Assembly: GCA_016432525.1 (NCBI GenBank)
Contig: CP066693.1
Span: 96,815 to 160,814 of the forward strand
Source of the DNA: Candidatus Woesebacteria bacterium
Lineage (GTDB): Bacteria > Patescibacteriota > Microgenomatia > UBA8517
Reading direction: 5' to 3'
DNA length: 64,000 nt
Shown here: piece after piece, positions 1 through 64,000 of the stretch
Numbering within the stretch: the first letter of the stretch is position 1
How the letters are laid out: each line of letters opens with the position of its first letter
Made by a program: the position numbers and the translations under genes
Notes under the pieces: generated by a model
Database searches by the model: none
What the model was told of the DNA's origin: nothing
The model's input: only the letters and a program-made list of their open reading frames with translations

Positions 1-1862
1 ACAGCCTTTATCTTATCTCCAACAATTTTTTCAAAATCATCACGATCCAAAGTTTCTTTCTTTAATAGTGCCTCAGAAATCTTATCTAGAAGTTTTCGAT
101 TTTTACTAACAAGCTTGACTGCTTCTTTGTGGCAATCTTCCATAATTTTTCTGATCTCAACATCAACTTTTTCCTGCATTGCAGGTGAAATTGGTGACGG
201 CTCCATCCAATTTGGATTTCCAAAATCATCATATCCTACTTGTGCCCCAAAGTTTATTGGTCCCAAAGAGCTCATTCCAAAATCCTCAACCATTGCTCGA
301 GCCAAACGAGTTGCAGTTTCAATATCAGATGCAGCTCCAGATGTAATATCATCAAACACAGCCTCCTCAGCAGCTCTTCCTCCAAGCATTGCAGTAATTT
401 GCTGCAAAATTCTTGATTTTGTCTCGTGGGTTCTATCGGCTGCAGGCGGAATAAGTGTATGCCCCAAACTCATTCCTCGAGCTACGATTGAAATTCTATG
501 AACTGGATCCATCAATGGAAGTGCATGGGTAACTACTGCATGTCCTGCCTCGTGATACGCAGTAATTTTCTTATCATCATCACTCTGAATTCTTCTCTTG
601 GCTGGCCCCATTTTGACTTTAGTTGCAGCCTCCTCGATATCTTCCATTTCAACTTCTTTTTTATTCTCGCGTGCTGCATGAATCGCTGCCTCATTAAGCA
701 TGTTTTCCAAATCTGCCCCAGAAAATCCAACAGTTCTGTCTGACACTCTATCCCAGTTAACCTCTTTTGAAAACTTCTTTCCCCTTGCATGAATCGAAAG
801 AATAGCCTTCCTTCCTTCACGGTCCGGCATATCCAAAGTTATTCTTCTATCAAACCTTCCAGGGCGGAGTAAAGCTGGATCCAAAAGATCACCACGATTA
901 GTTGCTGCGATAACAATTACATTATCATTTGGGGTAAATCCATCCATTTCAACCAAAATCTGATTTAAAGTTTGCTCGCGCTCATCATGTCCTCCAATAA
1001 AACCACCGCGACCACGCTGCCTCCCAATTGCATCAATTTCATCAATAAAGATAATTGAAGGAGCTGAAGCCTTAGCAGTAGCAAAAAGATCACGAACTCT
1101 GGATGCTCCTACTCCAACAAGCATTTCCATAAATTCAGATCCTGCCATTGAAAAATAAGAAACCCCCGCCTCCCCAGCAACAGCTCGTGCAAGTAAAGTT
1201 TTACCAACTCCAGATGGTCCAAAAAGTAAAACACCCTTTGGGGTTCTAGCTCCCATTGCTCGATATTTTGCAGGATGCCTCAAAAAATCAACTATTTCTT
1301 CAAGTTCTTTTTTTGCCTCATCAACTCCCGCAACATCTGCAAATGTCACAGACTGTTTTCCTTTTGCAAAAAGCTTTGCGCGTGATCTTCCAAATGAAAA
1401 TATATCCTGAGCTCCTTTGTTTTGAGCCCTCAGTAAAAATATAAAAAACAAAGCCATCAATCCAATAGGAAGAACCAATCCCACAATATCAGAAATAGCC
1501 TTAACTAAAGTTTGGTCAGAAACACTAAAAGAAACAGTTTTTGGATCAATTTTGGCTCTATCTAAAAGCTCAGGCAAAGAAATTGAAGATTCCTTTGTTG
1601 CAGTTTTTACACTTTTATCCTTATAAGTAATAACAAGTTTATTATCCTCGACAACAATATTAGAGACTTTCTGGTCTTTTACGTCATTCAAGGCCTGAGA
1701 TAAATCAACCTTTCCACCATCACCTTGATTTTGAAAAAAAGTCAAAATCATTGGAGTAAAAAAAAGTATTACAAGCCCTATTACGAGTACTCTCCAAAGG
1801 TTAAGTTTTAGTTTAATCTCAATTCTTCTTTTCTTTTGATTATTAGAGTTATTGTTTTTCAT
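1..1862 (-). CDS. ftsH: ATP-dependent zinc metalloprotease FtsH (partial, C-terminus runs off window start)
   Basis: Minus-strand translation from ATG at 1862 gives an N-terminal TM region, Walker A '[20 protein letters not shown]' (~1150-1240) and zinc motif 'HEAGHAVV' (~530-560). There is no stop before position 1, so it is absent from the ORF track as a partial ORF. Confidence 0.88.
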
Positions 1863-1898
1863 CAAACGAGAAATTATATCACTAAAACAAATTGAGTG

Positions 1899-2279
1899 CT
1901 AACGAACTTTTGTACCATTAGCTGTCTTTTTAGATATTTTGAAAAGTATTGGAGCAGTCTCCTCGTCGTCTTGGACAACCTGCCCGCCTGCATGCGAAGC
2001 TTGCGGCGTGGCCATTATCATCATCGCCTCAGACAGTTCCCTGTCAGGCCCTATTTTTTTAGGTTCTAAATTAATTACAAAAGGAAATTGTTTTCCTATT
2101 AAATCTTCGGGCTTGTAAAACTTCATTATTCCAGAAAAAGAGAGTTTTGTTCCAATCTCTTCACCAAAATCAACTTTTAGTCTCATTACCCAATGGCTCC
2201 AATCAGGAACTTCTGCTTCCAAGACAGTCCCAATTCTTATATCAACTTTTGAAAAATCATCATATGAAATTTGATTCAT
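1899..2279 (-). CDS. Stand-alone tRNA-binding domain protein (CsaA/Trbp111-like)
   Basis: 126 aa with 'FSKVDIRIGTV...' OB-fold tRNA_bind-like N-terminus. Lies immediately downstream of trpS (TAAATG junction). Confidence 0.6.
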   Translation of the reverse strand: MNQISYDDFSKVDIRIGTVLEAEVPDWSHWVMRLKVDFGEEIGTKLSFSGIMKFYKPEDLIGKQFPFVINLEPKKIGPDRELSEAMMIMATPQASHAGGQVVQDDEETAPILFKISKKTANGTKVR

Positions 2280-3272
2280 TTATTTAAATCCCATTTTCTC
2301 TTTTACTTCATTAACTGTTGATTCAGCTATTTTCCTAGCTTTTTCTGCTCCTTGTCTTAAAACTTCGTCAACATATTCAGGCTTTGATTCCAACTCACGT
2401 CTCTTTTCTTGAATCGGCTTAAGTTCTTTATAAATTGCCTCAGCTAATCCTTGCTTCAATTCAGAATATTTAATACCAGATGAAGTATAAAGTTTCTCAT
2501 AATGGACTCTTTTATCTTCTCCTTCAAAAAGCTCTACCAATTTCAAAAGATTGGAAACTCCACCTTCTTTTGGAATCTTTTCTCCTTTTCCAGAATCAGT
2601 TGGCGCATGCGAAAGTCTTTCTTTAATAGTCTCCAAATCATCAGTTAAATTAATAAAACTTCCGGGAACTGACTTACTCATTTTTCCCACTCCAGTTAAG
2701 GAAGGCACATATTCTCCTTTTGTTGCAAAACGAGTAGGTTCTGGAAAATCAGTTCCGTAAGTATCATTCATTTTTCTTGCAATCTCTCGGGCAACTTCCA
2801 AATGAGGCTCTTGATCAATTCCAACAGGAATCAACGACGCCTTGTAAATTAGAATGTCTGCTGCCATTAAAACCGGATAGTTCAAAAGTGCCATAGTTGC
2901 ATGCTCTGGATACTGTTTAACCTTGTCTTTAAATGTAGGCAAATGCTGCATCCTTGCAATTGTCACAACAGTTGAAAAATAAAAAGAAAGTTGTGCAATT
3001 AAATCAGCCAATTCAGATTGAATATACAGATGGCTCTTTTTAGGATCAATTCCACAAGATAAATAATCCAAAACAACATCGCGTGTTTTCTGTTTTAAAA
3101 TTTTTGGATCATAAGGAGTAGTTGTTGCATGAAGATCAACAACACAATATAAAGTCTCATATCTAGGATCATTTTGAAGCTCAAGCATGCCACGAACGGC
3201 CCCAAGGTAATTTCCCAAATGAAGCCTGCCTGTAGCCCTTATTCCAGATAAAACTCGCGTCTTTTTAGTCAT
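2280..3272 (-). CDS. trpS: Tryptophanyl-tRNA synthetase
   Basis: Class I aaRS motifs 'HLGNYLGA' and 'KMSKS'. Length is 330 aa. Confidence 0.9.
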   Translation of the reverse strand: MTKKTRVLSGIRATGRLHLGNYLGAVRGMLELQNDPRYETLYCVVDLHATTTPYDPKILKQKTRDVVLDYLSCGIDPKKSHLYIQSELADLIAQLSFYFSTVVTIARMQHLPTFKDKVKQYPEHATMALLNYPVLMAADILIYKASLIPVGIDQEPHLEVAREIARKMNDTYGTDFPEPTRFATKGEYVPSLTGVGKMSKSVPGSFINLTDDLETIKERLSHAPTDSGKGEKIPKEGGVSNLLKLVELFEGEDKRVHYEKLYTSSGIKYSELKQGLAEAIYKELKPIQEKRRELESKPEYVDEVLRQGAEKARKIAESTVNEVKEKMGFK

Positions 3273-3321
3273 ACGCTTATCTTACTCTAGTTTGAAGCTA
3301 AAAAAAAGAAGAGAGCTTAAG

Positions 3322-3395
3322 TAGCAGGGGTGGGGATCGAACCCACGACCTCAGCGTTATGAATGCTGTGCTCTAACCGACTGAGCTACCCTGCC
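3322..3395 (-). tRNA. tRNA-Met(CAU) (elongator-type; could also be tRNA-Ile2 if lysidinylated)
   Basis: Reverse complement GGCAGGG-TA-GCTC-AGTCGGTTA-GAGC-A-CAGCA-TTCATAA-CGCTG-AGGTC-GTGGG-TTCGATC-CCCAC-CCCTGCT-A. Cloverleaf with anticodon CAT. No 3 G-C pairs in the anticodon stem, so not an initiator. CCA is not encoded. Confidence 0.75.
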
Positions 3396-3568
3396 TCATG
3401 TTTTTAGGTTGCGAGACATGAATACCCCATACTGCGAACCACTAGTCAAAAGATCGAGAAATATATTATACCTAGTTTAAGGGGAAAATAACAACTCTAA
3501 AATATTGAAGCGCCTCTGGAAAAGCAATTTTTACCTTTCCAAAGGCAACTAAAGCTAGAATGTCGTAT

Positions 3569-3793
3569 TTATTTTCGTGCAGGATCTCTACCTAACTCCC
3601 TATGATATTCTCTCTCTTCCTCGAGACTTTCTGACTCTGTCTGTACAGGCGAAAATTCATACGCCGATCCCCCTCTGTTCAAGAGCCAGAAAATACCAAA
3701 AACTACTACGAAAAGAGCCAGTGCAATCAGAATTGAAACGCAAAGTATCACTATCTGGGTTTCCTTAGGCATCAACCAGAACCATTCAGGCAT
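3569..3793 (-). CDS. Small membrane protein (hypothetical)
   Basis: 74-aa ORF with one TM helix (ILCVSILIALALFVVVFGIFWLL) inside the higher-GC segment. Confidence 0.35.
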   Translation of the reverse strand: MPEWFWLMPKETQIVILCVSILIALALFVVVFGIFWLLNRGGSAYEFSPVQTESESLEEEREYHRELGRDPARK

Positions 3794-3992
3794 TCGAGTC
3801 TCCTTTATTTGTCTATCGATCTTCTTCTACTTACTTAAATGCTGAAAATGAAATTTGAGTTTAGCAACCTGGTTGCGGGGAATCCAAGAAATCAGAAATT
3901 ATTTTCTGACGTTACAGACTCCCGTTTTTATTCCAACTCTGTAAACTATTATCTCAAAATAAGGCTATTAAGTGCAACTTGGGGAGCGGTAG

Positions 3993-4403
3993 TTACTTAT
4001 TTCCACCTTGCGGTTGGTCAAATAGGTCCAGTTGAAGATATCTCGCTTTAACATCTGAGTGGTCCAACATATATTGAGAAATTTCTCCCAGGACCGAAAG
4101 ATGTACAGATTCTTCTACGAAATATTGAGAGGGCCATCTCTCTTTCTTAGCTTTAAGGTCATCATATAACTCCAGTGATGTTGTCAATATTACAGTATGG
4201 AAGCCAGTTGATTTTCCTTCTGCAAGCATTCGTTCTATAGTCCCTGTGAATGTGGGTACATAACTTTCAGGATTTATTTGTAATGAAGCACCCTCCTCAT
4301 CAGTGTCAGCCAGAAATGCATTGAGTCTCGCCACAAATGATTGTGCAAGTTGAGAGGGGTCGCCTTCTTTTGCTCTACGTCGAGGATTCTCTTTTGGATT
4401 CAT
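3993..4403 (-). CDS. Hypothetical protein (element-borne)
   Basis: 136-aa ORF in the higher-GC segment. No recognisable motif. Confidence 0.4.
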   Translation of the reverse strand: MNPKENPRRRAKEGDPSQLAQSFVARLNAFLADTDEEGASLQINPESYVPTFTGTIERMLAEGKSTGFHTVILTTSLELYDDLKAKKERWPSQYFVEESVHLSVLGEISQYMLDHSDVKARYLQLDLFDQPQGGNK

Positions 4404-4619
4404 TACGGTATTATATGACCTATAGCATATTTTGTCAACGGTAGGAGTTCGGGACCCACCCCACCCTAATTTTCTACTCCCCGAAGTTGATTAAGTGCCT
4501 CTTAAATCCGCAGCATAATTTTCAAATCTCCTACTCGCTGAACTGGTGCTATCATACCTTAATGCTACCTTTGGCATACCCTCCAATACCCATTCTACTT
4601 TCTTTGAGGGCGACGCTCT

Positions 4620-4725
4620 AGGCACGACCATCTATATAATCATTATTATTACTTATAAAGAATGATAATAAAGATAATATAAAGAGATATACGGTAGTAA
4701 ATTCGAGCAAATGTCGTGCCTGGGG
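4620..4725. repeat. Inverted repeat CTAGGCACGAC / GTCGTGCCTGG flanking a ~80-nt AT-rich spacer
   Basis: Seen directly at ~4618-4628 and ~4712-4724. The enclosed sequence is ~85% AT (catctatataatcattattattacttataaagaatgataataaag...). Confidence 0.5.
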
Positions 4726-5071
4726 TCTTAATGTTGTCCGTGTCCCTATATAAATTTATAAATCATAATTGAAAATCCTTTCAGACCATGAAATTGGACC
4801 GATACGACGGGATAATCTCTTGACAAGCTTCTTCAAGTTTGATACGCTGAATATGTTGAAAATTGAATATCCAAAGTAAGGCGGATACTGCTAGGTGAAC
4901 GAGTAATTTCAAGTAGACGCTAGCTGGGCCCGAAACGGTTGACAGGGAATAAAGGTTGGACGCCAAATCACGACCCTAAAAGCTTGTGAGACAACCCTAA
5001 ACCACCTATTCCTGGTGAATTGCACACTTTGTGTGTGTCATCAGGGATAGCCGTTTCAAAGTAACTGATGA

Positions 5072-5101
5072 GCAGCTCAAAGGAGCTGCTTTTTTGTTGC
5101 C
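5072..5101 (+). terminator. Rho-independent terminator AGCAGCTC-aaag-GAGCTGCT followed by TTTTTTG
   Basis: Perfect 8-bp GC-rich stem, 4-nt loop and U6 tract. It overlaps the annotated 5' end of ORF 5068-5406, so that ORF probably starts at the internal Met (~5109). Confidence 0.55.
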
Positions 5102-5108
5102 TTACTAT

Positions 5109-5406
5109 GGATACCAAAACCGATACAGATAATAACTACTTCCGCTCCGATGACCTGCTGATTTCCAGTTTCTTACTTTGTCGTCAAGCACAACTTATAG
5201 ACATTACATCTGATTCAGATTCTTCGCGACACTTTATTTTCACCTTCCAAGACCTCACCAAATGCAGGCAGTTAGTACAGGAATACATCAATGGAGCTTC
5301 AGCCCCAGCTAGGGACCTATTTGCGATGAGAGAGCAGCTACTGACTCAAATGCGAAATCGAGACGGAGACAGAAACGGAGGCAGATATGGCAACACCTAC
5401 AAATAA
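5109..5406 (+). CDS. Hypothetical protein (element-borne)
   Basis: ORF-track ORF 5068-5406. Start moved to internal Met (MDTKTDTD...) because the first 11 codons form the terminator hairpin. Confidence 0.4.
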
Positions 5407-5944
5407 ACCAACCTACATCTATCACTACCGAGAGATTCCCCAATGGCTCAAACAGTCGCCAAATGCATTTCATCTGCTGGCAGAATTTGCCAGGCGGGCC
5501 AGGAGAGAGGAGGCGGATGTGGGTTGGAACGGGGAAAATATCCGCTTACAACCTCGCCAGTTTATAACAGGGAGAATTAGACTATCCCAAGAGCTTGGAC
5601 TTACCGAAGGAGAGTATAGGTCTTCTTACCAGAAGTTGGTGCTATCTGGCCTCATTCGAACCGTTCGTTCAACCAAAAGATATACCGTGGTTGAGTACCT
5701 TGCTGACGGTGTTTTTGGACTTAATCTCCCCTCTGATTTACCATCTGAACAACCATCTGAATTACCAACTGATAACCGACCAACTACCACTAATAAGAAT
5801 GAGAATAATGAGAAGAATTTTAATTCGCGATTAGGGGAATCAACAGAAAAATCGCAAGAATCGCCTTCTTATAAGAACAGCGAAGCATATAAGCGTCTTG
5901 TTGAGCGGAGAAAGGAGCTGGGCCTATGGCCGAAGAAGTTATAG
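5387..5944 (+). CDS. Putative DNA-binding protein, possibly a replication/regulatory winged-helix protein (hypothetical)
   Basis: 185 aa with a basic N-terminal half and an acidic, low-complexity C-terminal half. Translationally coupled to neighbours. Function not established from sequence. Confidence 0.45.
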   Translation: MATPTNKPTYIYHYREIPQWLKQSPNAFHLLAEFARRARREEADVGWNGENIRLQPRQFITGRIRLSQELGLTEGEYRSSYQKLVLSGLIRTVRSTKRYTVVEYLADGVFGLNLPSDLPSEQPSELPTDNRPTTTNKNENNEKNFNSRLGESTEKSQESPSYKNSEAYKRLVERRKELGLWPKKL

Positions 5945-6162
5945 TTGCCCAAGCCCAGACCATCGCCGAGAAACTGAACGACCCAGGCGGGATTTGGTTC
6001 TACTATAAGGCCATCAGAATCCTGGGTTTTGATATTTGTTACCAACTTTGTTCTCATACGCTGGACAAATACCGTCGAGGTGAAATTAAAATTTCCCCTG
6101 GAGCCTATTACAACGGCTGCGTGGCGAAAGAAATTCAGGAGAGGAGGGGCCATGCAGCTTAA
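5926..6162 (+). CDS. Small hypothetical protein (element-borne)
   Basis: 78 aa. Overlaps the previous stop and the next start in an operon-like arrangement. Confidence 0.3.
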   Translation: MAEEVIVAQAQTIAEKLNDPGGIWFYYKAIRILGFDICYQLCSHTLDKYRRGEIKISPGAYYNGCVAKEIQERRGHAA

Positions 6163-6361
6163 TCAAGCAGCCCTGGACGAGTTTAAGAACCTATACGCCA
6201 AGCAATATAGGGTTAAATTGACTGACCAACAGGCACTTGAGTATGGCACCCGACTAATTACTTTTGTCAAAGCAGTCTGTGGTGAGAATTTGCCCAAAGT
6301 ATCGCAAAATAAGTTGATTCTGACCAACCAAAAGGATATTATTAAATTGACTACAGGATAG
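6152..6361 (+). CDS. Small hypothetical protein (element-borne)
   Basis: Internal ATG at 6152 is preceded by a strong RBS GGAGAGGAGGGG. 69 aa. The ORF-track start at 6029 is unlikely. Confidence 0.4.
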   Translation: MQLNQAALDEFKNLYAKQYRVKLTDQQALEYGTRLITFVKAVCGENLPKVSQNKLILTNQKDIIKLTTG

Positions 6362-6378
6362 ATATTGAGAAACAAATT

Positions 6379-8352
6379 ATGGATACAGATATTACTCCTA
6401 AATACATTGGCTACGCTCGAAAATCTTCTGAAGATAATAAAGAAAGACAGGCTGCCTCACTTCCTGACCAGCTTTATGTTATCGACCAACTGAAATCCAA
6501 ATTGGGGCTGAAACTGGTTACTGAACTTCAGGAGAGTAAGTCTGCTCATATTCCACAACAGCGAGAGGCTTTCAAGGAGATGGTCAATCTTATCGAACAG
6601 GGAAAAGCCAATGCTATTGTTACTTGGCACGCTAACCGCTTGGCCAGAAATCCTGTTGATGGTGGTTACATCATTTTTCTGATGGACGACGGCAAGCTCC
6701 TTGAGATTCTTACACCCTCTCGAACTTATCGAAACACTCCCGAAGATAAGTTTATGCTGGGCCTGGAGTTTTCCCTCTCCAAAAAAGACAGCGACGACAA
6801 AAGCGTTGTGGTTAAACGAGGTCTGGAGAAAAAGTTGCGAGATGGTTGGAGGCCTGGCTGGGCACCTCTTGGATATTTGAACGACAAAGGAACTGAAAGT
6901 GGATTTCGGAGAATCTATGCTGACCCGAAGCGATTGCCATTTGTGAGGAAAATATTTGCACTCTTTCTGGCTGGGACACCTGCAACTGAAGTTTTGCGTA
7001 TATCTCAAGAAGAATGGCACCTTACAACACTCCAGCGAAAGAGAATCGGCGGGAAATCACTCTCTTTAAGTGAACTTTATTTGATGCTTAATAACCCCTT
7101 TTACTGCGGCAAGTTTGAGTATCCAATTGGCAGCGGTAGTTGGTATGAGAATAATTCCTCTCTTGAGCGGGCTGTCAGCGAAGAAGAATTTAACCAGGTT
7201 CAAGTTAAGCTGGGCAATATCAGCCAGTATTACACCAAGCACGACTACACTTATTCGGGCTTAATGAAATGTGGCGACTGTGCTTCGGGGATAGTGGTTG
7301 ACGGCAAGTGGCAGGTCATTTGCGCCAGTTGTAAGACTAAATTCCAAATCACCAACAAAAACAAAGACCGATGTACAAAGTGTGGCACGCTGATTGCTGA
7401 AATGACCAACCCCAAAATTCTCCATTACATTTACCACCGTTGCGGCCGAAAGAAAGACCGCAGTTGCCGAGAGTTAAGTATTAGTGAGAAGGAACTTGAG
7501 AGGCAGATTGACGAGAGGCTTTCAGAAATTGAACTTAATCCCTACTTTCTTGAGTGGGCAGTCAAACAAATTGCTCAAATGCACGAGGAGGAGAAATCAT
7601 TCAGAGAGGACACAATAGAGGCTACTAAGCGGGCCCACGACGATTGTAGAAGGCGGTTGGATAACTTGGTGGCTCTCAAGATTGCTCCAACAAACACCGA
7701 CGGGAGTATGTTAAGTGATGAAGAATTTAAGAGAAGAAAACTACCTCTTGAGGAAGAACTTAAAGGTATTGAGAAGCAATTGGTTAACATTGACGAACGG
7801 ATGATTCAGGCCAATAACGACACGGTCAGAGCCGTTACTTTCTGCACTCGAGCTAGAGAGAAATTTGCCACAGACGACCCCAAAGTTAAGCGTGATATTT
7901 TCGTGGGGCTTGGATTGCACCTAACATTAAGAGGTAAAAAGGTCGATTTTGACGCTCCACTATACTTTGAAAAGATAGACGAAATGAAATCCCGTGTTCC
8001 GATTATTGGAAGTAGGGTTGCACCTAATGAAAAGCCCGTCGATATCACCAAAATGGAGGCCTTTTCAGCCTCCATTCCTACCTTGTTGCGGGGCCTGGAG
8101 TCGGACCAGGTCTTGGAGATTATGAGCCTCCCGTGCGGCCACTACACTTCCCCGCATATAACTAACATGCCTATTATATCTCAAAAAAACAGACTTAACC
8201 ACTTTTTCCAGTTCGGATCTGGTAGTTTTACCTCTTTTCTTACTCTTTCAGGCACAAGCTTTCTAAGCTCATCATCTGGTGGCAACACCAAAACAATATC
8301 ATTAGGTTTAGAAAGCCCAAGGCTATCCCTAGCCTCTTTTTCTTTAAAATAG
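6379..8352 (+). CDS. Large serine recombinase (resolvase/integrase family). The native C-terminus is probably near ~8150-8180, and the ORF reads through into low-GC host DNA
   Basis: N-terminal resolvase domain 'YIGYARKSSEDN...ANAIVTWHANRLARN' with the catalytic Ser in ARKSS. Followed by a recombinase domain and a Cys-rich zinc ribbon (CGDCASG...CASCKTK...CTKCG...HYIYHRCGRKKDRSC) and a coiled coil. The last ~60 codons are low-GC and overlap the ftsB-like gene on the opposite strand. Confidence 0.85.
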   Translation: MDTDITPKYIGYARKSSEDNKERQAASLPDQLYVIDQLKSKLGLKLVTELQESKSAHIPQQREAFKEMVNLIEQGKANAIVTWHANRLARNPVDGGYIIFLMDDGKLLEILTPSRTYRNTPEDKFMLGLEFSLSKKDSDDKSVVVKRGLEKKLRDGWRPGWAPLGYLNDKGTESGFRRIYADPKRLPFVRKIFALFLAGTPATEVLRISQEEWHLTTLQRKRIGGKSLSLSELYLMLNNPFYCGKFEYPIGSGSWYENNSSLERAVSEEEFNQVQVKLGNISQYYTKHDYTYSGLMKCGDCASGIVVDGKWQVICASCKTKFQITNKNKDRCTKCGTLIAEMTNPKILHYIYHRCGRKKDRSCRELSISEKELERQIDERLSEIELNPYFLEWAVKQIAQMHEEEKSFREDTIEATKRAHDDCRRRLDNLVALKIAPTNTDGSMLSDEEFKRRKLPLEEELKGIEKQLVNIDERMIQANNDTVRAVTFCTRAREKFATDDPKVKRDIFVGLGLHLTLRGKKVDFDAPLYFEKIDEMKSRVPIIGSRVAPNEKPVDITKMEAFSASIPTLLRGLESDQVLEIMSLPCGHYTSPHITNMPIISQKNRLNHFFQFGSGSFTSFLTLSGTSFLSSSSGGNTKTISLGLESPRLSLASFSLK

Positions 8353-8558
8353 TCACTTCCCACAATCTCCAGCTCATCTTTTAGCTTACTATTCTCATCT
8401 GCAAGTTTTGATAGCTCATCATTAGCCTCCTTTATTCTCTCATCAGCAGATAAAGATCTGGATATATTCCTTGCTAAAGAAATCAAAAGAATAACAACAA
8501 GTCCCCATACAATTATTCTCACCAAAAAATCAATCTTGCTCTTATTTTCCTGATGCAT
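8181..8558 (-). CDS. Septum formation initiator family protein (FtsB/DivIC-like)
   Basis: 125 aa with an N-terminal TM helix and a coiled coil (ERIKEANDELSKLADENSKLKDELE). Its stop abuts the GC shift at ~8180. Confidence 0.6.
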   Translation of the reverse strand: MHQENKSKIDFLVRIIVWGLVVILLISLARNISRSLSADERIKEANDELSKLADENSKLKDELEIVGSDYFKEKEARDSLGLSKPNDIVLVLPPDDELRKLVPERVRKEVKLPDPNWKKWLSLFF

Positions 8559-8645
8559 TAAATTAAAAAATATACTATAATATTATTAGTTAATACCTAT
8601 AATGTTTGACGTTTCAAAAATTTGTGATATCATATATAAATTACT

Positions 8646-9509
8646 ATGAACCAAGAACCACTTAAATCTCTTCTGCCAAAATTTATCGAAAACCTTAAAA
8701 CTAAGGGTCGTTCACCTGCAACCATCTTAGCTTATAGAGCCGATTTAGAACAGCTTATACTCTATCTTGAAAAGAATAATAAACTAAATGCATCTGATGT
8801 TGCATCAAGTGATTTAAACTCTTTCAGAGATTATTTGCTTGCCCAAAAATATACTCCAAAATCAGCATCCAGAAAACTAAATGCTGTTAAAACTTTTTTC
8901 CGTTGGCTTAAAGATGAAAACATTATAGCAAATGACCCATCAAAAGAAGTTGTCCACCCTAAAATTGAAGCCAGCCAACCAAAATTCTTAAATCAACTCG
9001 AATATCGCGCTTTAAGAGACATTACAAGAGTAGACGCTCGCATCGCAGCCATAATTGAACTAATCTTACAAACTGGAATGAGAATTTCAGAGGTAGCAAA
9101 CTTAAAACTTGCAAACATAAAAGATCATGAAGTAACAATTGAAAGCTATGCAACCCAACCTCAAAGAACAATTCCTTTGAATAATGCAGCCAAGTTAGCG
9201 CTTGATTCTTACTTAAAAGAACGCCCCCAAAGCGATTCTCCTTATACATTCATAAGTAAAAACGGAAAAGTTTTAGCAGTTAGAAACATCAGGGCCTCAA
9301 TCGATCGTTACATGCAAAAAGCAGAAATCGAAAAATTCTCAGTAAATGATTTAAGAACAACTTTTATTGTAGAAAACCTAAAAAGAGGAGTAGATTTGGT
9401 AACAATTTCCCAAACAGCAGGACACAAAAGATTATCAACAACCGAAAGATATTTAGAGCTTGCTGGAATCAAAGAACCAGGTAAAAAGCAAAAACTCGAA
9501 GAGCTTTAA
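8646..9509 (+). CDS. Tyrosine recombinase (XerC/XerD-like integrase family)
   Basis: N-terminal SAM-like domain. C-terminal catalytic motifs include 'HKRLSTTERY' (His-x-x-Arg...Tyr). Confidence 0.85.
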   Translation: MNQEPLKSLLPKFIENLKTKGRSPATILAYRADLEQLILYLEKNNKLNASDVASSDLNSFRDYLLAQKYTPKSASRKLNAVKTFFRWLKDENIIANDPSKEVVHPKIEASQPKFLNQLEYRALRDITRVDARIAAIIELILQTGMRISEVANLKLANIKDHEVTIESYATQPQRTIPLNNAAKLALDSYLKERPQSDSPYTFISKNGKVLAVRNIRASIDRYMQKAEIEKFSVNDLRTTFIVENLKRGVDLVTISQTAGHKRLSTTERYLELAGIKEPGKKQKLEEL

Positions 9510-9528
9510 TCTTGACAATAAACCGTAT

Positions 9529-9798
9529 ATGTCATATGCTAGACATATGATAAGAACACAAGTTTATCTGACAGAAGATTTGTATCAAACTATTCGCCTA
9601 AAAGCTAAAAAAGAGAAAAGGCCAACGGCTCAGTTGATACGACATCTCTTAGAAACTGGCCTTAAAGAAAAGAATAAAAAGACCAAGACAAACGCTGGTG
9701 ATGCCCTCCTACGAATTGCACGCCTTGGAGAGAAGTTAAAAATAAAAGGACCTAAATATTTATCCACTAATATTGATAAATATCTCTACGAAGAATGA
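9529..9798 (+). CDS. Putative antitoxin (ribbon-helix-helix-like), partner of downstream PIN gene
   Basis: ~89 aa from ATG 9529 ('MSYARHMIRTQVYLTEDLYQTIRLKAKKEKR'). ATGA stop/start overlap with the PIN ORF at 9795. Confidence 0.5.
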   Translation: MSYARHMIRTQVYLTEDLYQTIRLKAKKEKRPTAQLIRHLLETGLKEKNKKTKTNAGDALLRIARLGEKLKIKGPKYLSTNIDKYLYEE

Positions 9799-18260: not shown

Positions 18261-18893
18261 TCATTCAAACGGGTTGTGGATAGGTCGCATTCCTCCTGCA
18301 ACCAAATATGAAGAAGTCTCTCTATATATTCTCTTTGGATAATCTAAAGAAAGAACAACCATTGGCTTTGCCTGCTCTGTTGTTACATTCATAATATCTT
18401 CAATTATTTGTCTATGAAAAATGCTTGCACTTGAAATTTTATAAACCAAATCCAAAGAATTAATCTTGTTTTCCATTTTCGCCTCTTGTTCAGAATCAAC
18501 CGCAGCTTCTAAATATTTCTCAGCTTTAGTCAAAACCGAAATCCCTAAATCTGTTTTTTTGTTTAAAAAGAGGTACGAGGCAGCTCCCAACCTTTTATCC
18601 GCAAGCATTAAATAAAGTTCCGATCTTTTTGCAGGGTCAGTTGTGACCAAAATCCAAAGCCTATCTCTTATTACTTTTAGATTCCACAAAGGGTTATCAG
18701 GTAAAACATTTCCATGATAATAACTGTTAAATGCAATATCGTATACTAACTTATCAGAAGCATTTCTGTCTGGCTCAAAATTAGGAGGTTGGCTAAAATC
18801 ATAATGTATAGCTGAAGCCTTCAGTATTGAAACTGTGAGTACTAAAAAAGAAAAGGTCAAAACCACAAAAACTAAAGATAGTTTTTTCACCAT
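18261..18893 (-). CDS. Hypothetical secreted/membrane-anchored protein
   Basis: N-terminal signal/TM segment. 210 aa. No recognised motif. Confidence 0.45.
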   Translation of the reverse strand: MVKKLSLVFVVLTFSFLVLTVSILKASAIHYDFSQPPNFEPDRNASDKLVYDIAFNSYYHGNVLPDNPLWNLKVIRDRLWILVTTDPAKRSELYLMLADKRLGAASYLFLNKKTDLGISVLTKAEKYLEAAVDSEQEAKMENKINSLDLVYKISSASIFHRQIIEDIMNVTTEQAKPMVVLSLDYPKRIYRETSSYLVAGGMRPIHNPFE

Positions 18894-18974
18894 CGGGTGA
18901 AAATAATAATACTTTCTATTACTTATTGTGTCAACCCAAATAAAATACTAATCTAAAAAATAGTATAATATCTT

Positions 18975-21191
18975 GTGGCCAAAATAAATAAAAAGGCAAA
19001 GCCAAAAAGTCTTCTTTTCAGACTAAAATTATTTAATAAAAAGAAACTTTTTATTTTGGGAATTATTTCATCAATATTTATTGCTCTCTTTTGGATTTTC
19101 TGGCAACTCCCGCTCTCTACAGATCTTGAAAATAACGAGCCTGTTTCAACCAAACTTTTTGACAGAAACGGAAAGTTAATCTATGAAATCTACGAAGAAA
19201 AAAGGCGTTCTCCAATCCCCCTCAAAGATATTCCTAAATTTGTTAAAGAAGCAACAATTGCAATTGAAGATAAAGATTTTTACAGCCATCACGGAGTATC
19301 GGTTACAGGAATGATCAGAGCATTAAGAAACACTCTTTTTCAAGGGAACCTTCAAGGTGGTTCCACTCTCACTCAACAGCTTGTTAAAAATAGCCTTTTA
19401 ACTCCAGAAAGAACTGTCAGAAGAAAAATAAGAGAATTAATTTTAACCTTCGCAGTTGAAGCAAGATACAGTAAAGATCAAATACTCGAAAGCTATCTAA
19501 ATGAAATTCCTTATGGTTCAACCGCATATGGAATAGAAGCAGCATCAGAACTTTATTTCGGAAAAAGCGCCAAGGATCTTGATTTAGCACAATCTTCTCT
19601 CCTTGCAGGTCTTCTTCAAAGTCCAACTCAATATTCTCCTTTCGGAACCCATCCCGAACTCGCCAAGGAAAGACAAACTCAGGTTTTAGACCGTATGGTC
19701 GAAGAAAAATACATCACAAAGGATGAGGCACAGAAAGCAAAAGATGAAGAGTTACATTTCGCTGAAGCTAAAGCTCCACAAGCTCCTCACTTTGCACTTT
19801 GGGTAAAAGAACTTCTTGCTCAAAAATATGGCGACGCAGTCGTTGAAAAAGGAGGTTTAAGGGTCACAACAACTCTCGATCTTGATTTACAAAAATTCGC
19901 CGAAGATACAGTAGCAACAGAAGTAGCTCGCCTCAAAAACCAAAAGGTAGGAAATGGAGCAGCATTGATCACAATACCAAAAACCGGTGAAATCCTTGCT
20001 ATGGTAGGTTCAAAAGATTATTTTGCCAAAGATACAGATGGAAAAGTAAATATAATTTTTGCCAAAAGGCAGCCCGGTTCTTCAATCAAACCTCTAAATT
20101 ACGCCCTAGCCTTAAAGGACCACAAAATCACTCTTGCAAGTCCTCTTGCTGATGTCCCAACATGTTTTAATGAAATCGGTCAGGAATCCTACTGTCCCGT
20201 AAACTACGACGAAAAATTCCATGGTATTGTCCAAACTCGATTCGCCTTGGGAAATTCTTACAACATCCCAGCAGTTCGAGTTCTTGCCCTAAACGGGGTA
20301 GAAAATTTTATTAACTTTGCAAAATCAACAGGTATTACAACATTTACAGACCCCAAAAATTACGGCTTATCATTAACACTAGGTGGAGGCGAAGTAATGC
20401 CTTACGATATGGCAACGGCTTTCAGCGTTTTTGCAAATCAAGGCATAAAAGAGCCTCTATTTCCAATTTTAAAAGTCGAAGATTGGAAAGGAAACGTTTT
20501 AGAAGAAAATAAACCAAAACAACTAGAAGGCGATAGAATTCTAAATCCTGATATTACTTTTCTAATCTCTCACACACTTCTAGATAATAATGCAAGAGTC
20601 GCAGCATTTGGCGATAGCTCTTACCTTATTGTTCCAGGACATCCCGAAGTTTCAGTCAAAACTGGGACAACTAATGATAGACGCGACAACTGGACAATTG
20701 GATATACTTCTCAAATTCTTGCAGTTACATGGGTCGGAAATAATGATTACACCCCAATGTCAGGAGCAGTCTCTGGTGTTTCTGGCGCTTCCCCAATTTG
20801 GAATAGAATAATAAAGCAAGCACTTGATAAAGCAGAAAAAGGATATTATGACCCCAACGACAAAGGTCATTCATGGCCAAAACAACCCGAGGACGTGATA
20901 GGTCTAAATGTTTGTGCAACAACAGGCAATGTTCCGCAAGATAAAGATCATCCTGATTGTCCAACAAGATTCGAATATTTCCAAAAAGATAATATTCCAT
21001 CACAAGGTTCAACATTAAAGCAAGACATTCAAATCGACAAAACTCTACAAACACTAACAAGTTCCAAAACTCCACCTGATCAAATTATTACCGAAAACCA
21101 TCCAGTAATTTACGATCCCTTAAAAACCTTGGTTTGTCTTAACTGTAATCTCCCAACCGAGCCTGTAATCATAAATTACCCGATAAGATGA
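18975..21191 (+). CDS. Class A penicillin-binding protein (transglycosylase plus transpeptidase)
   Basis: GT51 motifs 'EDKDFYSHHGV' and 'GGSTLTQQLVKN'. Transpeptidase 'SxxK' in 'RQPGSSIKP'. Confidence 0.85.
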   Translation: MAKINKKAKPKSLLFRLKLFNKKKLFILGIISSIFIALFWIFWQLPLSTDLENNEPVSTKLFDRNGKLIYEIYEEKRRSPIPLKDIPKFVKEATIAIEDKDFYSHHGVSVTGMIRALRNTLFQGNLQGGSTLTQQLVKNSLLTPERTVRRKIRELILTFAVEARYSKDQILESYLNEIPYGSTAYGIEAASELYFGKSAKDLDLAQSSLLAGLLQSPTQYSPFGTHPELAKERQTQVLDRMVEEKYITKDEAQKAKDEELHFAEAKAPQAPHFALWVKELLAQKYGDAVVEKGGLRVTTTLDLDLQKFAEDTVATEVARLKNQKVGNGAALITIPKTGEILAMVGSKDYFAKDTDGKVNIIFAKRQPGSSIKPLNYALALKDHKITLASPLADVPTCFNEIGQESYCPVNYDEKFHGIVQTRFALGNSYNIPAVRVLALNGVENFINFAKSTGITTFTDPKNYGLSLTLGGGEVMPYDMATAFSVFANQGIKEPLFPILKVEDWKGNVLEENKPKQLEGDRILNPDITFLISHTLLDNNARVAAFGDSSYLIVPGHPEVSVKTGTTNDRRDNWTIGYTSQILAVTWVGNNDYTPMSGAVSGVSGASPIWNRIIKQALDKAEKGYYDPNDKGHSWPKQPEDVIGLNVCATTGNVPQDKDHPDCPTRFEYFQKDNIPSQGSTLKQDIQIDKTLQTLTSSKTPPDQIITENHPVIYDPLKTLVCLNCNLPTEPVIINYPIR

Positions 21192-21240
21192 GGCAATTTA
21201 CCCCTTTAGAAAAACAAGCATAATTGATATAATATAGGGC

Positions 21241-23403
21241 GTGAAGCGATCCCCTTTTGTTCATAATGTCCTATTTTTTATTGGAAATCCTTTTTTCAAA
21301 ATTTCTTATCTTTTAATAGCTGTAGCTCTTTTTATTATTTCATTGGTCGGCTCACTAACACTAGCTGCAATTAAAAATTTAATCTCAATGACAAGAAGTG
21401 TAAAAATAAGGATAGCAGCTTTAGCTCTCATCCTAATTTTGACAGTCTCATTCTATCAAAAAATCTTAAAAGATCTCCCTTCCCCTTCGCTATTAAAATC
21501 AAGAGAAATCGCAGTTTCAACAAAAATATATGATCGAAATGGGGCTCTACTATATCAAATTTTTAAAGATGAAAACAGAACTCCAATTAAAATTAACTCC
21601 TTACCCAAACATGTGCCTCTCGCCATTATCGCCTCCGAAGATTCAGAATTCATGTCCCACCATGGAGTTTCTCTAAAAGGCATCCTTAGGGCAGCGCTTG
21701 ACGACATCAAATATCAAAAACTTACAGGCGGATCAACCATTACCCAACAGCTTGTCAAAAATACACTTTTAACACCAGAAAAAACTCTCACTAGAAAATT
21801 AAAAGAGATGGTCCTTTCCTTAGAAATCGAAAATAAATATTCAAAAAACGATATTCTTGAAATGTATTTAAATGAGGTTGGTTTCGGTGGAACAGTTTAT
21901 GGAATTGAACAAGCTTCGTTAACTTTTTTTGGCAAAAACGCAAGCAATCTTGATTTAAGTGAAGCAGCTCTATTGGCTGGTCTCCCACAAAGCCCTAGTC
22001 AATATTCTCCTTTTGTCGATCCAAATTTGGCAATTCAAAAAAGAAATCAAATCCTTTCTCTAATGAGAAAGGATAATTTTATTTCTCAAAATGAATTCGT
22101 GAGTGCTCTAAATGAAAAGCTCGCATTCGCTAAAAACAAAATTGATATACTCTCCCCTCATTTTGTTATGTATGTAAAAGATCAACTAATTCAAAAATAC
22201 GGCATAGAAAAAGTTGAAAAAGGAGGCCTTGTTGTAACAACAACCCTAGATCTCAATATTCAAAAAATGGCGGAGTCATCAGTAAAAAATGAAGTAGATA
22301 AAGTAAGAAATCTTAATGTTAATAATGGCGCTTCCCTTGTTCTAAATCCCAAAAACAATGAAATATTGGCAATGGTAGGCTCATATGATTATTTTGATAC
22401 CCAAAAAGATGGAAATGTAAATCTAACGCTAGCTTCAAGACAACCCGGATCTTCAATCAAAGTCGTAAATTACGCCTACGCCTTAAGCCATAGCTATACT
22501 CCAGCAACTCTCCTGGAAGACACTCCAATAAGTTTCATCGTAGCCGGTCAGCCAATCTATACACCAGTTGATTACGATGGAAAATTCAGAGGCACCATAA
22601 GTCTAAGAAGTGCTCTTGCTGAAAGCAGAAATATTCCAGCAGTCAAAGTTCTTGCAAGCTATGGTGTTGACAATATGCTTACAGAAGGCCAAAAACTTGG
22701 AATTACTACCTGGAATGATCAATCAAGATACGGTCTTTCTCTAACTCTTGGAGGTGGGGAAGTAAGACTAATTGACCTAGCCACTGTCTATGCAACAATT
22801 GCAAATTACGGAATAAAACAAGATCCTAAATCCATACTCGAAGTAAAAGATTACAAAGGAAATATCTTAGAAAAAAGTGAGTGTTGTAACTCAAAAGACA
22901 CAGTCCTTGACCCCAGAGTTGCCTTCATGCTCATAGATATTCTTAAAGATAACACTGCTCGTGCTCCAGCTTTTGGATTAGACTCCGCGCTAGTCATTAA
23001 AAATCACCCAAACATAGCAGTCAAAACCGGAACCAGTAATGATTTAAAAGATAATTTAACAGTAGGATTTAATCAAAATTATGTTGTAGCCGTTTGGGTT
23101 GGTAATAACGACAACTCCCCAATGTCAAGAATCGCATCTGGTGTAACAGGTGCCTCTCCAATTTGGAACTCAATAATGACGAAGTTAGTTTCAGACGAAA
23201 AAGACACTCCTTGGCCAGTTCCCCAAGGAATAAACCAAATTGCAATTTGTACCAAAACCGCAACTCTTCCTTGCGGTGGCTGTCCAACAAAAATGGAGTG
23301 GTTTAAAACTGAAAACTTGCCGAAAAAATCATGTGAACCTAATAATTTGGCTGAGAGGGAGCTTCGTAAACTTCTGTCTTACCAAAAGGAGAATCTATTC
23401 TAA
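21241..23403 (+). CDS. Class A penicillin-binding protein (paralog, tandem)
   Basis: 'SEDSEFMSHHGV', 'GGSTITQQLVKN' and 'RQPGSSIKV'. GTG start per ORF track. The true start may be downstream. Confidence 0.85.
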   Translation: MKRSPFVHNVLFFIGNPFFKISYLLIAVALFIISLVGSLTLAAIKNLISMTRSVKIRIAALALILILTVSFYQKILKDLPSPSLLKSREIAVSTKIYDRNGALLYQIFKDENRTPIKINSLPKHVPLAIIASEDSEFMSHHGVSLKGILRAALDDIKYQKLTGGSTITQQLVKNTLLTPEKTLTRKLKEMVLSLEIENKYSKNDILEMYLNEVGFGGTVYGIEQASLTFFGKNASNLDLSEAALLAGLPQSPSQYSPFVDPNLAIQKRNQILSLMRKDNFISQNEFVSALNEKLAFAKNKIDILSPHFVMYVKDQLIQKYGIEKVEKGGLVVTTTLDLNIQKMAESSVKNEVDKVRNLNVNNGASLVLNPKNNEILAMVGSYDYFDTQKDGNVNLTLASRQPGSSIKVVNYAYALSHSYTPATLLEDTPISFIVAGQPIYTPVDYDGKFRGTISLRSALAESRNIPAVKVLASYGVDNMLTEGQKLGITTWNDQSRYGLSLTLGGGEVRLIDLATVYATIANYGIKQDPKSILEVKDYKGNILEKSECCNSKDTVLDPRVAFMLIDILKDNTARAPAFGLDSALVIKNHPNIAVKTGTSNDLKDNLTVGFNQNYVVAVWVGNNDNSPMSRIASGVTGASPIWNSIMTKLVSDEKDTPWPVPQGINQIAICTKTATLPCGGCPTKMEWFKTENLPKKSCEPNNLAERELRKLLSYQKENLF

Positions 23404-23596
23404 AATTTCCTTTTTCTATCGCAAAAAACAAAGAAAAGATTACGGTAATCAAAAAAACAATCGCAACTAAAATTCTTTCTTTCCTTCCCCATGGCAATTC
23501 TTTTTTTGAATTACGGTTTATCTTTCTCTTTCTTTTCTTAGGTTCTTCCTCTAATTCTTCTTCCTCTTCCTTTTTTTTCTTTTTGAAAAATAACAT
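23339..23596 (-). CDS. Small K/E-rich membrane protein (hypothetical)
   Basis: 85 aa with one TM. Its 3' end overlaps the PBP 3' end by ~65 nt. Weak call. Confidence 0.25.
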   Translation of the reverse strand: MLFFKKKKKEEEEELEEEPKKRKRKINRNSKKELPWGRKERILVAIVFLITVIFSLFFAIEKGNFRIDSPFGKTEVYEAPSQPNY

Positions 23597-24573
23597 TATT
23601 TGCGTCTATTGTCCCAAGTATCATTATTAACTAAATTTGAAGGTTTACGATCTGAGGCAAAATCAATTATTGCATTAATAGCCATCTCTCCCATCTTATT
23701 ACGAGCTTCGTGTGTAGCTGATGCAATGTGTGGTGTAAGTATTACATTTGGCATTCCAATAAGTTCAGGATTAATTTCCGGTTCATTGTCAAAAACGTCC
23801 AAAGCAGCACCGCCTAAATGTCCTGACCTAAGTGCATCCACAAGTTCATGTTCATCCACAACCGGTCCCCTTGCTGTATTAATTAAATATGCGCCAGTTT
23901 TCATTTTTGAAAGAGTATTTCCATTTATCATGTGTCTAGTTTCATCAGTTAATGGAACATGCAAACTCACAAAGTCAGATTGACTCAAAAGTTCATCCAT
24001 AGAAACAAATTTAAAACTTGAATTAGCCTCAGGATCAGGGTTTCGTTTTGTATATAAGATATCAACTCCCATTCCTTGGGCTTTTTTTGCTACCATCGTT
24101 CCAATTCTTCCAAGTCCAATTATCCCGAGTGTCTTCCCAGAAATTGTAGTTCCCAAAAATATATCTGGCTCCCAGCCTTTATACGCTCCATTTTTGGTTG
24201 CATAGTTTGCCTCAACTATTCTTCTTGAAAGTGACATCAAAAGAGCCCACGTGTGTTCCGCTACAGCCTCGTTTACATCATCTGATGGAGTATTACAAAC
24301 CAAAATTCCACGACTCTTTGCAGCCTCAACATCGATATTATCAAATCCAACAGCATAATTTGATATCAGCTTAAGATTGGGCCCAATAGCATCCATCATC
24401 TCTCCATCAATATGATCTGTCAAAAGTGACAAAAGTACATCGGCCCCCTTTCCATTGGAAATTAGCTCTTCCTCAGTTAAAGGCCTATCAAAAGAAGAAA
24501 TCCACACATCATTTCCCTCTTTAAGTTTTTCTAAAAAATTACCTGGAATTTTGCGTGTTACAACTATCTTCAT
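23596..24573 (-). CDS. D-isomer-specific 2-hydroxyacid dehydrogenase (glyoxylate/hydroxypyruvate reductase or PGDH-like)
   Basis: NAD-binding 'GLGRIGTMVAKKA' and catalytic-domain conservation. 325 aa. Confidence 0.8.
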   Translation of the reverse strand: MKIVVTRKIPGNFLEKLKEGNDVWISSFDRPLTEEELISNGKGADVLLSLLTDHIDGEMMDAIGPNLKLISNYAVGFDNIDVEAAKSRGILVCNTPSDDVNEAVAEHTWALLMSLSRRIVEANYATKNGAYKGWEPDIFLGTTISGKTLGIIGLGRIGTMVAKKAQGMGVDILYTKRNPDPEANSSFKFVSMDELLSQSDFVSLHVPLTDETRHMINGNTLSKMKTGAYLINTARGPVVDEHELVDALRSGHLGGAALDVFDNEPEINPELIGMPNVILTPHIASATHEARNKMGEMAINAIIDFASDRKPSNLVNNDTWDNRRK

Positions 24574-24576
24574 AAA

Positions 24577-25575
24577 TTAAAACTCAGTGACAGTTACTCC
24601 GCTACTTTTACATCTATCGAGCCAGCTGTCAATCTCCGACTCTCGAAGGAGTCCCTTTTGCGGCCCGGTATATCCAATAACAGAAGAAGAATTTGAAGTC
24701 CCCCACAAAAGTGCCTCAGAAAAATCCTTCCCTTTAATAACTGCAGATAAAAACCCAGATCCAAATGCATCTCCAGCTCCAGTCCTCTCATATGGATCAA
24801 TTGGTAAAACTCCTGCTCTTAAATATTTTCTGCCATCAAAACAAAAGGCTCCACTTCCTCCGTCAGTAATTACAGACATTTTAGGCCCCAACTTTCCTAA
24901 TGCCTCCAAAAGCTCTCGGTCATTTTTGTAAGAAGATTTAGAAAGGTTTGTTAACTTTTCAGCTTCTTCTCGGTTCACAAAGATAACATCAGTAATTGAA
25001 AGTATGTGAGATATAGAAGGAAGTCCTTTTTTAAATTGCCAACTTCCAGGATTAAATGCTAATCTCATTTCAGGATTTTTAGAAATCCATTCATAAACAC
25101 TCTTATAAAATGGCTCAAATGATTCTCCCATAGAAGTCAAATAAGTCCAAGAAGCAGAAGGTAAAGAAGAAGGAAAAACATAATTTCTCGGAGCATGATA
25201 AACAAATATTGTTCTCTCTCCAGAATAATTTATAACAGTTGAATAATTAGATCTACCTTTCTCATCATAGGATATATATTTAGTCTCAACTTTCTCGCTT
25301 ACCAGTGTCTCAACTACTTGCTTTGCAACTCTATCTCCACCAACAGTCAAAACTATTGCAGTCGCAACTCCAAATCTTGATGCTCCAACAGCATTATTGG
25401 CAGCATTCCCTCCAGTTGTAAACTCAAGCTCAGAAACAGGAATTTTATCCCCATAAGGAAAGCAAATCAAACATTCTTTTGTATCCAATTTGCATTGGGT
25501 TTCCGTGTCAGTTGGAGTTAAAAAAGTGTCTAAAGATGCATCTCCAATTGAAATAAGATCAAATTTATCATTCAT
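24577..25575 (-). CDS. PfkB-family carbohydrate kinase (candidate phosphofructokinase/ribokinase-like)
   Basis: 'GGNAANNAV' and C-terminal 'TGAGDAFGSGFL' PfkB signatures. Sits within the glycolytic gene cluster. Confidence 0.75.
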   Translation of the reverse strand: MNDKFDLISIGDASLDTFLTPTDTETQCKLDTKECLICFPYGDKIPVSELEFTTGGNAANNAVGASRFGVATAIVLTVGGDRVAKQVVETLVSEKVETKYISYDEKGRSNYSTVINYSGERTIFVYHAPRNYVFPSSLPSASWTYLTSMGESFEPFYKSVYEWISKNPEMRLAFNPGSWQFKKGLPSISHILSITDVIFVNREEAEKLTNLSKSSYKNDRELLEALGKLGPKMSVITDGGSGAFCFDGRKYLRAGVLPIDPYERTGAGDAFGSGFLSAVIKGKDFSEALLWGTSNSSSVIGYTGPQKGLLRESEIDSWLDRCKSSGVTVTEF

Positions 25576-26333
25576 GTTTTAAAGACTATGTCAGCAATTT
25601 GCTTTGAAGCCTCAAGTGGGTCCTTAGCTTGCCACATGTTCCGCCCTATTGCAAACCCAACTGCTCCAGCTTCAATAATTTGCTGTGCTGTATCCACTAG
25701 CTGTAAAGCCATTTCAGTTCTAGGTCCACCAACAACAAAAACTTTAGCCTTCCCCGCACTTTTGACAACCCATTTAAAACTCTCAACATCTCCAGTATAT
25801 TTTATTTTTACAGCATCGCAATTTAGCTCCAATGCAAGACGAGCCGAATATGCCAAAACATCGTGATCAATATCGTTAGGCACATGTTTTCCTCTTGGAT
25901 ACATCCATCCAACCACAACAAGCCCTTTCTCATGAGCTTCCCTCTCAACTTTAGAAAATTCCTGAATCATAGTTTGCTCATGCTCCGATCCTACATAAAT
26001 TGTGTATCCAACTCCAATCGCCCCCAAAGAAATTGCCTCATCAACATCGCAATTTTGAAGTGATATTGGCTCCTCTTCTTTGTGAAATGAAGTCTTTCCA
26101 TTGAGTTTGAGTATTAGAGGAACTCTATGTCTTGATGGATCATAATAATATGAAGCAATTCCTTTTTGACATGCAACAGCTGTGAAATTTCCATTATCTG
26201 CTATCTCCATAACCCAACCAGGATCAACACTTTTCTCGTCAAAGTCAACAGGCCCATGCTCAAATCCATGATCATAAGCAAGAATCATGCCGCGCCCATT
26301 ACGAAGAATACGGTTCACTATATCCCTTGTCAT
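25572..26333 (-). CDS. Class I fructose-bisphosphate aldolase, archaeal DhnA type
   Basis: 253-aa TIM-barrel DhnA-family conservation ('ILAYDHG', 'VKIKYTG'). Confidence 0.75.
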   Translation of the reverse strand: MTRDIVNRILRNGRGMILAYDHGFEHGPVDFDEKSVDPGWVMEIADNGNFTAVACQKGIASYYYDPSRHRVPLILKLNGKTSFHKEEEPISLQNCDVDEAISLGAIGVGYTIYVGSEHEQTMIQEFSKVEREAHEKGLVVVGWMYPRGKHVPNDIDHDVLAYSARLALELNCDAVKIKYTGDVESFKWVVKSAGKAKVFVVGGPRTEMALQLVDTAQQIIEAGAVGFAIGRNMWQAKDPLEASKQIADIVFKT

Positions 26334-26372
26334 TAGCTCAATTTAACATTTTTTGACTAAACGATCAACGAG

Positions 26373-27185
26373 GTGCTATACATAATTAAAGTGAAAAATA
26401 AAAGACTTATTTCTGCAATTAAATTAACCTTTATCTTCTTGATTCTATTAGCAATCGTTTTTACCCTAAAACTTATACAACAAAAACAAAACCTACAAAG
26501 TAGCGCAGCGGGAATAAACGATCTTAGGTCTTACTATCCAAACTACCAAATGTATCAAAAATATTATCTTGAAGGATTTAATTACGTAAACGGAAATAAG
26601 CAAAGAGCAGTTATCTGGTTTGAGCCTCAAGATAAATGGAGTTTCAGACTATATAATTATGCTCCAGAAGATCCCAATAGTAGATGTCATTACGACCAAC
26701 TTAGTTGGTGGGACGATGGATTTCTAAGATATGTTAAAACCCACAACGAATGTCCAGGGACAACTTCTAACGAAATTGTCTACGACCCCCCCATTATTTT
26801 TCTTCCAAGATATTGGAGCGAAAAAAAACCTTGGTCACTTAACAATCAATCAAATGCAACTTATTACGAAAACGGCCAACAGGTCTGTACTGGAGTAAAC
26901 AATTACACAGGATCAGTCATCGGTTGGGAAGAAATCGCGCCAGGTGTAAAAGCAATTCATTGGAGAACAACTCAAACAACAAACTGGAAAACAGGTAACA
27001 TTCAAGGAAGATGTTACGCCGGTTATACCACCAATTGGCAAGAAGATTACTGGTTAATTCCATCAATGCCCAAACAAGGTGGAGAAAGTGCAAATGCTCT
27101 TAAAAGAACAAAAGGAGGAAATCTAGACGTCCAGGCCGACTCCTGGGATATCTGGTTTGATTATTGGAAGCCCTTACCTAAATAA
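26373..27185 (+). CDS. Hypothetical secreted protein (W/Y/N-rich)
   Basis: N-terminal TM/signal. 270 aa. No recognised domain. Confidence 0.45.
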   Translation: MLYIIKVKNKRLISAIKLTFIFLILLAIVFTLKLIQQKQNLQSSAAGINDLRSYYPNYQMYQKYYLEGFNYVNGNKQRAVIWFEPQDKWSFRLYNYAPEDPNSRCHYDQLSWWDDGFLRYVKTHNECPGTTSNEIVYDPPIIFLPRYWSEKKPWSLNNQSNATYYENGQQVCTGVNNYTGSVIGWEEIAPGVKAIHWRTTQTTNWKTGNIQGRCYAGYTTNWQEDYWLIPSMPKQGGESANALKRTKGGNLDVQADSWDIWFDYWKPLPK

Positions 27186-27189
27186 AAAT

Positions 27190-28182
27190 CTACATCTTCC
27201 TTTCAACCACTCTCTTGCAAGCCTCAACAATATCTTTTGCCTTCATACCATATTTTGTAAGTAACTCATCTGGTTGCCCTGATTCCCCAAACGAATCTGG
27301 CATGCCAACAAATTCCATCGGAACTGGATAATTCTTAACTAAAACTTCAGAAACCGCTCCCCCAAGTCCTCCAGTTACTTGTTGCTCCTCAACAGTTACA
27401 ACACATCCAGTCAGTTTCGCAGCTCTAATAATTGTTCTTTCATCAATTGGTTTTATTGTATGGCAATTAATAACAATTGACTCAATTTTGCTTTTAGCTA
27501 AATCGCGCGCTGCAATTAAAGCTTCATAAGCCAAAGGTCCAGTTCCAATTATGGTTACCTGCGGATCGTTTGATTCCCAAAAAATTTCAGCCCTGCCAAT
27601 TTTAAAAGGTGTTTCCTCAGTAGTAAAAACAGGTGTCTTCTCTCTGGCAAATCTTATATAAGTTGGTTTGTCATTTTTAGCAGCCTCGACTGTCGCCTTC
27701 TTTGCTTCTATCGAATCACAAGGAGAAATCACAATCATATTTGGCATAGCTCTCATTATAGAAATATCCTCAAGCATCTGATGTGTTGCCCCATCAGGTC
27801 CAACAGAAATTCCTGCATGGGCCCCCCCTATTTTTACCGGAACATCGTTTAAAGCAATCGTAGTTCTAATTTGCTCCCAATTTCTTCCCGGAGAAAATGC
27901 AGCATATGAAGAAATAAATGGAATCTTTCCGTAATTTGCCATTCCAGCAGCAATTGTAGCCAAAGCCTGTTCCGCAACTCCAATTTCAATAAATCTATTT
28001 GGAAATTTCTCTTTAAATAAAATCGATCGAGTTGATTCAGTCAAATCCGCACACAAAACAACTACCTTTTCATCTTTCTCTCCCGCAATGACAAGCCCCT
28101 CCCCATATCCTTGTCTAGTCGGAATCTGTTCAATGTTTTTCTTAAAAATTTTTTCACTAAGTCTTACTTTAGAATTTATCAT
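27190..28182 (-). CDS. Transketolase, C-terminal (pyrimidine-binding) subunit
   Basis: Split transketolase subunit B. 330 aa. Confidence 0.85.
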   Translation of the reverse strand: MINSKVRLSEKIFKKNIEQIPTRQGYGEGLVIAGEKDEKVVVLCADLTESTRSILFKEKFPNRFIEIGVAEQALATIAAGMANYGKIPFISSYAAFSPGRNWEQIRTTIALNDVPVKIGGAHAGISVGPDGATHQMLEDISIMRAMPNMIVISPCDSIEAKKATVEAAKNDKPTYIRFAREKTPVFTTEETPFKIGRAEIFWESNDPQVTIIGTGPLAYEALIAARDLAKSKIESIVINCHTIKPIDERTIIRAAKLTGCVVTVEEQQVTGGLGGAVSEVLVKNYPVPMEFVGMPDSFGESGQPDELLTKYGMKAKDIVEACKRVVERKM

Positions 28183-28353
28183 TATAATTTAATGCCAGTT
28201 AGGTTAAACAAATAAATTTTCCAATTTGGAACCCAAATACAAATATCATAATTATCGCTTTTATAGGTATCTGGCGCACAACCCTCTCGTATCAAAACAA
28301 AAGCGACTATCGCTATCAATACAACTAAAAAAAATAAAACTATTTTTTTCATT

Positions 28354-29196
28354 TCATTCATGTTCTCCTTTAATTTTTCCTCCCAAAGTTCTCAGCTCAT
28401 GCAAAGCCTTCCTTGCCTCTTCAGCTGTTGGAGGCTTTCCATGCCATTCAGGTTTATTCTCCATAAAGTCAACTCCCTTTCCTGGGATTGTGTGGGCAAT
28501 AATAGCAGTAGGACGCTCATAAACTGCTCGAGCATGCGCAACACTATCAATTATTTCCTGCATATTATGTCCATCAATATGAAGTACATGCCAATTAAAC
28601 GCTTTGTACTTATCAACTAAAGGCTCTAAAGGCATTACATCTTCCGTAAACCCATCAATTTGAATATTATTTCGATCAACAAAAAGTGTTAAATTTGAAA
28701 GTTTATTTTTCCCAGCGAACATCACAGCCTCCCAATGATTTCCCTCTTCATGCTCGCCATCGCTACATATACAAAAAACTCTGAATCGTCTGTTGTCCAT
28801 TCGCGCGGCATATGCAATTCCGCATGATTGCGCAAGTCCCGATCCTAATGGTCCTGATGTAGTTTCAACCCCAGGAAGTTTTTTTCTCTCTGGATGTCCT
28901 TGAAGTCGGCTCCCCAGTTTTCTTAAAGTCTTAAGTTCAGTTATTGGAAAATATCCAGCATGAGCCATCGTTGCATATCTAACTGGACAAATATGTCCGT
29001 TGGATAAAATTAATCTATCCCGATCCTCCCAAAAAGGATTAGCAGGATCATGATGCATTATTTCAAAATACAAAGCTGCAAAAATATCAGCCATTCCCAA
29101 AGGTCCAGCGCTATGTCCTGATCCAGCCGCAACCAAACTCTTAATAATGTCGCGTCTAATATCGTTTGCTTTTTTCTCTAACTCTTCTGTACTCAT
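28354..29196 (-). CDS. Transketolase, N-terminal (TPP-binding) subunit
   Basis: 'GHSAGPLGMADI' and 'DGEHEEGNHWEA' TPP-binding motifs. 280 aa. Confidence 0.85.
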   Translation of the reverse strand: MSTEELEKKANDIRRDIIKSLVAAGSGHSAGPLGMADIFAALYFEIMHHDPANPFWEDRDRLILSNGHICPVRYATMAHAGYFPITELKTLRKLGSRLQGHPERKKLPGVETTSGPLGSGLAQSCGIAYAARMDNRRFRVFCICSDGEHEEGNHWEAVMFAGKNKLSNLTLFVDRNNIQIDGFTEDVMPLEPLVDKYKAFNWHVLHIDGHNMQEIIDSVAHARAVYERPTAIIAHTIPGKGVDFMENKPEWHGKPPTAEEARKALHELRTLGGKIKGEHE

Positions 29197-29214
29197 ATGG
29201 ACAGTTTTCCGTTT

Positions 29215-29835
29215 TTATCCTTTACCTCTACCTACAAGCTCAAAAGCTCTTTCATCGCTACTTGGATTTTTTTGAGGTGCAATTACCTCATCAAAAATCT
29301 GAAGTGCCTGATATGCCTCTTCTGGACTATTTACAATTCTGTAGACTTTCAAATCATCTGATCTAATTCTCATTGTAATCCCAAATGTTTGCATTATCTT
29401 GTACCAAAAATCACCATATAATATCAATGGCTTATGGTGCCCAAAATAAAGCCGCGCAAGTCCCCAAGCCATTCCAAATTCAGAAATTGTTCCAGTTCCA
29501 CCTCGAAATACAACATAAGCATCTCCAAGCTCCAGTAGTTTCAATGTCCTCTCTAAATAACTCTTACAAACAATTTCTTGATCAAATGGATTTTTGGGGT
29601 CGCGGCCCTCAAAATTGGTTATATCTTTTGGATAAAATGTAACACCAATTGCAGTTCCGCCTGCAGCTTTTGCTCCTTCTGAAACTGCCCTCATAGCTCC
29701 AGGCCCTCCGCCATTTACAGAAGTATAGCCTTTACTCGTCAAATATTTTGAAAGCTCAAAAGCCTCTTTAAATAAAGGATCAGAAGGTGGCGCATCCGCA
29801 AACCCAAAATAAGCTATATTTTTGATTTTATTCAT
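29215..29835 (-). CDS. LOG-family protein (TIGR00730 Rossmann-fold nucleotide-binding / cytokinin riboside 5'-monophosphate phosphoribohydrolase-like)
   Basis: 'GGGPGAMRA' and 'VFRGGTGTISE' motifs. Confidence 0.7.
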   Translation of the reverse strand: MNKIKNIAYFGFADAPPSDPLFKEAFELSKYLTSKGYTSVNGGGPGAMRAVSEGAKAAGGTAIGVTFYPKDITNFEGRDPKNPFDQEIVCKSYLERTLKLLELGDAYVVFRGGTGTISEFGMAWGLARLYFGHHKPLILYGDFWYKIMQTFGITMRIRSDDLKVYRIVNSPEEAYQALQIFDEVIAPQKNPSSDERAFELVGRGKG

Positions 29836-30427
29836 TTTGTTTAAACCATCTCCTTCCCATCACAACCTCGTTAACTCCCAACTCCTCAAGATTGGGAATC
29901 ATTTGCATATCCACTCCTCCATCCAGGCAAATTTTAAATGAATGAGCGCCTATTGATTTAATTTCTTTAAGCTTTTTTACAACTCCCTCATTAAATTCCT
30001 GCCCTCCAAATCCAGCTTTCACGCTCATTAAAAGTACCACATCAAGATCATTTAATAAATCCTCATTTAAATCCGTTAGTTCTGTTTGTAAATCCAGCGC
30101 CAGTCCAACTTGTAAATTAAAAGATAAAACTTTCTCAACAAAATCCTTCTGGCTTTTCATCATTTCAATTTGGCCTACTATCCGATCAGCATTCGCTCTT
30201 ACACATCTTTCAATCCAGTTTATAGGCTCATGAACCATCAAATGGAAATCTAAAAACAAAGAAGTATCAATGTGAGACAAAATTGATGGGTCAATAGTTT
30301 TATTGTTAGCAAATTTTCCATCGATAATATCGATTTGAACTCGTTTTGCTTTATTATTAGCAGCAAAAATTAAATCTCTTAACTCGTTAGGATCATTTGT
30401 TAATATTGAAGGTATTATTTCAACCAT
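29828..30427 (-). CDS. rpe: Ribulose-phosphate 3-epimerase
   Basis: 'IIPSILTND', 'HLMVHEP', 'VLLMSVKAGFGGQEF' and 'CLDGGV' motifs. Confidence 0.8.
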   Translation of the reverse strand: MVEIIPSILTNDPNELRDLIFAANNKAKRVQIDIIDGKFANNKTIDPSILSHIDTSLFLDFHLMVHEPINWIERCVRANADRIVGQIEMMKSQKDFVEKVLSFNLQVGLALDLQTELTDLNEDLLNDLDVVLLMSVKAGFGGQEFNEGVVKKLKEIKSIGAHSFKICLDGGVDMQMIPNLEELGVNEVVMGRRWFKQNE

Positions 30428-30876
30428 TTTTTTTCATATTCCTCTAAAGCCTGGATTTGACGTTCATGTATATGTATCTCTGGCCTTTTCTCTTTAACAA
30501 ATTCCAAAGCTTTCGATAAACTATATCCTTTATATCTTATAAAATAGGCACAAACCATGGTAGGTGATCTTCCATGCCCCAATTTACAATGAACATATAC
30601 ATTTTTATTTAATCTAACAGCTTCATTAATAATCGCTGTACCAATATCAAATTGATCGCTAGTTGAAGGGTACTCATCGGGAGTTGGAATCCAAGAGTAA
30701 ATATCAATTCCATCAGGCGGGATTTCTTTTTTTTCAACACTTAAATTAATCTCGACAAGTATTTTAAGTTCTTCAAATTCTTCACCATGAATTGGGCAGA
30801 CATTGCCCTTACACAAATCAGATCCGATGTAAATATTCTCTGTTATTCTTGAGTAATCAAAAACGTGATCATCCAT
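30415..30876 (-). CDS. Dual-specificity protein phosphatase
   Basis: CX5R active site 'HCKLGHGRS'. 153 aa. Confidence 0.7.
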   Translation of the reverse strand: MDDHVFDYSRITENIYIGSDLCKGNVCPIHGEEFEELKILVEINLSVEKKEIPPDGIDIYSWIPTPDEYPSTSDQFDIGTAIINEAVRLNKNVYVHCKLGHGRSPTMVCAYFIRYKGYSLSKALEFVKEKRPEIHIHERQIQALEEYEKKWLK

Positions 30877-31972
30877 TTTTGAAAGTTAAGCTAATTGGGT
30901 CCGATGGAGCAGTTTGTTTATCAAGTGTTCGACCTACACGAATTACTTGCTCAATTAAACGATTTGCATAACCCCATTCATTGTCGTACCAAGCAAAAAC
31001 TTTCACTAAATTGCCTCCAACCACTTGCGTCAAGGCTAAATCAACAATCGACGATTCTCTTCTTCCTATAATATCAGACGAAACCAAATCCCCATCAGAT
31101 ATAGCTAAAATTCCTTTGTATATCGAGTTCTCACAGGCTTTCCTAAAAGCCTCATTTACTTCTTCTACGCTTACTTCCTTCTTAAGCAGAAGTGTAAAGT
31201 CAGTAATTGATCCAGTTGCAGTTGGAACCCTAATTGCCATCCCATCAAAAAGTCCTTTTAGCTCAGGAATTGTTTCAGTTGTAGCAATTGCTGCCCCTGT
31301 TGAAGTAGGAATAATATTCTCAGCAGCAGCTCGGGCTCTTCTTAAATCCTTGTGAGAATTATCCTGCAAATTCTGATCATCAGTATAAGAATGAATTGTG
31401 GTCATCATCGCCTTTTCAATTCCAAATGCTGCATGCATTACGGCCGCAACAGGCGCAATACAGTTTGTAGTACAAGAAGCATTTGATATAACCATCGCAT
31501 TTCCGTCATATTCATTTACTCCCAAAACATAAGTTCCAACATTTCCACCTTTGGCAGGCGCAGAAATCACAACTCTTTTTGCTCCTCCTTTTCCGTGTTT
31601 TTGAGCATCCTCCGAAGTGACAAATTTTCCAGTTGATTCAATTACAATATCAACTCCATATTTACTCCATGGAATTTTTTCAGGATCTCTTTGAGCTAAA
31701 ATTGCAGATTTTCTTCCTTCACAAATTAAGTATCCAATTAAAGGGTCTTCATCTGTTGCCTCAGCCGCCTTTTTAGTATGCTCCGCTCCAACAATCTTTT
31801 CATACTTCCTATACATTGTGTCAAAGTTAGTAATATGAGCCCAACCAGAAACCTCCATCGACCCAGAAGTATTTATCGCAGCAAACTCAATCTCGTTTGC
31901 ATAATAGAGATTCCCAATACGGTACGCAATTCTTCCAATTCTTCCGAATCCATTTATTCCAACTTTTACCAT
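30869..31972 (-). CDS. gap: Glyceraldehyde-3-phosphate dehydrogenase
   Basis: 'VGINGFGRIGR' and 'ASCTTNC' catalytic cysteine motif. Confidence 0.9.
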   Translation of the reverse strand: MVKVGINGFGRIGRIAYRIGNLYYANEIEFAAINTSGSMEVSGWAHITNFDTMYRKYEKIVGAEHTKKAAEATDEDPLIGYLICEGRKSAILAQRDPEKIPWSKYGVDIVIESTGKFVTSEDAQKHGKGGAKRVVISAPAKGGNVGTYVLGVNEYDGNAMVISNASCTTNCIAPVAAVMHAAFGIEKAMMTTIHSYTDDQNLQDNSHKDLRRARAAAENIIPTSTGAAIATTETIPELKGLFDGMAIRVPTATGSITDFTLLLKKEVSVEEVNEAFRKACENSIYKGILAISDGDLVSSDIIGRRESSIVDLALTQVVGGNLVKVFAWYDNEWGYANRLIEQVIRVGRTLDKQTAPSDPISLTFKNG

Positions 31973-31998
31973 TAAATCAGTTTAACACAAGACAATTT

Positions 31999-32211
31999 TT
32001 ACTTCCTCTTCTTTTTCTTGTTGGTAGCCATCGCATACGCTCCCCAAAGGCCTGATGCTCCTATTAAGATATAAACGCCTTTAACCAAAATTGGCCAACT
32101 GCCTAGCAAGCTTCCAATTAAATCAAAACTCAAAACTCCCATTAATCCTACTTCTAAAGCTCCTAGTACAACTAACCATTTAGAGACAGTCTTTAATTCC
32201 ACTTTACTCAC
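31999..32211 (-). CDS. DUF378-family small membrane protein
   Basis: 'LGALEVGLMGV...FDLIGSLLGS...ILIGASGLW' pattern. A paralog lies at 45534-45770. Confidence 0.6.
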   Translation of the reverse strand: MSKVELKTVSKWLVVLGALEVGLMGVLSFDLIGSLLGSWPILVKGVYILIGASGLWGAYAMATNKKKKRK

Positions 32212-32261
32212 CCCCTTATATTTAGACTAGCAGATTTTTTTCTTTAACAAAAGCTTAAGTT

Positions 32262-33209
32262 TCACAAAAGCGCTTCAATTCCCGGCAAAGTGTGGTTTGC
32301 CAAAAAATCAAGCATTGCCCCTCCACCAACAGAAATCCAGTCAAATTTATCTGAAAGTTTCAAAAGATCTATAGCGCTCGTTGTATCTCCTCCCCCCGCC
32401 ACTTTAAAAGCACCCACCTGAGAAACTGCGGTTAGAACTCTCTTGGTTCCTTGCCTGTGTCCCTCATCCTCAAATTTCCCTATCGGTCCAGAAACAACAA
32501 TAGTTCCAGCGCCAACAACTGCTGACTCAAACTTCTCCATTGAATGAATCGTTATATCTTCCTTATCAGGCAAAAGATCAGCAATTAAAACTTTACTGTT
32601 TTTATGTAAAACACTTGAATCGTAAATGTATTCTGGAAGCCTTCCACCTATTAAAATTCTATCTGAAAACTCTAAAAACTTTTCAATATAACCCATCTTA
32701 TCATCTTTAATTCCTGAAATAAGTGTAATTACTGGCCTTTTTGGATCCTCAAAAATCTTTGACAAATTCTCAACTTCCTCTACAAATCGGTTTCCTGCAA
32801 GATGCGGCAATAATTTTGGGATCCCCACAATTGAAGCATGAGCTCTATGCGATGCTCCAAATGCCTCATTCACATAAAAATCTCCGTTACTTGCCAATCT
32901 CTTTGCAAACTCGACATCGTTTGACTCCTCCCCGGGATCAAATCTCAAATTTTCGAGTAATCTAGCATTCCATTTTTGAAAGTAAGATTCAAATGGCTTC
33001 AAGCTTAAACTCTCATCAAATTTTCCACCTGGCCTACCTCTGTGTCCCATCAAAATAATTTGGCCATTCTTCTCTTTAATTAAATCCAAAGTCGGAATAA
33101 GTGTTGTAAATCTCAAGTTTTCCTGATCCTTAGGGTCAAAGTCCAAATCAGCTCTAACAATCACCCTTTTCCCCGAAAAATCAACAGAAGTAAGCGTAGG
33201 TAAATTAAT
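32262..33209 (-). CDS. pgk: Phosphoglycerate kinase (compact). The ORF-track start at 33275 overlaps rpiB, and an internal Met at ~33209 is more likely
   Basis: 'VRADLDFDP' and 'MGHRGRP' N-terminal motifs. C-terminal 'VGGGA'. Confidence 0.8.
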   Translation of the reverse strand: MNLPTLTSVDFSGKRVIVRADLDFDPKDQENLRFTTLIPTLDLIKEKNGQIILMGHRGRPGGKFDESLSLKPFESYFQKWNARLLENLRFDPGEESNDVEFAKRLASNGDFYVNEAFGASHRAHASIVGIPKLLPHLAGNRFVEEVENLSKIFEDPKRPVITLISGIKDDKMGYIEKFLEFSDRILIGGRLPEYIYDSSVLHKNSKVLIADLLPDKEDITIHSMEKFESAVVGAGTIVVSGPIGKFEDEGHRQGTKRVLTAVSQVGAFKVAGGGDTTSAIDLLKLSDKFDWISVGGGAMLDFLANHTLPGIEALL

Positions 33210-33660
33210 CATTTCTATTTTCCTCAACTCTTTGAATTTCATCAATTCTTCGTTTGTATCTTGCCTTATCTCCAAACTCAGTCTTCAAAAACTCATGAAC
33301 CATTTCTCGAGCTTCGCGCTCATTGGTAAAATCAGCTGCAATTACTAAAATATTCATATTGTCATCGTTGCGTCCAGCTTTTACCTGCTTGGGATCTTTT
33401 CCAATTGAAGCTCTAATGCTTCCAAATTTATTTGCCATTACATCAACCCCAACTCCTGATCCACAAAGCAAAATCCCAAAATTATCTTGACCATTTCCTA
33501 CAACAGATGCCACTTTCTCTGCATACAAAGTATAATCATCCTTTGGATCATTTTTGTATGCCCCCATATCTTCAAATTCATATTTCCATTCTTTTAACCA
33601 ATTAATAATTTTTTCTTTTAATTCAAATCCGCGATGATCAGCCCCTATATAAACTTTCAT
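33205..33660 (-). CDS. rpiB: Ribose-5-phosphate isomerase B
   Basis: 'KVYIGADHRGFELK' and 'LLCGSGVGVDVMANK' motifs. 151 aa. Confidence 0.85.
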   Translation of the reverse strand: MKVYIGADHRGFELKEKIINWLKEWKYEFEDMGAYKNDPKDDYTLYAEKVASVVGNGQDNFGILLCGSGVGVDVMANKFGSIRASIGKDPKQVKAGRNDDNMNILVIAADFTNEREAREMVHEFLKTEFGDKARYKRRIDEIQRVEENRND

Positions 33661-34316
33661 TTTTTAAATCCTTCCAATAAATTCAAAAGTGATGCTTTAG
33701 GATCTTGTGCTTTTACAATATTAGTTGCAACAGCAATTCCTTTTGCTCCAAGCTCTATACTTTTTGACACATCTTCTTTTGAATGGATTCCAGCTCCAAC
33801 TACCAATGGAACTCCACTCTTTCTAGAAACTTCAACTGCCTCAGATATAATCTCGGGTTTTGCAGATGCTACAGAAGTTGTCGTACTCCCAACAAGTTCA
33901 GGTGGCTCATATGAAACATAGCTAGGGTTTAGTTTAATTACTTTCTCAAGTGTTTCAATGTCTTTAGCAAAGACCAAACTCTGAAGTTTAGTATCTTTCA
34001 CTTTCTTTACAGAGAGAGAAAGTGTCCTCATTGAAATAGGGTGTTCTGAATGGTTCAAAAAAGTGCCTTTTCCATAAAGTCTAAAAACTTCATCCGCTAA
34101 AACAAATCCAGTATGTGCTCCATAATCAAAAGGATCTGTGTGTTGAACCCACAAGGGAAGTAATGTTTTCCCACTAAAATAAGCTAAATCCAAAATAGAA
34201 ACAACAGGAATAATTGGGACGCTTGTTGTGCCAGCAACCTCCCCTAATATATTCAAAAGTGAAAGCCCTCTCTCCCCAGTGCTTTCTTGATATGTCTTAA
34301 AGTTTACAAAAATCAT
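33657..34316 (-). CDS. tpiA: Triosephosphate isomerase (archaeal-like)
   Basis: 'NFKTY', 'NHSEH', 'YEPPELVGS' and 'GAGI' motifs. 219 aa. Confidence 0.8.
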   Translation of the reverse strand: MIFVNFKTYQESTGERGLSLLNILGEVAGTTSVPIIPVVSILDLAYFSGKTLLPLWVQHTDPFDYGAHTGFVLADEVFRLYGKGTFLNHSEHPISMRTLSLSVKKVKDTKLQSLVFAKDIETLEKVIKLNPSYVSYEPPELVGSTTTSVASAKPEIISEAVEVSRKSGVPLVVGAGIHSKEDVSKSIELGAKGIAVATNIVKAQDPKASLLNLLEGFKK

Positions 34317-34561
34317 GATCCTAAGATTCCCTCAAGTTTACCTTTATCAAATCCAATTACACTCTCGCGATTCCCATCATCCTTGGTAATTACAACATAA
34401 GGAACCCCTAAAAAACCTCCTGAAACTCCCATCATCTCCTCTTTTGCCTTTTCATCTTGATCCACCAGCTTCTCTTCATAGCTAATATTCTTTTCTTTTA
34501 GGTAATCCTTAAGCATGCTGCAGTAAGGACAAGTTGTTGTTGAATAAATAATTATATTCAT
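34313..34561 (-). CDS. Glutaredoxin-like protein (NrdH/Grx family)
   Basis: CPYC active site. 82 aa. Confidence 0.75.
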   Translation of the reverse strand: MNIIIYSTTTCPYCSMLKDYLKEKNISYEEKLVDQDEKAKEEMMGVSGGFLGVPYVVITKDDGNRESVIGFDKGKLEGILGS

Positions 34562-34579
34562 AATAAATCACCTCCACTC

Positions 34580-35311
34580 TCATCCAAATACAAACCCAAA
34601 AACTTTATACCAGATTGGCTCGTCAACAGAAAGTACATGTCCATTTGTTGCCGATACGGTTGTTTTTACAGGAACATCAAATTTATAGACATTAAAAAGA
34701 TTCACTCCCTTAACTCCATCAATTGCATAAAAAAGTTCTCCCTTGTCACTTTCTGAAAGCTGTAAAGAATTCACAGTCGGTGCAGTTTTGCTAATAATAT
34801 TAGATCTTACAACATAAGTTATAGCATCATAAGGAAGTATCGATAAATTCCTCACCCCACTCGGAGAATGAACCAAAACTGCCGCTTCTTTTGAATCAAC
34901 TTCAATCGGATATGATGTATAAACTGTAAATCCATTTTGGCTGATACTGAACTTGTCATTCGAAAATCCTATTTGAATTTTTTTAACGTCACCTCTCTCT
35001 TCTATTTCAACAATGTTATCGCGAAAACTTGTAACATCGCTTGTTGTATTCCCTAACTTACTTTGAACATTCAAAGTAAGTTTGCCATTATCTTTATTTA
35101 ATAAAACTTTTGCATCAGTCAAAGAAGATGCAGGGCTATCTTGAAGTTTTTTTATGCTAATATCCTTACCATCTGTCTCTGAAGAAAGAACTTTATCAAA
35201 AACAAGCGCTCCTTTATTATCAATTGTCACGTACGACGCAAAAACCATTGAACTTTTCGTAAAAAATACAAAAAAAACGACTAAAATCACTAAAAAAAAT
35301 CGATTTCTCAC
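34580..35311 (-). CDS. Hypothetical secreted protein
   Basis: Signal peptide followed by a beta-rich sequence. Confidence 0.45.
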   Translation of the reverse strand: MRNRFFLVILVVFFVFFTKSSMVFASYVTIDNKGALVFDKVLSSETDGKDISIKKLQDSPASSLTDAKVLLNKDNGKLTLNVQSKLGNTTSDVTSFRDNIVEIEERGDVKKIQIGFSNDKFSISQNGFTVYTSYPIEVDSKEAAVLVHSPSGVRNLSILPYDAITYVVRSNIISKTAPTVNSLQLSESDKGELFYAIDGVKGVNLFNVYKFDVPVKTTVSATNGHVLSVDEPIWYKVFGFVFG

Positions 35312-35323
35312 CTTTTAACTATA

Positions 35324-35806
35324 TCATAAGAAGCGTCCGCTAAGAAGAATTTTATTATCTCGCAAAACCGTAACCTTTTTATAGTCAGTAAGGTCAGTAT
35401 TTTTAGTAAAATTAATCATAAACCCTCCTTTTGCAACCACCATTTGCCCCAAATCAATCTCTGTTCCGTCATCCTTTGCTATTTTTGCGATATATTTATT
35501 ATTTTCCGGCAAATCAGCAAGTATTGTTAACTCAAATACATTATTTTTATAACTTCTTGTAGTAACTCCAAAATAATTTTGCCCCTCACCCGAAACATCG
35601 GATAATTCTACCTTGTCAATATCGTCAGGAATATTAACATTAAAAGCTCCTTTAACTTTTTCTTCGAGAGAAGGACTAGAAGTCGCAACAGGTGTAATTT
35701 GATTTTCCAAAGTATTGCCTCTACCTCGATTAATTAAAAAAATCAAAACACCCGCAAACAATATTACAAAAGTTCCAACAGCCAAATCGCGAATATTAAA
35801 TCGCAT
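35324..35806 (-). CDS. Hypothetical membrane-anchored protein
   Basis: N-terminal TM. 160 aa. Confidence 0.45.
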   Translation of the reverse strand: MRFNIRDLAVGTFVILFAGVLIFLINRGRGNTLENQITPVATSSPSLEEKVKGAFNVNIPDDIDKVELSDVSGEGQNYFGVTTRSYKNNVFELTILADLPENNKYIAKIAKDDGTEIDLGQMVVAKGGFMINFTKNTDLTDYKKVTVLRDNKILLSGRFL

Positions 35807-35904
35807 ATTAATTACCGCAAGAGTAACACAAGTTTTGTTTATTCACAACAAGGTTGCCTCTTTCCCTTTTTCTTTTTCTTCATTTATAATATTATTCTAT
35901 ATAA

Positions 35905-36216
35905 ATGAAACTCGATACAATTACAAAAATAATTTCAATCATTCACCATTTGGTTTGGACAATCATTGGTCTTTCAATAATAGCTCTAGCAATCTTCTTT
36001 ATTAGCTCTGGTTATAAATATCTTCTTAATAATAGTCAGGCCGCTCAAACCAGCAACAAAACAACAAGCCTTCCAACTCTTTCTGATAAGGACTTAAAAT
36101 GTGTTGAGAATGCCATAGGAAAAACACGTTTTGATCAAATAGCCTCAGGCTCAGGAGGCACACCTAGCCCAGATGAGCAAGTTAAGCTCGCCAAATGCTT
36201 CCCAACCTCACAGTGA
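35905..36216 (+). CDS. Hypothetical membrane protein
   Basis: One TM helix. 103 aa. Confidence 0.4.
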   Translation: MKLDTITKIISIIHHLVWTIIGLSIIALAIFFISSGYKYLLNNSQAAQTSNKTTSLPTLSDKDLKCVENAIGKTRFDQIASGSGGTPSPDEQVKLAKCFPTSQ

Positions 36217-36288
36217 GCCTAATTAGCCACAATTATAGGCTTGACAAATAGCACTCTCTCTGATATACTGCTAAAAGATTTAAGGCTA

Positions 36289-36323
36289 GATCCGTTCTTC
36301 GGGGCTAGCTTTTTTTATTAACT
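36289..36323 (+). terminator. Rho-independent terminator GGCTAGATCCG-ttctt-CGGGGCTAGC followed by TTTTTTTATT
   Basis: 10-bp stem with 1 mismatch and 1 G-U, followed by a U7 tract. Terminates the upstream + gene and marks the low-GC side of the island boundary. Confidence 0.55.
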
Positions 36324-36465
36324 AAAGCACATTAAAAATACGAGTGGAACTGGATGACACTTCCCTGGGTATGAGCAATTGCTCGTGCCTTGGTATGTGT
36401 CATCCAACTAAGTGCACAAAGCTGGATGGCCTATCGTTCAATAAGCCAACAAGGTGGAGGGCCAA

Positions 36466-37791
36466 ATGCGTAATAAAATCATCGCAACAGTAGTAGTTAT
36501 TTCTCTTTTGTCCGTAGTCACGCCAGCTTTGGCATGGCACGGGCAATTATCCATTACAGTTGACTGTAATGGCGGATCGGCACGGGTAACCCCTGTACCG
36601 AGTAGCGATGTCGTTGAACAATCTGTTTCTTCCAGCTCTTGGAGTTGGGGCGGTAAAAATTCAATTACCGTATCAGGCCATATCAAATGGCATTATCAGA
36701 GGAACGGCAAATGGGTGGATGAAGTTTGGAATGGCAGCCAAGTGGCAACAAAGCCAAATGGTTGCAGTACACCACCCTCAACGTCTACTACGCCAGCATC
36801 AACATTGACGCAACCCTCGCCGACCCAACCATCAATCTGGAGTCCTGGCTGGGCCGCATGCGACTGGAACGAGAAAGACGTTCCCGCAGAGCAGATGAAC
36901 GATTGGCTGTTCCGCTGTTCACCTAAACAAGAAGTGACGGCAGCAAAACCAAAAGTCAACGACTGTTCGGTTCAAGACATGATTCTGGCCCAGGTCCGCA
37001 ATGGCAGCCAAACCGACATCTGGATTTATCGTCCCGGTGTTGAGGATGGCAAAGGCGCGTTCAAGGTGACGTGGAAACCCGAGTTAAAGGGTCAAAACGT
37101 TAACGCGTCTTTCAGCCCCAACGGTTGCAAGATCGTCTTGTCCAATACTGGTCGACTGTTTGTTGTATCGATCGACGGCTCAAGCGTCGAGCGGATCACC
37201 AACACAGGCAAAGATATTCAGCCCAACTGGGCAAGCGATTGGTCAATCTATTTCGTCCGCAAGGACATTTTGACCGTCACTGATCAATGGGGCAAAAAAC
37301 CCACCAGTTTATCCGTCTCGGGTTTCCTTCCCCATGCTTCGCCTGATGCCAAGCAGATCGTTTTCATCAACGATGGCTTAGTTAGCATTGTTGACAAAGA
37401 CGGAAAGAATTTCAAAGGTCTCGGCATCGAGGCAATTAACGCTCTTTGGACACCAAACGGTGCTGGCCTGGTCTATACGACCACTATGGAGGAATTCTGG
37501 TCCTTCAATTTTGCATCACATGCAACAAAAAGGATCGGAAGACCGTTCGAGTCTCGCCAGATAGTCTTGGATCCTACGGGGCTCAACAGAATGGCCGTTG
37601 CCCAAGCAGTTCCATTGGAATCACCCAAGCTTTGGCTTGAAGGTGAGAACAGCAATTTCGTTCTCAACCTCCCGAACCAGGAAGGCCTCGCTTTCCCTGA
37701 TTGGTGGGTTCCAAGCTCTCGCCGCGCGCGGTTCGATAGTTCAATAGTCGTAGCTTTTCTAACGACAACCACAAGCGACTTGAGCTTTTAG
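36466..37791 (+). CDS. Secreted protein with C-terminal TolB/PD40-like beta-propeller repeats (hypothetical)
   Basis: Signal peptide 'MRNKIIATVVVISLLSVVTPALA' and an S/T/P-rich linker. Repeats such as 'SFSPNGCKIVLSN...VVSIDGSSVERIT' resemble PD40 blades. Confidence 0.5.
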   Translation: MRNKIIATVVVISLLSVVTPALAWHGQLSITVDCNGGSARVTPVPSSDVVEQSVSSSSWSWGGKNSITVSGHIKWHYQRNGKWVDEVWNGSQVATKPNGCSTPPSTSTTPASTLTQPSPTQPSIWSPGWAACDWNEKDVPAEQMNDWLFRCSPKQEVTAAKPKVNDCSVQDMILAQVRNGSQTDIWIYRPGVEDGKGAFKVTWKPELKGQNVNASFSPNGCKIVLSNTGRLFVVSIDGSSVERITNTGKDIQPNWASDWSIYFVRKDILTVTDQWGKKPTSLSVSGFLPHASPDAKQIVFINDGLVSIVDKDGKNFKGLGIEAINALWTPNGAGLVYTTTMEEFWSFNFASHATKRIGRPFESRQIVLDPTGLNRMAVAQAVPLESPKLWLEGENSNFVLNLPNQEGLAFPDWWVPSSRRARFDSSIVVAFLTTTTSDLSF

Positions 37792-37832
37792 TTCCACTCT
37801 CGTACCTGACTTTTTAGTCAGATAAAGCGTTA

Positions 37833-37916
37833 GGTGGTGACACTTAAGTAGGATAGAAAGATGAATATTGATCATTGCGATCAAACAAATTCGTTTTTCT
37901 TACCGAAGTCACCACC
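37833..37916 (+). other. Long-range inverted repeat GGTGGTGAC...GTCACCACC (9-bp stem, 66-nt loop with nested TTGATC-attgc-GATCAA)
   Basis: Seen directly. Lies immediately upstream of the hammerhead motif. Confidence 0.4.
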
Positions 37917-37926
37917 TTAGCGCCAC

Positions 37927-37995
37927 GCAGTCTACCGCGATTAAATCGGTACTGATGAGTCCTGCGAAGCTTTACGCGAAGTGGGACGAAACTGC
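37927..37995 (+). ncRNA. Hammerhead ribozyme motif (type III topology)
   Basis: gcaGUC|UACCG-cgauuaaau-CGGUA-CUGAUGA-GUCC-[21-nt loop]-GGAC-GAAAC-UGC. All core nucleotides are present (C3-A9 CUGAUGA, G10.1-C11.1, G12A13A14, A15.1-U16.1, GUC cleavage triplet at 37930-37932). Helix I is 5 bp, helix II 4 bp, helix III 5 bp. Confidence 0.7.
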
Positions 37996-38030
37996 AACTG
38001 CTGATCTTTCAAATAAGGAGACACTGCCCC

Positions 38031-38633
38031 ATGAGTAAGAAACTTCTGGTCTCAATTTTCGTCATCGTTGTTGTTTCAATTTCAAGCGTTGCTTTCGCCC
38101 AGTCCCGCCCGACCGTTGCCCAGGACATTCCCTGCGAACTTCCCTGGACAACCACTCTTGGCTATTGGATCCGCGTTCAAACCAATTTCAACGATAACAT
38201 CGCATCCAACCTGTTTTTTATGATTAAAATCGACACAGACAAATGGACTGATCCCGAAGGTAAAGTCCACATGCGAGACGAAATAGTACCAGCAACGATG
38301 CATTACAGAGGTGATTTCACCTGTTATGTCATGTACGGCCTGGAAAATGGTGGGTACACCATTTTTAACCAGACAGGTCGCGAGATGTCTGTTAAAGACA
38401 TTAGGTTTTACATTGAAACCGTCGACCAAGAAGTAAGAGAGTCACAAATCTATGTAACATCAGACGGCAAATGGCATCTGCAAATTATTCCTGGACAGAA
38501 GCTTGATCGTAATGTCTGGGAAACTTTTCTCACAAAAAAGGGCTATGCAGAGCATGATATCGAAGAAATCTGGCAAATTGTCCAGAAACTGAAACCTTAT
38601 CAAGTCTTTGAGCTCCCAGCCCACGGCCATTAG
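38031..38633 (+). CDS. Hypothetical secreted protein
   Basis: Signal peptide 'MSKKLLVSIFVIVVVSISSVAFA'. 200 aa. High GC. Confidence 0.5.
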   Translation: MSKKLLVSIFVIVVVSISSVAFAQSRPTVAQDIPCELPWTTTLGYWIRVQTNFNDNIASNLFFMIKIDTDKWTDPEGKVHMRDEIVPATMHYRGDFTCYVMYGLENGGYTIFNQTGREMSVKDIRFYIETVDQEVRESQIYVTSDGKWHLQIIPGQKLDRNVWETFLTKKGYAEHDIEEIWQIVQKLKPYQVFELPAHGH

Positions 38634-38869
38634 TAGTAGCCAAAGTTTGAATATTTTTGGGATGAAGTGAACGCTTCAAAAAGTAGTCCTTCATCCCAAC
38701 AATTTAACCCCATAATATTTGACTTCCTTTATACCTCATGATATCCTATATAATTTTCCATTACCTTAGTACATTCAAATTCTAGCTTTGTTATGAGGCA
38801 AGTTCCTTAGTCCCATAGCAATATGCAGACTATCTCAATCGACCGGTCGATGTTTTTAGGAGGTGCGCA

Positions 38870-39472
38870 ATGTTGCGCAAATACGCAAAGTTCATTATCG
38901 TTTTCGCGTTCCTTGTAGGCTCGCTCGGCTTCCTTGCCCAACCAGCCCACGCAGCAGGAAATTTCTCCTGCTCCATTTCGATCTCGTCAGGCCCAACCTG
39001 GTGGGAAAGAAACTTTACTGTGAGTTGGAGCGGAGCCGGAAATGACTGGCACCAACTCGCCTTTGGCGATGGAGCTCAAACTGGCCTCTTTGGAGACTCT
39101 GGCAACGAAACCCGTCCACACGGGTTCAACCCTGGTAGTTACATTATAAGTTTCAACAACGGTTGCCCGTCACCGTTTACACTTTCCGCCAACCAAAGCA
39201 CCAGTGTTACTGCAAATCCAGCTCCTGCACAATGGGTCGAACCAGACCATCATGCCACCTTTTTCGGCCTGACTGACGGGCCATATTTCCTAGCCTGGCA
39301 AGACGGCGCTGGAAACTACCAGCAAACAAGTTGGCAGCTTGAATCCAAAAAGGCCAAGCTTGGACTAACAATGCAGTCCGGCAAACGCGGCAACTACGCC
39401 ATCGTCAAGAACGGCAAAGTATTCTGCCAGTTCACTATCAACATCGATGGTATTCACAAGAAGAACTGCTAG
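38870..39472 (+). CDS. Hypothetical secreted protein
   Basis: Signal peptide '...FLVGSLGFLAQPAHA'. 200 aa. High GC. Confidence 0.5.
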   Translation: MLRKYAKFIIVFAFLVGSLGFLAQPAHAAGNFSCSISISSGPTWWERNFTVSWSGAGNDWHQLAFGDGAQTGLFGDSGNETRPHGFNPGSYIISFNNGCPSPFTLSANQSTSVTANPAPAQWVEPDHHATFFGLTDGPYFLAWQDGAGNYQQTSWQLESKKAKLGLTMQSGKRGNYAIVKNGKVFCQFTINIDGIHKKNC

Positions 39473-39486
39473 TTCTTCATACCTAA

Positions 39487-39530
39487 CGGGGAGAGATATT
39501 ACAAAATCAAAAATATCAAAACTCTCCCCG
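39487..39530. terminator. Hairpin CGGGGAGAG-[26 nt]-CTCTCCCCG between convergent genes
   Basis: 9-bp perfect GC-rich stem. No strong U-tract, so it is terminator-like only. Confidence 0.35.
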
Positions 39531-39539
39531 TCAGGATCT

Positions 39540-40952
39540 TTAAAACAAACTAATTTGTGCCTTCTTTAATTTTTTCCTCTCAATTCTTTTTATTATCTTC
39601 TCCATTTTTGGATCAATCATTTCAATTAATTTTTCATCTCTCAAATCTTTCAAAAATCTAGATACTTTCATTACCTTTCCATTTCTTCTGCGTGAATACA
39701 TTAAATAAAGTTTCTGTTTTGCTCTTGTCATGGAAACATACAAAAGTCTTTTTTCTTCATCAATATCGCTTCTTTTTTCATTAAAATTTTCCTCAAAACC
39801 AATAATAAACACATTCTCGAATTCCAGCCCTTTTGATGCATGCATGGTAAGAAGTGTCACACAGTTTAAATTCGGATCATAAAACTCTCTTCCCTCCAAG
39901 TCTTCAACATATTCCAAAAATCGCTTTATACCATCCTTGTATTTATCAAATCTTTTAACTAATGACAAAATCTCACTATCTTCTGAAAATTTCTTAACTA
40001 ATTTAGAAAGTTTATCCTCTCTCCCTTCATATTTCTTAATCTTTTCAATTAAAGATTTCGTCTCTTTTTTCTCCCAAATGCTTCCTCCCCCAACCATCTG
40101 ATATGGAATTCCAGATTGCTTTAAAGCATTCTCTACACTCTCTCTCAAAAAATGATTTCTATAAATTACTGCAAAGTCACTAAATTTTTGATCTCCTTCG
40201 TTCACACTATTAAGATCAACCCCTCCAGTTCCAGACATAATCGTTGAAACTATAAAATCCGCTTCAGCTTTGTGATTTAAAAATTCAATTAGTTTAACTT
40301 CACCTTCCTCTTTTTTAATGTTGTGAAGTTTTGTTATTTCTGGAAAAAGTTTTTGAGAAACTGTTGTTATATTTTTGTAACTTCTGTAATTTTCCGAAAG
40401 TTTTATTTCTCTGTATTCAGGAAAGTCCTTTTTGAAAGCTTCAAATATGCCAAAGTTTGCTCCTCTAAAAGAATAAATAGATTGATAAGGATCCCCAATC
40501 ACAATAATGTTTTTGGGAGATATAATTTTTAAAATCTCATATTGAACTTCACTTGTATCTTGAAATTCATCAACCAAAACATGAGAAAAATTTAAGTTTA
40601 TTTTTTTATTTTTCAGAAGTTCCAGAAATTCCAAAAGAAGCCTTTCGTAATCTTCGTCATTTTCTATTTCAAATTGTTCAACTTGGGAAACAAACTGGAA
40701 AGCAAGTGAGTGAAATGTTCCAATAAAAGCTTTATTTTTAAAATTATCTTTTAATCTTTCTTTTATTTCCTGTGAAGCTTTCCTCGTAAAAGTAAGCGCA
40801 AGTATTTTTGATGGATTATTTTTTTGAGAAGTTATTAAATTTTGAAGTTTGGCAACTAGCGTCCTAGTTTTTCCAGTTCCAGGCCCGGCAATCACAACAA
40901 TCGGCCTGTACTGAATTTTCAAAACTTTCTTCTGCTCCCAATTTAACTCCAT
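39540..40952 (-). CDS. Compact UvrD/PcrA-family (SF1) DNA helicase
   Basis: Motifs 'GPGTGKT', 'VLVDEFQDTS', 'VIGDPYQSIYSFRGA', 'LSENYRS', 'LLTMHASKGLEFENV' and 'LLYVSMTRAKQKLYL'. 470 aa. Confidence 0.8.
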   Translation of the reverse strand: MELNWEQKKVLKIQYRPIVVIAGPGTGKTRTLVAKLQNLITSQKNNPSKILALTFTRKASQEIKERLKDNFKNKAFIGTFHSLAFQFVSQVEQFEIENDEDYERLLLEFLELLKNKKINLNFSHVLVDEFQDTSEVQYEILKIISPKNIIVIGDPYQSIYSFRGANFGIFEAFKKDFPEYREIKLSENYRSYKNITTVSQKLFPEITKLHNIKKEEGEVKLIEFLNHKAEADFIVSTIMSGTGGVDLNSVNEGDQKFSDFAVIYRNHFLRESVENALKQSGIPYQMVGGGSIWEKKETKSLIEKIKKYEGREDKLSKLVKKFSEDSEILSLVKRFDKYKDGIKRFLEYVEDLEGREFYDPNLNCVTLLTMHASKGLEFENVFIIGFEENFNEKRSDIDEEKRLLYVSMTRAKQKLYLMYSRRRNGKVMKVSRFLKDLRDEKLIEMIDPKMEKIIKRIERKKLKKAQISLF

Positions 40953-42239
40953 TTAAATAAAGCTAAGCTGTCCTGCATTTTGTGTTCTCTCTCCTGGCTT
41001 AAAAATCTTCACAATTCCATAAACTCCATCATATCCAGGCTTAATATAAATATCTCCCTCTCTCATTTTCTTTATAGCAAACGACAAATCAATTCTCCCC
41101 GAGGCTTTTATATCAGATTCAGTAATTTTTCTTAAAAAAGAAAATTCATCATCAAATTCAAATAAAAGTCGCTCATATTCCTCTTTCACTTTTTTAGATT
41201 GGGTTCTCATACTAAAAGTCTCCGCAACAATCTCATTCAAAGGAACAATATATTCAACAGATTTGTGATTTTTGGGTTTAAAGCTTTCTGGTCTATCAGC
41301 CAAGTCATCAACTCTATGCATGACTCCAATCACAAGAGGCCTTCCGCATTTAGGACATATATTTTTTAATTTTTTAGATTCAGTTGGGGTCAAAGAAACA
41401 TCACATTTTGCATGTCCATCAAAGTGGTATTTCCCCTCTTCAGGAAAAAATTCAATTGTTCCCAAAAATCGGCTATCTCCTTTCTTGATAGCATCAATAA
41501 TTGAGTCATATGATAGTTCGCAATTTAAAAGATTCGCTTCTCGCCCGAGTTTTGGTGGTGAATGTGCATCTGAGTTTGACACAATAGTTCGCCCAGTAAG
41601 TTGCGTTAGTCTCCAATTCATAAAAGGGTCAGATGACAGTCCGCTTTCAATTGCATAAATATGAGGCGATAGTTCTTCAAACGCCTCTTCTATAGAATCA
41701 AACCCCGATTTTGATCCAAAAATAGAAAACCAAGGCGTCCAAATATGTGCTGGGATAAATAGATTACGATCATCTGCTTCTAGTGAAATTCTTAAAAGTT
41801 CCTTGCTATCAAGTCCAAGTATTGGCCTTCCATCAGAATGCAAATTTCCAATCTGGGTAAGTTTAAAATTAACTTCAGAAGCTGCCTCAAAATTTGGAAC
41901 AATTATCAAATTATGAACTCTTCTCACCTTTCCGTTTTTGCTATAAATATTGCTTATCTCAACAGTCAAAATAAATCTTATCAACTTTTTCTTAAAATTA
42001 GCAGAAAGTTTTTTATCCTCTTCTTTTGCATATTTACTCTTAAGCTTAAAAAGTCCGTTTTCGGCTGGTTCCAATTTTTCAGATAGCTCACTAAACCATT
42101 TTGGATGTGTAAAATCCCCAGTTCCGATCACATTGATTCCTTTCATTTTTCCCCATCTATAAAGTGAGGCTATGTTCATTTCAGGACTAGTTGCTCGCGA
42201 GTAGTGCGAATGAATATGTAAATCTACTATCAATTCCAT
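40953..42239 (-). CDS. PHP-domain metal-dependent phosphoesterase with a ~190-aa C-terminal extension; upstream partner of the helicase (TAAATG junction)
   Basis: 'MELIVDLHIHSHYSRA' PHP His motif at the N-terminus. Start set to the internal Met (~42239). Confidence 0.65.
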   Translation of the reverse strand: MELIVDLHIHSHYSRATSPEMNIASLYRWGKMKGINVIGTGDFTHPKWFSELSEKLEPAENGLFKLKSKYAKEEDKKLSANFKKKLIRFILTVEISNIYSKNGKVRRVHNLIIVPNFEAASEVNFKLTQIGNLHSDGRPILGLDSKELLRISLEADDRNLFIPAHIWTPWFSIFGSKSGFDSIEEAFEELSPHIYAIESGLSSDPFMNWRLTQLTGRTIVSNSDAHSPPKLGREANLLNCELSYDSIIDAIKKGDSRFLGTIEFFPEEGKYHFDGHAKCDVSLTPTESKKLKNICPKCGRPLVIGVMHRVDDLADRPESFKPKNHKSVEYIVPLNEIVAETFSMRTQSKKVKEEYERLLFEFDDEFSFLRKITESDIKASGRIDLSFAIKKMREGDIYIKPGYDGVYGIVKIFKPGERTQNAGQLSFI

Positions 42240-42271
42240 ATTGTGATTCCCTATTGTACAATAGTAGAGGC

Positions 42272-43978
42272 ATGCCCGAGACAAAAGAACTTGAAGTAGC
42301 TTACTTTTCCATGGAAGTAATGCTCGAAACAGATATTCCTACCTATGCAGGTGGCTTAGGTGTACTTGCAGGTGATTTGTTAAGATCTTGCTCTGATTTA
42401 GAAATTCCAGCCTGTGGAGTTACTCTTGTTTATAGCGGCAACACTTTCGATCAGGTTATAAATTCAGATGGTACTCAAAACTTCAAAGAAAGCAATTGGC
42501 AAAAGCTTGATCAGTTAACAAAACTCGAAAACCAAATCGAAATTGAAATTTTAAAAACCCAAGTGAAAATCGATTGTTGGAGGTATGACATGGTTGGTCA
42601 CAACGGCTTTGTTGTTCCAGTTTTCCTTCTCGATACAGACATTTCCCAAAATCCAGATTGGGCCAGAAATATTACAAAAAATCTATATGACGGAAATGGT
42701 GATACAAGAATTAGCCAGGAAATTGTTCTAGGTGTAGGTGGCGTTAAAATGCTAGCCTCTTTAGGCTACACAAAAATAAAAAATTACCATATGAACGAAG
42801 GCCACGCGGGTTTTGTTCCTTTGGCTCTTTTAGAAAAACACAACTTTAAAGATGAAGAGGTTAAAAAACTCTGTCTTTTTACCACACACACTCCAGTTCC
42901 CGAAGGCCATGACAAATTTGACTATAATCTTGCATATAAATACGCCGAAAAATATCTCCCTTGGCACATTAAAAAATTGGGGGGTGGTGATGCTCTGGAT
43001 ATGACCACCCTTGCTCTTAATATGAGTAAAGTCTCATTTGCAGTCTCTCAAAAACACAAAAAAGTAAGCGAGAATCTTTTTAAAGGTTATAAATTTGATT
43101 ACGTCACAAATGGAATTCATCTTCCTTCTTGGGTTTCTCCAAGCTTTCAGGATCTTTACAATGAATTTCTCCCGGGCTGGGAAAAAAATCCCGAAATTTT
43201 AAGTGAAGCTCCTGAAAAAATCTCAAACGATGCCCTCTGGACAGTCCACAAAGAATCTAAACGTGCTCTAATAAATTATGTAAATGCGCACCTCACTTCA
43301 GTTGCATCAGAGCAAGAAAAACAAAAACCTAGAGATGACGAGCTCTTTGATTTATCAACTCTAACTCTTTCTCTAGCTAGACGCCCAGTAGCTTACAAAA
43401 GACCTCTACTTTTATATAGCGATTTAGAGCGCTTCATTAGAATTGGTGTCGGTAAACTCCAAATTATCCAGTGTGGAAAATCCCACCCCGGCGACGATGT
43501 CAGCCAAAGTTTTGTAAAGGAAATAGTGCGCATTAGTAAAAAATTAAGATCAATTCTTAAAGTTGTTTATCTTGAAAATTACTCCCCAAAAATAGCCCGC
43601 CTTTTAGTCTCAGGTTCAGATCTATGGCTCAATACTCCCCGTCGCCCTCTTGAAGCGTCAGGTACGAGTGGAATGAAAGCAGCCGCCAATGCAATTTTGA
43701 ATTTCTCAATTCTTGATGGTTGGTGGATAGAAGGTTTTAAGATGAATCCCGCAGCTGGTTTTTCAATAGGGCCAAGCGATGAAAGTGTTACTCCATCAAA
43801 CGATGACACAATCGACTCAGTAGATCTTTACGACAAACTTCAATGGGAAATAATTCCAATGTATTACAATCATAGATCAGAATGGATCAAAAGAATGAAA
43901 AACGCAATTACTTTAGCATCATATTTCAACACTAATAGGGTTGCCAAAGAGTACCAAGATAAAGGTTGGAATCTCTAA
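42272..43978 (+). CDS. Alpha-glucan (glycogen/maltodextrin) phosphorylase, GT35 short form
   Basis: 'LETDIPTYAGGLGVLAGD' and the PLP-lysine region 'EASGTSGMKAAANA'. Start at ATG 42272 with RBS. Confidence 0.8.
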   Translation: MPETKELEVAYFSMEVMLETDIPTYAGGLGVLAGDLLRSCSDLEIPACGVTLVYSGNTFDQVINSDGTQNFKESNWQKLDQLTKLENQIEIEILKTQVKIDCWRYDMVGHNGFVVPVFLLDTDISQNPDWARNITKNLYDGNGDTRISQEIVLGVGGVKMLASLGYTKIKNYHMNEGHAGFVPLALLEKHNFKDEEVKKLCLFTTHTPVPEGHDKFDYNLAYKYAEKYLPWHIKKLGGGDALDMTTLALNMSKVSFAVSQKHKKVSENLFKGYKFDYVTNGIHLPSWVSPSFQDLYNEFLPGWEKNPEILSEAPEKISNDALWTVHKESKRALINYVNAHLTSVASEQEKQKPRDDELFDLSTLTLSLARRPVAYKRPLLLYSDLERFIRIGVGKLQIIQCGKSHPGDDVSQSFVKEIVRISKKLRSILKVVYLENYSPKIARLLVSGSDLWLNTPRRPLEASGTSGMKAAANAILNFSILDGWWIEGFKMNPAAGFSIGPSDESVTPSNDDTIDSVDLYDKLQWEIIPMYYNHRSEWIKRMKNAITLASYFNTNRVAKEYQDKGWNL

Positions 43979-45567
43979 ATTTTCAAAAACTCTCTTTTTT
44001 GAACTAATATTCCTCCAAAATCTTTCTCAGAAATTAACTTACTTCGGCCGTTAGCCCAATCAATCAATTCTTTCTTGTATTGCGGAGGAATTCTATAACT
44101 CTTGTCAATCAAAAGATATAAATACTTCTCTTTTCCATTTTCTTTCCCTAAAACATTATAAGGATATAATTGATCCCCTCCACCCCATGTTGGCAAGTAC
44201 CCATATTTACTTTCTCCATACCAAAAGTAATGGTAGCTCCACACTGCGTTTATATATAAAGGGTTAGTCAAAGTGTTTATTGTAAATTTCTCTCCCTTAG
44301 ATTCATTGTAGGTAAAGTCAACTGCAGAAATTTGCTCACTCATAATTGAAGATTCATCCGGTTCAAGTAAAACTTGACCTTTCCCATAGTCACCTTTCAT
44401 CTGCAATAAATTCCCCAAAATAATAAACACAACTGCAAAAAACACTAAAAACTTCGGTTTTACTTTTGATAAAACATAAGATCCCATTAAAATTGCTGAT
44501 GCCGGTCTTCCTATCAAAAACCAGGGTGCATTGTGGCTTCCCAAAAAAAGCATTATCGAAGGAGACAAAAAATAAATAATTAAAAAAAGGTCACGATTCC
44601 TTACTTTCTTGTTACTCCTGTTTTTTACTAACTCGTACAAAAAGAAAACTAAAACTATTCCTCCAAAGATAAATCCAATATCGTAACTGCTCGGCCAAAA
44701 ATTAAGTCTAAATACATCCATTCTTGTTACAAAAGAAGAAAAGCTCGTAATAATTGAATCTCTATGCACTCCCCCAACAAAAGATCCAGCAGAAAATATA
44801 CTTTTAATCCCTTCAAAATGAAGTTTTACCTCAGCCAAAATCATGGTCGAAGTTGAAACTGCAAAAATAGCAAAACAAGCAAACAGAAGTTTCAAACTAG
44901 GAAGTTTCATTCTCAAAACTAAAAAAACAATCAAAGTAATCGGAATCAAATATACAAAAAAAAGCTCTAATTGAATTGATAAACCCAAAAACAAAAACGC
45001 AATTACAAGCCCCCAATTCCTTTTTTTATAATATTTCCAAAGACCATAAAAAAATATAGGTACAGTTAGAATCGTAGGACTTGGATTCGAAAGCCAGCCA
45101 GAAAAAGAAACTAACTGATAAGAAGATGCAGCAGTAAGAGATGAAATCAGAGAAACACTCTTGCTCTTAAATAAGCTTTTTGCAAAAAAATACAAAACAA
45201 CTGCCGTAAGAGAGTTAAAAATGCTGTTCCAAATAGCAGCCCCGGCAGGATTACCATGAAAAACAATCAAAGGAAAAATCAGATAATGCAAATACAAAAC
45301 TCCATGATGAAGATTTGGATTATTCCCCGCAACAGGCCCAATAATCCTCAAATCATGATCGCGAAAAATTTTTACAACATCCCAAAGATCTCTAGCTTGA
45401 TCAAAGCCTATTATGGTATTCGCAGGGTATATTGACCAAAATCTAACAGCAAAACCAAATAGAAAAATTGCTAAAACTATTAATAAATCTTTTTTGTATT
45501 TCACTAGTCCGTAAGTATACCAAAGGGAATTTTTTACTTCCTTCTTGATTTCCCTTTCATTGAACAA
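43975..45567 (-). CDS. GT-C fold membrane glycosyltransferase (ArnT/PMT-like, GT39/GT83-like)
   Basis: 530 aa with >10 TM helices and a periplasmic C-terminal domain. Family call from topology and composition only. Confidence 0.5.
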   Translation of the reverse strand: MFNEREIKKEVKNSLWYTYGLVKYKKDLLIVLAIFLFGFAVRFWSIYPANTIIGFDQARDLWDVVKIFRDHDLRIIGPVAGNNPNLHHGVLYLHYLIFPLIVFHGNPAGAAIWNSIFNSLTAVVLYFFAKSLFKSKSVSLISSLTAASSYQLVSFSGWLSNPSPTILTVPIFFYGLWKYYKKRNWGLVIAFLFLGLSIQLELFFVYLIPITLIVFLVLRMKLPSLKLLFACFAIFAVSTSTMILAEVKLHFEGIKSIFSAGSFVGGVHRDSIITSFSSFVTRMDVFRLNFWPSSYDIGFIFGGIVLVFFLYELVKNRSNKKVRNRDLFLIIYFLSPSIMLFLGSHNAPWFLIGRPASAILMGSYVLSKVKPKFLVFFAVVFIILGNLLQMKGDYGKGQVLLEPDESSIMSEQISAVDFTYNESKGEKFTINTLTNPLYINAVWSYHYFWYGESKYGYLPTWGGGDQLYPYNVLGKENGKEKYLYLLIDKSYRIPPQYKKELIDWANGRSKLISEKDFGGILVQKREFLKI

Positions 45568-45770
45568 ATCTTACAATCATTCATATGGGTCATTGCAAGA
45601 TAAACCGCCGAAAGCCCAACCAATATATAAACTAAATTTTGAACAGATGGCCACGAACCCAAAACTGCCTTTACTAAATCAAAACCAAAAAGGCCAATTA
45701 GTCCCCAATTTAAAGCACCAACTATAACAAATGCAAATGTAACCATGTGCAAACTTTTCATTATTCTCAC
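45534..45770 (-). CDS. DUF378-family small membrane protein (paralog)
   Basis: 'VGALNWGLIGLFGFDLVKAVLGS...LVYILVGLSAVY'. Confidence 0.6.
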   Translation of the reverse strand: MRIMKSLHMVTFAFVIVGALNWGLIGLFGFDLVKAVLGSWPSVQNLVYILVGLSAVYLAMTHMNDCKICSMKGKSRRK

Positions 45771-45828
45771 CTCCTATCACTTATTACCACACAAAGATAA
45801 AATACTTGTCAAGAGTGTATAATTAGCT

Positions 45829-46146
45829 ATGTTTAAAAAGATGTTTTGCTCAGCTCTTCTTTCGTCCTTCGCATTTTTCGCTCTTCCCATTCTTTTTGTT
45901 ATAGCAACTTCCATTATCCCAAGCGATTTAGAACTTGAAATTGAAAGTACAAAACAAGAATTGGATAGATCGGCTCAGGAAAACATTGTTTCAAATACAA
46001 AAACAACTGCACAAATCAAGGATCAGCAAAAACTTGTAAACGTTGAAGTTCACAAAACACCTTTTGAGGAAGAAAAAAACGAAGATGAAAGCGCACTTCT
46101 CTCTCCCAACAAAGATGAAAATCTAATTCCATATGTACAGCAATAG
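45829..46146 (+). CDS. Hypothetical small secreted/membrane protein
   Basis: N-terminal TM. 105 aa. Confidence 0.35.
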   Translation: MFKKMFCSALLSSFAFFALPILFVIATSIIPSDLELEIESTKQELDRSAQENIVSNTKTTAQIKDQQKLVNVEVHKTPFEEEKNEDESALLSPNKDENLIPYVQQ

Positions 46147-46627
46147 CAAAGGCTTCTCTAAAATTTTAATTCTTTTGTGTATTACAGCTTTTCTTTTAGG
46201 CTCATTAATGATTTACAAAAATAATATACAAAAATCTCCAAACCCAACTCCAACTCCTCTTTTTACTCCAATCAAAAAAAGAAGTGTTTCCCCGAATGTA
46301 ATCAAAAGTATAACTTTAGGTAAAAGTATTAACCCCCAGACTGGTAATATTATCGAAAAGTCTTCAACTTTCACAATCAAAGATCCATCAATTTATTCTG
46401 TCTTGGAACTTAAAAGTTTCACTCCACCCATTAATATCTCCTATATCCTCTATCGAAACGGACAGTATGCAGATTTTGGAGGAACCAAAATAGAAAAACC
46501 AACAGATTATCTTAATTTTAATATGACACTTAATCAAAATGGCAACCGTCTTCCAGGATCATATAGACAAAATTTTTACATTAATGGAATTTTAGAAAAA
46601 GCCATTGTATTTGACATCACCCAGTAA
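46133..46627 (+). CDS. Hypothetical membrane-anchored protein
   Basis: N-terminal TM. 164 aa. Confidence 0.4.
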   Translation: MYSNSKGFSKILILLCITAFLLGSLMIYKNNIQKSPNPTPTPLFTPIKKRSVSPNVIKSITLGKSINPQTGNIIEKSSTFTIKDPSIYSVLELKSFTPPINISYILYRNGQYADFGGTKIEKPTDYLNFNMTLNQNGNRLPGSYRQNFYINGILEKAIVFDITQ

Positions 46628-46641
46628 TACATTAAATTAGA

Positions 46642-47928
46642 GTGAAAAAAGTTAAATTCCCCCGTATCCTAAGAATTCTAGGTCCCGGACTTATCACAGG
46701 AGCTGCAGACGACGATCCTTCGGGTATTGCAACATATGCTCAAACCGGAGCTCAATTTGGTTATGGCCAATTGTGGACAGCTCTTTTTATGCTTCCTCTT
46801 CAGACAGCAGTTCAGGAAGCCTGCGCAAGAATTGGCGCAGTAACAGGAAAGGGAATCGCAGCTGTAACAAAAGAATATTATTCAAAAAAGATTGTTTATG
46901 CGGTAGTTCTACTTGTTCTCTTGGCAAATACAATAAATATTGGAGCAGATATTGGAGCAATGGCTGCAGCTGCCCAATTAATTTTTCCAATAAATTTTGT
47001 AATCCTAACTCTTATCTTTACTTCCTTTATTTTGATCTTAGAAATTTTTACTTCATATAAAATCTATGCCAAAATCCTTAAATGGCTTGCCTTTGCTTTA
47101 ATAGCCTATCCAATCACAGTCTTTATGGTCCACCAACCCTGGATGACATTGTTAAAAGCAACATTTATTCCACATTTCGAGTTTTCGTTTGCTTTTCTAT
47201 TTATAATTACAGGCGTGCTTGGAACAACAATATCGCCTTATATGTTTTTCTGGCAAACTTCAGAAGAAGTTGAAGAAGAAAAAGAACTAGGAATTAAAAA
47301 AGGTAACGCAAAACCAAACCTCCCCAAAAGTTTCATTCGTAATTTAAGAATCGACACTATAATTGGAATGATTGCTTCAGAAGCCGCCACCTGGTCCATA
47401 ATAGTAGTTGCTGCAACCGTTCTAAATAGTCATGGAATAACAGACATTAAAACTTCAGCAGATGCCGCCCGCGCTCTTGAACCATTAGTTGCCACCTTTC
47501 CAAATGCCGGTTTTTTAGCAAAATTAATTTTTTCGACAGGAATTATCGGTCTTGGGCTTTTAGCAGTACCAGTTTTATCAGGCTCCGCATCCTATGCACT
47601 ATCTGAAGCTTTAAGTTGGAAAGAAGGTCTTAACCTGAAATTAAAACAGGCTCATGGCTTTTATGGAATAATAACTATTGCAACTTTTATTGGCCTTTTA
47701 ATTAATTTCATAGGGATCAATCCAGTCAAAGCGCTTGTTTTTACAGCTGTTTTTAATGGCGTTGCTGCCGTTCCGTTAGTTTTTCTAATAGCAAAAATTG
47801 CCGCGAACGAAAAAATTATGGGCAAATATAAAAGTGGAATATTATCAAAAACAGTAGTTGCTATAACTTTTATTGGAATGGCAGCGGCAGCTATCGCTAT
47901 GTTCGTAACAATCTTCAAGGGCAACTAA
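46642..47928 (+). CDS. mntH: NRAMP-family divalent metal transporter
   Basis: 'GPGLITGAADDDPSGIATYAQTGAQFGYGQLW' Nramp consensus. Confidence 0.85.
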   Translation: MKKVKFPRILRILGPGLITGAADDDPSGIATYAQTGAQFGYGQLWTALFMLPLQTAVQEACARIGAVTGKGIAAVTKEYYSKKIVYAVVLLVLLANTINIGADIGAMAAAAQLIFPINFVILTLIFTSFILILEIFTSYKIYAKILKWLAFALIAYPITVFMVHQPWMTLLKATFIPHFEFSFAFLFIITGVLGTTISPYMFFWQTSEEVEEEKELGIKKGNAKPNLPKSFIRNLRIDTIIGMIASEAATWSIIVVAATVLNSHGITDIKTSADAARALEPLVATFPNAGFLAKLIFSTGIIGLGLLAVPVLSGSASYALSEALSWKEGLNLKLKQAHGFYGIITIATFIGLLINFIGINPVKALVFTAVFNGVAAVPLVFLIAKIAANEKIMGKYKSGILSKTVVAITFIGMAAAAIAMFVTIFKGN

Positions 47929-47964
47929 GCCTTGACATAAAATACCAATTAGTTATTCTTAAAT

Positions 47965-48381
47965 ATGGGTAAATTAGTAATAGTTATTGCAATAATAGTG
48001 GTAATAGCAGGAGGAGTATTTTTAATCCTAAATAACAAAAATTATTCTACAAATACAACAACCTCAGAAACTAATCCTTCACCATCAAGTAATGTAACAA
48101 AAGAATCAAACAAGATAACAGTAGAAGCAAGTGAATTTGCCTTCAAACCATCTTTAATATCATTTAAAAAGGGCGAGAAAGTAGAGTTAATCTTCAAAAA
48201 CAACGGCCAATATCCTCACAATTTAACAATTTCAGATATAAACCTAGCAACCAAAACAGTTTCACCAGGTGGTACAGATACAATCACTTTCACAGCCGAC
48301 AAAACAGGATCGTTTAGTTTTATGTGCACAATTGATTCTCACGCTGACAAAGGCATGAAGGGAACTATTGTTGTTGAGTAA
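47965..48381 (+). CDS. Cupredoxin (plastocyanin/azurin-like type-1 copper protein)
   Basis: Signal/TM followed by a His...'CTIDSHADKGM' (Cys-His-Met) T1 copper ligand pattern. Confidence 0.65.
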   Translation: MGKLVIVIAIIVVIAGGVFLILNNKNYSTNTTTSETNPSPSSNVTKESNKITVEASEFAFKPSLISFKKGEKVELIFKNNGQYPHNLTISDINLATKTVSPGGTDTITFTADKTGSFSFMCTIDSHADKGMKGTIVVE

Positions 48382-48679
48382 CCCACAAAGACTCTTGAAG
48401 ATTAACCCTATCCCCTAAAAATTTAACTCCTTCAGAAATTAGCATCTCCCTCTTTTGTAAAATTCCACCTCTACCAGAATATCCAGTTAATTTTCCATTA
48501 AACGAAACTACCCTATGGCATGGCGTATGTGGAGCGTCAGGATTTGTTCGCATAAACACCCCCACTGCTCTCGCAGCTTTAACTCTTCCTGCAAGTTTAG
48601 CCAACTGCCCATAAGTTGCAACTTTCCCTTCAGGAATCTGGCGCGTCAGCTCGTATACTCTCTGTCTAAAATCGCTCAT
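48365..48679 (-). CDS. ogt: Methylated-DNA--protein-cysteine methyltransferase (Ogt/MGMT) catalytic domain
   Basis: Active-site 'PCHRVV'. Start at internal Met (MSDFRQRV). Confidence 0.75.
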   Translation of the reverse strand: MSDFRQRVYELTRQIPEGKVATYGQLAKLAGRVKAARAVGVFMRTNPDAPHTPCHRVVSFNGKLTGYSGRGGILQKREMLISEGVKFLGDRVNLQESLWVTQQQ

Positions 48680-48715
48680 CAATAAAATATTATACACTAC
48701 GCTATAATTTGCTAT

Positions 48716-49471
48716 ATGTACGAAGGCCATAAAATTTCAGTTGTTCTCCCAACTTACAAAGAAAAAAAGTCCATAAGAAAAGTAATTAATAGTTTTTTTG
48801 CCACCAAATTCGTTGATGAAGTAGTTGTTGTGAACAATAACGCAGAAAAAGGAACAGACGCTGAAATCAAAAAAACCCTGCCTGCACGAGCAGGAAAAGC
48901 AAGGCTAGTTTACGAACCAATCCAAGGTTATGGACCAGCTTTTAGACGTGCCATAAAAGAAGCCAAAGGAGATTGGATAATAGTTAGCGAGCCAGATGGA
49001 ACTTTTAAAGGTAAGGATTTAGAAAGATTTTTAGTTTATGCAAAAGATTATGATGTTGTTTTGGGAACTCGCACAAGCCAGATAAGCGCTTTCTCAGGAT
49101 TTGGTATGGGAATAGTAAGAAAATTTGCAAACGTAATTGAAGCAAAAACCATAGAGGTACTTTTCAACTCTGTTGCCTTAACCGATGTAGGATGTGCCTA
49201 CAAGCTTTTTAAAAAAAGCTCGCTCAAGAAGATAATGCCCTTATGGAGTAACACTAAATCCGCCCTTTTTAATACAGAACTGGTTCTGCTAACAGTAAGC
49301 CTCAAAATTCCTTTTGTCGAAATCCCAATCACTTATCAAAAAAGAGTAGGCAAATCATCAGTAGTAGGAAACTGGTACCACGTCATCAAATGGGCAATAA
49401 TCATCCAAACTTATATTTTTTATTTTTGGATTAAATATCTTATTTTAAAGAAAGATAAACATAAGCAGTAA
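48716..49471 (+). CDS. Family 2 glycosyltransferase (dolichyl/polyprenyl-phosphate sugar synthase-like)
   Basis: 'ISVVLPTYKEKKSI' and 'VVVVNNNAEKGTD' GT2 N-terminal signatures, with C-terminal TMs. Confidence 0.7.
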   Translation: MYEGHKISVVLPTYKEKKSIRKVINSFFATKFVDEVVVVNNNAEKGTDAEIKKTLPARAGKARLVYEPIQGYGPAFRRAIKEAKGDWIIVSEPDGTFKGKDLERFLVYAKDYDVVLGTRTSQISAFSGFGMGIVRKFANVIEAKTIEVLFNSVALTDVGCAYKLFKKSSLKKIMPLWSNTKSALFNTELVLLTVSLKIPFVEIPITYQKRVGKSSVVGNWYHVIKWAIIIQTYIFYFWIKYLILKKDKHKQ

Positions 49472-50921
49472 ATCCCCCTTCAGATATCTTCTCCTTATAA
49501 TCCAAAGGAGCAACTACATTAGCTCTTGTTTCAGTAATTAGTACTTTATATTTTACTGGAGTATTAGATACTTCATCTCTCCAAAGCCAGGAAAAATTAC
49601 TATCTTCAGAGCTTCTTGCAGGTCTTTTGCCATACGCTGAAAAAAGATATCTAAAGCCCTCGTAGCCATGGCATGCTCCGGCTTCAGAAAGCTCATACGG
49701 TTCATTCCCAACCACTTCCATTACCTTATTTATTAAAACTTTCTTACTATTCACTCCATAATCCCCCCTCGCAACTAAAACAGTATAAATTCCATGCAAA
49801 ACCAAAAATAAAACAATAAAATACAAAACCGGCCTTAAATTTTTATTAAAATTAGTTAATTTTACCGAAATCGCCAAAATCATTATCGGAAAAAATCCCA
49901 AAAGATAATACTCAATTGGGTTAAATATTTTCATAAAAAGAAAAGGGATTAAAAACGCCAAACTAAAAAGCAAAATTAATCTTTTTCGCTCATCGCGCCA
50001 TACATCTTTCTTCGTAAAAAAAGATAAGAAAAAAATTAAAATCACACTACAAAAAATCAAATTGAGTTTGGTTGTAGTCGAAAGAGGATCTATTATACAA
50101 GGGTACAAAATCTCATCAGCATTATTTCTCTCTGGTTTCAAATAAAAAATACGCCCAAAAGCTTGGGCTAAATTATTAACTCTTGTACCAACGTCAACTG
50201 AAGTCTTGCTTTTCCCAAAAGTCTGAATAATCCTAAAAACCACAGTCACATTACTCGCTTTGTGAAAGTAATCAAAAAAAATTAAAGGAGATATAGTTAC
50301 CAAAAAAGAAACTATCGATAAAATGATTACTTTTTTATTTAACACTCTTTTTCTCAAATAGGCCCAATAAATCGCAACAAAAATAATCAAAAACAAAGAT
50401 AAATGAATGTGGAAAACAAATCCATACAAAATTGAGAATACAATCCACCATTTATTTGAAAACTTAGTTTTATAAAGCGCAAAAAACATCAAAAGAGACA
50501 AAAAAGAAACAGCTGGCGGATAAGGTTGCTGATCATAATAGACCAAAAGTGAAGATGACGCGTATAAAAGTGCAGCAATGAGCCCAACCTTTCGGTTAAA
50601 AAGCTTACCTCCAACAACGTATAACAAAAAACTGGTTCCAACTCCAATCAGGCTCGTCATCACACCTAAGACAAGAGGATCACCATGAGCAATAGACAGA
50701 AAAGGAGAAATTATATAAATCCAGAAAGGTCCCATATAAAAATCCAATCCCAATGCGCTCACACCAATCCAAATAATATGAAAGTGTTTAATCAAAGTTT
50801 GGGCAATATAAACTAAATACTCCTCATCAGGAGTAAAAACCATAAGTCTTGGAAGAGTTAAAAGTCTTAAGACCGCCGCAAGAGTAAGAATCAGCAAAAG
50901 CACATATTTCTTCATAAACAA
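49440..50921 (-). CDS. Polytopic membrane protein, GT-C (PMT_2/ArnT-like) glycosyltransferase candidate
   Basis: 493 aa and multi-TM. A paralogous architecture to the 43975-45567 gene. Confidence 0.5.
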   Translation of the reverse strand: MFMKKYVLLLILTLAAVLRLLTLPRLMVFTPDEEYLVYIAQTLIKHFHIIWIGVSALGLDFYMGPFWIYIISPFLSIAHGDPLVLGVMTSLIGVGTSFLLYVVGGKLFNRKVGLIAALLYASSSLLVYYDQQPYPPAVSFLSLLMFFALYKTKFSNKWWIVFSILYGFVFHIHLSLFLIIFVAIYWAYLRKRVLNKKVIILSIVSFLVTISPLIFFDYFHKASNVTVVFRIIQTFGKSKTSVDVGTRVNNLAQAFGRIFYLKPERNNADEILYPCIIDPLSTTTKLNLIFCSVILIFFLSFFTKKDVWRDERKRLILLFSLAFLIPFLFMKIFNPIEYYLLGFFPIMILAISVKLTNFNKNLRPVLYFIVLFLVLHGIYTVLVARGDYGVNSKKVLINKVMEVVGNEPYELSEAGACHGYEGFRYLFSAYGKRPARSSEDSNFSWLWRDEVSNTPVKYKVLITETRANVVAPLDYKEKISEGGFTAYVYLSLK

Positions 50922-50939
50922 AAAGATTATACCATCGCC

Positions 50940-53180
50940 CTATTTTGGAGTATTTTCCTCTTTCTTAGGTTCCTCTTTCTTAGGTTCCTCTTTCTTAGGT
51001 TCCTCTTTCTTAGGTTCCTCTTTCTTGACAGGTCCAGAACTACTTTTACCAACAACTTGAATTACAGTAGGTCTTATAACTTCAGGGGTTTTCTTTGTTG
51101 ATCCTGAAGGCAACATTTTGTTATTAGAACCACCAGAAGGAGCTTTATTAGTTGTCGCTGAAGGATTAGATGTTGCAGGAGCAGTCGTAGATGTAGGTGT
51201 TATTGTAGATTTAGGTGTAGAAGCCTCTTCACCATGCAAAACTATGTTATCTCCTGGCTTAATATTACTTAAACCAACTGTCGTATCTTGGCCTCTAATT
51301 TTTGTATCAGGAGATATATCCACCTGAGCAGGAACACCATTAGTAGAAACAACAATTGTTTTATCCCTTTGATTTACTTTAATAACGGTAGCAGGAATTG
51401 GTGCCGCAAATCTTTTAGGTAACTTAGTCAAAACAAAAGTTGGTACAACCTCTCCACGATTTTCATTTCCAACTAAAGCAATGGTAGTTCCAACTGGAAT
51501 TGAAGATGTATTTGAAACACTTACTTGAGTCTGTCCTTCTTCCCTCATTTTAACTTCGACATTGGGGACAGTAAGTTGATCTCCTGTTGCAGTCTTTACT
51601 ACCAGATTATTATTTGAGCTACTCACAATCTGTCCAACTACTGGTTTTTGGTTAATATTAGTTACTGTCACAGCTTGGGTGACATTAGGTTCAACATTTT
51701 TCAAAGTATTTCTCGCCTGGTCAGCAATCTTCTTAATTACAACAGCCTTCTGCTCATTATCAGTCGATTTTAACTCGCTTGATAAAAGCGAAAAACGTGT
51801 TTCCGAAACTTGCTGAATATCAGTTTGCAGATCTTGAGATTTAGAAACAACAGGATCTTTGGCAACCTTAGCCAAATCATTGTCAATATCCTCAAGAAGC
51901 ATCTGTGCCTCAATCTTTTTCCCTCTTATCGACAAGTCTTCTACTTCGGCTAGTTTTAGTTTTAACTCTTCCACTTTATAGTTAACTTTAAATTTCGAAC
52001 CAATGATTAATGGCTCTGTTATTTTCTGCCAAATATCAACAAAGAAATGAAGTTTGGAATCAGAAGTTATTACTACCTTTGGAAGTTCAGAAGAACCAAG
52101 GCTTAACGACAAATCACTTGCTTTTATTCCTAAGTCAGATGCAGTAATCGGAGGCGCAACAATATTACTACTAGATTGCTCTGCAAGTACCAAACTATTT
52201 TCCTCAAAATTCGCAAGCATGGGATCAACAGGCTGTTCATTTGGCCAATTAGCACTACTTATAGGGTTTGTTTTTATCACAGATCCAACCAAAGACAAAT
52301 CTTTCAGATAAATAAGCTGTGACAGATGGGCAATTACATTCGGGTCACCTATATTGCTAAATATACTTAATACGTATCGTTTGTTAGGTGTAACAACAAT
52401 TCCCCCATCGTGATAAAGAGGATCCAAATCCCCTGTTTTATGCGCAACAACTGTGTCAGTTGGTAAAAGGAGAGGAATCATATTGTTAAGCTTCTGTTGC
52501 GAAAGAATATCGAAAAGTCCATTAGATCCAGGAATTCTATTACCATTAATCAAAATAAAAGCAGTTTGATAATCATCTGATGTTGTAGTGTTGCTTCCAT
52601 AGCCTGGAACACTATATTCCAATTGTTGTTGGTTATCATCCAAATTTAGCTTAGAACCTATATTAGTATTTATAAGTCCTAAATCATGTACATATTTTGT
52701 AACTTCCCTTCTATCTAAAACATCCAAAAGAGTATTAAACGCAGTATTGTCGCTTTGCACAATCATTTGTTGAATGACTCTATAAAGACTAACCGTATCT
52801 CCAGTCTGAAGCGAGGGAAGCGCACCAGGAGCTTGCTCACTAGGTGCTACATTTTTTGCATCGATTGTAATTTGTTGATCAAGACTCAATTTTCCATTTC
52901 CCGCCTGATCATATGCATACATTGCAACATAAAGTTTTATAGTGCTTGCAGGTATCCACTGCTTATCGCTATTTATAGTAATATTGTTATCCGTATTCCC
53001 ATCAAAATAATTTAGACTAACTTTATTTAAATAATTTCTTACAGCAAGATCAGCATAAACCATATCAGCCAAAGTCAAATTCTCAGATTTTTCAGCACTT
53101 ACAACAAGTCCAGGGTTTCCTAAAAATAAAATTGAAGCAATAAAAGCAAGAGAAAAAAGTTTAACTCTTAAATGAATCAT
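50940..53180 (-). CDS. Secreted serine hydrolase with class A beta-lactamase / DD-carboxypeptidase-like domain, long beta-rich extension and C-terminal KKEEP repeats
   Basis: 'ASTIKL' (SxxK) and 'SDN' motifs in the N-terminal domain. C-terminal '(KKEEP)x5'. Confidence 0.55.
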   Translation of the reverse strand: MIHLRVKLFSLAFIASILFLGNPGLVVSAEKSENLTLADMVYADLAVRNYLNKVSLNYFDGNTDNNITINSDKQWIPASTIKLYVAMYAYDQAGNGKLSLDQQITIDAKNVAPSEQAPGALPSLQTGDTVSLYRVIQQMIVQSDNTAFNTLLDVLDRREVTKYVHDLGLINTNIGSKLNLDDNQQQLEYSVPGYGSNTTTSDDYQTAFILINGNRIPGSNGLFDILSQQKLNNMIPLLLPTDTVVAHKTGDLDPLYHDGGIVVTPNKRYVLSIFSNIGDPNVIAHLSQLIYLKDLSLVGSVIKTNPISSANWPNEQPVDPMLANFEENSLVLAEQSSSNIVAPPITASDLGIKASDLSLSLGSSELPKVVITSDSKLHFFVDIWQKITEPLIIGSKFKVNYKVEELKLKLAEVEDLSIRGKKIEAQMLLEDIDNDLAKVAKDPVVSKSQDLQTDIQQVSETRFSLLSSELKSTDNEQKAVVIKKIADQARNTLKNVEPNVTQAVTVTNINQKPVVGQIVSSSNNNLVVKTATGDQLTVPNVEVKMREEGQTQVSVSNTSSIPVGTTIALVGNENRGEVVPTFVLTKLPKRFAAPIPATVIKVNQRDKTIVVSTNGVPAQVDISPDTKIRGQDTTVGLSNIKPGDNIVLHGEEASTPKSTITPTSTTAPATSNPSATTNKAPSGGSNNKMLPSGSTKKTPEVIRPTVIQVVGKSSSGPVKKEEPKKEEPKKEEPKKEEPKKEENTPK
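50956..51027. repeat. 15-nt tandem repeat (tcctctttcttaggt) x ~4.8, coding (KKEEP)n on the minus strand
   Basis: Perfect tandem copies read directly. Confidence 0.8.
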
Positions 53181-53255
53181 TCTTTTATCCTACAATACAA
53201 AACAAATAATTCGCAACCTCCCAAAGACTATACCCCCAATCTTTTCCATAATACT

Positions 53256-53777
53256 TTAGGATTTTTTACCAACTAATTTTATGACTTCTCGCATAAATGC
53301 GGGTAAATCTGCAGGCCAACGAGAAGTTACTAAATTTCCATCAACAACCACTTCTTTATCTTCCCAAACACCACCTGCCTCTTTGACACTCTCAGGCACT
53401 CCATCACAAGTTAAATGTTTTCCTCTAATAACACCTGCATCTGCAAGTGTCCACGGACCATGGCAGACTGAAGCAACAGGTTTGTTCTTGGCAAAAAATG
53501 ATTTTGTTATCTCACACGCTTTTTTGTTTTTGCGTACAGTCATCGGTGCCCCGTCAGGTGATCCTCCAGGGATAACAAGTAAATCATATTTATCAGGGTC
53601 AACCTTTTCAATTGTAATATCCGGCATCAGCTCGCCATAACCAAACTCTCCATGAATTGCTTCTTTTTTTGGAGCAGCAACATCTACATGCCATCCTGCC
53701 TCCAGTAGACGAAACAATGGGTACATCACTTCCATATCTTCAAACTTATCTGCGGTAATAATCACAGCCCTTTTCAT
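53256..53777 (-). CDS. DJ-1/PfpI-family protein
   Basis: 'LLVIPGG' and the nucleophile elbow 'ASVCHGP'. Start at internal Met (MKRAVII). Confidence 0.8.
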   Translation of the reverse strand: MKRAVIITADKFEDMEVMYPLFRLLEAGWHVDVAAPKKEAIHGEFGYGELMPDITIEKVDPDKYDLLVIPGGSPDGAPMTVRKNKKACEITKSFFAKNKPVASVCHGPWTLADAGVIRGKHLTCDGVPESVKEAGGVWEDKEVVVDGNLVTSRWPADLPAFMREVIKLVGKKS

Positions 53778-53889
53778 ATATATGTACGATACAGGATTGC
53801 AAACAAGAGAACAATTAACAAAAAACACAAAGTTTATAAATTTATTTTCGCTCTTTTGGCTTCATTCATTTTGCTCTTGCTACCATCAT

Positions 53890-54438
53890 TTACGTCGGAT
53901 CAAGAAGCACCCAATTTTTTGATACATAGGGTTCGGAACATAGGTTACGGTTAAAACAACAAGGGCGTCTCTTTCCTTTGTTGAGTTTGTCAAGCGCAAC
54001 TTCTATATGCTTTTTGCGAGTCTCCGGTGTTTTGACAGCGCGTATCCAGCGAATCCAATCCCAACGGGCAAGTGGGGTAATATCCTTCCATAAAGCCTCT
54101 GCTTTTGGGGAAGTTGCCAAAGCTTTTTTTAGATCTTCAGGAACTTCCGGCTCTATCCATTCTTTGGTCGGTTCAAGCGAAACTTGTACCGTATTGCCTA
54201 CCTTTACGGATGCGTCATCAAGCAACTTTTTGTCAGGTCTAAACCAATGGCTCGATCTTTGCCCTGGTGCATACCTCCCATCCGGTTCGAGCAAGGCATC
54301 AAAAGGAGCGCCATTGATAGTCCCTAAAACCATTGTCATACCTCTTGATGGAAGCTCTGCAGAGGCACTCTCAGGTAGTCTGAGAATAGTCCAGGAGTTG
54401 ATTTTAAAAAGCTTAGTTTCAAAACGAATTTTCGACAT
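53890..54438 (-). CDS. DUF1905/YdeI-like domain protein (hypothetical)
   Basis: 182 aa. Locally higher GC. Family call tentative. Confidence 0.45.
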   Translation of the reverse strand: MSKIRFETKLFKINSWTILRLPESASAELPSRGMTMVLGTINGAPFDALLEPDGRYAPGQRSSHWFRPDKKLLDDASVKVGNTVQVSLEPTKEWIEPEVPEDLKKALATSPKAEALWKDITPLARWDWIRWIRAVKTPETRKKHIEVALDKLNKGKRRPCCFNRNLCSEPYVSKNWVLLDPT

Positions 54439-54460
54439 GGGTATATTTTAACAAATCTTC

Positions 54461-54934
54461 TTAATCACAAAAATTTGGTTTTAGAATGGAGTCCGGGAAA
54501 CCATATTTCTGACGCATTTTATTACAGTCAACATTTCCATTACCATCAAAAACAACATTCCAACCATTACCTAAGACAGCTAACCACATTCCACCTTCAC
54601 CTGGCCCACCCTGTCCAAACAAAACACTACCAGAAGCAAATCCTCGTACTTCTTTTGTAACAGTTACATCCACTTCGGAGATTGGTCTATTATATTTAGT
54701 CGCAAGAATTGTCTGTATTGCATGCTGTGTATCCTTTTCTTCTCCACAGCCTGTTTGAGGCATTGGCTTACTTGGCTTTCCGTGTTTTACCCATTGGCCA
54801 TTGGAACAAATCCAAGTATCTTCTCCCCCACCAATCAAAGATTTTCCAATAACAATTAATCCAAAAGCAATAAGAAACAATAGTCGATAGCCCCTTCGTT
54901 CGAACCCTCGATTCAGACCGATGTGACGGGACAA
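54461..54934 (-). CDS. Hypothetical secreted protein
   Basis: N-terminal TM/signal. 157 aa. Confidence 0.4.
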   Translation of the reverse strand: MSRHIGLNRGFERRGYRLLFLIAFGLIVIGKSLIGGGEDTWICSNGQWVKHGKPSKPMPQTGCGEEKDTQHAIQTILATKYNRPISEVDVTVTKEVRGFASGSVLFGQGGPGEGGMWLAVLGNGWNVVFDGNGNVDCNKMRQKYGFPDSILKPNFCD

Positions 54935-54967
54935 TTAGAGGACTACTGGACTGAAAATCCAACTCTG

Positions 54968-55252
54968 CTCCCCCGGTAGGATTCGAACCTACGACCTTAT
55001 CCTTACTCGTACCCCGAAATTTCTTTCGGACGCGGAACTATATCTTACCCATATCATTTTTGATTTAGGGCCCGAGTGCATAGTTTCTGAACCTTCCATA
55101 AATCGTATTCATTCAGATTTATGGCTCGGCTGCGGGTCACCTTGCCAAAAAAGCGAGGGCTTCACGCAATTCTCACGGTTTACATCCTACAGTTTCCTGT
55201 AAGAGCTGCTAAGGAATCACAGGGATCCGCTCTACCGCTGAGCTACAGGGGA
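54968..55252 (-). tRNA. tRNA-Asn(GUU)-like gene interrupted by a group I intron (exon1 55219-55252, exon2 54968-55005)
   Basis: Spliced sequence UCCCCUG-UA-GCUC-AGCGGUA-GAGC-G-GAUCC-CUGU|UAA-GGAUA-AGGUC-GUAGG-UUCGAAU-CCUAC-CGGGGGA-G. U1-A72 and G73 match bacterial tRNA-Asn. The anticodon GUU is split between U35 and U36. Confidence 0.7.
55006..55218 (-). ncRNA. Group I intron (213 nt, no ORF)
   Basis: IGS 5'-UCCUUAGCAG pairs with the 3' exon UAAGGA (P10) and the 5' exon CUGU (P1, U-G at the splice site). Core elements P 'GAAUUGCGUGAA', Q 'CCGCAGCC', R 'GUUCAGAAACUA' and S 'AAGAUAUAGUUCC'. Terminal G precedes the 3' exon. Confidence 0.75.
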
Positions 55253-55462
55253 ATATAAAAGAACAGCCAATTATATCAAATCTCTTATGGCTTTGGAAGC
55301 TTAATTCTACCTCCATGGATTTCTCTATGACAATTGCACAAACTTCTAGTTAAACTTCTCGTGGACAAATCAAACTCCTTAGTTTTTTCGTCAATAGTGT
55401 TATACTTAGCTCTATCTTTATACATTCGGGTTTCTTTTGGCACTAGCTAATTTCTATACAAA

Positions 55463-56347
55463 TCAAAACCCATAAGCAGAAAGTGCGGCATTCCCCACTC
55501 TCACACGAGGCAGAATAAACCTTTGTTTCTTGCAAAGAGTCGACCCAGGTCGTGTTGTAAAAGCAAGCTTATACCCAGACTGTCCCAAAAAAGACACTGC
55601 AAAATCACTTGGATTTCCGTAAGGATAAGCAAAAATCTTTGATTGATTTAATCCTTTATCTGATAATTGGCTATCAGCTGTACTAATCTCTTTAGAAACA
55701 ATATCCTTGGCAACCGATACACTTTTATGACTCCAAGTATGATTTGCAAAATAAATAAAACCAGAGTTTGCCATCTCAGAAATCTGATCCCAAGTCAAAT
55801 ATCCATTATTTTGCACCAATCCAGTAGGTGTGAAAACAGTTGCATGAAATCCTAAATTTTTTAAAAGAGGATAAGCATTCACATAAAAATCTACATATGC
55901 ATCGTCAAATGTCAAAAGAACTGATTTGGCCGGAGGGCTAATTCCTTGATCAAAAAAGTTCACTATTTGATCAGGAGTTATTGTTATATAGCCATGATCC
56001 TTCAAATACTGTAAATGGGTGACAAAAAAACTTGTAGTTACGTTTAAAGCAGTAAATCCACCAGCTTTTGCAACATCAGCATTTTCAATATGATGATACA
56101 TAATTGTCGGCAAATAAATGCAAGGTCCATAAAAGTTATTTAATTCTTTAAAACTCAATGGCTTTGCAGTTGGAGTAGGAGTTGGATTTATATAAGATTT
56201 TGGATAAACTATTGGAGTAGCCGATGGAATCGGACTTCTTACAGGATTTTCTAAAAGATTAAAATCGCGAATTTTCAAAGCTTCTAGGCTAACCACCAGG
56301 CCTATTACCACAAAAAACGCCAAAATAAATATCAGAGTTTTTCTCAT
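55463..56347 (-). CDS. Polysaccharide deacetylase (CE4/NodB-homology)
   Basis: 'LLTFDDAYVDF' and 'FHATVF...HTWSHK' NodB motifs, with an N-terminal TM. Confidence 0.75.
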   Translation of the reverse strand: MRKTLIFILAFFVVIGLVVSLEALKIRDFNLLENPVRSPIPSATPIVYPKSYINPTPTPTAKPLSFKELNNFYGPCIYLPTIMYHHIENADVAKAGGFTALNVTTSFFVTHLQYLKDHGYITITPDQIVNFFDQGISPPAKSVLLTFDDAYVDFYVNAYPLLKNLGFHATVFTPTGLVQNNGYLTWDQISEMANSGFIYFANHTWSHKSVSVAKDIVSKEISTADSQLSDKGLNQSKIFAYPYGNPSDFAVSFLGQSGYKLAFTTRPGSTLCKKQRFILPRVRVGNAALSAYGF

Positions 56348-56370
56348 AAAAAAATTTTAAACTAAAATAA

Positions 56371-57462
56371 TTACTCCAGATAGTCCTGAAGTTTCTTACG
56401 TCTCGAAGGGTGCCTCAACTTTCTTAAGGCTTTTGCTTCAATTTGTCTGATTCTTTCACGAGTTACTCCAAATACTTTTCCAACTTCTTCCAAGGTTCTT
56501 GGAAGGCCTCCATCAAGCCCAAACCGTAAACTCAAAACTTTGGCCTCCCTTTCAGAAAGAGTTGATAAAACCTCCTCCAAATGGTCTTTCAAAAGCTGTT
56601 TTGATGCTGCATCAACTGGTGATGGCTGAGATTCATCAGGAATAAAATCTCCCAAAAAACTTTCTTCCTCTTCTCCAACTGGTGCCTCAAGCGATGTTGT
56701 CTCCTGGGAAATTTTAAATATCTCACGAATTCTATCTCCAGAAAGTTCAAGTTCAGCTCCAATCTCCTCAGGTGTTGGCTCTCGCCCAAGCTCCTGCATT
56801 AATCTCTGAGAAGTTCTGTAAAGCTTATTTATAGTCTCAACCATATGCACAGGAATACGTATGGTCCGAGCCTGGTCAGCAATAGCTCGAGTAATTGCCT
56901 GTCTAATCCACCATGTCGCATATGTTGAAAATTTATAACCTCTTCTCCAGTCATATTTTTCAACAGCTCGTATAAGTCCCTGATTTCCCTCTTGGATAAG
57001 ATCCAAAAGTGAAAGTCCTCGCCCAATATACTTTTTGGCAATGGATACAACTAAACGAAGATTTGACTCAATAAGTTTATCTTTAGCTCTTCTATCGTTT
57101 TTCTCAAATCTTTTTGCGTATTCAACTTCCTCTTCAGCGTCCAGAAGAGGAAATCTTCCAATTTCTCTTAAATATTGGCGAACAGGGTCCGTTGACTCAG
57201 ATCCTTCAAGTTTGGAAAGTATTTCAATCTCCTGTTCAATATGTGAAGCTTCCCTTCCTTCTTCAAGCTCTTCAGTAGTCACCGACTCGAAAACATCAAT
57301 TCCTTCTGCAAGTAACTCTTCATAAAGGTTATCAAGCTCGATTATTCTTTTTTCAGCATCAAAAAATACTTCTAAAATTTCATCCTGTGTCAAAAAACCT
57401 TGTTCGCGGGCTTTTTTAAGAAGATCTTGTGTGGCTTTTCTAAACATAAATAACCCTGTCAA
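56371..57462 (-). CDS. rpoD: RNA polymerase sigma-70 factor
   Basis: Regions 1.2 through 4 are present ('[13 protein letters not shown]', '[17 protein letters not shown]', '[20 protein letters not shown]'). Confidence 0.9.
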
Positions 57463-57492
57463 GAGAAAGGGTGTTTAAATTATAACCAATTT

Positions 57493-59238
57493 TTAGCCTA
57501 AATCAAGTGCTGAATATTTTTTTGTCAATAGGGCATATTTTTCCAACGCCTCGCTCTTCACCTTTTCATCATCTGTCTTTTCAAGCTTTGATATTAGCTT
57601 TTGCAAATCTCTTAGTTCTAACTTAACTATCTCTAAAACTATACTTTTCGAATCCTTCAAGCTCTCTTTTTCCGCTGATGCAGTCAAAATTATATTAGAA
57701 AAACCCTCGAAAAGCTCAGTAGGAAGATTCCTCGAAAAAGGCATTATTTCAAATTTCTTATTTTTCTTTAAATAGCCTTCAATCTCTCCAATAATTTGTA
57801 TATGCAAAGGCTTTTTAAACAGCTCTCTTATGTCCCCAGTAAGTATTAATTTAGGATCATGGTTAATATAAATTCTCAAAAGTCTTCTCTCTAAAATATC
57901 CCGCATTTCCTCCACTTCCTTTTTTGTAGTATTCTCAATGCTTTTTACCGTTTTACTTTTCTCATAATTCTCTATTTGTTCAAATACACTCTCCTCCGAA
58001 ACTCCAAGTTTTTCTGAAACTTTCCTTACGTAATGATCTTGAACAATTTTATCCGAAATTTCCGATAAAATTGGAACAATCTTTCTACTTAATTTACTTT
58101 TTCCAGAACCGCTTTGAAACTCAGTTGATTCAAATGCCAAACCAATTACAAAATCCCAAACTCCATAAGCTTTCGTTAAACTTCTCTTAAAGTAGGCAAT
58201 ATCTCCCCTGGCCGCTTCATCTGGATCTTTATATTTTGAAAACCTGGCAACTTTTATATCAACTCCTGTCTCAGTTATTGCCTTTATTCCACGCATTGCA
58301 GCCTCATTTCCAGCCCAATCAGAATCAAGTGCCAAAATAACTTCGTTTCCCATTCTTGCTAAAATTTTCCCTTGTTCAACCGTCAATGCCGACCCTTTTA
58401 TAGCAACAACATTTGTAATTCCCCTCTGCCACAAAGATATTAAATCAAGCTCACCCTCAGTAACTATTGCGCATTTAGCCTTTCTGATATCATTTTTTGT
58501 AATATTCACTCCATATAAAGAGCTACTTTTGTGATATGCAATAGTCTCAGGAGAATTAATATACTTGCCCATTCGCCCATTATCATATTCAGGTAAAATT
58601 CTTCCCGAAAGTCCGATAAAATTTCCCCTTAAATCATTTATTGGAAAAATTACTCTTCCGCCAAATCTATCAAAAAAACCCGATCTTCCGGAAATCAAAA
58701 GTCCCGTCTTTTCAATATCTGAAACATCTAACTTTTTTCTTTTTATTAAAAACTCACTTAAAACTCTGCCTTGCGGCGCAAAACCAACCATAAAAGTTTT
58801 TAAACTCTTCTCATTTATTTCTCTTTTTTCAGTAAGATAAGCCAAAGCTTTTTTCCCAACCGGATGGTTTAAAAGCAAAAATTGATAAAATTTTGAGGCT
58901 AACTCATTTATTTTATAAACTTTTTCTTTGTCTGAAACAATCCCCGCCTCTCTTCTTTCAAGTTTAACGCCCGCTTTTTCAGCTAAAAATTTTAATGCTT
59001 CGTAAAATTCCATTCCCTCATATTTTTCTAGAAACGAAAAAACATCTCCCGATTCCCCACATCCAAAACACTTAAAAATTTGAAGTTCGGCCGATACTAT
59101 AAAAGAAGGAGTCTTCTCACTATGAAACGGACAAAGTCCTTTGTAATGTCTTCCAGCTTTGGTTAAGGAAACATACGAAGAAATCAAAGCCACAATATCA
59201 ATTTTCTCTTTAATTTCGCCAATTTGATCTCTTGCCAT
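57493..59238 (-). CDS. dnaG: DNA primase
   Basis: Zinc ribbon 'CPFHSEKTPSF...CFGCG' followed by TOPRIM 'EGELD'. Confidence 0.9.
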   Translation of the reverse strand: MARDQIGEIKEKIDIVALISSYVSLTKAGRHYKGLCPFHSEKTPSFIVSAELQIFKCFGCGESGDVFSFLEKYEGMEFYEALKFLAEKAGVKLERREAGIVSDKEKVYKINELASKFYQFLLLNHPVGKKALAYLTEKREINEKSLKTFMVGFAPQGRVLSEFLIKRKKLDVSDIEKTGLLISGRSGFFDRFGGRVIFPINDLRGNFIGLSGRILPEYDNGRMGKYINSPETIAYHKSSSLYGVNITKNDIRKAKCAIVTEGELDLISLWQRGITNVVAIKGSALTVEQGKILARMGNEVILALDSDWAGNEAAMRGIKAITETGVDIKVARFSKYKDPDEAARGDIAYFKRSLTKAYGVWDFVIGLAFESTEFQSGSGKSKLSRKIVPILSEISDKIVQDHYVRKVSEKLGVSEESVFEQIENYEKSKTVKSIENTTKKEVEEMRDILERRLLRIYINHDPKLILTGDIRELFKKPLHIQIIGEIEGYLKKNKKFEIMPFSRNLPTELFEGFSNIILTASAEKESLKDSKSIVLEIVKLELRDLQKLISKLEKTDDEKVKSEALEKYALLTKKYSALDLG

Positions 59239-60790
59239 TTGGCCTATTATATATTACCGAAACACGATCGCTATAAACTTCCCTCCATCCTGCATCTTTT
59301 AATCTGGAAGTAAAATCCTTTTGCCTCAAAATCTTACAACTATCAAAATTGACATATTTACACAAAAATTTATCCATCTTAAAAGTCAAAGAGGCCCCAC
59401 CTATTTCATTTTTAGGCCACAAAACAATATCAATATTATATTTCTCAAAAACTTTTTCAAAGTCCGTTTCGCCCGATACAACTTTCAAATAATCATCAAA
59501 CGCATTCTTTGTTTCATTTGGATTAGGATTAAAACTCCAAATTGCCATTCTTCCATCTATAAAAACTTTTTTCAAAGGTAACTTCCAAATCAAATAACCC
59601 CCATAACCATATTCAGAAAAGATATTTCCTTTAGATTCGTAAGCTTTCAAAAACAAAACTGCATCCCTAGGGTAAAACGTGTCTTCATTTAAAATAAATT
59701 TATTCCCTAAATTTAAATAAACATTCAATAAAAACAAAACAAAAGCAAAAACCAAAAAAACCAAACCAGATTTTTTAAGTCTACTAGATAGTCCTCGATC
59801 TTTTGGTAACTCCAACTCAAAGAAATGAAAAGATTTAAAGATAATTATTAAGCTAAAAACTATCCAAATCGGAATGTTTTTGACGCTCGTTATACTTTGG
59901 CCTAAAAGTAAAAAAAATAAAACAATTTCCTCTAGGCTAAATTTTTTTCTATATCGAAATACAAAAATAATAGATAAAGCCAAAAAAGCCAAAACTGATA
60001 AATTAAAGGAGAAAAAAATAGATCTCCATTCTCCAATATTTGCTCGAAGAATTCTACTTGAAAAAGTATTAAATACTTCTCTCCACAAACCTCCTTCAAA
60101 AGGACTAATAAAAGTAAATAAAAAAGAAACCGAAAAGATTAAAACATAGCTCCAATCAATTTTTTTAGACCTTAAAAATCTAACTCCAAAAACAATAAAC
60201 ATACTGGCAATCCCAACAGCAAAACTTCCATGAATATTTGCCCAAACTAAAACTATTAAAGGTAAAAAAAATTTATATCTTTTAAATATTCTTTCATTTA
60301 AAAGAACGCAAATAAAGATACTCCAAATTCCCCATCCTAAAACCTGCGGCCTGATAGAAAAAAAGTCCAAAAAAATTGAGCTCACCAAAATAAACACTCC
60401 AAAATAAAATAGAAAAAACTTCTTTAAAATTCCTTTTTTGTAATCTTTCAAAAAAACAAAAAACAAAAAAACAATTGATAAAAAAAATACTAAAGTAAAA
60501 ACCAAAGATAAACCCACAAAATTAAAATTTTTGTAAATAAGAAAAATTAGAATCTCAGAAAACCATTCATGCGATACAACAGGGAAAGAACTCATCGTAT
60601 ATGAATAAGGGTCAGTATAAAAAATGCCAGATTTTGAAAAAATCTCTCCATTTCTTAAATGCCATCCAAAATCAGGATCCAAAAAATAAACTCCTTTTAC
60701 GAAAAAGACAATCAAAACTCCTAAAAATAATAAATAAACTAAAAATCTTTTGTTAATATTTTGATTATACAAGGAAGTTAATTTGAAGTA
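59210..60790 (-). CDS. Polytopic membrane protein (hypothetical). The 5' end is uncertain; the ORF-track start overlaps tRNA-Ser
   Basis: >10 TM helices. The first in-frame ATG is far downstream, and TTG candidates exist after AAAGGAG. Confidence 0.4.
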   Translation of the reverse strand, partial: YFKLTSLYNQNINKRFLVYLLFLGVLIVFFVKGVYFLDPDFGWHLRNGEIFSKSGIFYTDPYSYTMSSFPVVSHEWFSEILIFLIYKNFNFVGLSLVFTLVFFLSIVFLFFVFLKDYKKGILKKFFLFYFGVFILVSSIFLDFFSIRPQVLGWGIWSIFICVLLNERIFKRYKFFLPLIVLVWANIHGSFAVGIASMFIVFGVRFLRSKKIDWSYVLIFSVSFLFTFISPFEGGLWREVFNTFSSRILRANIGEWRSIFFSFNLSVLAFLALSIIFVFRYRKKFSLEEIVLFFLLLGQSITSVKNIPIWIVFSLIIIFKSFHFFELELPKDRGLSSRLKKSGLVFLVFAFVLFLLNVYLNLGNKFILNEDTFYPRDAVLFLKAYESKGNIFSEYGYGGYLIWKLPLKKVFIDGRMAIWSFNPNPNETKNAFDDYLKVVSGETDFEKVFEKYNIDIVLWPKNEIGGASLTFKMDKFLCKYVNFDSCKILRQKDFTSRLKDAGWREVYSDRVSVIYNRPNGKRSNWRN

Positions 60791-60792
60791 GG

Positions 60793-60879
60793 CGGTGAGG
60801 GTGGGATTCGAACCCACGGTAACGTTGCCGCTACATTCGCTCTCCAAGCGAACGCACTAGGCCACTATGCGACCTCACC
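60793..60879 (-). tRNA. tRNA-Ser(GGA)
   Basis: Type II tRNA with acceptor GGTGAGG/CCTCACC, anticodon loop TTGGAGA, long variable arm and G73. Confidence 0.8.
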
Positions 60880-61342
60880 CCGCAATCGCTTGTTCTTCAA
60901 GCTTTTTTCTCTCTTTTCTCTTTTTATCTAGTTCTCCTAAAATTTCCTTTGCTTTTTTAAGTAAGGATGCTTCACGTTTTGATTCCAATCTTTTAACAGC
61001 CTTTGCATATGTCATCCATTCTGTTTCTTCGTATCCCAAAACTTCATTTTGTTCTTTACAAACCATCAAATAATATAAGGTCCTTTGTGCAATTGGTCTT
61101 CCAGAAATTGTAGCTGTACCATTGCTTCTTCCAACTTCCTCCAGTACTTTAGCTCTCATTCCTCCTTGTTCTCCCATAGCTCGAATAGAAGCTCTCACTG
61201 AAGATTCACCTCTTCTAGCAGTAGTCTTTGGAATTTCCCAATTTGATTCAGATCCCAATCTCACCAAAAACCACAAAGGCTTTTCTCCCTTCTTTCTCTT
61301 ATAAACAACAGCTCCTGATATAAGTATAATTTTTTCTTTCAT
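60875..61342 (-). CDS. NUDIX-like hydrolase with a degenerate Nudix box (hypothetical)
   Basis: Starts at internal Met MKEKIIL. 'WEIPKTTARRGESSVRASIRAMGEQGG' loosely fits GX5EX7REUXEEXGU. Confidence 0.45.
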   Translation of the reverse strand: MKEKIILISGAVVYKRKKGEKPLWFLVRLGSESNWEIPKTTARRGESSVRASIRAMGEQGGMRAKVLEEVGRSNGTATISGRPIAQRTLYYLMVCKEQNEVLGYEETEWMTYAKAVKRLESKREASLLKKAKEILGELDKKRKERKKLEEQAIAG

Positions 61343-61366
61343 GAAGCTATTATAGCATGTTTTGTG

Positions 61367-61455
61367 CGGTGAGGGTGGGATTCGAACCCACGGTAACGGA
61401 AATCCGCTACATTGGTTTTCAAGACCAACTCCATCGGCCACTCGGACACCTCACC
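61367..61455 (-). tRNA. tRNA-Ser(UGA)
   Basis: Acceptor GGTGAGG. Anticodon loop CTTGAAA. Long variable arm. Confidence 0.8.
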
Positions 61456-61459
61456 TTAG

Positions 61460-61545
61460 CGGAGACGGTGGGATTCGAACCCACGTGAGCCTTACGGCTC
61501 AAAGGTTTAGCAAACCTTCGCACTGGGCCACTATGCGACGTCTCC
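61460..61545 (-). tRNA. tRNA-Ser(GCU)
   Basis: Acceptor GGAGACG/CGTCTCC. Anticodon loop TTGCTAA. Variable arm hairpin GAGCC-GUAA-GGCUC. Confidence 0.8.
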
Positions 61546-61617
61546 GTGAGGCTATATTATAACAGATTGGGTTCCTGGATTGAAAATGTTGTTTGAGGTA
61601 TAATTTAGGAAAGCAAT

Positions 61618-62193
61618 ATGCCCGAAACAAAAGAGCAGACATTATATTCAGCCGAAAGTACCTTAAAAAATGAGGAGGAAGCACCTAAGCTCAAAAAGAC
61701 AATTGAAGAAAAAGATCTTTTAGTTTGGGAAACCTCAGAGCGTCCTTTTAAGAGACGAAACAGAGATTTTTATATTACAGTTATTGCAATGGCTGGAATT
61801 GTCGGCCTTGTGCTGTTTTTAGTTGAAGGCTGGGCGCCAGTTATTTTAATAGTTTCACTGGTTTTTCTTTTTTATGTTATGTCTACAATTGAGCCTGGAA
61901 ATGTAAGATATAAAATAACAAACAAAGGAGTTACTGTAGGAAACCAAAAAACAACCCCTTTTTCAAATTTTGGAAGATTTTGGTTTACAAGGCGATTTGA
62001 TAGCGATCTTTTGGTTTTTGAGACATTTAGTTTTCCGGGAAGGCTCGAGATTGTTATTGACCCAACAGTAAAAGATGAGGCTTTAAAGGTTCTTTCGAAA
62101 TACTTAACGCATGAAGAAGTACCACCTTCATCACTTGATAAGGCTGCCAATTGGTTTTCAAAAAAACTTCCTCAACAAGAGATTCAAAAGTAG
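61618..62193 (+). CDS. Hypothetical membrane protein
   Basis: Two TM helices. 191 aa. Confidence 0.45.
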   Translation: MPETKEQTLYSAESTLKNEEEAPKLKKTIEEKDLLVWETSERPFKRRNRDFYITVIAMAGIVGLVLFLVEGWAPVILIVSLVFLFYVMSTIEPGNVRYKITNKGVTVGNQKTTPFSNFGRFWFTRRFDSDLLVFETFSFPGRLEIVIDPTVKDEALKVLSKYLTHEEVPPSSLDKAANWFSKKLPQQEIQK

Positions 62194-62196
62194 TTT

Positions 62197-62268
62197 GCGC
62201 TCGTAGCTCAACGGATAGAGTAACAGTTTGCGGAACTGTCGATACAGGTTCGATTCCTGTCGGGCGCA
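62197..62268 (+). tRNA. tRNA-Arg(GCG) (anticodon read as GCG)
   Basis: GCGCTCG-TA-GCTC-AACGGATA-GAGT-A-ACAGT-TTGCGGA-ACTGT-CGAT-ACAGG-TTCGATT-CCTGT-CGGGCGC-A. Confidence 0.65.
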
Positions 62269-62273
62269 CTTAA

Positions 62274-62362
62274 GGTGAGGTGCAGGAGTGGATGATCTGG
62301 TCGCTCTCGAAAAGCGATATGGCAAGCAATTGTCATCGTGGGTTCGAATCCCACCCTCACCG
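62274..62362 (+). tRNA. tRNA-Ser(CGA)
   Basis: Acceptor GGTGAGG. Anticodon loop CTCGAAA. Long variable arm. Confidence 0.8.
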
Positions 62363-62367
62363 CAAGT

Positions 62368-62973
62368 TTATCTTGCCAAAGTCAAACTAAATACTTTAAA
62401 AATTCCAGTCTTTTTAAATTCCAATCTTATTTCATCAATTGTTGATCCAGTAGTTAAAACATCGTCAAAAATTAAATAATTCTTATTTCTATTTAGCTTC
62501 TCTTTGTTTATTCCAAACGCATTCTTCAAATTCTTTCGTCTCGAATCTCCTCTCAATCCAACTTGTGTTAAAGTATTTTTAAGTTTAATAACCAATCTTT
62601 CTTCATATTCCCATTTCATTAACTCAGCTAATTTCTTACCAACAACTTCACTTTGATTAAATCCCCTGAAGTTCTTACGCTTGCTATAAAGTGGTACAGG
62701 CACCAAAACAAAATCTTTGCCATCAAAAACCTGTCTCTTTTTAAGCTCACTAAAAGCGTTTTTGGCTAATTCATCTGAAAGTTTATATGCAAATTTATAT
62801 TTCAATGAAATTATTGCTCTGCGAACAATTCCCTGATATTTCCAAATCGAATAAGAATACCTATTTTTATACGAAGTCTTGGGAATTTTAGCTAAACATT
62901 CACTACAAATATATTTCCCAATTTTGCCACATTCAAGGCACTTTGGAGGGAAAATGAAGTCAAGTAAATCCAC
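62368..62973 (-). CDS. comFC: ComF-family phosphoribosyltransferase-domain protein
   Basis: N-terminal Cys4 'CLECG...CSEC' and C-terminal PRTase motif 'LIFDDVLTTGST'. Confidence 0.75.
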   Translation of the reverse strand: MDLLDFIFPPKCLECGKIGKYICSECLAKIPKTSYKNRYSYSIWKYQGIVRRAIISLKYKFAYKLSDELAKNAFSELKKRQVFDGKDFVLVPVPLYSKRKNFRGFNQSEVVGKKLAELMKWEYEERLVIKLKNTLTQVGLRGDSRRKNLKNAFGINKEKLNRNKNYLIFDDVLTTGSTIDEIRLEFKKTGIFKVFSLTLAR

Positions 62974-63019
62974 TTTTTCCGCTTATTAACCGCTGTATTT
63001 CCGCAAACCCTATAATCTG

Positions 63020-63391
63020 TGGAGACGGAGGGAATTGAACCCTCGTCCGTAAGAAATTGATCTAAAAACCTCTACAAGCTTATTTAGTTTACGTTTTTTT
63101 TCCTTTAAAAATAAGCCAACTAAAAGGCAATTTTAAAAGTAAGATTTGTTATTTCAAATATAAAGTTAAATCAAACTAAATACCCTATCTTGGTAGGTTT
63201 ATGCCCATCCTATTCGACCAAGAAACAAATAGGTGAACATCCAAAGTTATGCGAAGGCGAAATTAAATCCGCCGAAAGCATTTTCGGAAGCGTCGTTTTT
63301 ATTGGCGCTTGTATTTTTGATTGTTTTACATGCAAATCAACATGGCTTGCAGTTTTTAAAGTACTTCTTCGTCGAAACCTAGATCGTCCCC
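63020..63391 (-). ncRNA. ssrA: tmRNA (SsrA)
   Basis: 5' GGGGACGAUCUAGGUUUCGACG and 3' GGACGAGGGUUCAAUUCCCUCCGUCUCCA match the tmRNA tRNA-like domain, including the G3-U70 pair. Predicted tag frame GCC...GCAUAA gives ANKNDASENAFGGFNFAFA. Confidence 0.8.
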
Positions 63392-63795
63392 ATTTCTCGC
63401 TCTAAATCGCGCTTTTTAACTTTCTGTCTCTTTTCAAACTCACGCTTGGTGTGGGCTAGAGCTATAGAAACCTTCACCAAACGGCCCTTAGTATACATTA
63501 AGACAGGCACTAAAGTCAATTTTTTTAGTTTGATTTGGGTTAAAATTTCAGTTATTTCACTCCTGTGTAACAAAAGTTTTCTGCTTCGCCTAGGATCAAG
63601 CTCACTTCCATCGTGAGCAGAAATACTGCAATTTATCAAGAAAGCCTCATTTCCAATGATTTTTGCAAAAGATCTTGACAAATCAACATCGCCTTTTCTC
63701 ACTGCTTTAGCCTCAAACCCAGAAAGAGCTATGCCAGCTTCGTATGTTTTCAAAAACTCAAAATCATACGATGCTTTTTTATTAAAAATTTTCAT
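63379..63795 (-). CDS. smpB: SsrA-binding protein
   Basis: 138 aa with typical SmpB conservation (GIALSGFEAKAV...KLLLHRSEI). Adjacent to ssrA. Confidence 0.85.
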   Translation of the reverse strand: MKIFNKKASYDFEFLKTYEAGIALSGFEAKAVRKGDVDLSRSFAKIIGNEAFLINCSISAHDGSELDPRRSRKLLLHRSEITEILTQIKLKKLTLVPVLMYTKGRLVKVSIALAHTKREFEKRQKVKKRDLEREMGTI

Positions 63796-64000
63796 TTAGT
63801 TAAGATGTTTTGCATCCAAATAATAAATCTTCTGATTATCAAAAAGATAAATCTTGCGATTTGCCTCATCCGCAATTATACGCTTGAAACTCTTGCCTCC
63901 AAAATGGTATTCCGCAATAAACTGTCCCTTTTTATCAAAAACCAAAACTCTTGGGCTTTTAGAATCCAACAAATACAAGGATGAAGAATCAATATCTGTA
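63796..64000 (-). CDS. Hypothetical protein (partial, continues beyond window end)
   Basis: The ORF runs to the window edge. The repeat-like motif 'KIYLFDNQKIYYLD' suggests beta-propeller/NHL-like blades. Confidence 0.3.
   Translation of the reverse strand, partial: TDIDSSSLYLLDSKSPRVLVFDKKGQFIAEYHFGGKSFKRIIADEANRKIYLFDNQKIYYLDAKHLN

Follow-up and report, generated by a model that had tools for sequence, protein, structure and literature searches.

In the DNA of Candidatus Woesebacteria analysed here (64,000 nucleotides, the whole stretch being referred to as the window), positions 3872–8093 form a genuine integrative element of about 4.2 kb, which very probably owes its insertion, into the 3' end of a tRNA-Met gene of initiator type, to the large serine integrase that it encodes. 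A 9-bp direct repeat, GTTGCGGGG, which corresponds to the 3' acceptor strand of the tRNA, bounds the element, and the insertion replaces the last ~21 amino acids of the integrase. The element and its surroundings comprise the following features:

3321–3395, minus strand: elongator-type tRNA-Met(CAU), a host landmark outside the element (ARAGORN; Rfam 67.5 bits)
3396–3871, no strand: spacer, host or at least non-element DNA, whose right end is the attL B arm (GC, comparison with locus L003)
3569–3793, minus strand: 74-aa membrane ORF in the left spacer
3872–3880, plus strand: attL core GTTGCGGGG, in direct repeat with the 3' acceptor strand of tRNA-fMet (unique match, against 0 expected by chance)
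3879–3944, plus strand: displaced final 21 int codons (G-IQEIRNYFLTLQTPVFIPTL-stop), also the attP P' arm (AATCCAAGAAATCAGAAATT) (reconstruction, codon comparison, alignment, natural attP form P0022/L172)
3993–4403, minus strand: cargo ORF o136, with a perfect TTGACA-17-TATAAT promoter at 4438–4410
4620–4725, no strand: AT-rich intergenic stretch between divergent transcription units (sequence)
4856–5100, plus strand: conserved stretch without ORFs, closed by an intrinsic terminator at 5070–5091 (terminator scan)
5107–5406, plus strand: orfA, 99 aa, weak DUF5659 match (E=2e-4, below the Pfam cut-off)
5387–5944, plus strand: orfB, 185 aa, winged-helix N-domain followed by a disordered linker
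5926–6162, plus strand: orfC, 78 aa
6152–6361, plus strand: orfD, 69 aa, directly upstream of int in every related element
6379–8090, plus strand: body of the large serine integrase, residues 1–570, ending SIPTLLRG; the integrated ORF continues to 8352
8055–8073, minus strand: hairpin GGAGGC-N7-GCCTCC followed by ATTTTGGT on the minus strand, within int codons MEAFSAS (sequence)
8085–8093, plus strand: attR core GTTGCGGGG, int codons L-R-G and tRNA-fMet 3' acceptor strand, about positions 66–74
8085–8156, minus strand: host initiator-type tRNA-Met(CAU), the integration target, host DNA except for its last few 3' nucleotides (ARAGORN; Rfam 47 bits)
8094–8352, plus strand: spurious 87-codon int extension, in which tRNA-fMet and the 3' end of ftsB are read in antisense (homologue C-termini)

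Boundaries and target of the element

The tRNA(CAU) at 8085–8156 lies within the 3' end of the int ORF (657 codons), in antisense, which explains the apparent read-through of int. It was absent from a preliminary description of this DNA, which put the insertion between tRNA-Met and the ftsB-like gene, whereas the site is within the 3' end of the initiator-type tRNA-Met itself. The ftsB-like ORF does end (position 8181) at the GC shift then noted at ~8170–8180, but this shift mainly marks the end of the GC-rich tRNA, and the right junction is at 8085–8093. On the left, an integrative element with a large serine recombinase had been rightly recognized, but as a ~4.8-kb element starting at 3400, with core repeats expected at ~3400–3560; the left repeat is at 3872–3880. 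The segment 3396–3871, outside the attL core, has a GC content of 38.9% and no counterpart in L003. The element is, as had been described, a higher-GC segment (43.1% versus 37.3% for the window, in the top 2.7% of 4.2-kb windows).

The core followed by the P' motif is unique to attL within the window, where no second copy was found. Elsewhere, the P' motif follows the core at 12 attL-like sites in nine other loci (those named are L005, L006, L009, L010, L017, L167, L168 and L169, the last with three sites). The motif to the right of the left repeat is common to at least 10 independent insertions; the sequence to the left of the core is unconserved among the loci compared. The direct repeat is short, 9 bp only.

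Relatives devoid of any integrase keep the order XerC-FtsB-tRNAfMet-tRNAMet-TrpS (from FtsB to TrpS in ten of them), which makes the tRNA a host gene; syntenic loci without the insert exist, contrary to what the preliminary description would have expected of a non-mobile segment. The nearest relatives with such an 'empty' locus share only ~70% identity in TrpS, and attB was therefore reconstructed rather than observed; exact-protein look-ups of FtsB, XerC and TrpS returned the occupied allele only and no empty allele for this element. Of 80 genome loci with integrase homologues, 38 have an int gene whose 3' end lies over that of an antisense tRNA, in a fixed register (0.65 expected by chance), and the overlapped tRNAs represent 13 anticodon classes. 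In L167, L169 and L171, the element is reversed, matching the orientation of the tRNA.

The integrase and its displaced C-terminus

The ORF at 6379–8352 (657 aa) matches the Pfam families Resolvase (E=1.7e-14) and Recombinase (E=2.4e-7) and integrases in PHROG (6e-54). Residues R14, S16, R87 and R90 together with eight cysteines are invariant, and the AF2 model of a 60%-identical homologue contains a zinc ribbon and a long coiled coil, in agreement with the large serine recombinase first described. The same description regarded such elements as unusual in CPR; they are common there. A search in which 8000 candidates were scored returned 478 homologues at E<=1e-10, of which those with a name belong to Patescibacteria/Microgenomates, and matches in GTDB species genomes number at least 531. 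No deposited phage Int shares more than 24% identity.

Integrase homologues either stop at LLRG or likewise read through the tRNA. The attachment site had been correctly proposed to lie within the int 3' end, but the read-through ORF put forward as evidence is an antisense reading of tRNA and ftsB and by itself proves nothing. When residues 1–570 of Int are joined to the motif at attL, the conserved tail LEEIRNYFLT..TP.FIPDL is rebuilt; attP therefore lies within the int ORF and integration swaps this tail for the antisense-tRNA read-through. P0022, a natural attP-form protein, confirms the junction: P0022/L172 carries the P-O-P' junction, and its P arm is almost identical to the one in attR of L007, the two sequences parting immediately after GTGCCG. 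L172 itself is an array, tandem or concatemeric, rather than a closed circle. The distal tail is frameshifted by a 10-nt insertion in L003, and the tails of L167 and L169 diverge after ~10 residues, so the distal tail may be dispensable.

The attL/attR identity blocks of eight loci intersect in 7 bp, and the crossover falls inside GTTGCGG. A short identical core flanked by dissimilar arms fits a dinucleotide crossover, as in large serine integrases, and the weak dyad symmetry TCAATTCC-N8-TG-N8-GGAAGAAA suggests TG as the central dinucleotide at which strands would be exchanged. The hairpin at 8055–8073 looks, from its sequence, like a terminator for tRNA-fMet; it was not flagged by the terminator scan, is kept family-wide and has analogous counterparts at the junctions of other loci.

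The life cycle could be viewed as follows. In the excised circle, an int ORF of 589 codons would cross attP, with L568-R569-G570 corresponding to the core GTTGCGG(GG) and the last ~21 codons (IQEIRNYFLTLQTPVFIPTL) forming the P' arm. Int would pair attP with an attB made up of the 3' strand of the tRNA acceptor, the T arm and the next ~20 bp of host DNA downstream, and would exchange strands at a dinucleotide within GTTGCGG. Since attP and attB share an identical core, the tRNA would be rebuilt exactly, and it would receive a new downstream hairpin from the element. The native tail of int would be lost to attL, 4.2 kb away, and int would then read the antisense tRNA. Excision would restore the full int gene and would probably require the 69-aa orfD, located upstream, as a directionality factor.

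Accessory genes and alternative explanations

The small ORFs between 5107 and 6361 overlap one another tightly, as first described, and all five operon ORFs are intact. OrfD has tblastn matches of 44–63% identity in L003–L010 and L167–L172, and weaker ones upstream of int in distant clades; family searches gave no match, and orfD could serve as a recombination directionality factor or as a cofactor. OrfA is 97% identical in L003. OrfB matches PHROG 2514 (DnaD-like, 6.8e-11), its AF2 model reaches a pLDDT of ~90 for residues 15–110, and Foldseek relates it to MarR/TubR-like wHTH domains (E ~0.01). Its homologues are all (20/20) found on contigs of ~1–73 kb, mostly below 10 kb, and the few that bear a source name are from CPR. 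OrfB is possibly a replication initiator or loader, or a regulator. The slot of o136 is variable, L003 carrying a different 170-aa ORF there. Two intergenic features already noticed in the preliminary description, the AT-rich stretch and the embedded terminator, were recovered. The AT-rich stretch (4620–4725), flanked by the 9-bp inverted repeat AGGCACGAC/GTCGTGCCT, is partly conserved in L003 (93% identical), where the flanking repeat is not conserved; it is a possible origin or regulatory region. The stretch 4856–5100, which shows four compensatory pairs between the window and L003 and matches no family in an Rfam search, is a candidate small RNA.

Once integrated, int is without its native tail and bears an 87-aa nonsense extension, and the window copy could hence be a fixed, decaying remnant, integrated long ago and immobile, with a 'suicidal'-like integrase. 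This is possible but rather doubtful. It would agree with the finding of occupied alleles only for this species, with the lack of structural or transfer genes in the element (Pfam and PHROG searches), with the dead attL sites piled up in L169 and with the frameshifted tail of L003. However, the int body is intact with all its catalytic residues, the tail ORF at attL is also intact and keeps its own stop, the operon is unbroken and the GC content of the element is still distinct; moreover, the 93%-identical copy in L003 adjoins another tRNA-fMet allele, of intron type, implying that transfer was recent. These data are consistent with a copy that would still be mobile. The displaced tail itself could be questioned, if the DNA to the right of the attL core were conserved as an integrase-binding P' arm only, coding being incidental and the true Int ending at LLRG. 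Many database homologues do end exactly there, the first 20 bp 3' of the core (GGAAGAAATCAGAAATT) show conservation at the DNA level and include the inverted repeat GGAAG...CTTCC, and the AF2 confidence for the tail is low (pLDDT ~40). Such a reading is nevertheless unlikely: the LLRG-ending homologues are in the integrated form and take their stop from the tRNA, and conservation reaches 66 bp from the core, whereas the half-site of a large serine integrase spans ~25 bp. Over this span, the reconstructed tails are conserved at the protein level, and the codons of the window and L006 include 10 synonymous and 6 non-synonymous differences and 4 identical codons, a pattern in which synonymous changes abound. 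In addition, the window, L005, L006, L009, L010 and L172 all keep the FIPDL end in frame and closed by a stop, and a related motif, IRQFDGYIHIPQL, is present in a clade of 32% identity whose target is tRNA-Leu, all of which argues for a coding tail that might be functional.

It is very improbable that tRNA-Met is a cargo of the element and that the true ends lie elsewhere, even though the tRNA-int overlap is conserved across the family and the window tRNA is unusual (U1-A72, A8, T-loop UCCGACU). Relatives devoid of integrase have a tRNA of this type in the same FtsB/TrpS neighbourhood, the tRNA targeted in L058, L072, L031 and L007 comes last in a host tRNA array, and target alleles occur both with and without a group I intron. 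The tRNA arm of L003 differs from that of the window far more than the element does, with compensatory changes in the T stem, and the attL repeat starts within the last 9 nt of the tRNA. Still less probable is a domesticated host recombinase (invertase or resolvase) lying by chance beside the tRNA, a view favoured only by the lack of direct evidence for excision; the gene is missing from syntenic relatives, it comes with att sites, a deviating GC content and a cargo slot that varies, and its hundreds of homologues are patchily distributed.

Comparison with known systems

The integrase has the same order of domains (resolvase catalytic domain, recombinase domain, zinc ribbon, coiled coil) as the large serine integrases known from temperate phages and integrative elements, such as SprA of SPbeta, those of phiC31 and Bxb1, A118/LI Int, CcrAB and XisF. 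A small conserved ORF directly upstream of int recalls SPbeta, where sprB adjoins sprA. Unlike these known enzymes, the integrase of the window targets the 3' end of a tRNA gene and its attP lies within the int ORF, so that integration changes the integrase protein. Both features are otherwise associated with tyrosine integrases. According to the authors of Islander, serine recombinases were not known to use targets of the tRNA 3'-end type (PMC4383910), and no later description of a serine integrase targeting tRNA gene 3' ends was found in the literature searched.

The element shares with the genomic islands that tyrosine integrases insert into tRNA or tmRNA genes (Islander-type; P4/lambda-like Int) an int gene beside an intact tRNA, a regenerated tRNA 3' end, a displaced repeat at the far end, a family-wide switching of targets between many tRNA species, and tandem accretion, here in L169. 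It differs from them by its serine recombinase and by a repeat of just 7–9 bp at the extreme 3' end (~positions 66–74), whereas the tRNA fragment displaced by a tyrosine-integrase island is typically much longer and reaches from the anticodon or the T loop to the 3' end. The 'suicidal' tyrosine integrases of SSV type from archaeal viruses and plasmids (SSV1, pT26-2) also have their site in the int ORF, target a tRNA and are partitioned by integration (PMC7253208). However, the enzyme family is unrelated, these elements belong to another domain of life, and only the last ~21 codons are detached here; since the catalytic and DNA-binding domains remain together, int is altered by integration rather than split into two inactive halves.

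A further parallel is the integration-dependent immunity of BPs and Brujita, in which attP likewise lies in the 3' end of a gene and integration alters the C-terminus of the protein. Broussard et al. 2013 are said to have located attP of these cluster G/N/P mycobacteriophages in the 3' end of the repressor gene; their integrase is reportedly a tyrosine recombinase, and the repressor tail that is removed a degradation tag. The tail of the window element (…FIPTL) has no obvious ssrA-like end. In these phages, the change of C-terminus alters the behaviour of the protein; here, the affected gene is that of the serine integrase itself.

Element ends and integrase

The stretch between positions 3872 and 8093 is very probably a serine-integrase element inserted in the 3' end of a tRNA gene, with its attP located inside the integrase gene (int). 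An intact tRNA lies at one end, a 9-nt tRNA fragment at the other and the integrase gene between them:

3872-3880, attL core (tRNA fragment), with the P' arm on its right
5107-6361, operon of overlapping ORFs orfA to orfD, upstream of int
6379-8352, int, serine integrase ORF
8085-8093, attR core
8085-8156, minus strand, initiator-type tRNA-Met(CAU), the target
8646-9509, XerC/D-like tyrosine recombinase

The only recombinase within 3872-8093 is of the serine type; the XerC/D-like gene belongs to the host and is conserved among relatives. No direct repeat longer than 14 nt was found between the element ends, and a directed search showed that ACCTgGTTGCGGGG at 3867-3880 matches the junction at 8080-8093. 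When every GTTGCGG was listed in the related loci (loci with integrase homologues, designated L), the motif NNTGGAAGAAATCAGAAATT was found after the core at the distal end of every element.

Table. Sites combining the core and the NNTGGAAGAAATCAGAAATT motif
Locus: position
Window: 3872
L005: 2105
L006: 5118
L009: 4678
L010: 6658
L017: 4100
L167: 5937
L168: 5727
L169: 4720, 5606, 6377

This combination occurs once in the window versus 0 expected by chance, and the alignment of attL sites reveals an unconserved sequence on the left of the core versus a much conserved one on its right. This one-sided conservation and the unique motif therefore delimit an element of about 4.2 kb (3872-8093). The preliminary description had anticipated short core repeats near the ends; these do exist, at 3872 and 8085, but GGTTGCGAGAC at 3406-3417, which matches weakly, was discarded as left end because no P' motif follows it. 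The left boundary formerly placed at about 3400 has thus been moved to 3872: the region 3396-3871, which has a host-like GC content and no counterpart in L003 (a 93%-identical copy of the element), lies outside the element. Likewise, the GC shift at 8170 previously taken as the other boundary mainly reflects the end of the tRNA (8085-8156).

attL and attR are identical over 9 bp in the window, and over 8 to 27 bp across loci. The intersection of these blocks over 8 loci is reduced to 7 bp, GTTGCGG, roughly tRNA positions 68-74, with unrelated arms. The break lies at the same place in the tRNA-Phe class (the attR of L007 and the attP of L172 diverge right after GTGCCG) and in the tRNA-Leu(UAA) class, where the core of L065 is TTGGTACCG. 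Large serine recombinases exchange attP and attB at a central dinucleotide, in sites of about 40-50 bp whose arms otherwise differ. In the window, a TTCC-N18-GGAA symmetry suggests that the crossover would be centred on a TG dinucleotide. The ATTCC/GGAAT dyad was rejected as the centre of attP, its spacer being odd in length and its symmetry missing from L005-type sites.

The int ORF (657 aa), already described as encoding a large serine recombinase, is assigned to this group by Pfam, PHROGs and NCBIfam as well as by its invariant residues (R14, S16, R87, R90 and eight cysteines, shared by all 28 aligned sequences of the family). Its catalytic domain (PF00239 Resolvase, 54.6 bits for a Pfam cut-off of 23.3) is accompanied by a Recombinase domain (PF07508, residues 185-278, 31.4 bits for a cut-off of 21.1); the zinc ribbon (PF13408, 16.8 bits) scores below the Pfam cut-off. 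The AlphaFold (AF2) model of P0022, a homologue 60% identical to Int and encoded by contig L172, comprises a catalytic domain, a recombinase domain, a zinc ribbon and a coiled coil of ~110 residues. It displays a beta-ribbon (296-365) and two helices (386-433 and 445-496) with a pLDDT of about 80. The invariant cysteines and the homologue model support a zinc ribbon with an inserted coiled coil in Int.

The PHROGs match is an integrase (6e-54), the nearest NCBIfam families are XisF and CcrA/B, and the nearest solved structure is that of SprA from SPbeta, with a match limited to the N-terminal 300 residues. Among 8000 candidates scored, 478 homologues were retained at E<=1e-10; those bearing a name belong to Patescibacteria/Microgenomates. 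Most of the homologues are 566-580 aa long and end with ...ASIPTLLRG, and GTDB contains at least 531 of them. The database entry identical to Int is QQG47571.1/MBI1863810.1, from a 916,571-bp contig of 'Candidatus Woesebacteria bacterium', and its sequence cluster includes only the integrated form and that of L003. In deposited phages, the identity of integrases to Int never exceeds 24%; in IMG/VR, homologues share at most 38% identity and the exact attP pattern has no match. Judged by its sequence, Int is thus a large serine recombinase far from every characterised member.

Attachment site within the integrase gene and exchange of the tail

The preliminary description had pointed out that int reads through into low-GC DNA and that the attachment site might lie within its 3' end. 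The ORF indeed continues over 87 codons, but this extension is antisense tRNA and not protein, since longer homologues go on as RESHPxRQIMSLxC, which is the tRNA read backwards (IMS corresponding to the anticodon loop). The antisense tRNA adds 0 to about 90 residues depending on the host. The annotation of QQG47571.1 (657 aa), which carries an 87-residue artefactual tail, can therefore be corrected, and the ends of the element are now defined.

The location of the attachment site was corroborated by both reconstructed and natural junctions. If the 3' end of int at attR is joined to the sequence past the attL core, the reading frame continues into a conserved tail.

Table. Reconstructed tails following LLRG/VLRG
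Locus: tail
Window: IQEIRNYFLTLQTPVFIPTL, stop
L005: LEEIRNFFLSQTTPIFIPDLS, stop
L006: LEEIRTYFLTQTTPVFIPQLA, stop
L009: WELIRNSLIASPEPIYIPDLR, stop
L010: LEEIRNYFLTLPVPIFIPDLRK...

Between the window and L006, 4 tail codons are identical, 10 differ by synonymous and 6 by non-synonymous changes, and the conservation extends 66 bp from the core, past any serine-integrase half-site. This codon pattern points to selection at the protein level. In the databases, P0022 (591 aa) ends with ...SLCRHLEEIRTYFLTSPTPAFIPDLR, stop, and its contig L172 carries the junction twice (1-166 and 6197-6362, ~6.2 kb apart, 97% identical over 166 bp). This duplication suggests a tandem or concatemeric array of related elements, with P-O-P' junctions that exist in nature. 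L172 is a JGI contig, on which the cargo differs after each of the two int-3'-end/attP junctions.

As attP is inside int, integration detaches the last ~21 codons of the gene and the antisense reading of the tRNA takes over. After integration, 570 of the 589 int codons remain contiguous, including all the recognised domains. The tail exchange might operate as follows. Only the excised element would encode an Int ending with the LEEIRNYFLT..TP.FIPDL tail, and this tailed form would favour the attP x attB reaction. Integration would strip the tail, leading to an Int with altered stability or synapsis preference. The tail-less Int would then be either locked or, together with the orfD product, competent for attL x attR recombination. 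Whether taken alone or with the proposal that a large and widespread CPR-centred clade of serine integrases independently adopted the tRNA/tmRNA 3'-end niche, the view of the C-terminal swap as a built-in sensor of directionality or state is tentative, and a regulatory role of the swap is possible rather than probable. In the AF2 model of P0022, which is the attP form of Int, the tail is helical but of low confidence and uninformative on function.

The integration-dependent truncation of the repressor in some mycobacteriophages is analogous to this arrangement. Archaeal tyrosine integrases of the 'suicidal' SSV type likewise have their attachment site inside the integrase ORF (PMC7253208). The element shares this feature with them. 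However, SSV-type integration generates two inactive halves of a gene encoding a tyrosine-fold protein, whereas the element encodes a serine recombinase that only exchanges a short tail. An attP inside the int ORF would offer a simple and testable route for a serine integrase to sense its integrated state.

Target tRNA and spread of tRNA targeting

The target is the second tRNA(CAU) of the region (8085-8156, minus strand), detected by ARAGORN and Rfam in antisense within the last 90 codons of int. A metagenome scan based on the neighbouring TrpS yielded 80 loci, and the order XerC-FtsB-tRNA(CAU)-tRNA(CAU)-TrpS recurs without integrase in relatives sharing 60-76% TrpS identity. The target tRNA is therefore a host gene; an identity of at most 76% is adequate for this assignment but too distant for an alignment of attB. 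These syntenic relatives lack the insert. Exact-protein look-ups of FtsB, TrpS and XerC only returned contigs identical to the window, with the occupied allele.

Bacterial initiator tRNAs combine a CAU anticodon, a weak or mismatched 1:72 pair, an acceptor stem of the CGCGGGG/CCCCGCA type, an anticodon stem with three G:C pairs in a row, and A11:U24. In each relative, one tRNA of the pair always carries the acceptor stem (C/U)GCGGGG...CCCCGCA-A with C1xA72 or U1-A72, a stem also present in E. coli tRNA-fMet. The target tRNA of the window has the same acceptor stem, with U1-A72 versus C1xA72 in the relatives. Its anticodon stem is GGAGG/UCUCC and its 11:24 pair is U:A, as in the copies of the relatives. 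Because the three anticodon-stem G:C pairs of classical initiators are missing, it is referred to as 'initiator-type', and it presumably serves in initiation. It also displays A8 and a T-loop UCCGACU, with a C at the position of the conserved U55; some relatives share UCCAACU.

Relatives differ in the orientation of the target tRNA. L167, L169 and L171 carry the related element on the opposite side, where it separates FtsB from the tRNA. [quoted passage not shown] A group I intron interrupts the anticodon loop of the minus-strand initiator-type tRNA genes of L005 (10941-11149), L008 (11741-11941) and L009 (11735-11920), according to Rfam, and of the target tRNA of L167, L169 and probably L003, according to their sequence. 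Integration at the extreme 3' end of the tRNA is indifferent to this intron. The intron carriers are several Microgenomates/Levybacteria, and the target tRNA of the window is intron-less.

The survey of 80 genome loci encoding Int homologues (30-68% identity) revealed that in 38 of them, the 3' end of a tRNA of the opposite strand lies within a few nt of the end of the Int alignment, for 0.65 expected from the background tRNA density. The targets are tRNA-Asn (16 loci), Gln, Ser, Met, Leu, Phe, Trp, Ala, Gly and Asp, together with tRNA-fMet genes that contain an intron and one tmRNA (L061). The targets thus cover a tmRNA and no fewer than 13 tRNA anticodon classes, for about half of the 80 loci, and several of them close a tRNA array of the host.

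Tyrosine integrases classically land in tRNA genes. The authors of Islander stated that tRNA-targeting islands were known with tyrosine integrases only, and mapping software and reviews assume that serine integrases avoid tRNA genes (PMC4383910). The element shares with Islander islands the intact tRNA, the displaced repeat and the internal int, but differs from them by its serine integrase. No later description of serine integrases targeting tRNA genes was found in the literature searched; unhighlighted cases may exist in large att-site databases. A large family of such enzymes would change the mapping of mobile DNA in Patescibacteria and beyond. Initiator tRNAs are present in every bacterium. 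With their compact size and their short, highly conserved natural attB sites, the serine integrases of this family are attractive for the engineering of organisms that are difficult to manipulate.

Other genes, mobility and neighbourhood

The tightly overlapping ORFs upstream of int (5107-6361) and the terminator preceding them (5070-5091), both mentioned in the preliminary description, are real. The last ORF, orfD (6152-6361, plus strand, 69 aa), is found directly upstream of int in every close element and is detectable there in distant clades, including ones that target other tRNAs and ones from other phyla. No family of the Pfam, PHROGs or NCBIfam libraries matches it, and its position makes it the strongest candidate for a role as recombination directionality factor (RDF) or cofactor. 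The orfB product (185 aa) has a match to DnaD-like helicase-loaders in PHROGs (6.8e-11). Its N-terminal domain is confidently modelled as a winged helix, for which a fold search returned generic winged helices only, and a profile search against PDB sequences gave no match. Its 20 homologues are carried by contigs of about 1-73 kb, mostly smaller than 10 kb, and the few with a source name come from CPR. orfB may initiate the replication of the excised circle. The ORFs of ~185 aa found at the same position in L167-L172 show no homology to orfB over their N-terminal halves.

The left slot is variable, as it contains a 136-aa ORF preceded by a perfect sigma-70 consensus promoter in the window and an unrelated 170-aa membrane ORF in L003. 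The ORF-free region 4856-5100 (plus strand, ~240 nt) is preceded by a promoter, ends with a strong terminator and displays four compensatory base-pair changes relative to L003; it has no match in Rfam and may be an element-encoded small RNA. In addition, the int codons located just before the tRNA end hold a hairpin that recurs throughout the family. In the window, this hairpin (GGAGGC-N7-GCCTCC, 8055-8073) is followed by a short T-run on the tRNA strand. It resembles a terminator that would replace the original one of the tRNA, but was not flagged by a generic terminator scan. In L006, a LOOT RNA (Rfam RF03000, 87 bits, 7485-7599, minus strand) is located within a related element from Levybacteria, between attL (5118) and attR (11680).

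Searches of Pfam, PHROGs and NCBIfam with the 7 cargo ORFs gave no hit to genes for virion structure, packaging or lysis, and neither relaxase nor other transfer genes were found in the element. This element of just 4.2 kb is therefore not a prophage. Several data favour a possible mobility of this copy: every ORF is intact, including the detached tail, and its GC content, correctly perceived as raised in the preliminary description, is distinct (43.1% versus 37.3% for the window). Furthermore, the copy in L003, which originates from another sample and is 93% identical, lies next to another tRNA-fMet allele, of the intron type and with compensatory changes in the T-stem; the L003 sequence stops inside the tRNA, before the host flank. 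Against mobility, the tail-coding stretch of L003 (L003 1-75) carries a 10-nt insertion that puts the distal motif TPIFIPTL out of frame, and the sites of L169 at 4720, 5606 and 6377 are three stacked attL remnants upstream of a single integrase. The latter pattern points to several successive insertions at one tRNA, the older copies having since decayed, and implies that decay is common among related elements. As a serine integrase, Int would carry out integration, and excision with the help of an RDF.

Just beyond XerC, an RHH/PIN toxin-antitoxin pair and an ORF for an IS110-like transposase (weak Transposase_20 match), at window 9460-10217 and 10754-11824, are further mobile or accessory DNA beside the tRNA cluster. 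In the sample from which the window derives (SRR12113414), Logan contigs are interrupted within the elongator tRNA-Met (3319-3348) with a 30-nt overlap, which points to a branch of the assembly graph due to a repeat or to strain variation. A tRNA-Ile(UAU) (10485-10559, minus strand), conserved beside XerC in relatives, suggests that AUA is decoded without a lysidine-modified tRNA-Ile(CAU).

Follow-up and report, generated by a model that had tools for sequence, protein, structure and literature searches.

A 3.2-kb high-GC block with three genes predicted to encode exported proteins was found in a 64,000-nt stretch of DNA from a tiny-genome Candidatus Woesebacteria bacterium (herein referred to as the window), together with a genuine-looking type III hammerhead, a putative self-cutting RNA, between genes 1 and 2. 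The block is compositionally foreign, and its comparison with L004, the one sister species available, indicates a mosaic whose parts have different histories. The explanation that we favor, at about an even chance of being right, is that three separately evolving foreign cassettes occupy a recombination-prone spot and that the junction ribozyme cuts the transcript, giving the mRNAs independent stabilities. Coordinates of all features are listed in Table 1.

Table 1. Features of the high-GC block and its borders (positions in the window).
Feature	Position	Strand	Details
103-aa membrane-anchored ORF	35905-36216	+	3' half within GC-elevated zone; end differs in sibling MAG L002
Compositional island	36141-39430	.	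Maximum-likelihood two-boundary GC segmentation
Sigma-70-like promoter, near-consensus	36241-36269	+	TTGACA-17-TATACT, extended TG; 11/12 matches
Terminator-like hairpin and T-run	36282-36319 (hairpin 36282-36312)	+	-14.3 kcal/mol, z -3.4
Leader hairpin/palindrome	36351-36406	+	28-nt arms, 79% complementary; centre GAGCAATTGCTC; z -4.2
Gene 1 (P1, 441 aa)	36466-37791	+	Putative signal peptide, orphan N-domain, Thr/Pro-rich linker, Cys-containing middle, PD40/TolB-like repeats (weak) C-terminally
Small hairpin immediately past gene 1 stop codon	37806-37821	+	Predicted fold
Long stable hairpin (97 nt), directly 5' of ribozyme	37827-37923	+	z -8.0
Type III hammerhead (putative)	37927-37995	+	Rfam Hammerhead_3, MFE fold, descriptor scan, L004 conservation
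Shine-Dalgarno AAGGAG of gene 2	38015-38020	+	20 nt downstream of ribozyme
Gene 2 (P2, 200 aa)	38031-38633	+	Putative signal peptide and orphan domain
Hairpin 3' of gene 2	38657-38699	+	z -4.9; kept in L004
Promoter-like site in gene 2-gene 3 spacer	38719-38747	+	Sequence match
Gene 3 (P3, 200 aa)	38870-39472	+	Putative signal peptide, PKD-like Ig domain (~residues 31-121), all-beta C-terminal domain
Terminal hairpin	39482-39535	.	z -7.2; 93% conserved in L004

An earlier reading of this DNA, made from the sequence alone (herein the sequence-only reading), had described an island of ~50% GC at 36325-39535 in a ~34% GC genome. The island is real and compositionally distinct, with slightly different values: GC is 47.3% in this segment and 36.8% in the remainder of the window, and the segment is the GC maximum among all 3.2-kb windows (mean 37.3%, sd 2.6). 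Its limits are shifted by the segmentation (Table 1), with support for the left edge at 36031-36341 and for the right edge at 39400-39540; on the left, the island may thus take in part of the 103-aa ORF's 3' half. GC, tetranucleotides, and codon usage, whose comparison with the rest of the genome the same reading had suggested, all deviate here from the rest of the window. GC3 of genes 1, 2, and 3 is 0.53, 0.48, and 0.56, against 0.22-0.35 in neighboring genes. RSCU of the three ORFs correlates with that of host genes at 0.01-0.15, whereas host genes correlate among themselves at 0.52-0.93, and the tetranucleotide distance is 0.0385 for the island versus 0.0158 ± 0.0042 for host chunks. The same junctions were found in independent assemblies (L001, L003, L002, a 916-kb NCBI contig, and L004), and therefore the island is not an assembly chimera.

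The island is located between a TIM/glutaredoxin cluster and a UvrD-like helicase/PHP pair, and other secreted-protein genes adjoining it are host-like in GC. Within and next to 36.0-39.6 kb, neither a mobility gene nor a tRNA was found, and the borders carry no flanking or direct repeats. At 4.4-8.4 kb, the window also contains a distinct integrative element, which carries a large serine recombinase and, at 44%, has a GC content similar to that of the block.

At the upstream edge, the hairpin with the T-run probably terminates the transcript of the 103-aa ORF, and the promoter-like sequence may, judging by its match to the consensus, drive gene 1. Two deletions distinguish the sibling MAG L002, whose contig ends at 38652: positions 36157-36270, including the promoter-like sequence, are missing, and a 203-bp deletion frameshifts gene 1. 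The leader hairpin lies 60 nt upstream of the gene 1 start. It contains the inverted repeat and palindrome reported previously, although not at 36373-36427, which was off by ~21 nt: the arms are at 36352-36360 and 36397-36405, and GAGCAATTGCTC is at 36373-36384. For gene 1, initiation at the ATG at 36466 is more likely, giving 441 aa and not the 445 aa reported; the GTG at 36454 falls within a Shine-Dalgarno-like AAGGTGGAGG, and gene callers in public assemblies pick the 441-aa form. The 200-aa lengths of P2 and P3 were given correctly.

All three ORFs are predicted to be coding and exported. Signal peptides were called heuristically (two K/R near the N-terminus, a 12-residue hydrophobic core, and an AxA motif), and by this measure each protein starts with one, as had been proposed: ALA/W in P1, AFA/Q in P2, and AHA/A in P3. 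Coding is supported by a dN/dS of 0.18 for gene 3 and by a full-length match of P2 to its one remote relative, P0032 (E 2e-13). Among 5.8 billion proteins, matches were found solely in the window's own population and on one sister contig. This agrees with the earlier description of lineage-restricted proteins lacking housekeeping relatives, and all three appear to be orphans except for the PKD-like domain of P3.

The TolB/PD40-like beta-propeller previously assigned to the C-terminus of P1 is weakly supported. P1 matches TIGR02800 (TolB propeller) in two stretches with E 4e-8, although at ~32.5 bits against a cut-off of 343, as well as DPPIV_N (E 0.004-0.012) and PDB 2ojh (E 0.03); no PD40 Pfam match to P1 was found. 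Additionally, four [ST]P[ND]G-type motifs (SPNG, SPDA, TPNG, and DPTG) are located at residues 217, 292, 329, and 369. P3, which has four conserved Cys, would be a member of a small secreted PKD-like protein family. Its relatives detected by phmmer (E down to 2e-28) bear PKD_4/PKD across the homologous repeats; no direct Pfam PKD match was found for P3 at E <= 10, and the AF2 model of its N-terminal half is of low confidence. The promoter-like site in the preceding spacer is a candidate for gene 3's own promoter. The terminal hairpin, between gene 3 and the convergent UvrD-like helicase gene (39540-40952, - strand), is likely a bidirectional terminator.

Genes 2 and 3 and the ribozyme are present in L004 at the same locus, beside the same helicase and with the same high GC; by the refuting condition that the sequence-only reading had set, this speaks against a recent gain of the block by this strain. 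The divergence of the parts is highly uneven. The housekeeping genes for helicase and PHP have dS of 0.67 and 0.88 against L004. Gene 2, at 98.3% DNA identity, has dS of 0.032, and a ~150-nt stretch of the gene 2-gene 3 spacer is identical. For mature gene 3, dN is 0.37, synonymous sites are saturated, and protein identity is 58%; thus, it is more diverged than the housekeeping genes, and both alleles hold GC3 of 0.53-0.56. Both genes are therefore phylogenetically incongruent with the flanks. Along the alignment, the 3' end of the ribozyme is the point where ~90% identity gives way to 98-100%, and no homology remains on the 5' side of the long hairpin's base. The tract from the ribozyme 3' end through gene 2 and the spacer was exchanged very recently (dS 0.03). 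In the window, the helicase and PHP genes are contiguous, whereas in L004 they are separated by an unrelated high-GC ORFan; this is a true insertion/deletion difference.

The recent horizontal acquisition claimed by the sequence-only reading is accordingly retained in part: the composition is foreign and the gene 2 tract was exchanged very recently, but the block is not one recently acquired cassette. Since its parts differ in history, the cassettes would be exchanged by recombination, either between related lineages or with a higher-GC gene pool as yet unsampled. No empty site was found, the locus being occupied in L004, the sole relative available. No donor lineage or mobility gene was found either, and it is composition and mosaic divergence that argue for a horizontal origin.

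The block could instead be an old resident locus whose high GC arose locally, either through GC-biased gene conversion at a recombination hot spot or through selection on these mRNAs. Such an origin would fit the shared locus in both available species, the direct evidence of recent recombination within the block, the GC3 kept by both diverged gene 3 alleles, the GC-richness of family members in every low-GC host examined, and the lack of any donor or mobility gene found. We nevertheless consider it unlikely: GC3 changes by a very large step, from ~0.25 to 0.5-0.67, with sharp borders, codon usage is not simply shifted but has no correlation with that of the host, the adjoining secreted-protein genes remained host-like, and an unrelated high-GC ORFan is inserted nearby in L004.

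The hammerhead attributed to the island by the sequence-only reading was recovered on the + strand with a complete core and three helices, 35 nt from gene 2. Stem III is formed by GCAGU/ACUGC and stem I by UACCG/CGGUA, and stem II consists of a long 7-bp stem, an internal loop, and a distal hairpin; the descriptor scan accordingly reports stems of 5, 7, and 5 bp. The core (CUGAUGA...GAAA) and the NUH triplet are canonical in all catalytic nucleotides. The triplet is GUC (GUC/U at 37930-37933), with the cut predicted between C37932 and U37933. A three-way junction with stem III open is obtained for 37925-37997, and for 277-347 in L004, in the MFE as well as the centroid fold. Judged by eye, base pairing of loop I (..UAAA..) with UUUAC, the loop at the distal end of stem II, could be possible, more weakly in L004; fast cleavage requires a tertiary contact between loops I and II. 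The Rfam RF00008 score is 33.8 bits (E 1.2e-4 when 4 kb were searched and 2.2e-3 for 70 kb), and that of the L004 orthologue is 38.6; both are below the gathering threshold of 48.5, mainly because of a 20-nt insertion in stem II and a 9-nt loop I. The descriptor scan covered both strands of 1.36 Mb and found type III hammerheads only in the window population, L004, and L091 (two copies), with 0-2 matches per whole set in shuffled controls.

In the single orthologue, from L004, the core and stem III are unchanged, stem I has one double compensatory change (C-G to U-A), and stem II has three one-sided changes with pairing kept and no pair broken. The long hairpin of L004 has a common base (GCG..AGGUG / CACCUUAGCGC) and a different interior (z -7.4). 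Cleavage is predicted to have no effect on how accessible the ribosome-binding site of gene 2 is.

P3-like genes form high-GC islets in other genomes as well (L088-90, L091, L093, and L094). The small secreted relatives of P3 are high-GC in every low-GC genome with flanking sequence, in at least four lineages, and these genomes are unrelated and CPR-like. Two single-gene islets of 53-55% GC were found among ordinary cellular genes in L091, a ~38% GC genome. Each of them ends, at its 3' end and on the coding strand, in a hammerhead located where GC falls to the host level, and no same-strand gene was found downstream of either ribozyme in L091. A long hairpin precedes three of the four ribozyme copies (window, L004, and L091 islet 1). 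In L091 islet 2, the leader and the segment before the ribozyme have 16-nt complementarity (-37 versus -21 ± 3 kcal/mol). Ribozymes are absent in two of the four lineages with P3-like islets and upstream of the remote P2 relative; hence, the ribozyme is dispensable for these genes. The finding in the window gains mildly in importance, as related high-GC islets in another such bacterium bear the same ribozyme.

In the favored explanation, each cassette would encode a small exported protein, and genes 1 and 2 would be co-transcribed. Self-cleavage at the predicted site would leave the gene 1 mRNA with a 2',3'-cyclic phosphate nine nucleotides past the 97-nt hairpin, which would shield it from 3' exonucleases. 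The gene 2 mRNA would begin with a 5'-OH and two ribozyme hairpins before the ribosome-binding site, and the two messages would gain independent stabilities. Because the order in L091 is gene then ribozyme with no same-strand gene after, the common role is best read as ribozyme-made 3' ends. Most likely, the ribozyme would cut the transcript at cassette junctions and so produce hairpin-capped 3' ends.

A decayed prophage or phage-satellite remnant, with the ribozyme left over from phage transcript processing, is quite improbable. In its favor, published work connects hammerheads in bacteria with prophages and with small ORFs of unknown function (PMC3088659, PMC6155905), and the same window contains the element with the serine recombinase. 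However, no phage-like gene was found in or adjoining the block, with no PHROG match below E 0.03, and no relatives were found in IMG/VR contigs, INPHARED phages, or plasmids. This hammerhead variant is missing from viral contigs, and the L091 islets are surrounded by ordinary cellular genes.

The hammerhead could also mark the end of an RNA-mediated mobile cassette whose transcript would be trimmed by the ribozyme and then either be copied into DNA again or recombine, so that ribozymes would come to lie at cassette junctions, as in retrozymes or the R2 HDV-like ribozyme. The ribozyme does coincide with a boundary in all three cases: in the window, identity with L004 jumps at its 3' end and homology ends 5' of the hairpin base, and both L091 copies are at the drop to host GC; the end complementarity of L091 islet 2 would also fit. 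This possibility is nevertheless very doubtful. No reverse transcriptase, integrase, or target-site duplication was found near any cassette, no motif is common to the flanks of different cassettes, and the end complementarity is missing in L091 islet 1 and in the window. Moreover, a 3' type III hammerhead stays nearly whole on the downstream fragment, and therefore the ribozyme would not travel with the upstream gene.

That the motif is inactive or a chance match, the spacer structures being simply terminators, is highly improbable: both scores are under the Rfam threshold and the MFE fold of a longer context lacks stem III, but the core and GUC site are canonical, only ~0.03 descriptor matches are expected per window by chance (3 matches in 5 shuffles of 2.7 Mb), L004 keeps the core and helices though the sequence just upstream is unalignable, and two further canonical copies occur in like context in L091.

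More speculatively, and with rather little probability, a pool of high-GC secreted-protein cassettes, each with a single gene and bounded by type III hammerheads, may be common to low-GC CPR bacteria, the ribozyme acting in transfer or recombination or as an obligatory 3'-end-forming signal that replaces terminators. If true, this would be a ribozyme-delimited mobile gene cassette system in bacteria.

Among known systems, PKD-domain surface proteins (PF18911/PF00801) contain, in the repeats of large PKD-annotated members, the motif W..L.FGDG....G.SG....H.Y..G.Y found in the N-terminal half of P3. In contrast to them, P3 is a 200-aa, single-repeat protein with an unassigned C-terminal beta domain, and it gives no match to the Pfam PKD models at E <= 10.

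Bacterial hammerheads flank small non-conserved ORFs, and the standing hypothesis for them is processing of polycistronic mRNA (PMC3088659, PMC6155905, PMC6765202); prophages are their usual home. With the bacterial type III hammerheads (RF00008; Perreault et al., 2011, PMC3088659; de la Pena et al., 2017, PMC6155905), the window element shares the CUGANGA/GAAA core, GUC, three helices, and open stem III, as well as an intergenic, coding-strand position near small non-conserved ORFs. It differs in its CPR host without prophage or integrase context, in the presence of one ribozyme per gene and not of pairs flanking an ORF, and in the unusually long stem II, with the insertion relative to the model. 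Its position is also different, at the edge of foreign secreted-protein cassettes, with a long hairpin before most copies.

RiboJ is a synthetic insulator part composed of a hammerhead plus a hairpin. The window element resembles it in that a hammerhead, combined with a hairpin, separates upstream RNA from a ribosome-binding site or ORF further down, so that, on cleavage, the message downstream would become independent of the sequence before it. Unlike RiboJ, it is natural, its hairpin is upstream and not downstream of the ribozyme, and insulation by it is inferred.

Retrozymes (PMC4918200) and the R2 HDV-like ribozyme (PMC6765202) likewise have a small self-cleaving ribozyme at the boundary of a mobile or exchangeable unit. 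Those systems are eukaryotic, with repeats and RT-dependent spread, whereas no RT, repeats, or circular form is indicated in the window. With genomic islands and ORFan islets formed by horizontal transfer, the block has in common a sharp break in GC, GC3, codon, and tetranucleotide usage, lineage-restricted genes, and strain-level structural variation. It differs from them in borders without integrase, tRNA, or direct repeat, in a locus occupied in the sister species, in an internal mosaic of very recent and very old segments, and in the fact that the same protein family builds similar islets in unrelated low-GC genomes.

The three-gene island differs strongly in composition from the rest of the window, as the sequence-only reading had proposed. 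Its GC content is 47.3% versus 36.8% elsewhere, the top value among the 3.2-kb windows in the 64 kb, and the GC3 values of genes 1, 2, and 3 are 0.53, 0.48, and 0.56, versus 0.22-0.35 in neighboring genes. Codon usage of the island genes is uncorrelated with that of host genes (r 0.01-0.15, versus 0.52-0.93 between host genes), and the tetranucleotide distance of the island from host chunks exceeds 5 SD. Limits were set by likelihood segmentation, with the originally proposed limits lying inside the support intervals, and flanking hairpins are present at both edges. The inverted repeat described for the gene 1 leader exists, but ~21 nt away from the position first assigned to it. The island genes were found on a 916,571-bp NCBI contig (locus tags HY044_007xx, exact protein match), with 100% identity on two Logan assemblies of the same population (L001 and L003), and on a contig of a sibling MAG (L002, GCA_016178105.1). 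Five independent assemblies have identical junctions, which excludes an assembly chimera.

The window, which belongs to a Candidatus Woesebacteria (CPR/Patescibacteria) genome, also encodes tRNAs and a tmRNA, and the island is flanked in it by two groups of minus-strand genes. One group includes glycolysis and pentose-phosphate genes, a glutaredoxin gene, and genes for two membrane proteins, and the other consists of the genes for a UvrD-like helicase and a PHP-domain protein. These two genes are adjacent in 63 of the 80 loci with PHP relatives (L005-L084), belonging to very diverse bacteria, which suggests a conserved two-gene module. Rfam matches to 'n00280' inside the helicase gene, in the window and in the sister-species contig L004, are probably conserved coding sequence and not an sRNA. 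Two candidate features were rejected: a 16-nt inverted match has its second arm within the helicase gene and is within chance range, and a template/variable repeat pair, as in a DGR, is absent from 35.8-39.9 kb.

Features of the window and of the compared loci (L002 segments in window positions).
Sequence	Feature	Position	Strand	Properties
Window	Atypical block	4400-8400	+	44% GC; GC3 0.41-0.48; four ORFs
Window	Large serine recombinase	6379-~8084		Resolvase, Recombinase, and Zn-ribbon domains
Window	tRNA-Met	8085-8156	-
Window	tRNA-Ile	10485-10559	-	Anticodon TAT (UAU); ARAGORN
Window	Island	36141-39430
Window	16-nt inverted match	36348-36363 / 39851-39866
Window	Leader inverted repeat	36352-36405
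Window	Motif in gene 1 leader hairpin	36353-36372		GACACTTCCCTGGG
Window	Gene 1	36466-37791	+	441 aa
Window	97-nt hairpin	37827-37923		z -8.0
Window	Hammerhead_3	37925-37997		33.8 bits; E 1.2e-4
Window	Predicted cleavage site	C37932/U37933		GUC/U
Window	Gene 2	38031-38633	+
Window	Gene 3	38870-39472	+
Window	Helicase/PHP pair	39540-42284	-
Window	'n00280' match	39688-39785
Window	Candidate group I intron	55013-55228	-	49.4 bits; E 1.7e-9
L002	Missing segment	36157-36270		114 bp
L002	Missing segment	37357-37559		203 bp
L004	'n00280' match	2017-2115
L004	ORFan	3398-4018	-	206 aa; 47% GC; GC3 0.43
L086	Leader hairpin	413-462		Contains GTCACTTCCTGGGC
L091	~250-nt leader	7650-8000		GC-rich hairpins
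L091	Leader promoter	~7716-7745		TTGACA...TATTAT
L091/L092	Hammerhead 1	8773-8823	+
L091/L092	Hammerhead 2	13760-13703	-
L091	~16-nt complementarity	14686-14703 / 13762-13779		-37.1 kcal/mol
L094	Hairpin repeat units	1330-1800		At least 3 copies

Classical signal-peptide features were found in all three products (P1, P2, and P3), in agreement with the initial reading. For gene 1 the ORF stands and its length does not, the ATG at 36466 being the most likely start; a TolB-like propeller in P1 is weakly supported. Word-indexed protein searches with P1-P3 gave matches limited to the window's own population and the 5.9-kb contig L004 (GCA_040960765.1). Remote relatives were detected only by an exhaustive HMMER search, for which mature P2, mature P3, and the P1 N-domain were concatenated into one query. 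The N-terminal half of P3 matches the repeat W..L.FGDG..TGLFG.SG.E.R.H.Y.PGSY, found in 4-6 copies in large proteins labelled PKD/PKD_4 by Pfam and in one or two copies in small (200-340 aa) secreted proteins. P2 has one remote relative, P0032, matching over the full length (29% identity, pairwise E 2e-13), and this search found no relatives of the P1 N-domain. No relatives of P1-P3 were found in PHROGs, NCBIfam, phage genomes, plasmids, or viral contigs, and PDB sequence searches gave no meaningful match. The AlphaFold models are of too low confidence to draw on (pLDDT 58 for P3 and 52 for P2); Foldseek with the P3 model returned generic tandem-Ig matches alone, none at E <= 1e-3. At its left end, L004 has a gene tail that by eye resembled the P1 C-terminus; this likeness was rejected because 51 of 500 shuffles reached its score.

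The hammerhead ribozyme claimed for the island was recovered as a complete motif with all parts of type III. Rfam reports nothing at this site at the gathering threshold, and the match was obtained by a sensitive Rfam search. The motif includes stem III (GCAGU/ACUGC), stem I (UACCG/CGGUA), a long stem II, and the core segments CUGAUGA and GAAA. The minimum-free-energy fold of the isolated hammerhead is the expected three-way junction. A 97-nt hairpin is located immediately 5' of the hammerhead, and the Shine-Dalgarno sequence of gene 2 lies 20 nt 3' of it. Other ribozyme classes were absent from the island at Rfam E <= 10, and the window ribozyme variant is absent from the viral contigs, phage, and plasmid data searched. 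An integron attC reading of the 97-nt hairpin was rejected both for its ends, GTTAGGT/ACCTTAGC, which by eye are in reverse order to R''/R', and for the absence of a nearby integrase. A hairpin in the leader of the P0032 gene (locus L086) contains GTCACTTCCTGGGC, which resembles GACACTTCCCTGGG in the gene 1 leader hairpin; this likeness is probably a coincidence.

The divergence of the helicase (81.6% DNA and 74% protein identity) and PHP (85% and 91%) genes indicates that L004 belongs to a different species. Beside the same helicase, L004 carries the ribozyme (38.6 bits), genes 2 and 3, and the terminal hairpin, and the GC there is as high as in the island. The two ribozymes share an identical core and stem III and differ solely in stems I and II and in the loops of these stems; pairing is kept throughout, with one double compensatory substitution (C-G to U-A) and three one-sided ones. 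The sister species thus keeps a canonical type III hammerhead, as predicted from sequence. The pre-ribozyme hairpin of L004 is long (z -7.4), with the same base as in the window and a different interior; 5' of this base, the window and L004 can no longer be aligned. The helicase and PHP genes directly adjoin each other in the window; in L004 they are separated by an inserted, unrelated ORFan with neither a signal peptide nor a Pfam match.

Identity between the window and L004 rises from ~90% to 98-100% at the ribozyme 3' end and decays in gene 3 just past the signal peptide, and a ~150-nt stretch within the gene 2-gene 3 spacer is identical. Nei-Gojobori estimates for this pair are dS 0.032 and dN 0.011 in gene 2 (5 synonymous and 5 non-synonymous codon differences), 0.67 and 0.16 in the helicase gene, and 0.88 and 0.06 in the PHP gene; for the mature part of gene 3, dS is saturated and dN is 0.37. 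The identity pattern and the dS values thus place the common ancestor of the tract from the ribozyme 3' end through the gene 3 signal peptide much later than that of the surrounding chromosome. The gene 3 alleles are much older or faster-evolving, and GC3 exceeds 0.5 in both.

The aligned segments of L002 are 99.99-100% identical to the window. This contig, which ends at window position 38652, just past gene 2, lacks two segments, and loss of the longer one frameshifts gene 1 to 323 aa. Microhomology is absent at the deletion junctions, and the deletions may be real population variants or assembly errors. The single recent acquisition proposed initially does not survive: mosaic divergence, the L002 deletions, and the L004 ORFan insertion point to a recombination- and insertion-prone neighborhood instead. 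The 90% clusters of five neighboring proteins have members from the window population and L004 only. In the synteny check, a PHP-neighbor scan of genome contigs gave a best match of 61% identity and P1-P3 in none of the 80 loci, universal motifs being dominant; a metagenome scan with a lineage-specific helicase segment gave one 30% relative, with chance 7-mer matches swamping the result. Derivation of the high GC from an external, higher-GC gene pool is favored: the boundaries are sharp, codon usage shows no correlation with the host, insertion differences are genuine, and the GC-rich alleles have diverged past saturation. Alternatively, an in-situ process, e.g., biased gene conversion, may have made the high GC.

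GC-rich P3-like genes were found in other genomes. In L088-L090, such a gene (GC3 0.54) is located at the end of a 4.3-kb block of 52-56% GC in a host of 36-40% GC, with no hammerhead at Rfam E <= 5. Hammerheads are likewise absent from L093 (a one-gene islet, GC3 0.67, host GC 31-40%) and L094 (a short contig, GC3 0.56). Two hammerheads were found in L091/L092 (GC3 0.63, host GC ~38%). L091 is an unrelated CPR-like contig whose ordinary genes include tRNAs, UvrA/C, and sortase, and Rfam gave a Hammerhead_3 candidate 147 nt 3' of the P3-like gene's stop codon. Both strands of the window and of all 93 compared loci (1.36 Mb) were scanned with a neutral type III descriptor, which matched in three places only: the window population, L004, and L091/L092, the last with two sites. 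Block-shuffled controls gave 1, 0, 0, 2, and 0 matches. The second L091 ribozyme (GUC site, CUGAUGA core, stem II capped by GGAA) lies 3' of another single-gene islet (54-55% GC), whose membrane-anchored product has a Thr-rich linker. Each L091 ribozyme occupies the coding strand at the islet 3' edge, where GC drops to the host level, and faces a host gene that runs convergently; long hairpins (z -5.8) lie 5' of the first one. The gene-then-ribozyme order recurs at foreign islets of another CPR-like genome. No ribozyme was found at L086, and cassette flanks have no motif in common across lineages.

Several additional elements were observed at these loci. The leader of the L091 islet 2 gene is complementary to a segment just 5' of the hammerhead (-20.8 +/- 3.2 kcal/mol in shuffles); it could represent terminal inverted repeats or a 5'/3' mRNA panhandle, and such end complementarity is absent from L091 islet 1 and from the window. 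Directly 3' of a cluster of four tRNA genes, a leader without Rfam match separates a near-consensus promoter from the L091 P3-like gene. Downstream of the L094 P3-like gene, hairpin repeat units have the form (T)TAGATTCC...GGAATGAC.

Elsewhere in the window, the reading frame of a large serine recombinase continues through tRNA-Met, and the surrounding atypical block resembles a small integrative element with a tRNA gene as its insertion site. A candidate group I intron, scoring slightly below the Rfam gathering score of 50, sits in a locally GC-elevated stretch. The window also encodes a tRNA-Ile with a UAU anticodon, an uncommon bacterial way to read AUA.

At cassette junctions, the ribozyme would self-cleave the transcript, leaving the upstream mRNA capped by a hairpin and ending in a 2',3'-cyclic phosphate. 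For the window, the predicted second product is a gene 2 message that has a structured leader and starts with a 5'-OH. Unmasking of the ribosome-binding site by cleavage found no support: its predicted accessibility is unchanged, so any effect would be exerted via RNA ends and stability. This proposed role agrees with the prevailing hypothesis on bacterial hammerheads, which involves polycistronic transcript processing and 3'-UTR effects (PMC3088659, PMC6765202). The coincidence of ribozymes with segment boundaries also allows ribozyme-delimited mobile cassettes, but no reverse transcriptase, integrase, repeat, or shared end motif was found. If transcript cleavage is real, the locus offers a testable model in which ribozymes make hairpin-capped mRNA 3' ends and insulate neighboring cassettes; if the ribozyme is incidental, an ordinary ORFan island remains.

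In total, the island is a compositionally foreign, mosaic three-gene cluster for exported proteins. The small secreted PKD-like family is GC-rich within several very AT-rich symbiont genomes, and its proteins are candidates for cell-surface or host-contact roles in organisms depending on other cells. Hundreds of bacterial hammerhead ribozymes have been described, and their biological role is an open question (PMC6765202). Outside prophages, the locus is a clear-cut natural example, with one ribozyme placed after a large hairpin and exactly at the junction of cassettes with demonstrably different histories. The ribozyme class is already known, as is its context beside small non-conserved ORFs (PMC6155905), which the window locus fits. 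New are the CPR host, the literature searched showing no link between hammerheads and CPR/Patescibacteria; the non-phage setting, with an upstream hairpin and a junction between cassettes of measurably different histories; and the recurrence of hammerheads with GC-rich secreted-protein islets.

Follow-up and report, generated by a model that had tools for sequence, protein, structure and literature searches.

A probable type III hammerhead ribozyme between two co-directional genes on a Candidatus Woesebacteria chromosome

The locus described here is located in a window of 64 kb, which is the whole stretch of DNA that was analyzed, inside an island that stands out by its base composition. The original prediction had pointed to this island, and it was found again with 46–49% GC at 36–38 kb of the window against about 36% elsewhere. 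Its neighbors are the genes of PGK, TIM, RpiB, a glutaredoxin and UvrD. All three proteins of the island start with signal-peptide-like segments, and no family match was obtained for them in PHROGs or Pfam. The genes for a 445-aa and a 200-aa protein are co-directional, and the 69 bases under study are placed in the spacer that separates them (Table 1). The distances reported earlier were correct, since the stop codon of the upstream gene, at 37791, is 135 nt before the motif and the ATG of the next gene, at 38031, is 35 nt after it.

Table 1. Coordinates of the features of the locus, in positions of the 64-kb window.
Feature	Positions	Strand	Basis
Promoter-like site TTGACA-17-TATACT, TG before the second hexamer, 11/12 matches	36241-36269	+	Consensus match only
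Upstream gene, 445-aa ORF (441 aa from 36466 in the assemblies), signal-peptide-like N-terminus, orphan	36454-37791	+	
Small hairpin CUGACU-UUUU-AGUCAG, 15 nt past the stop codon	37806-37821	+	Folding
Very stable, long, imperfect 97-nt hairpin, ending 3 nt before the ribozyme	37827-37923	+	Folding
Helix III, 5' strand GCAGU, positions 16.5 to 16.1	37927-37931	+	Sequence, fold, RNAalifold consensus
C17, cleavage-site nucleotide; predicted scissile bond 37932/37933	37932	+	Sequence and hammerhead numbering
Helix I hairpin, UACCG (37933-37937) / CGGUA (37947-37951)	37933-37951	+	Fold, RNAalifold
Catalytic core C3 U4 G5 A6 U7 G8 A9 = CUGAUGA	37952-37958	+	Sequence, Rfam alignment; invariant in L004
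Helix II, 7 bp GUCCUGC/GUGGGAC, 15-nt loop, G10.1 (37959)-C11.1 (37987)	37959-37987	+	Fold, RNAalifold
Catalytic core G12 A13 A14	37988-37990	+	Sequence, Rfam alignment
Helix III, 3' strand ACUGC, positions 15.1 to 15.5	37991-37995	+	Sequence, fold, RNAalifold
35-nt leader, Shine-Dalgarno-like AAGGAG (38015-38020)	37996-38030	+	Sequence
Downstream gene, 200 aa, signal peptide MSKKLLVSIFVIVVVSISSVAFA, orphan family	38031-38633	+	

Both flanking proteins are nearly without relatives. The sole homologue of the 445-aa protein was a fragment of the same protein, carrying the NCBI name Candidatus Woesebacteria. This protein had been labeled a beta-propeller, for which Pfam gave only a sub-threshold match to DPPIV_N (E 0.012). 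Among 5.8 billion proteins, the 200-aa protein retrieved only its own 90% cluster. Two more full-length distant homologues, with 26–32% identity, were obtained by an exhaustive HMMER search, and a profile search with the 200-aa family found no further members, so that the family amounts to three 90% clusters. The AlphaFold2 model of the 445-aa protein had a pLDDT of 41 and that of the 200-aa protein one of 60, values too low for the models to be interpreted.

Regarding transcription, the promoter-like site located ahead of the 445-aa gene is a candidate for the start of the transcript carrying the ribozyme. A second promoter-like site was detected before the third gene (38719–38747), and such matches in the region overall showed no enrichment over shuffles. 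No sigma-70-like promoter was predicted between 37792 and 38030, in a lineage whose promoters may differ from the sigma-70 consensus and could thus escape such a prediction.

The motif itself was examined by re-reading 37600–38200, and the hammerhead parse that had been claimed matched to the base. The forward strand at 37927–37995, 69 bases in length, reads directly as GCAGUC/UACCG...CGGUA-CUGAUGA-GUCC...GGAC-GAAAC-UGC, where the slash marks the predicted cut. Every element of the type III core is present, namely C3 U4 G5 A6 N7 G8 A9, G12 A13 A14, a nucleotide other than G at position 17 and the A15.1–U16.1 pair, formed here by 37991 and 37931. The topology is that of type III as well: helices I and II are closed by loops and helix III is open in the MFE, the centroid and the RNAalifold structures. 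When 37925–37997 was folded alone, both the MFE and the centroid structure were the hammerhead three-way junction, at -21.1 kcal/mol. The global MFE fold of the full 254-nt spacer partly mispairs helices I and III. As for the helix lengths proposed originally, the 5 bp of helix III were retained, but helix II, described with 4 bp, is rather a stem of 7 bp. Helix I can be drawn in two ways, either as UACCG/CGGUA with a 9-nt loop, as proposed, or with 7 bp, a CG bulge of 2 nt and a UAA loop of 3 nt, the second drawing being the better one.

To place the motif among its relatives, the contigs encoding the 200-aa protein were compared. An identical protein sequence was found on three contigs (L001–L003), one of which belongs to GCA_016178105.1, and their hammerheads are identical to the window copy, so their comparative information is nil. 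The locus is also present in the metagenomes SRR12113414 and SRR12113415. The single diverged relative with a hammerhead is L004, from GCA_040960765.1. The DNA identity between the window and L004 changes abruptly along the locus. Upstream of about 37900 it was 23–50%, gapped and effectively unalignable; it was 75–87% in the two 60-nt segments that cover the hammerhead, 97–100% in the 200-aa gene, about 55–60% in the next gene (38870–39472) past its signal peptide, and about 80–90% in UvrD. In the BLAST alignment, homology begins at 37909 of the window, 18 nt 5' of the ribozyme. In the leader, the two sequences are identical from 38002 on, and the short 5' part before it shows a single substitution and an indel of 2 nt.

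Seven substitutions and one 2-nt indel distinguish the two hammerheads, a divergence of about 10% in the motif. The core, the cleavage site and helix III were unchanged, and the five substitutions that fall in helices I and II all keep the pairing. One of the changes is a compensatory one in helix I, from C-G to U-A, and three one-sided, pair-preserving changes are found in helix II (U.G to C-G, G.U to G-C and C-G to U.G). The L004 copy also adopted the hammerhead fold, at -25.3 kcal/mol with z = -4.1, and the RNAalifold consensus of the two sequences was the hammerhead, with 21 pairs, of which 1 was compensatory, 3 one-sided and 0 broken. The pair-preserving changes appear to give real yet modest support, as they come from two sequences and are mostly transitions at wobble pairs, with a joint chance estimated at about 0.02–0.05. 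Between loop I and loop II, whose tertiary contact allows hammerheads to cleave fast at physiological Mg2+, AU-rich complementarities of 4 nt were observed in the window and L004 copies, and they were indistinguishable from chance. A coding reading of the 56-aa ORF at 37868–38038 was rejected because of the 2-nt indels in L004, one in helix I and the other just 3' of helix III.

The hammerhead was absent upstream of the gene at the loci of the two distant homologues (L051 and L052). The 200-aa gene family is therefore not invariably accompanied by the ribozyme. Scans for further copies were also carried out. In a genome collection, the pattern CTGATGAGTCCN{10,30}GGGACGAAACTGC matched one unrelated Planctomycetaceae site and no relative, and a viral scan for hammerheads with a long helix II produced chiefly type I ribozymes and nothing related to the window copy.

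The expectation by chance was evaluated with two descriptors and 400 dinucleotide-preserving shuffles of the window as the null. The relaxed type III descriptor (CUGANGA, GAAA, U16.1, non-G at 17 and minimum helix lengths of 4/3/4 bp) had a sole match on both strands of the 64 kb, which was 37927–37995, and a mean of 0.01 matches in the shuffles. With the strict descriptor, which demands helices of 5/4/5 bp, a match was found in 0 of the 400 shuffles.

Additionally, the Rfam model Hammerhead_3 (RF00008) aligned the site from end to end, over model positions 1–54 of 54, with 33.8 bits. The corresponding E-value was 8.7e-6 when 281 nt were searched, 1.3e-4 for 4.3 kb and 2e-3 for the 64 kb against all 4227 families. 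The gathering score of RF00008 is 48.5 bits, an operational cut-off and not a biochemical criterion, and it was reached neither by the window copy nor by that of L004 (38.6 bits). At the Rfam gathering thresholds, the whole window yielded the tmRNA and tRNAs only, and no match to twister or another ribozyme family was obtained in the Rfam scan of the window. A covariance-model score below threshold had been named by the original prediction as an outcome that would speak against it, and formally this is the outcome observed; but nine of ten comparable hammerheads also remained below the threshold. These ten, which are likewise complete type III hammerheads and come from phage and metagenome contigs, were scored as a calibration and ranged from 27.2 to 49.8 bits, with just one of them at 48.5 or more. 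Because of this, the sub-gathering score is uninformative: the RF00008 cut-off fails to discriminate for bacterial and phage type III hammerheads, and the score of the window copy is typical of them.

The wider class to which the motif was assigned was obtained by scanning public metagenome contigs with GTCTACN{7,17}GTACTGATGAGTCCN{4,34}GGACGAAAC, a pattern that fixes, besides the core and the cleavage triplet, only the basal parts of helices I and II. The metagenome scan gave 28 loci of this class, with no close relative of the window copy among them, and the viral contigs scanned contained further hammerheads of types I, II and III. Altogether, 29 unique type III hammerheads match GUCUAC..GUACUGAUGAGUCC..GGACGAAAC. 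At the positions left unfixed by the pattern, pairs 3–6 of helix III were paired in 100, 93, 69 and 66% of these 29 sequences, compared with 34–40% for shuffled partners, and pairs 4–6 of helix I in 100, 100 and 86%, compared with 45–68%. All four Watson-Crick pair types occur at these positions. This covariation indicates that the members of the class are bona fide ribozymes and that the window motif belongs among them, with the limit that the pattern was derived from the window sequence itself.

The members of the class are almost always intergenic, with ORFs on the same strand, and often stand 0–40 nt before a start codon. Some of them were located on IMG/VR viral contigs (e.g., L016 and L018), and three contigs (L024, L048 and L050) carry two hammerheads each, flanking genes. 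The norm of the class for helix II is a 4-bp stem with a loop of 4–8 nt, with respect to which the window copy is atypical.

The claim of a complete type III hammerhead between two co-directional genes was thus borne out by the core, the helices, the MFE fold, the full-length Rfam alignment, the rarity of the motif and its retention in L004. The 69-base stretch is very probably a real type III hammerhead ribozyme, and the chances are high that 37927–37995 is also catalytically competent.

The spacer in front of the ribozyme is itself strongly structured. The part at 37792–37926 folds at -48.6 kcal/mol with z = -7.75. The inverted repeat of 9 bp noted originally, GGTGGTGAC (37833–37841) with GTCACCACC (37908–37916), is present and constitutes the base of the longer of the two hairpins. 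In L004 an equivalent hairpin was found at the same place, with z = -8.6, and its sequence is unrelated apart from the stem base. Intrinsic terminators were considered for the upstream hairpins and rejected, as neither has a U-tract after it. A repeat or a miniature transposable element was also rejected, the spacer having no second copy in the window.

A similar tendency was observed in the class. For 31 of its hammerheads, the adjoining 100 nt on the upstream side had a mean z of -3.45, versus -0.81 for random positions and -0.73 for post-stop regions (Mann-Whitney p = 2e-6 and 2.5e-7, respectively, some of the loci being mutually related). With a cruder test, in which a structure of at least 10 pairs had to end no more than 4 nt from the ribozyme, the proportions were 52% at the hammerheads and 36% in the controls, without clear enrichment. 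It is possible, although doubtful, that hairpin and hammerhead are a single two-part RNA-processing module that recurs in the bacterial and phage type III class.

The interpretation favored here is that the motif is a genuine type III hammerhead that processes an RNA transcribed jointly from the 445-aa and 200-aa genes, a statement that as a whole is given a probability of roughly 60%. No promoter-like site was found in the spacer, which makes it plausible that a polycistronic mRNA is processed; co-transcription, cleavage in the cell and the stabilizing consequences are inferred. The ribozyme would be carried by a read-through transcript that extends from the 445-aa gene into the gene of the 200-aa secreted protein. 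As it emerges, the RNA would fold into the three-way junction and cut itself after C17 by internal transesterification. The upstream RNA would then end as hairpin-CACGCAGUC with a 2',3'-cyclic phosphate, 9 nt past the 97-nt hairpin, a structure that is expected to stop 3' exonucleases. The downstream mRNA would start with a 5'-hydroxyl, followed by the ribozyme body (helices I and II) and then by the 35-nt leader with its ribosome-binding site. In this way the mRNAs of the two genes would be uncoupled, each of them with a protected end.

Other explanations were weighed against this one. A competent hammerhead could be carried as a relic of foreign DNA, the same DNA that lies behind the GC-rich island, and have no selected role in expression. 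The GC content of 46–49% in a genome of about 36%, the fact that every gene of the island is an orphan and the members of the class on viral contigs all suit this explanation, as does the frequent location of bacterial hammerheads near integrases and prophages (PMC3088659). However, no integrase, phage or mobile-element gene was found in or beside the island, whose flanks are glycolysis genes and UvrD, and the 200-aa protein and the spacer had zero matches in 50,697 phage records. The hammerhead is the single one in the 64-kb window, with no prophage or integrase neighbors. The association with phage or mobile DNA that had been suggested was therefore left unsupported, in view of the missing matches in PHROGs, Pfam and the phage database, the housekeeping flanks and the occurrence of the same locus in L004. 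In that relative, the recovered part of the island (the hammerhead and both 200-aa-class genes) is likewise next to this UvrD gene, and the island is therefore older than the divergence of the two lineages; a foreign origin far back in time would still agree with its composition and its orphan genes. Moreover, the ribozyme was kept in L004 with pair-preserving changes despite an unalignable spacer, which points to purifying selection in the host. A relic with no role is regarded as unlikely.

The ribozyme might alternatively work as a switch, in which the GCAGU strand of helix III pairs either with its partner at 37991–37995 or with copies of ACUGC at 37997–38001 and 38023–38027, cleavage being coupled to the translation of the 200-aa protein. 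The three copies of ACUGC are present in the sequence, and the last of them adjoins the ribosome-binding site. In the global fold of the whole spacer, the region of the 5' strand pairs with the leader near the Shine-Dalgarno sequence and helix III is not formed; the leader is, besides, conserved in L004. But a repeat of 5 nt carries little weight, the middle copy has not been kept in L004, where ACCUGC is found, and the leader stands at the edge of a block of 97–100% identity that takes in the whole gene, so its conservation is unspecific. Such a switch is judged quite improbable. Even less probable is a chance or decayed look-alike that does not cleave. It would agree with the score below the Rfam gathering score, the unusually long loop of helix II, the bulge in helix I, the undemonstrated loop-loop contact and the existence of one independent relative only. 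It would have to be reconciled, however, with an expectation of 0.01 motifs per window and none in the 400 shuffles under the strict descriptor, with the consensus nucleotide at every core position, and with sub-threshold Rfam scores being usual for the bacterial and phage type III class. It would likewise have to account for L004, whose copy has an unchanged core and all pairs intact despite about 10% divergence in the motif and unalignable DNA just upstream.

Processing of the co-transcript by a genuine hammerhead, the preferred reading, can be compared with several known systems. Hammerheads are the best-known self-cleaving RNAs, and the class is found in hundreds of bacteria and phages and in all domains of life. 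The type III hammerheads of plant viroids and satellites (sTRSV and PLMVd, the classical RF00008) process the multimeric rolling-circle intermediates of small circular RNAs. The window copy has the core, the topology and the cleavage chemistry in common with them, but it is a single copy in a DNA genome, between protein genes, with no sign of a circular RNA. In synthetic insulators of the RiboJ type, a hammerhead and a stable hairpin define the mRNA end independently of the upstream sequence. The hairpin of RiboJ is 3' of the ribozyme and exposes the ribosome-binding site, whereas the hairpin in the window precedes the cleavage site and would be retained by the upstream fragment.

The nearest counterparts are the bacterial and phage type III hammerheads (PMC3088659; RF00008, clan CL00010), with which the window copy shares the core, the GUC triplet and the topology. 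It also shares the helix bases UAC/GUA and GUCC/GGAC with the 29 unique phage and metagenome examples, and is likewise intergenic, between co-directional genes and near the next start codon. The role proposed is the same, the cutting of long transcripts into gene-length mRNAs. Tandem bacterial hammerheads were shown to cut polycistronic constructs of roughly 2 kb in vitro, and their processing into single-gene mRNAs was proposed, with paired ribozymes flanking genes in prophages (Perreault et al., 2011; PMC3088659). The role of hammerheads in bacteria is unsettled, and a processing role has been put forward but never established (PMC6765202; PMC3088659). The window copy departs from these examples in its host, a Candidatus Woesebacteria chromosome from the Candidate Phyla Radiation on which no phage or integrase genes adjoin the ribozyme locus, and in being a single ribozyme, with no pair or cluster flanking a gene. 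It differs as well in helix II, whose 7-bp stem and 15-nt loop replace the usual 4 bp and 4–8 nt, and in the 2-nt bulge of helix I. For bacterial twister ribozymes in the UTRs of mRNAs, the processing of polycistrons into pieces of differing stability has been suggested (PMC6765202). These are also small self-cleaving RNAs, in intergenic contexts comparable to that of the window copy; their fold and core are unrelated.

The gathering score of Hammerhead_3 missed nine of the ten bacterial and phage type III hammerheads tested, and routine annotation therefore probably undercounts them. In the literature search, no paper was found that treats hammerheads in connection with the Candidate Phyla Radiation or Patescibacteria, and the host lineage may thus be new for a hammerhead ribozyme, a modest extension of a known class. 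The window copy offers a clean test case, as it is single, located between chromosomal genes, free of phage context and conserved amid diverged surroundings. The very stable hairpin that adjoins it suggests a concrete consequence of cleavage, namely protected transcript ends. If the two parts do act as a module, the upstream RNA would have its newly formed 3' end capped by the 5' stem-loop and the downstream mRNA its 5'-hydroxyl end by the ribozyme body, and the transcripts of adjacent genes would be separated independently of a terminator. For a genome of the Candidate Phyla Radiation, a group with a reduced gene repertoire, a case of this kind would then be described for the first time.

Type III hammerheads of this class are directly preceded by DNA with an unusually high degree of structure. 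The 100 nt 5' of each of 31 ribozymes were folded, the sample comprising the hammerhead of the window, that of its sole diverged relative (L004, GCA_040960765.1) and those of loci among the viral and metagenome sequences L016-L050. The mean z of these regions was -3.45, compared with -0.81 at random positions and -0.73 in control regions after ORF stops, and 39% of them had z < -4, as against 2-4% of the controls. In many loci of the class, the upstream hairpin terminates 0-3 nt from helix III.

In the window, the sequence of the helix III 3' strand, ACUGC, recurs downstream. A second copy follows in tandem directly after the ribozyme, and a third sits 3' of the Shine-Dalgarno sequence, ahead of the start codon. 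The three copies thus offer alternative partners for the helix III 5' strand, and such an alternative pairing is adopted when the full spacer is folded globally. L004 does not preserve the middle copy.

A different element was found at the hammerhead's position in L051 and L052, the loci that encode the 200-aa protein's two distant homologues. Despite a mutual protein identity of only 29%, these loci have in common an upstream segment of roughly 100 nt (L051 380-470, L052 1625-1722) with a DNA identity of ~96%, and this element had no match in either the Rfam or the viral-contig search. The segment holds a stable leader hairpin, AGUGAGCC...GACAAA-UUUUGUC...GGCUCACU, ~12 nt 5' of the ribosome-binding site; the fold of 79 nt of L051 (405-483) reached -27.2 kcal/mol, with z = -4.05. 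The segment is thus a conserved RNA or promoter element distinct from the hammerhead.

Further features were noted in the window, in L004 and in L035 (see table). In L035, a metagenome locus, the hammerhead precedes a tandem pair of tRNA genes, also on the minus strand, by ~260 nt, which suggests that tRNA genes can also follow hammerheads of this class. In the window, a group I intron of 213 nt appears to split the anticodon loop of a tRNA-Asn(GUU) gene. The Rfam match to Intron_gpI (49.4 bits, E = 1.5e-9) is slightly below the gathering score of 50; ARAGORN did not call the tRNA-Asn gene in the intact window sequence and reported tRNA-Asn(gtt) when the intron was cut out in silico. Matches to Rfam n00280 ("C. 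difficile sRNA included into helicase gene") were obtained in the window (39688-39785, minus strand, 47.9 bits) and in L004 (2017-2115, minus strand, 51.9 bits), both below the gathering score of 65.2. Both fall within the UvrD-like helicase gene and most likely reflect conserved helicase coding sequence, not an RNA gene.

Coordinates of sequence features in the window and in L035
Feature	Locus	Position	Strand	Basis or remark
ACUGC copies (n=3)	window	37991-37995, 37997-38001, 38023-38027		first copy is the helix III 3' strand
Promoter-like site TTGACT-17-TATCCT	window	38719-38747		inside spacer 38634-38869
tRNA-Asn(GUU) gene	window	54961-55252	-	ARAGORN call after in-silico intron removal
Putative group I intron, 213 nt	window	55006-55218	-	Rfam Intron_gpI match
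Metagenomic type III hammerhead	L035	2174-2233	-	
Tandem tRNA genes (n=2)	L035	1839-1910, 1763-1834	-	

Finally, the two 200-aa genes were compared with L004. Within the spacer that separates them, 120 nt (38680-38799) are 100% identical to L004, whereas the background identity of the genome is ~80-90%. Divergence across 38031-39472 is mosaic: the first gene retains 97-100% DNA identity, while the second (38870-39472) has 98% in its signal-peptide region and falls to ~55-60% in the remainder. This pattern suggests either a recent recombination tract or strongly unlike selection on two neighbouring secreted proteins.

Follow-up and report, generated by a model that had tools for sequence, protein, structure and literature searches.

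A tRNA-Asn(GUU) gene of Candidatus Woesebacteria split by an ORF-less group I intron with a predicted A-U guanosine site

Two halves of a tRNA-Asn(GUU) gene stand apart on the minus strand of a stretch of 64,000 nucleotides of DNA (hereafter the window) from contig CP066693.1 of a Candidatus Woesebacteria bacterium (Patescibacteria, Microgenomatia), and the sequence between them has the core of a group I intron with an A-U pair at its guanosine site. The literature regards the G-C pair at this site as the only pair in the catalytic core that never varies. The locus raises the question of whether the insert is a functional intron and, if so, how it might recognize its nucleoside. We consider it very probable that the tRNA-Asn(GUU) gene is split between positions 35 and 36 by an ORF-less group I intron of 213 nt which has an A-U guanosine site and would be spliced through an altered form of nucleoside recognition.

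Gene layout and intron fold

The 5' exon (34 nt, 55252-55219; this and all intron features below are on the minus strand) comprises the 5' strand of the acceptor stem, the D arm, the 5' strand of the anticodon stem and the loop nucleotides C32, U33, G34 and U35, and ends in CCCUGU (...GGAUCCCUGU). It is followed by the insert (55218-55006, GAUUCCUUAGCAG...GGGGUACGAG) and by a 3' exon of 38 nt (55005-54968, UAAGGAUAAGGUCGUAGGUUCGAAUCCUACCGGGGGAG), which begins with UAAGGAUAAGG and supplies U36, A37 and A38, the 3' strand of the anticodon stem, the variable loop, the T arm, the 3' strand of the acceptor stem and the discriminator base G73; CCA is absent from the encoded 3' exon. When joined, the exons give a 72 nt cloverleaf that ARAGORN identifies as tRNA-Asn(GUU), with the insertion point between the anticodon nucleotides U35 and U36. 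An initial annotation, made from the sequence alone, had described a group I intron splitting this gene between nucleotides 35 and 36, and in this it was exact to the base as judged by the sequence, ARAGORN and RF00028; the 213 nt that it placed between the halves were confirmed, and its statement that no ORF lies inside agrees with an ORF check of the intron region, in which no ORF of more than 45 amino acids overlapping the intron was found. Both default ARAGORN and Rfam at its gathering threshold missed the tRNA-Asn gene. Upstream, a promoter-like extended -10 element of the form TGnTATAAT (TGATATAAT, 55270-55278, minus strand) was read from the sequence 17 nt ahead of the 5' end of the mature tRNA, and the same element stands at equal distance in most of the intron-containing relatives and ahead of the intron-less genes. 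It probably acts as the promoter of the tRNA; a consensus promoter scan returned a different and less plausible hexamer pairing.

The group I identity of the insert was assessed with the Rfam model RF00028. Under permissive thresholds, the full length of the model (1-253) matched 55013-55228 with 49.4 bits, i.e. 0.6 bits short of the gathering cut-off of 50, and with E-values of 1.4e-11 in a local search and 1.5e-09 in a search of the whole window, where under the same thresholds it was the sole group I match in 64 kb. Such a match is far beyond chance, if slightly under the curated cut-off, and speaks for the class given in the initial annotation. In addition, the terminal G and the P, Q, R and S elements that had been named earlier (GAAUUGCGUGAA, CCGCAGCC, GUUCAGAAACUA and AAGAUAUAGUUCC) were all present on the minus strand. 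An archaeal-type or protein-spliced tRNA intron is ruled out by this group I core. We class the insert by homology with the group I introns and treat the pair at its guanosine site as a variant feature. With regard to subgroup, Patescibacteria introns have been placed in IA by means of covariance models (Nakagawa et al., PMC13011429); in the window intron only 1 nt lies between the 3' strand of P3 and P8, so that, by eye, there is no P7.1 or P7.2, which gives the intron an IC3-like look.

Folded as a single sequence, the intron gave a minimum free energy structure that recovered P2, P6a and P9 with a z of -1.55, which is statistically unremarkable, and covariation was therefore used as the evidence for the fold instead. 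The clade to which the intron belongs comprises 19 distinct sequences, the window copy included, and 16 of these 19 sequences were aligned on a structure that covered P1-P10 and the tRNA arms. Standard pairs filled 95.7% of the 1307 cells (16 sequences, 83 pairs) and changes on both sides were seen in 36/83 pairs, whereas none of 500 shuffles was as good (0/500) and slid controls reached 34-45%. These data show, by comparative analysis of the sequences, the predicted P1-P10 fold including the P3/P7 pseudoknot, with P1-P9, P9.0 and P10 backed by covariation in the 16 relatives, as the fold check proposed with the initial annotation had anticipated.

The intron starts with GAU followed by the internal guide UCCUUAGCAG (55206-55215). 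The guide had been annotated as the very beginning of the intron; its presence and its P1 and P10 pairings, with the U35-G wobble, were borne out, but it starts at intron nucleotide 4 and not at nucleotide 1. In P1, the guide segment GCAG (55206-55209) pairs with exon CUGU, including a U35-G10 wobble, and the four pairs are invariant in 16/16 sequences. In P10, the segment UCCUUA (55210-55215) forms 6 bp with UAAGGA of the 3' exon, with 95.8% of cells paired and two compensatory pairs, and this helix follows the exon sequence, reading UCCUUA/UAAGGA in the window, UUCUUA/UAAGAA in L043 and AGUUA/UAACU in L124. P2 is a hairpin of 7 bp with a GAAA loop (55186-55203) and compensatory changes in 7/7 pairs, and the two strands of P3, CCGUG (55174-55178) and CUCGG (55072-55076), are paired in 96.3% of cells with two compensatory pairs and, in the window copy, one U-U mismatch. 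The P4-P5/P5a-P6/P6a domain (55091-55168; UGCGUG...CCCGCA, P5 and a 9 bp P6a hairpin) has compensatory changes in P5 and P6a, and P4, which is mismatched (U-C) in the window copy, is nearly invariant across the alignment. The P8 hairpin (55048-55070) has six compensatory pairs and carries a receptor-like motif, CCUAAA...UAUGG, which we take to resemble the 11 nt tetraloop receptor. Finally, P9.0 (CGC/(A)CG) surrounds a P9 hairpin with a GAAA loop (55008-55034), of which P9 shows three compensatory pairs; P9.0, with a C-A mismatch in the window copy, is consistent with pairing, being invariant or varying on one side. The last intron nucleotide is the omega-G (55006), preceded by an unpaired A, and the 3' tail is CGAG in 19/19 clade members, in the form GCGAG in 18 and ACGAG in the window.

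In the same 16 sequences the acceptor, D and T stems had every cell paired (100%) and showed compensatory changes, and the anticodon stem was 100% paired from 28:42 to 31:39 with 4/4 pairs compensatory, its strands being separated by 199-246 nt in the aligned sequences; position 27:43 was purine-purine throughout. As covariation links the two separated strands of the anticodon stem, the two halves would encode one selected tRNA that is functional only once the insert has been precisely removed. Covariation of this kind shows selection acting on the predicted ribozyme helices and on the tRNA alike.

The guanosine-site pair in P7

The P7 strands of the window copy are GAAACUA (55081-55087) and UAGUUC (55035-55040). 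Position by position, G132 pairs with C184, A133 is bulged, and the pairs A134-U183, A135-U182 and C136-G181 follow. G132, A133 and A134 (55085) correspond to Tetrahymena positions 262, 263 and 264, and U183 (55036) stands at the position of Tetrahymena C311, with A134-U183 (55085/55036) as the guanosine-site pair. The Rfam alignment accordingly has two departures from the upper-case consensus, where GACUA of the model is replaced by AACUA and UAGUC by UAGUU. The R and S elements had been quoted rightly in the initial annotation, which did not remark that the guanosine-site pair they carry is A-U and not G-C.

This pair is A:U in 19/19 distinct clade members and G:C in 14/14 canonical relatives, among them L031, L386 and the two introns that have been validated by experiment, all of which read GAGACTA/TAGTCC. 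The 3' strand of P7, which lay outside the search pattern, is TAGTTC in 19/19 clade members as opposed to TAGTCC in 14/14 canonical relatives, and a scan of viral contigs in which A or G was allowed at the guanosine-site position returned G in 125/125 cores. P7 is thus invariant inside the clade and covaries (G:C versus A:U) against the canonical relatives, and across these alignments the change in the clade is a clean compensatory one from G:C to A:U.

In Tetrahymena, P7 is made up of C262-G312, bulged A263, G264-C311, A265-U310 and C266-G309, and G264-C311 forms a base triple both with the exogenous G and with the omega-G (PMC9943679). The guanosine-site G-C pair has been called completely conserved, and the G264A mutant serves as an inactive control (PMC5192423; PMC2860135). 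In the canonical triple, hydrogen bonds are made with O6 and N7 of the G and with N4 of the C (PMC2588497). As an A-U pair is without these groups, the canonical G.G-C triple is closed to it, and the nucleoside would have to be recognized in another way. Guanosine-dependent self-splicing is on record for canonical relatives of the intron. The engineered Tetrahymena double mutant G264A:C311U (Michel et al. 1989; Been & Perrotta 1991) reportedly favours 2-aminopurine or adenosine, and its exon ligation is said to be blocked with an omega-G and to need an omega-A; given this behaviour, efficient GTP-dependent self-splicing of the window intron cannot be assumed.

Neither 'atagtt' nor 'cagaaacta' was found in the portion of the table text of Nakagawa et al. 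(PMC13011429) that was searched, and a search of the open-access literature, where absence proves nothing, returned no account of a guanosine site that is A-U in nature. On this basis the A-U guanosine site of the clade looks new, and in the sequences compared the clade differs from all described members of its class at the guanosine-binding pair.

We see an even chance that these introns represent a natural functional clade with an A-U guanosine site, in which the omega-G, and perhaps the free cofactor, would be recognized unlike in any characterized group I intron, whether by the use of adenosine or ATP in step 1 or by the binding of G in a non-canonical G.A-U triple. A diversified natural A-U clade that keeps its omega-G would offer a ready test system of ~200 nt for how nucleoside recognition can be re-solved, and could show whether any natural intron takes a cofactor other than guanosine. 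A more specific proposal, a version of the reading preferred here and no competitor to it, is that the intron splices with altered nucleoside chemistry, i.e. with adenosine or ATP in step 1 or with a shifted G.A-U triple, possibly aided by the clade tail; this we regard as possible but doubtful. The strict division between A:U in the clade and G:C in the canonical relatives speaks for it, as do the absence of A from the 125 related viral-contig cores (0/125) even though the pattern allowed A or G, the inability of A-U to offer the O6, N7 and N4 groups, and the tail of the clade, in which a 3 bp P9.0 and an unpaired A stand ahead of the omega-G, whereas canonical relatives mostly end in xGUG. 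It sits less well with the fact that omega is still G in every clade member (19/19), when exon ligation in the Tetrahymena A-U mutant reportedly required an omega-A. The bulge may also migrate among the three As to give an alternative register of P7, but even so an A-U pair beside G132-C184 remains.

It appears very unlikely that the intron has decayed and no longer splices, so that the gene would be a pseudogene, the A-U pair part of the decay, and another tRNA-Asn would serve the cell. An RF00028 score just under the cut-off and the complete conservation claimed for the G-C pair, with G264A as an inactive control, could be read in this way, but the 19 clade members diverge by up to ~30% from the window and yet have kept every helix through compensatory changes, which is not the behaviour of a dead element. 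The exon stems are likewise 100% paired across the clade alignment, the G-to-A and C-to-U changes are mutually compensatory and fixed in the clade, and the gene occupies the site at which relatives have an intron-less tRNA-Asn. [quoted passage not shown]

If, as we prefer, the intron is functional and its A-U site recognizes the nucleoside in an altered way, the pre-tRNA would be transcribed, probably from its own TGnTATAAT promoter, and the intron would fold into P1, P2, a P4-P6 domain, a P3-P7-P8 domain with the P3/P7 pseudoknot, P9.0/P9 and the 6 bp P10. If it acts like its validated homologues in Patescibacteria, step 1 would be an attack by a free nucleoside cofactor after U35, and in step 2 the omega-G (55006) would take the same pocket and the exons would be ligated as ...CCCUGU-UAAGGA..., for which the junction expected in RNA is GATCCCTGT joined to TAAGGATAAGG. 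By analogy, we infer for the window copy a two-step transesterification that would yield tRNA-Asn(GUU) as a 72 nt product, to which CCA would be added afterwards because it is not encoded.

The 35/36 boundary and the identity of the tRNA

The boundary at 35/36 is fixed in the aligned sequences by the U-G wobble together with the start of P10, by the alignment of P1 in Rfam and by intron-less orthologues. The latter are tRNA-Asn(GUU) genes found at the syntenic locus of other Woesebacteria (L392, L388, L390, L391, L384/5 and L381), among which L392 and L388 have RpoD proteins with 92 and 89% identity respectively to that of the window. These genes align with the predicted spliced product without gaps, with 59-64 of 72 positions identical, and read ...CUGUUAAG..., so that the equivalent of the junction is CUGU-UAAGG as in the window; the comparison with related loci suggested in the initial annotation therefore came out in its favour. 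An omega at A212 with shifted splice sites was tried and rejected, since it would leave a loop of 6 or 8 nt, or else the anticodon GGU and a cleavage site that falls on a G-C pair.

That the gene is instead a tRNA-Thr(AGU) with its intron at 33/34 (CCCU-GUGAUU...GUACG-AGUAAGG), and a spliced RNA reading CCCUAGUAAGG and not CCCUGUUAAGG as under 35/36, is scarcely credible: ARAGORN with the -i option does return Thr(AGU) on the precursor, with a 213 nt intron that it numbers as 32-33, and this boundary likewise has a U at -1 and a G at omega, but the P1 U-G wobble falls at U35 and P10 runs from exactly U36 in 16/16 relatives, inspection by eye found no guide that could pair with CCCU and supply a wobble G, the intron-less orthologues read CUGUUAA, and the U1-A72 pair and G73 of the window tRNA suit a bacterial tRNA-Asn and not a tRNA-Thr. 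A two-base shift of this kind is a recurrent error of the tools, and the 35/36 position has been confirmed by sequencing of spliced products (Nakagawa et al., PMC13011429). The tRNA-Asn genes of Patescibacteria are often hidden by a 35/36 intron and are then missed or called tRNA-Thr, which affects tRNA counts and estimates of genome completeness.

Host, relatives and known systems

The RpoD encoded in the window (56371-57462, minus strand) matches, with 100% identity, a protein at NCBI labelled 'Candidatus Woesebacteria bacterium', and the few neighbouring matches that carried an organism name were all to Woesebacteria or the Patescibacteria group, save one labelled 'bacterium'. The gene order, i.e. 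tmRNA, a tRNA-Ser/Arg cluster, DnaG, RpoD, (polysaccharide deacetylase) and tRNA-Asn, is kept in relatives. A pattern drawn from the intron core only, CCGCAGCCGAGCC..GGAAGGTTCAGAAACTA, retrieved 19 metagenome contigs, and a loose genome pattern, CTGT..TTAGCAG..AATTGCG, retrieved 120 loci, three of which were real, namely L031, a more distant Parcubacteria copy, and L043 and L077, which are additional relatives. A Gammaproteobacteria host for L043 and L077 was rejected on the basis of an RpoD with 86% identity to a Woesebacteria protein and of the same synteny. Every intron recovered from the metagenome contigs and from L043, L077 and L031 sits in a tRNA-Asn, with CUGU / UAA at 35/36. When viral contigs were scanned with the 14-mer AGGTTCAGAAACTA, chance matches only were obtained, and 0/6 of the best candidates were group I by Rfam.

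Identity between the window intron and the other clade members is 68.7-77.2%, and in a rough NJ tree it forms together with 18 relatives a separate clade, sister to the published tRNA-Asn introns. The clade is, from this tree, monophyletic and known so far only from tRNA-Asn. The same locus in L386/L387, whose RpoD is 86% identical, holds at the same 35/36 site a different canonical group I intron, ORF-less and 207 nt long, which scores 84.1 bits on RF00028 and is ~46% identical to the window intron. As the two types differ, at least two intron lineages occupy the 35/36 site in Woesebacteria, and the patchy presence even among close relatives suggests that introns are gained or lost here with no homing endonuclease to help. 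One locus with three states (intron-less, canonical intron and A-U intron) should be useful for the study of gain and loss of endonuclease-less introns.

The known types of bacterial tRNA group I introns were raised in number from 4 to 21 (Williams, bioRxiv 2020, 10.1101/2020.01.27.920355), and the Asn.4Ug type is credited to that work, with a confusion with Thr.2Ug, in the citing text of Nakagawa et al. (PMC13011429). The latter study (mSystems 2026), which covered 95 complete genomes of Patescibacteria, reported 15 tRNA-Asn(GUU) and 3 tRNA-Asp(GUC) genes with 35/36 group I introns. It showed precise self-splicing in vitro, using a control in which the omega-G was changed to C and sequencing the products, and the introns validated include one in tRNA-Asn from GCA_016700035.1. 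In view of these reports (Williams 2020 for Asn.4Ug; Nakagawa et al. 2026, PMC13011429), the initial annotation is no longer up to date in regarding an Asn(GUU) host with an insertion at 35/36 as unusual. The intron class is already published, and the window copy is a further Woesebacteria member of it.

The window intron shares with the Patescibacteria Asn.4Ug introns the host gene, the insertion site, the phylum, a U at -1 and a G at omega. Like most of them it is without a homing endonuclease, like them it is missed, or miscalled as Thr 33/34, by ARAGORN and the standard tools, and it has in common with them the core blocks GAAUUGCG.GAA, CCGCAGCC, GGAAGGUUCAGA.ACUA and AUAGU.C. Over 198 core columns, it is ~54% identical to the validated GCA_016700035.1 intron, 47-55% identical to 11 published tRNA-Asn introns and 59.6% identical to the unpublished L031. 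It differs from the published Asn.4Ug introns in that it is not among their sequences and belongs to a separate clade, in having A-U and not G-C in P7, in its long P10, which with 6 bp reaches the anticodon-stem strand, and in a tail of GCG-A-G and not xGUG. The L386/L387 intron, in turn, resembles the validated Microgenomatia tRNA-Asp(GUC) 35/36 intron and has a canonical P7 (GUAGAGACUA / AUAGUCC).

There is also a likeness to the IC3 introns of Azoarcus tRNA-Ile and Anabaena/Nostoc tRNA-Leu(UAA), with which the window intron shares GAAA loops on P2 and P9, the absence of P7.1/P7.2 and receptor motifs of the CCUAAG...UAUGG type, whereas these introns have a different host tRNA and site (34/35 for tRNA-Leu) and a G-C guanosine site. 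The Azoarcus intron lies at 36/37, and its guanosine site is G130-C177, a numbering that agreed with its sequence on checking. The engineered Tetrahymena G264A:C311U intron has the same guanosine-site substitution as the window intron; it is, however, a double mutant made in the laboratory from an IC1 intron, whereas the window clade is natural and diversified and has kept its omega-G.

Intron states at the syntenic tRNA-Asn locus

Comparison of the syntenic tRNA-Asn locus across Woesebacteria revealed three states, i.e. an intron-less gene, a gene with a canonical intron carrying G-C at the P7 guanosine-site pair and a gene with an intron carrying A-U there. The loci lie at 4509-4581 (L392), 10286-10360 (L388), 8010-8082 (L390), 7045-7117 (L391), 7610-7682 (L384), 9240-9312 (L381) and 6836-7115 (L386) of the respective contigs; the canonical G-C-site intron is found in L386/L387, and the two nearest relatives (RpoD 92% and 89% identical) are among those lacking an intron in this gene. 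The occurrence of three states at one locus implies that tRNA-Asn introns in Woesebacteria have been gained or lost repeatedly without a homing endonuclease.

In L384 and L386, large serine recombinase genes (7643-9190 and 7082-8839 respectively, both on the minus strand) adjoin tRNA-Asn at its 3' end or overlap with it there, which suggests integrated elements with this gene as their target. Elsewhere, an ORF with faint LAGLIDADG matches (L382/L383, 366-1367, plus strand) is located directly upstream of, and overlapping, tRNA-Ser(GCU) at 1353-1441.

The A-U clade and similar cores in viral contigs

Two contigs with an A-U-clade intron, L043 (CAZCNT010000039.1) and L077 (CAZWNZ010000001.1), are titled 'uncultured Gammaproteobacteria bacterium', labels that are probably wrong. 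L043 displays the DnaG-RpoD-tRNA-Asn synteny of Woesebacteria, with an RpoD 86% identical to that of the window; in L077, the DNA next to the same intron matches RpoD only in part, at 75% over about 350 nt.

Within this clade, the 5' strand of P4 has a variable point, AATTG^CG.GAAG, occupied in some members by a single additional T forming a 1-nt bulge (L125, L126, L133 and L139) and in others by a hairpin insertion of approximately 30-45 nt (L127/L131, L137 and L140). This point appears to be an expansion site tolerated within the catalytic core.

A pattern scan of viral contigs gave at least 120 loci (L141-L260) with the core CCGCAGCCRAGCC..GGAAGGTTCAGARACTA, which thus occurs very commonly among IMG/VR contigs. 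Among the matches listed, some contigs carry it two or three times, and a small number belong to giant-virus MAGs.

Other RNA genes and candidate elements of the window

A candidate Hammerhead_3 element at 37925-37997 (plus strand) was matched by Rfam below threshold (33.8 bits, E 0.002; cut-off 48.5), and by eye its type III core is intact, reading GCAGUC|UACCG-loop-CGGUA CUGAUGAG, a long stem II and then GAAAC UGC.

Two tRNA genes on the minus strand were called by ARAGORN. One, at 10485-10559, is a tRNA-Ile with anticodon UAU (Rfam tRNA, 72.5 bits), an uncommon means of reading AUA in bacteria. The other, tRNA-Met(CAU) at 8085-8156, gave no match to the Rfam tRNA model at E≤0.01; its D arm is unusual, like that of the Patescibacteria tRNA-Met in Table S3 of Nakagawa et al. 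(mSystems 2026, PMC13011429).
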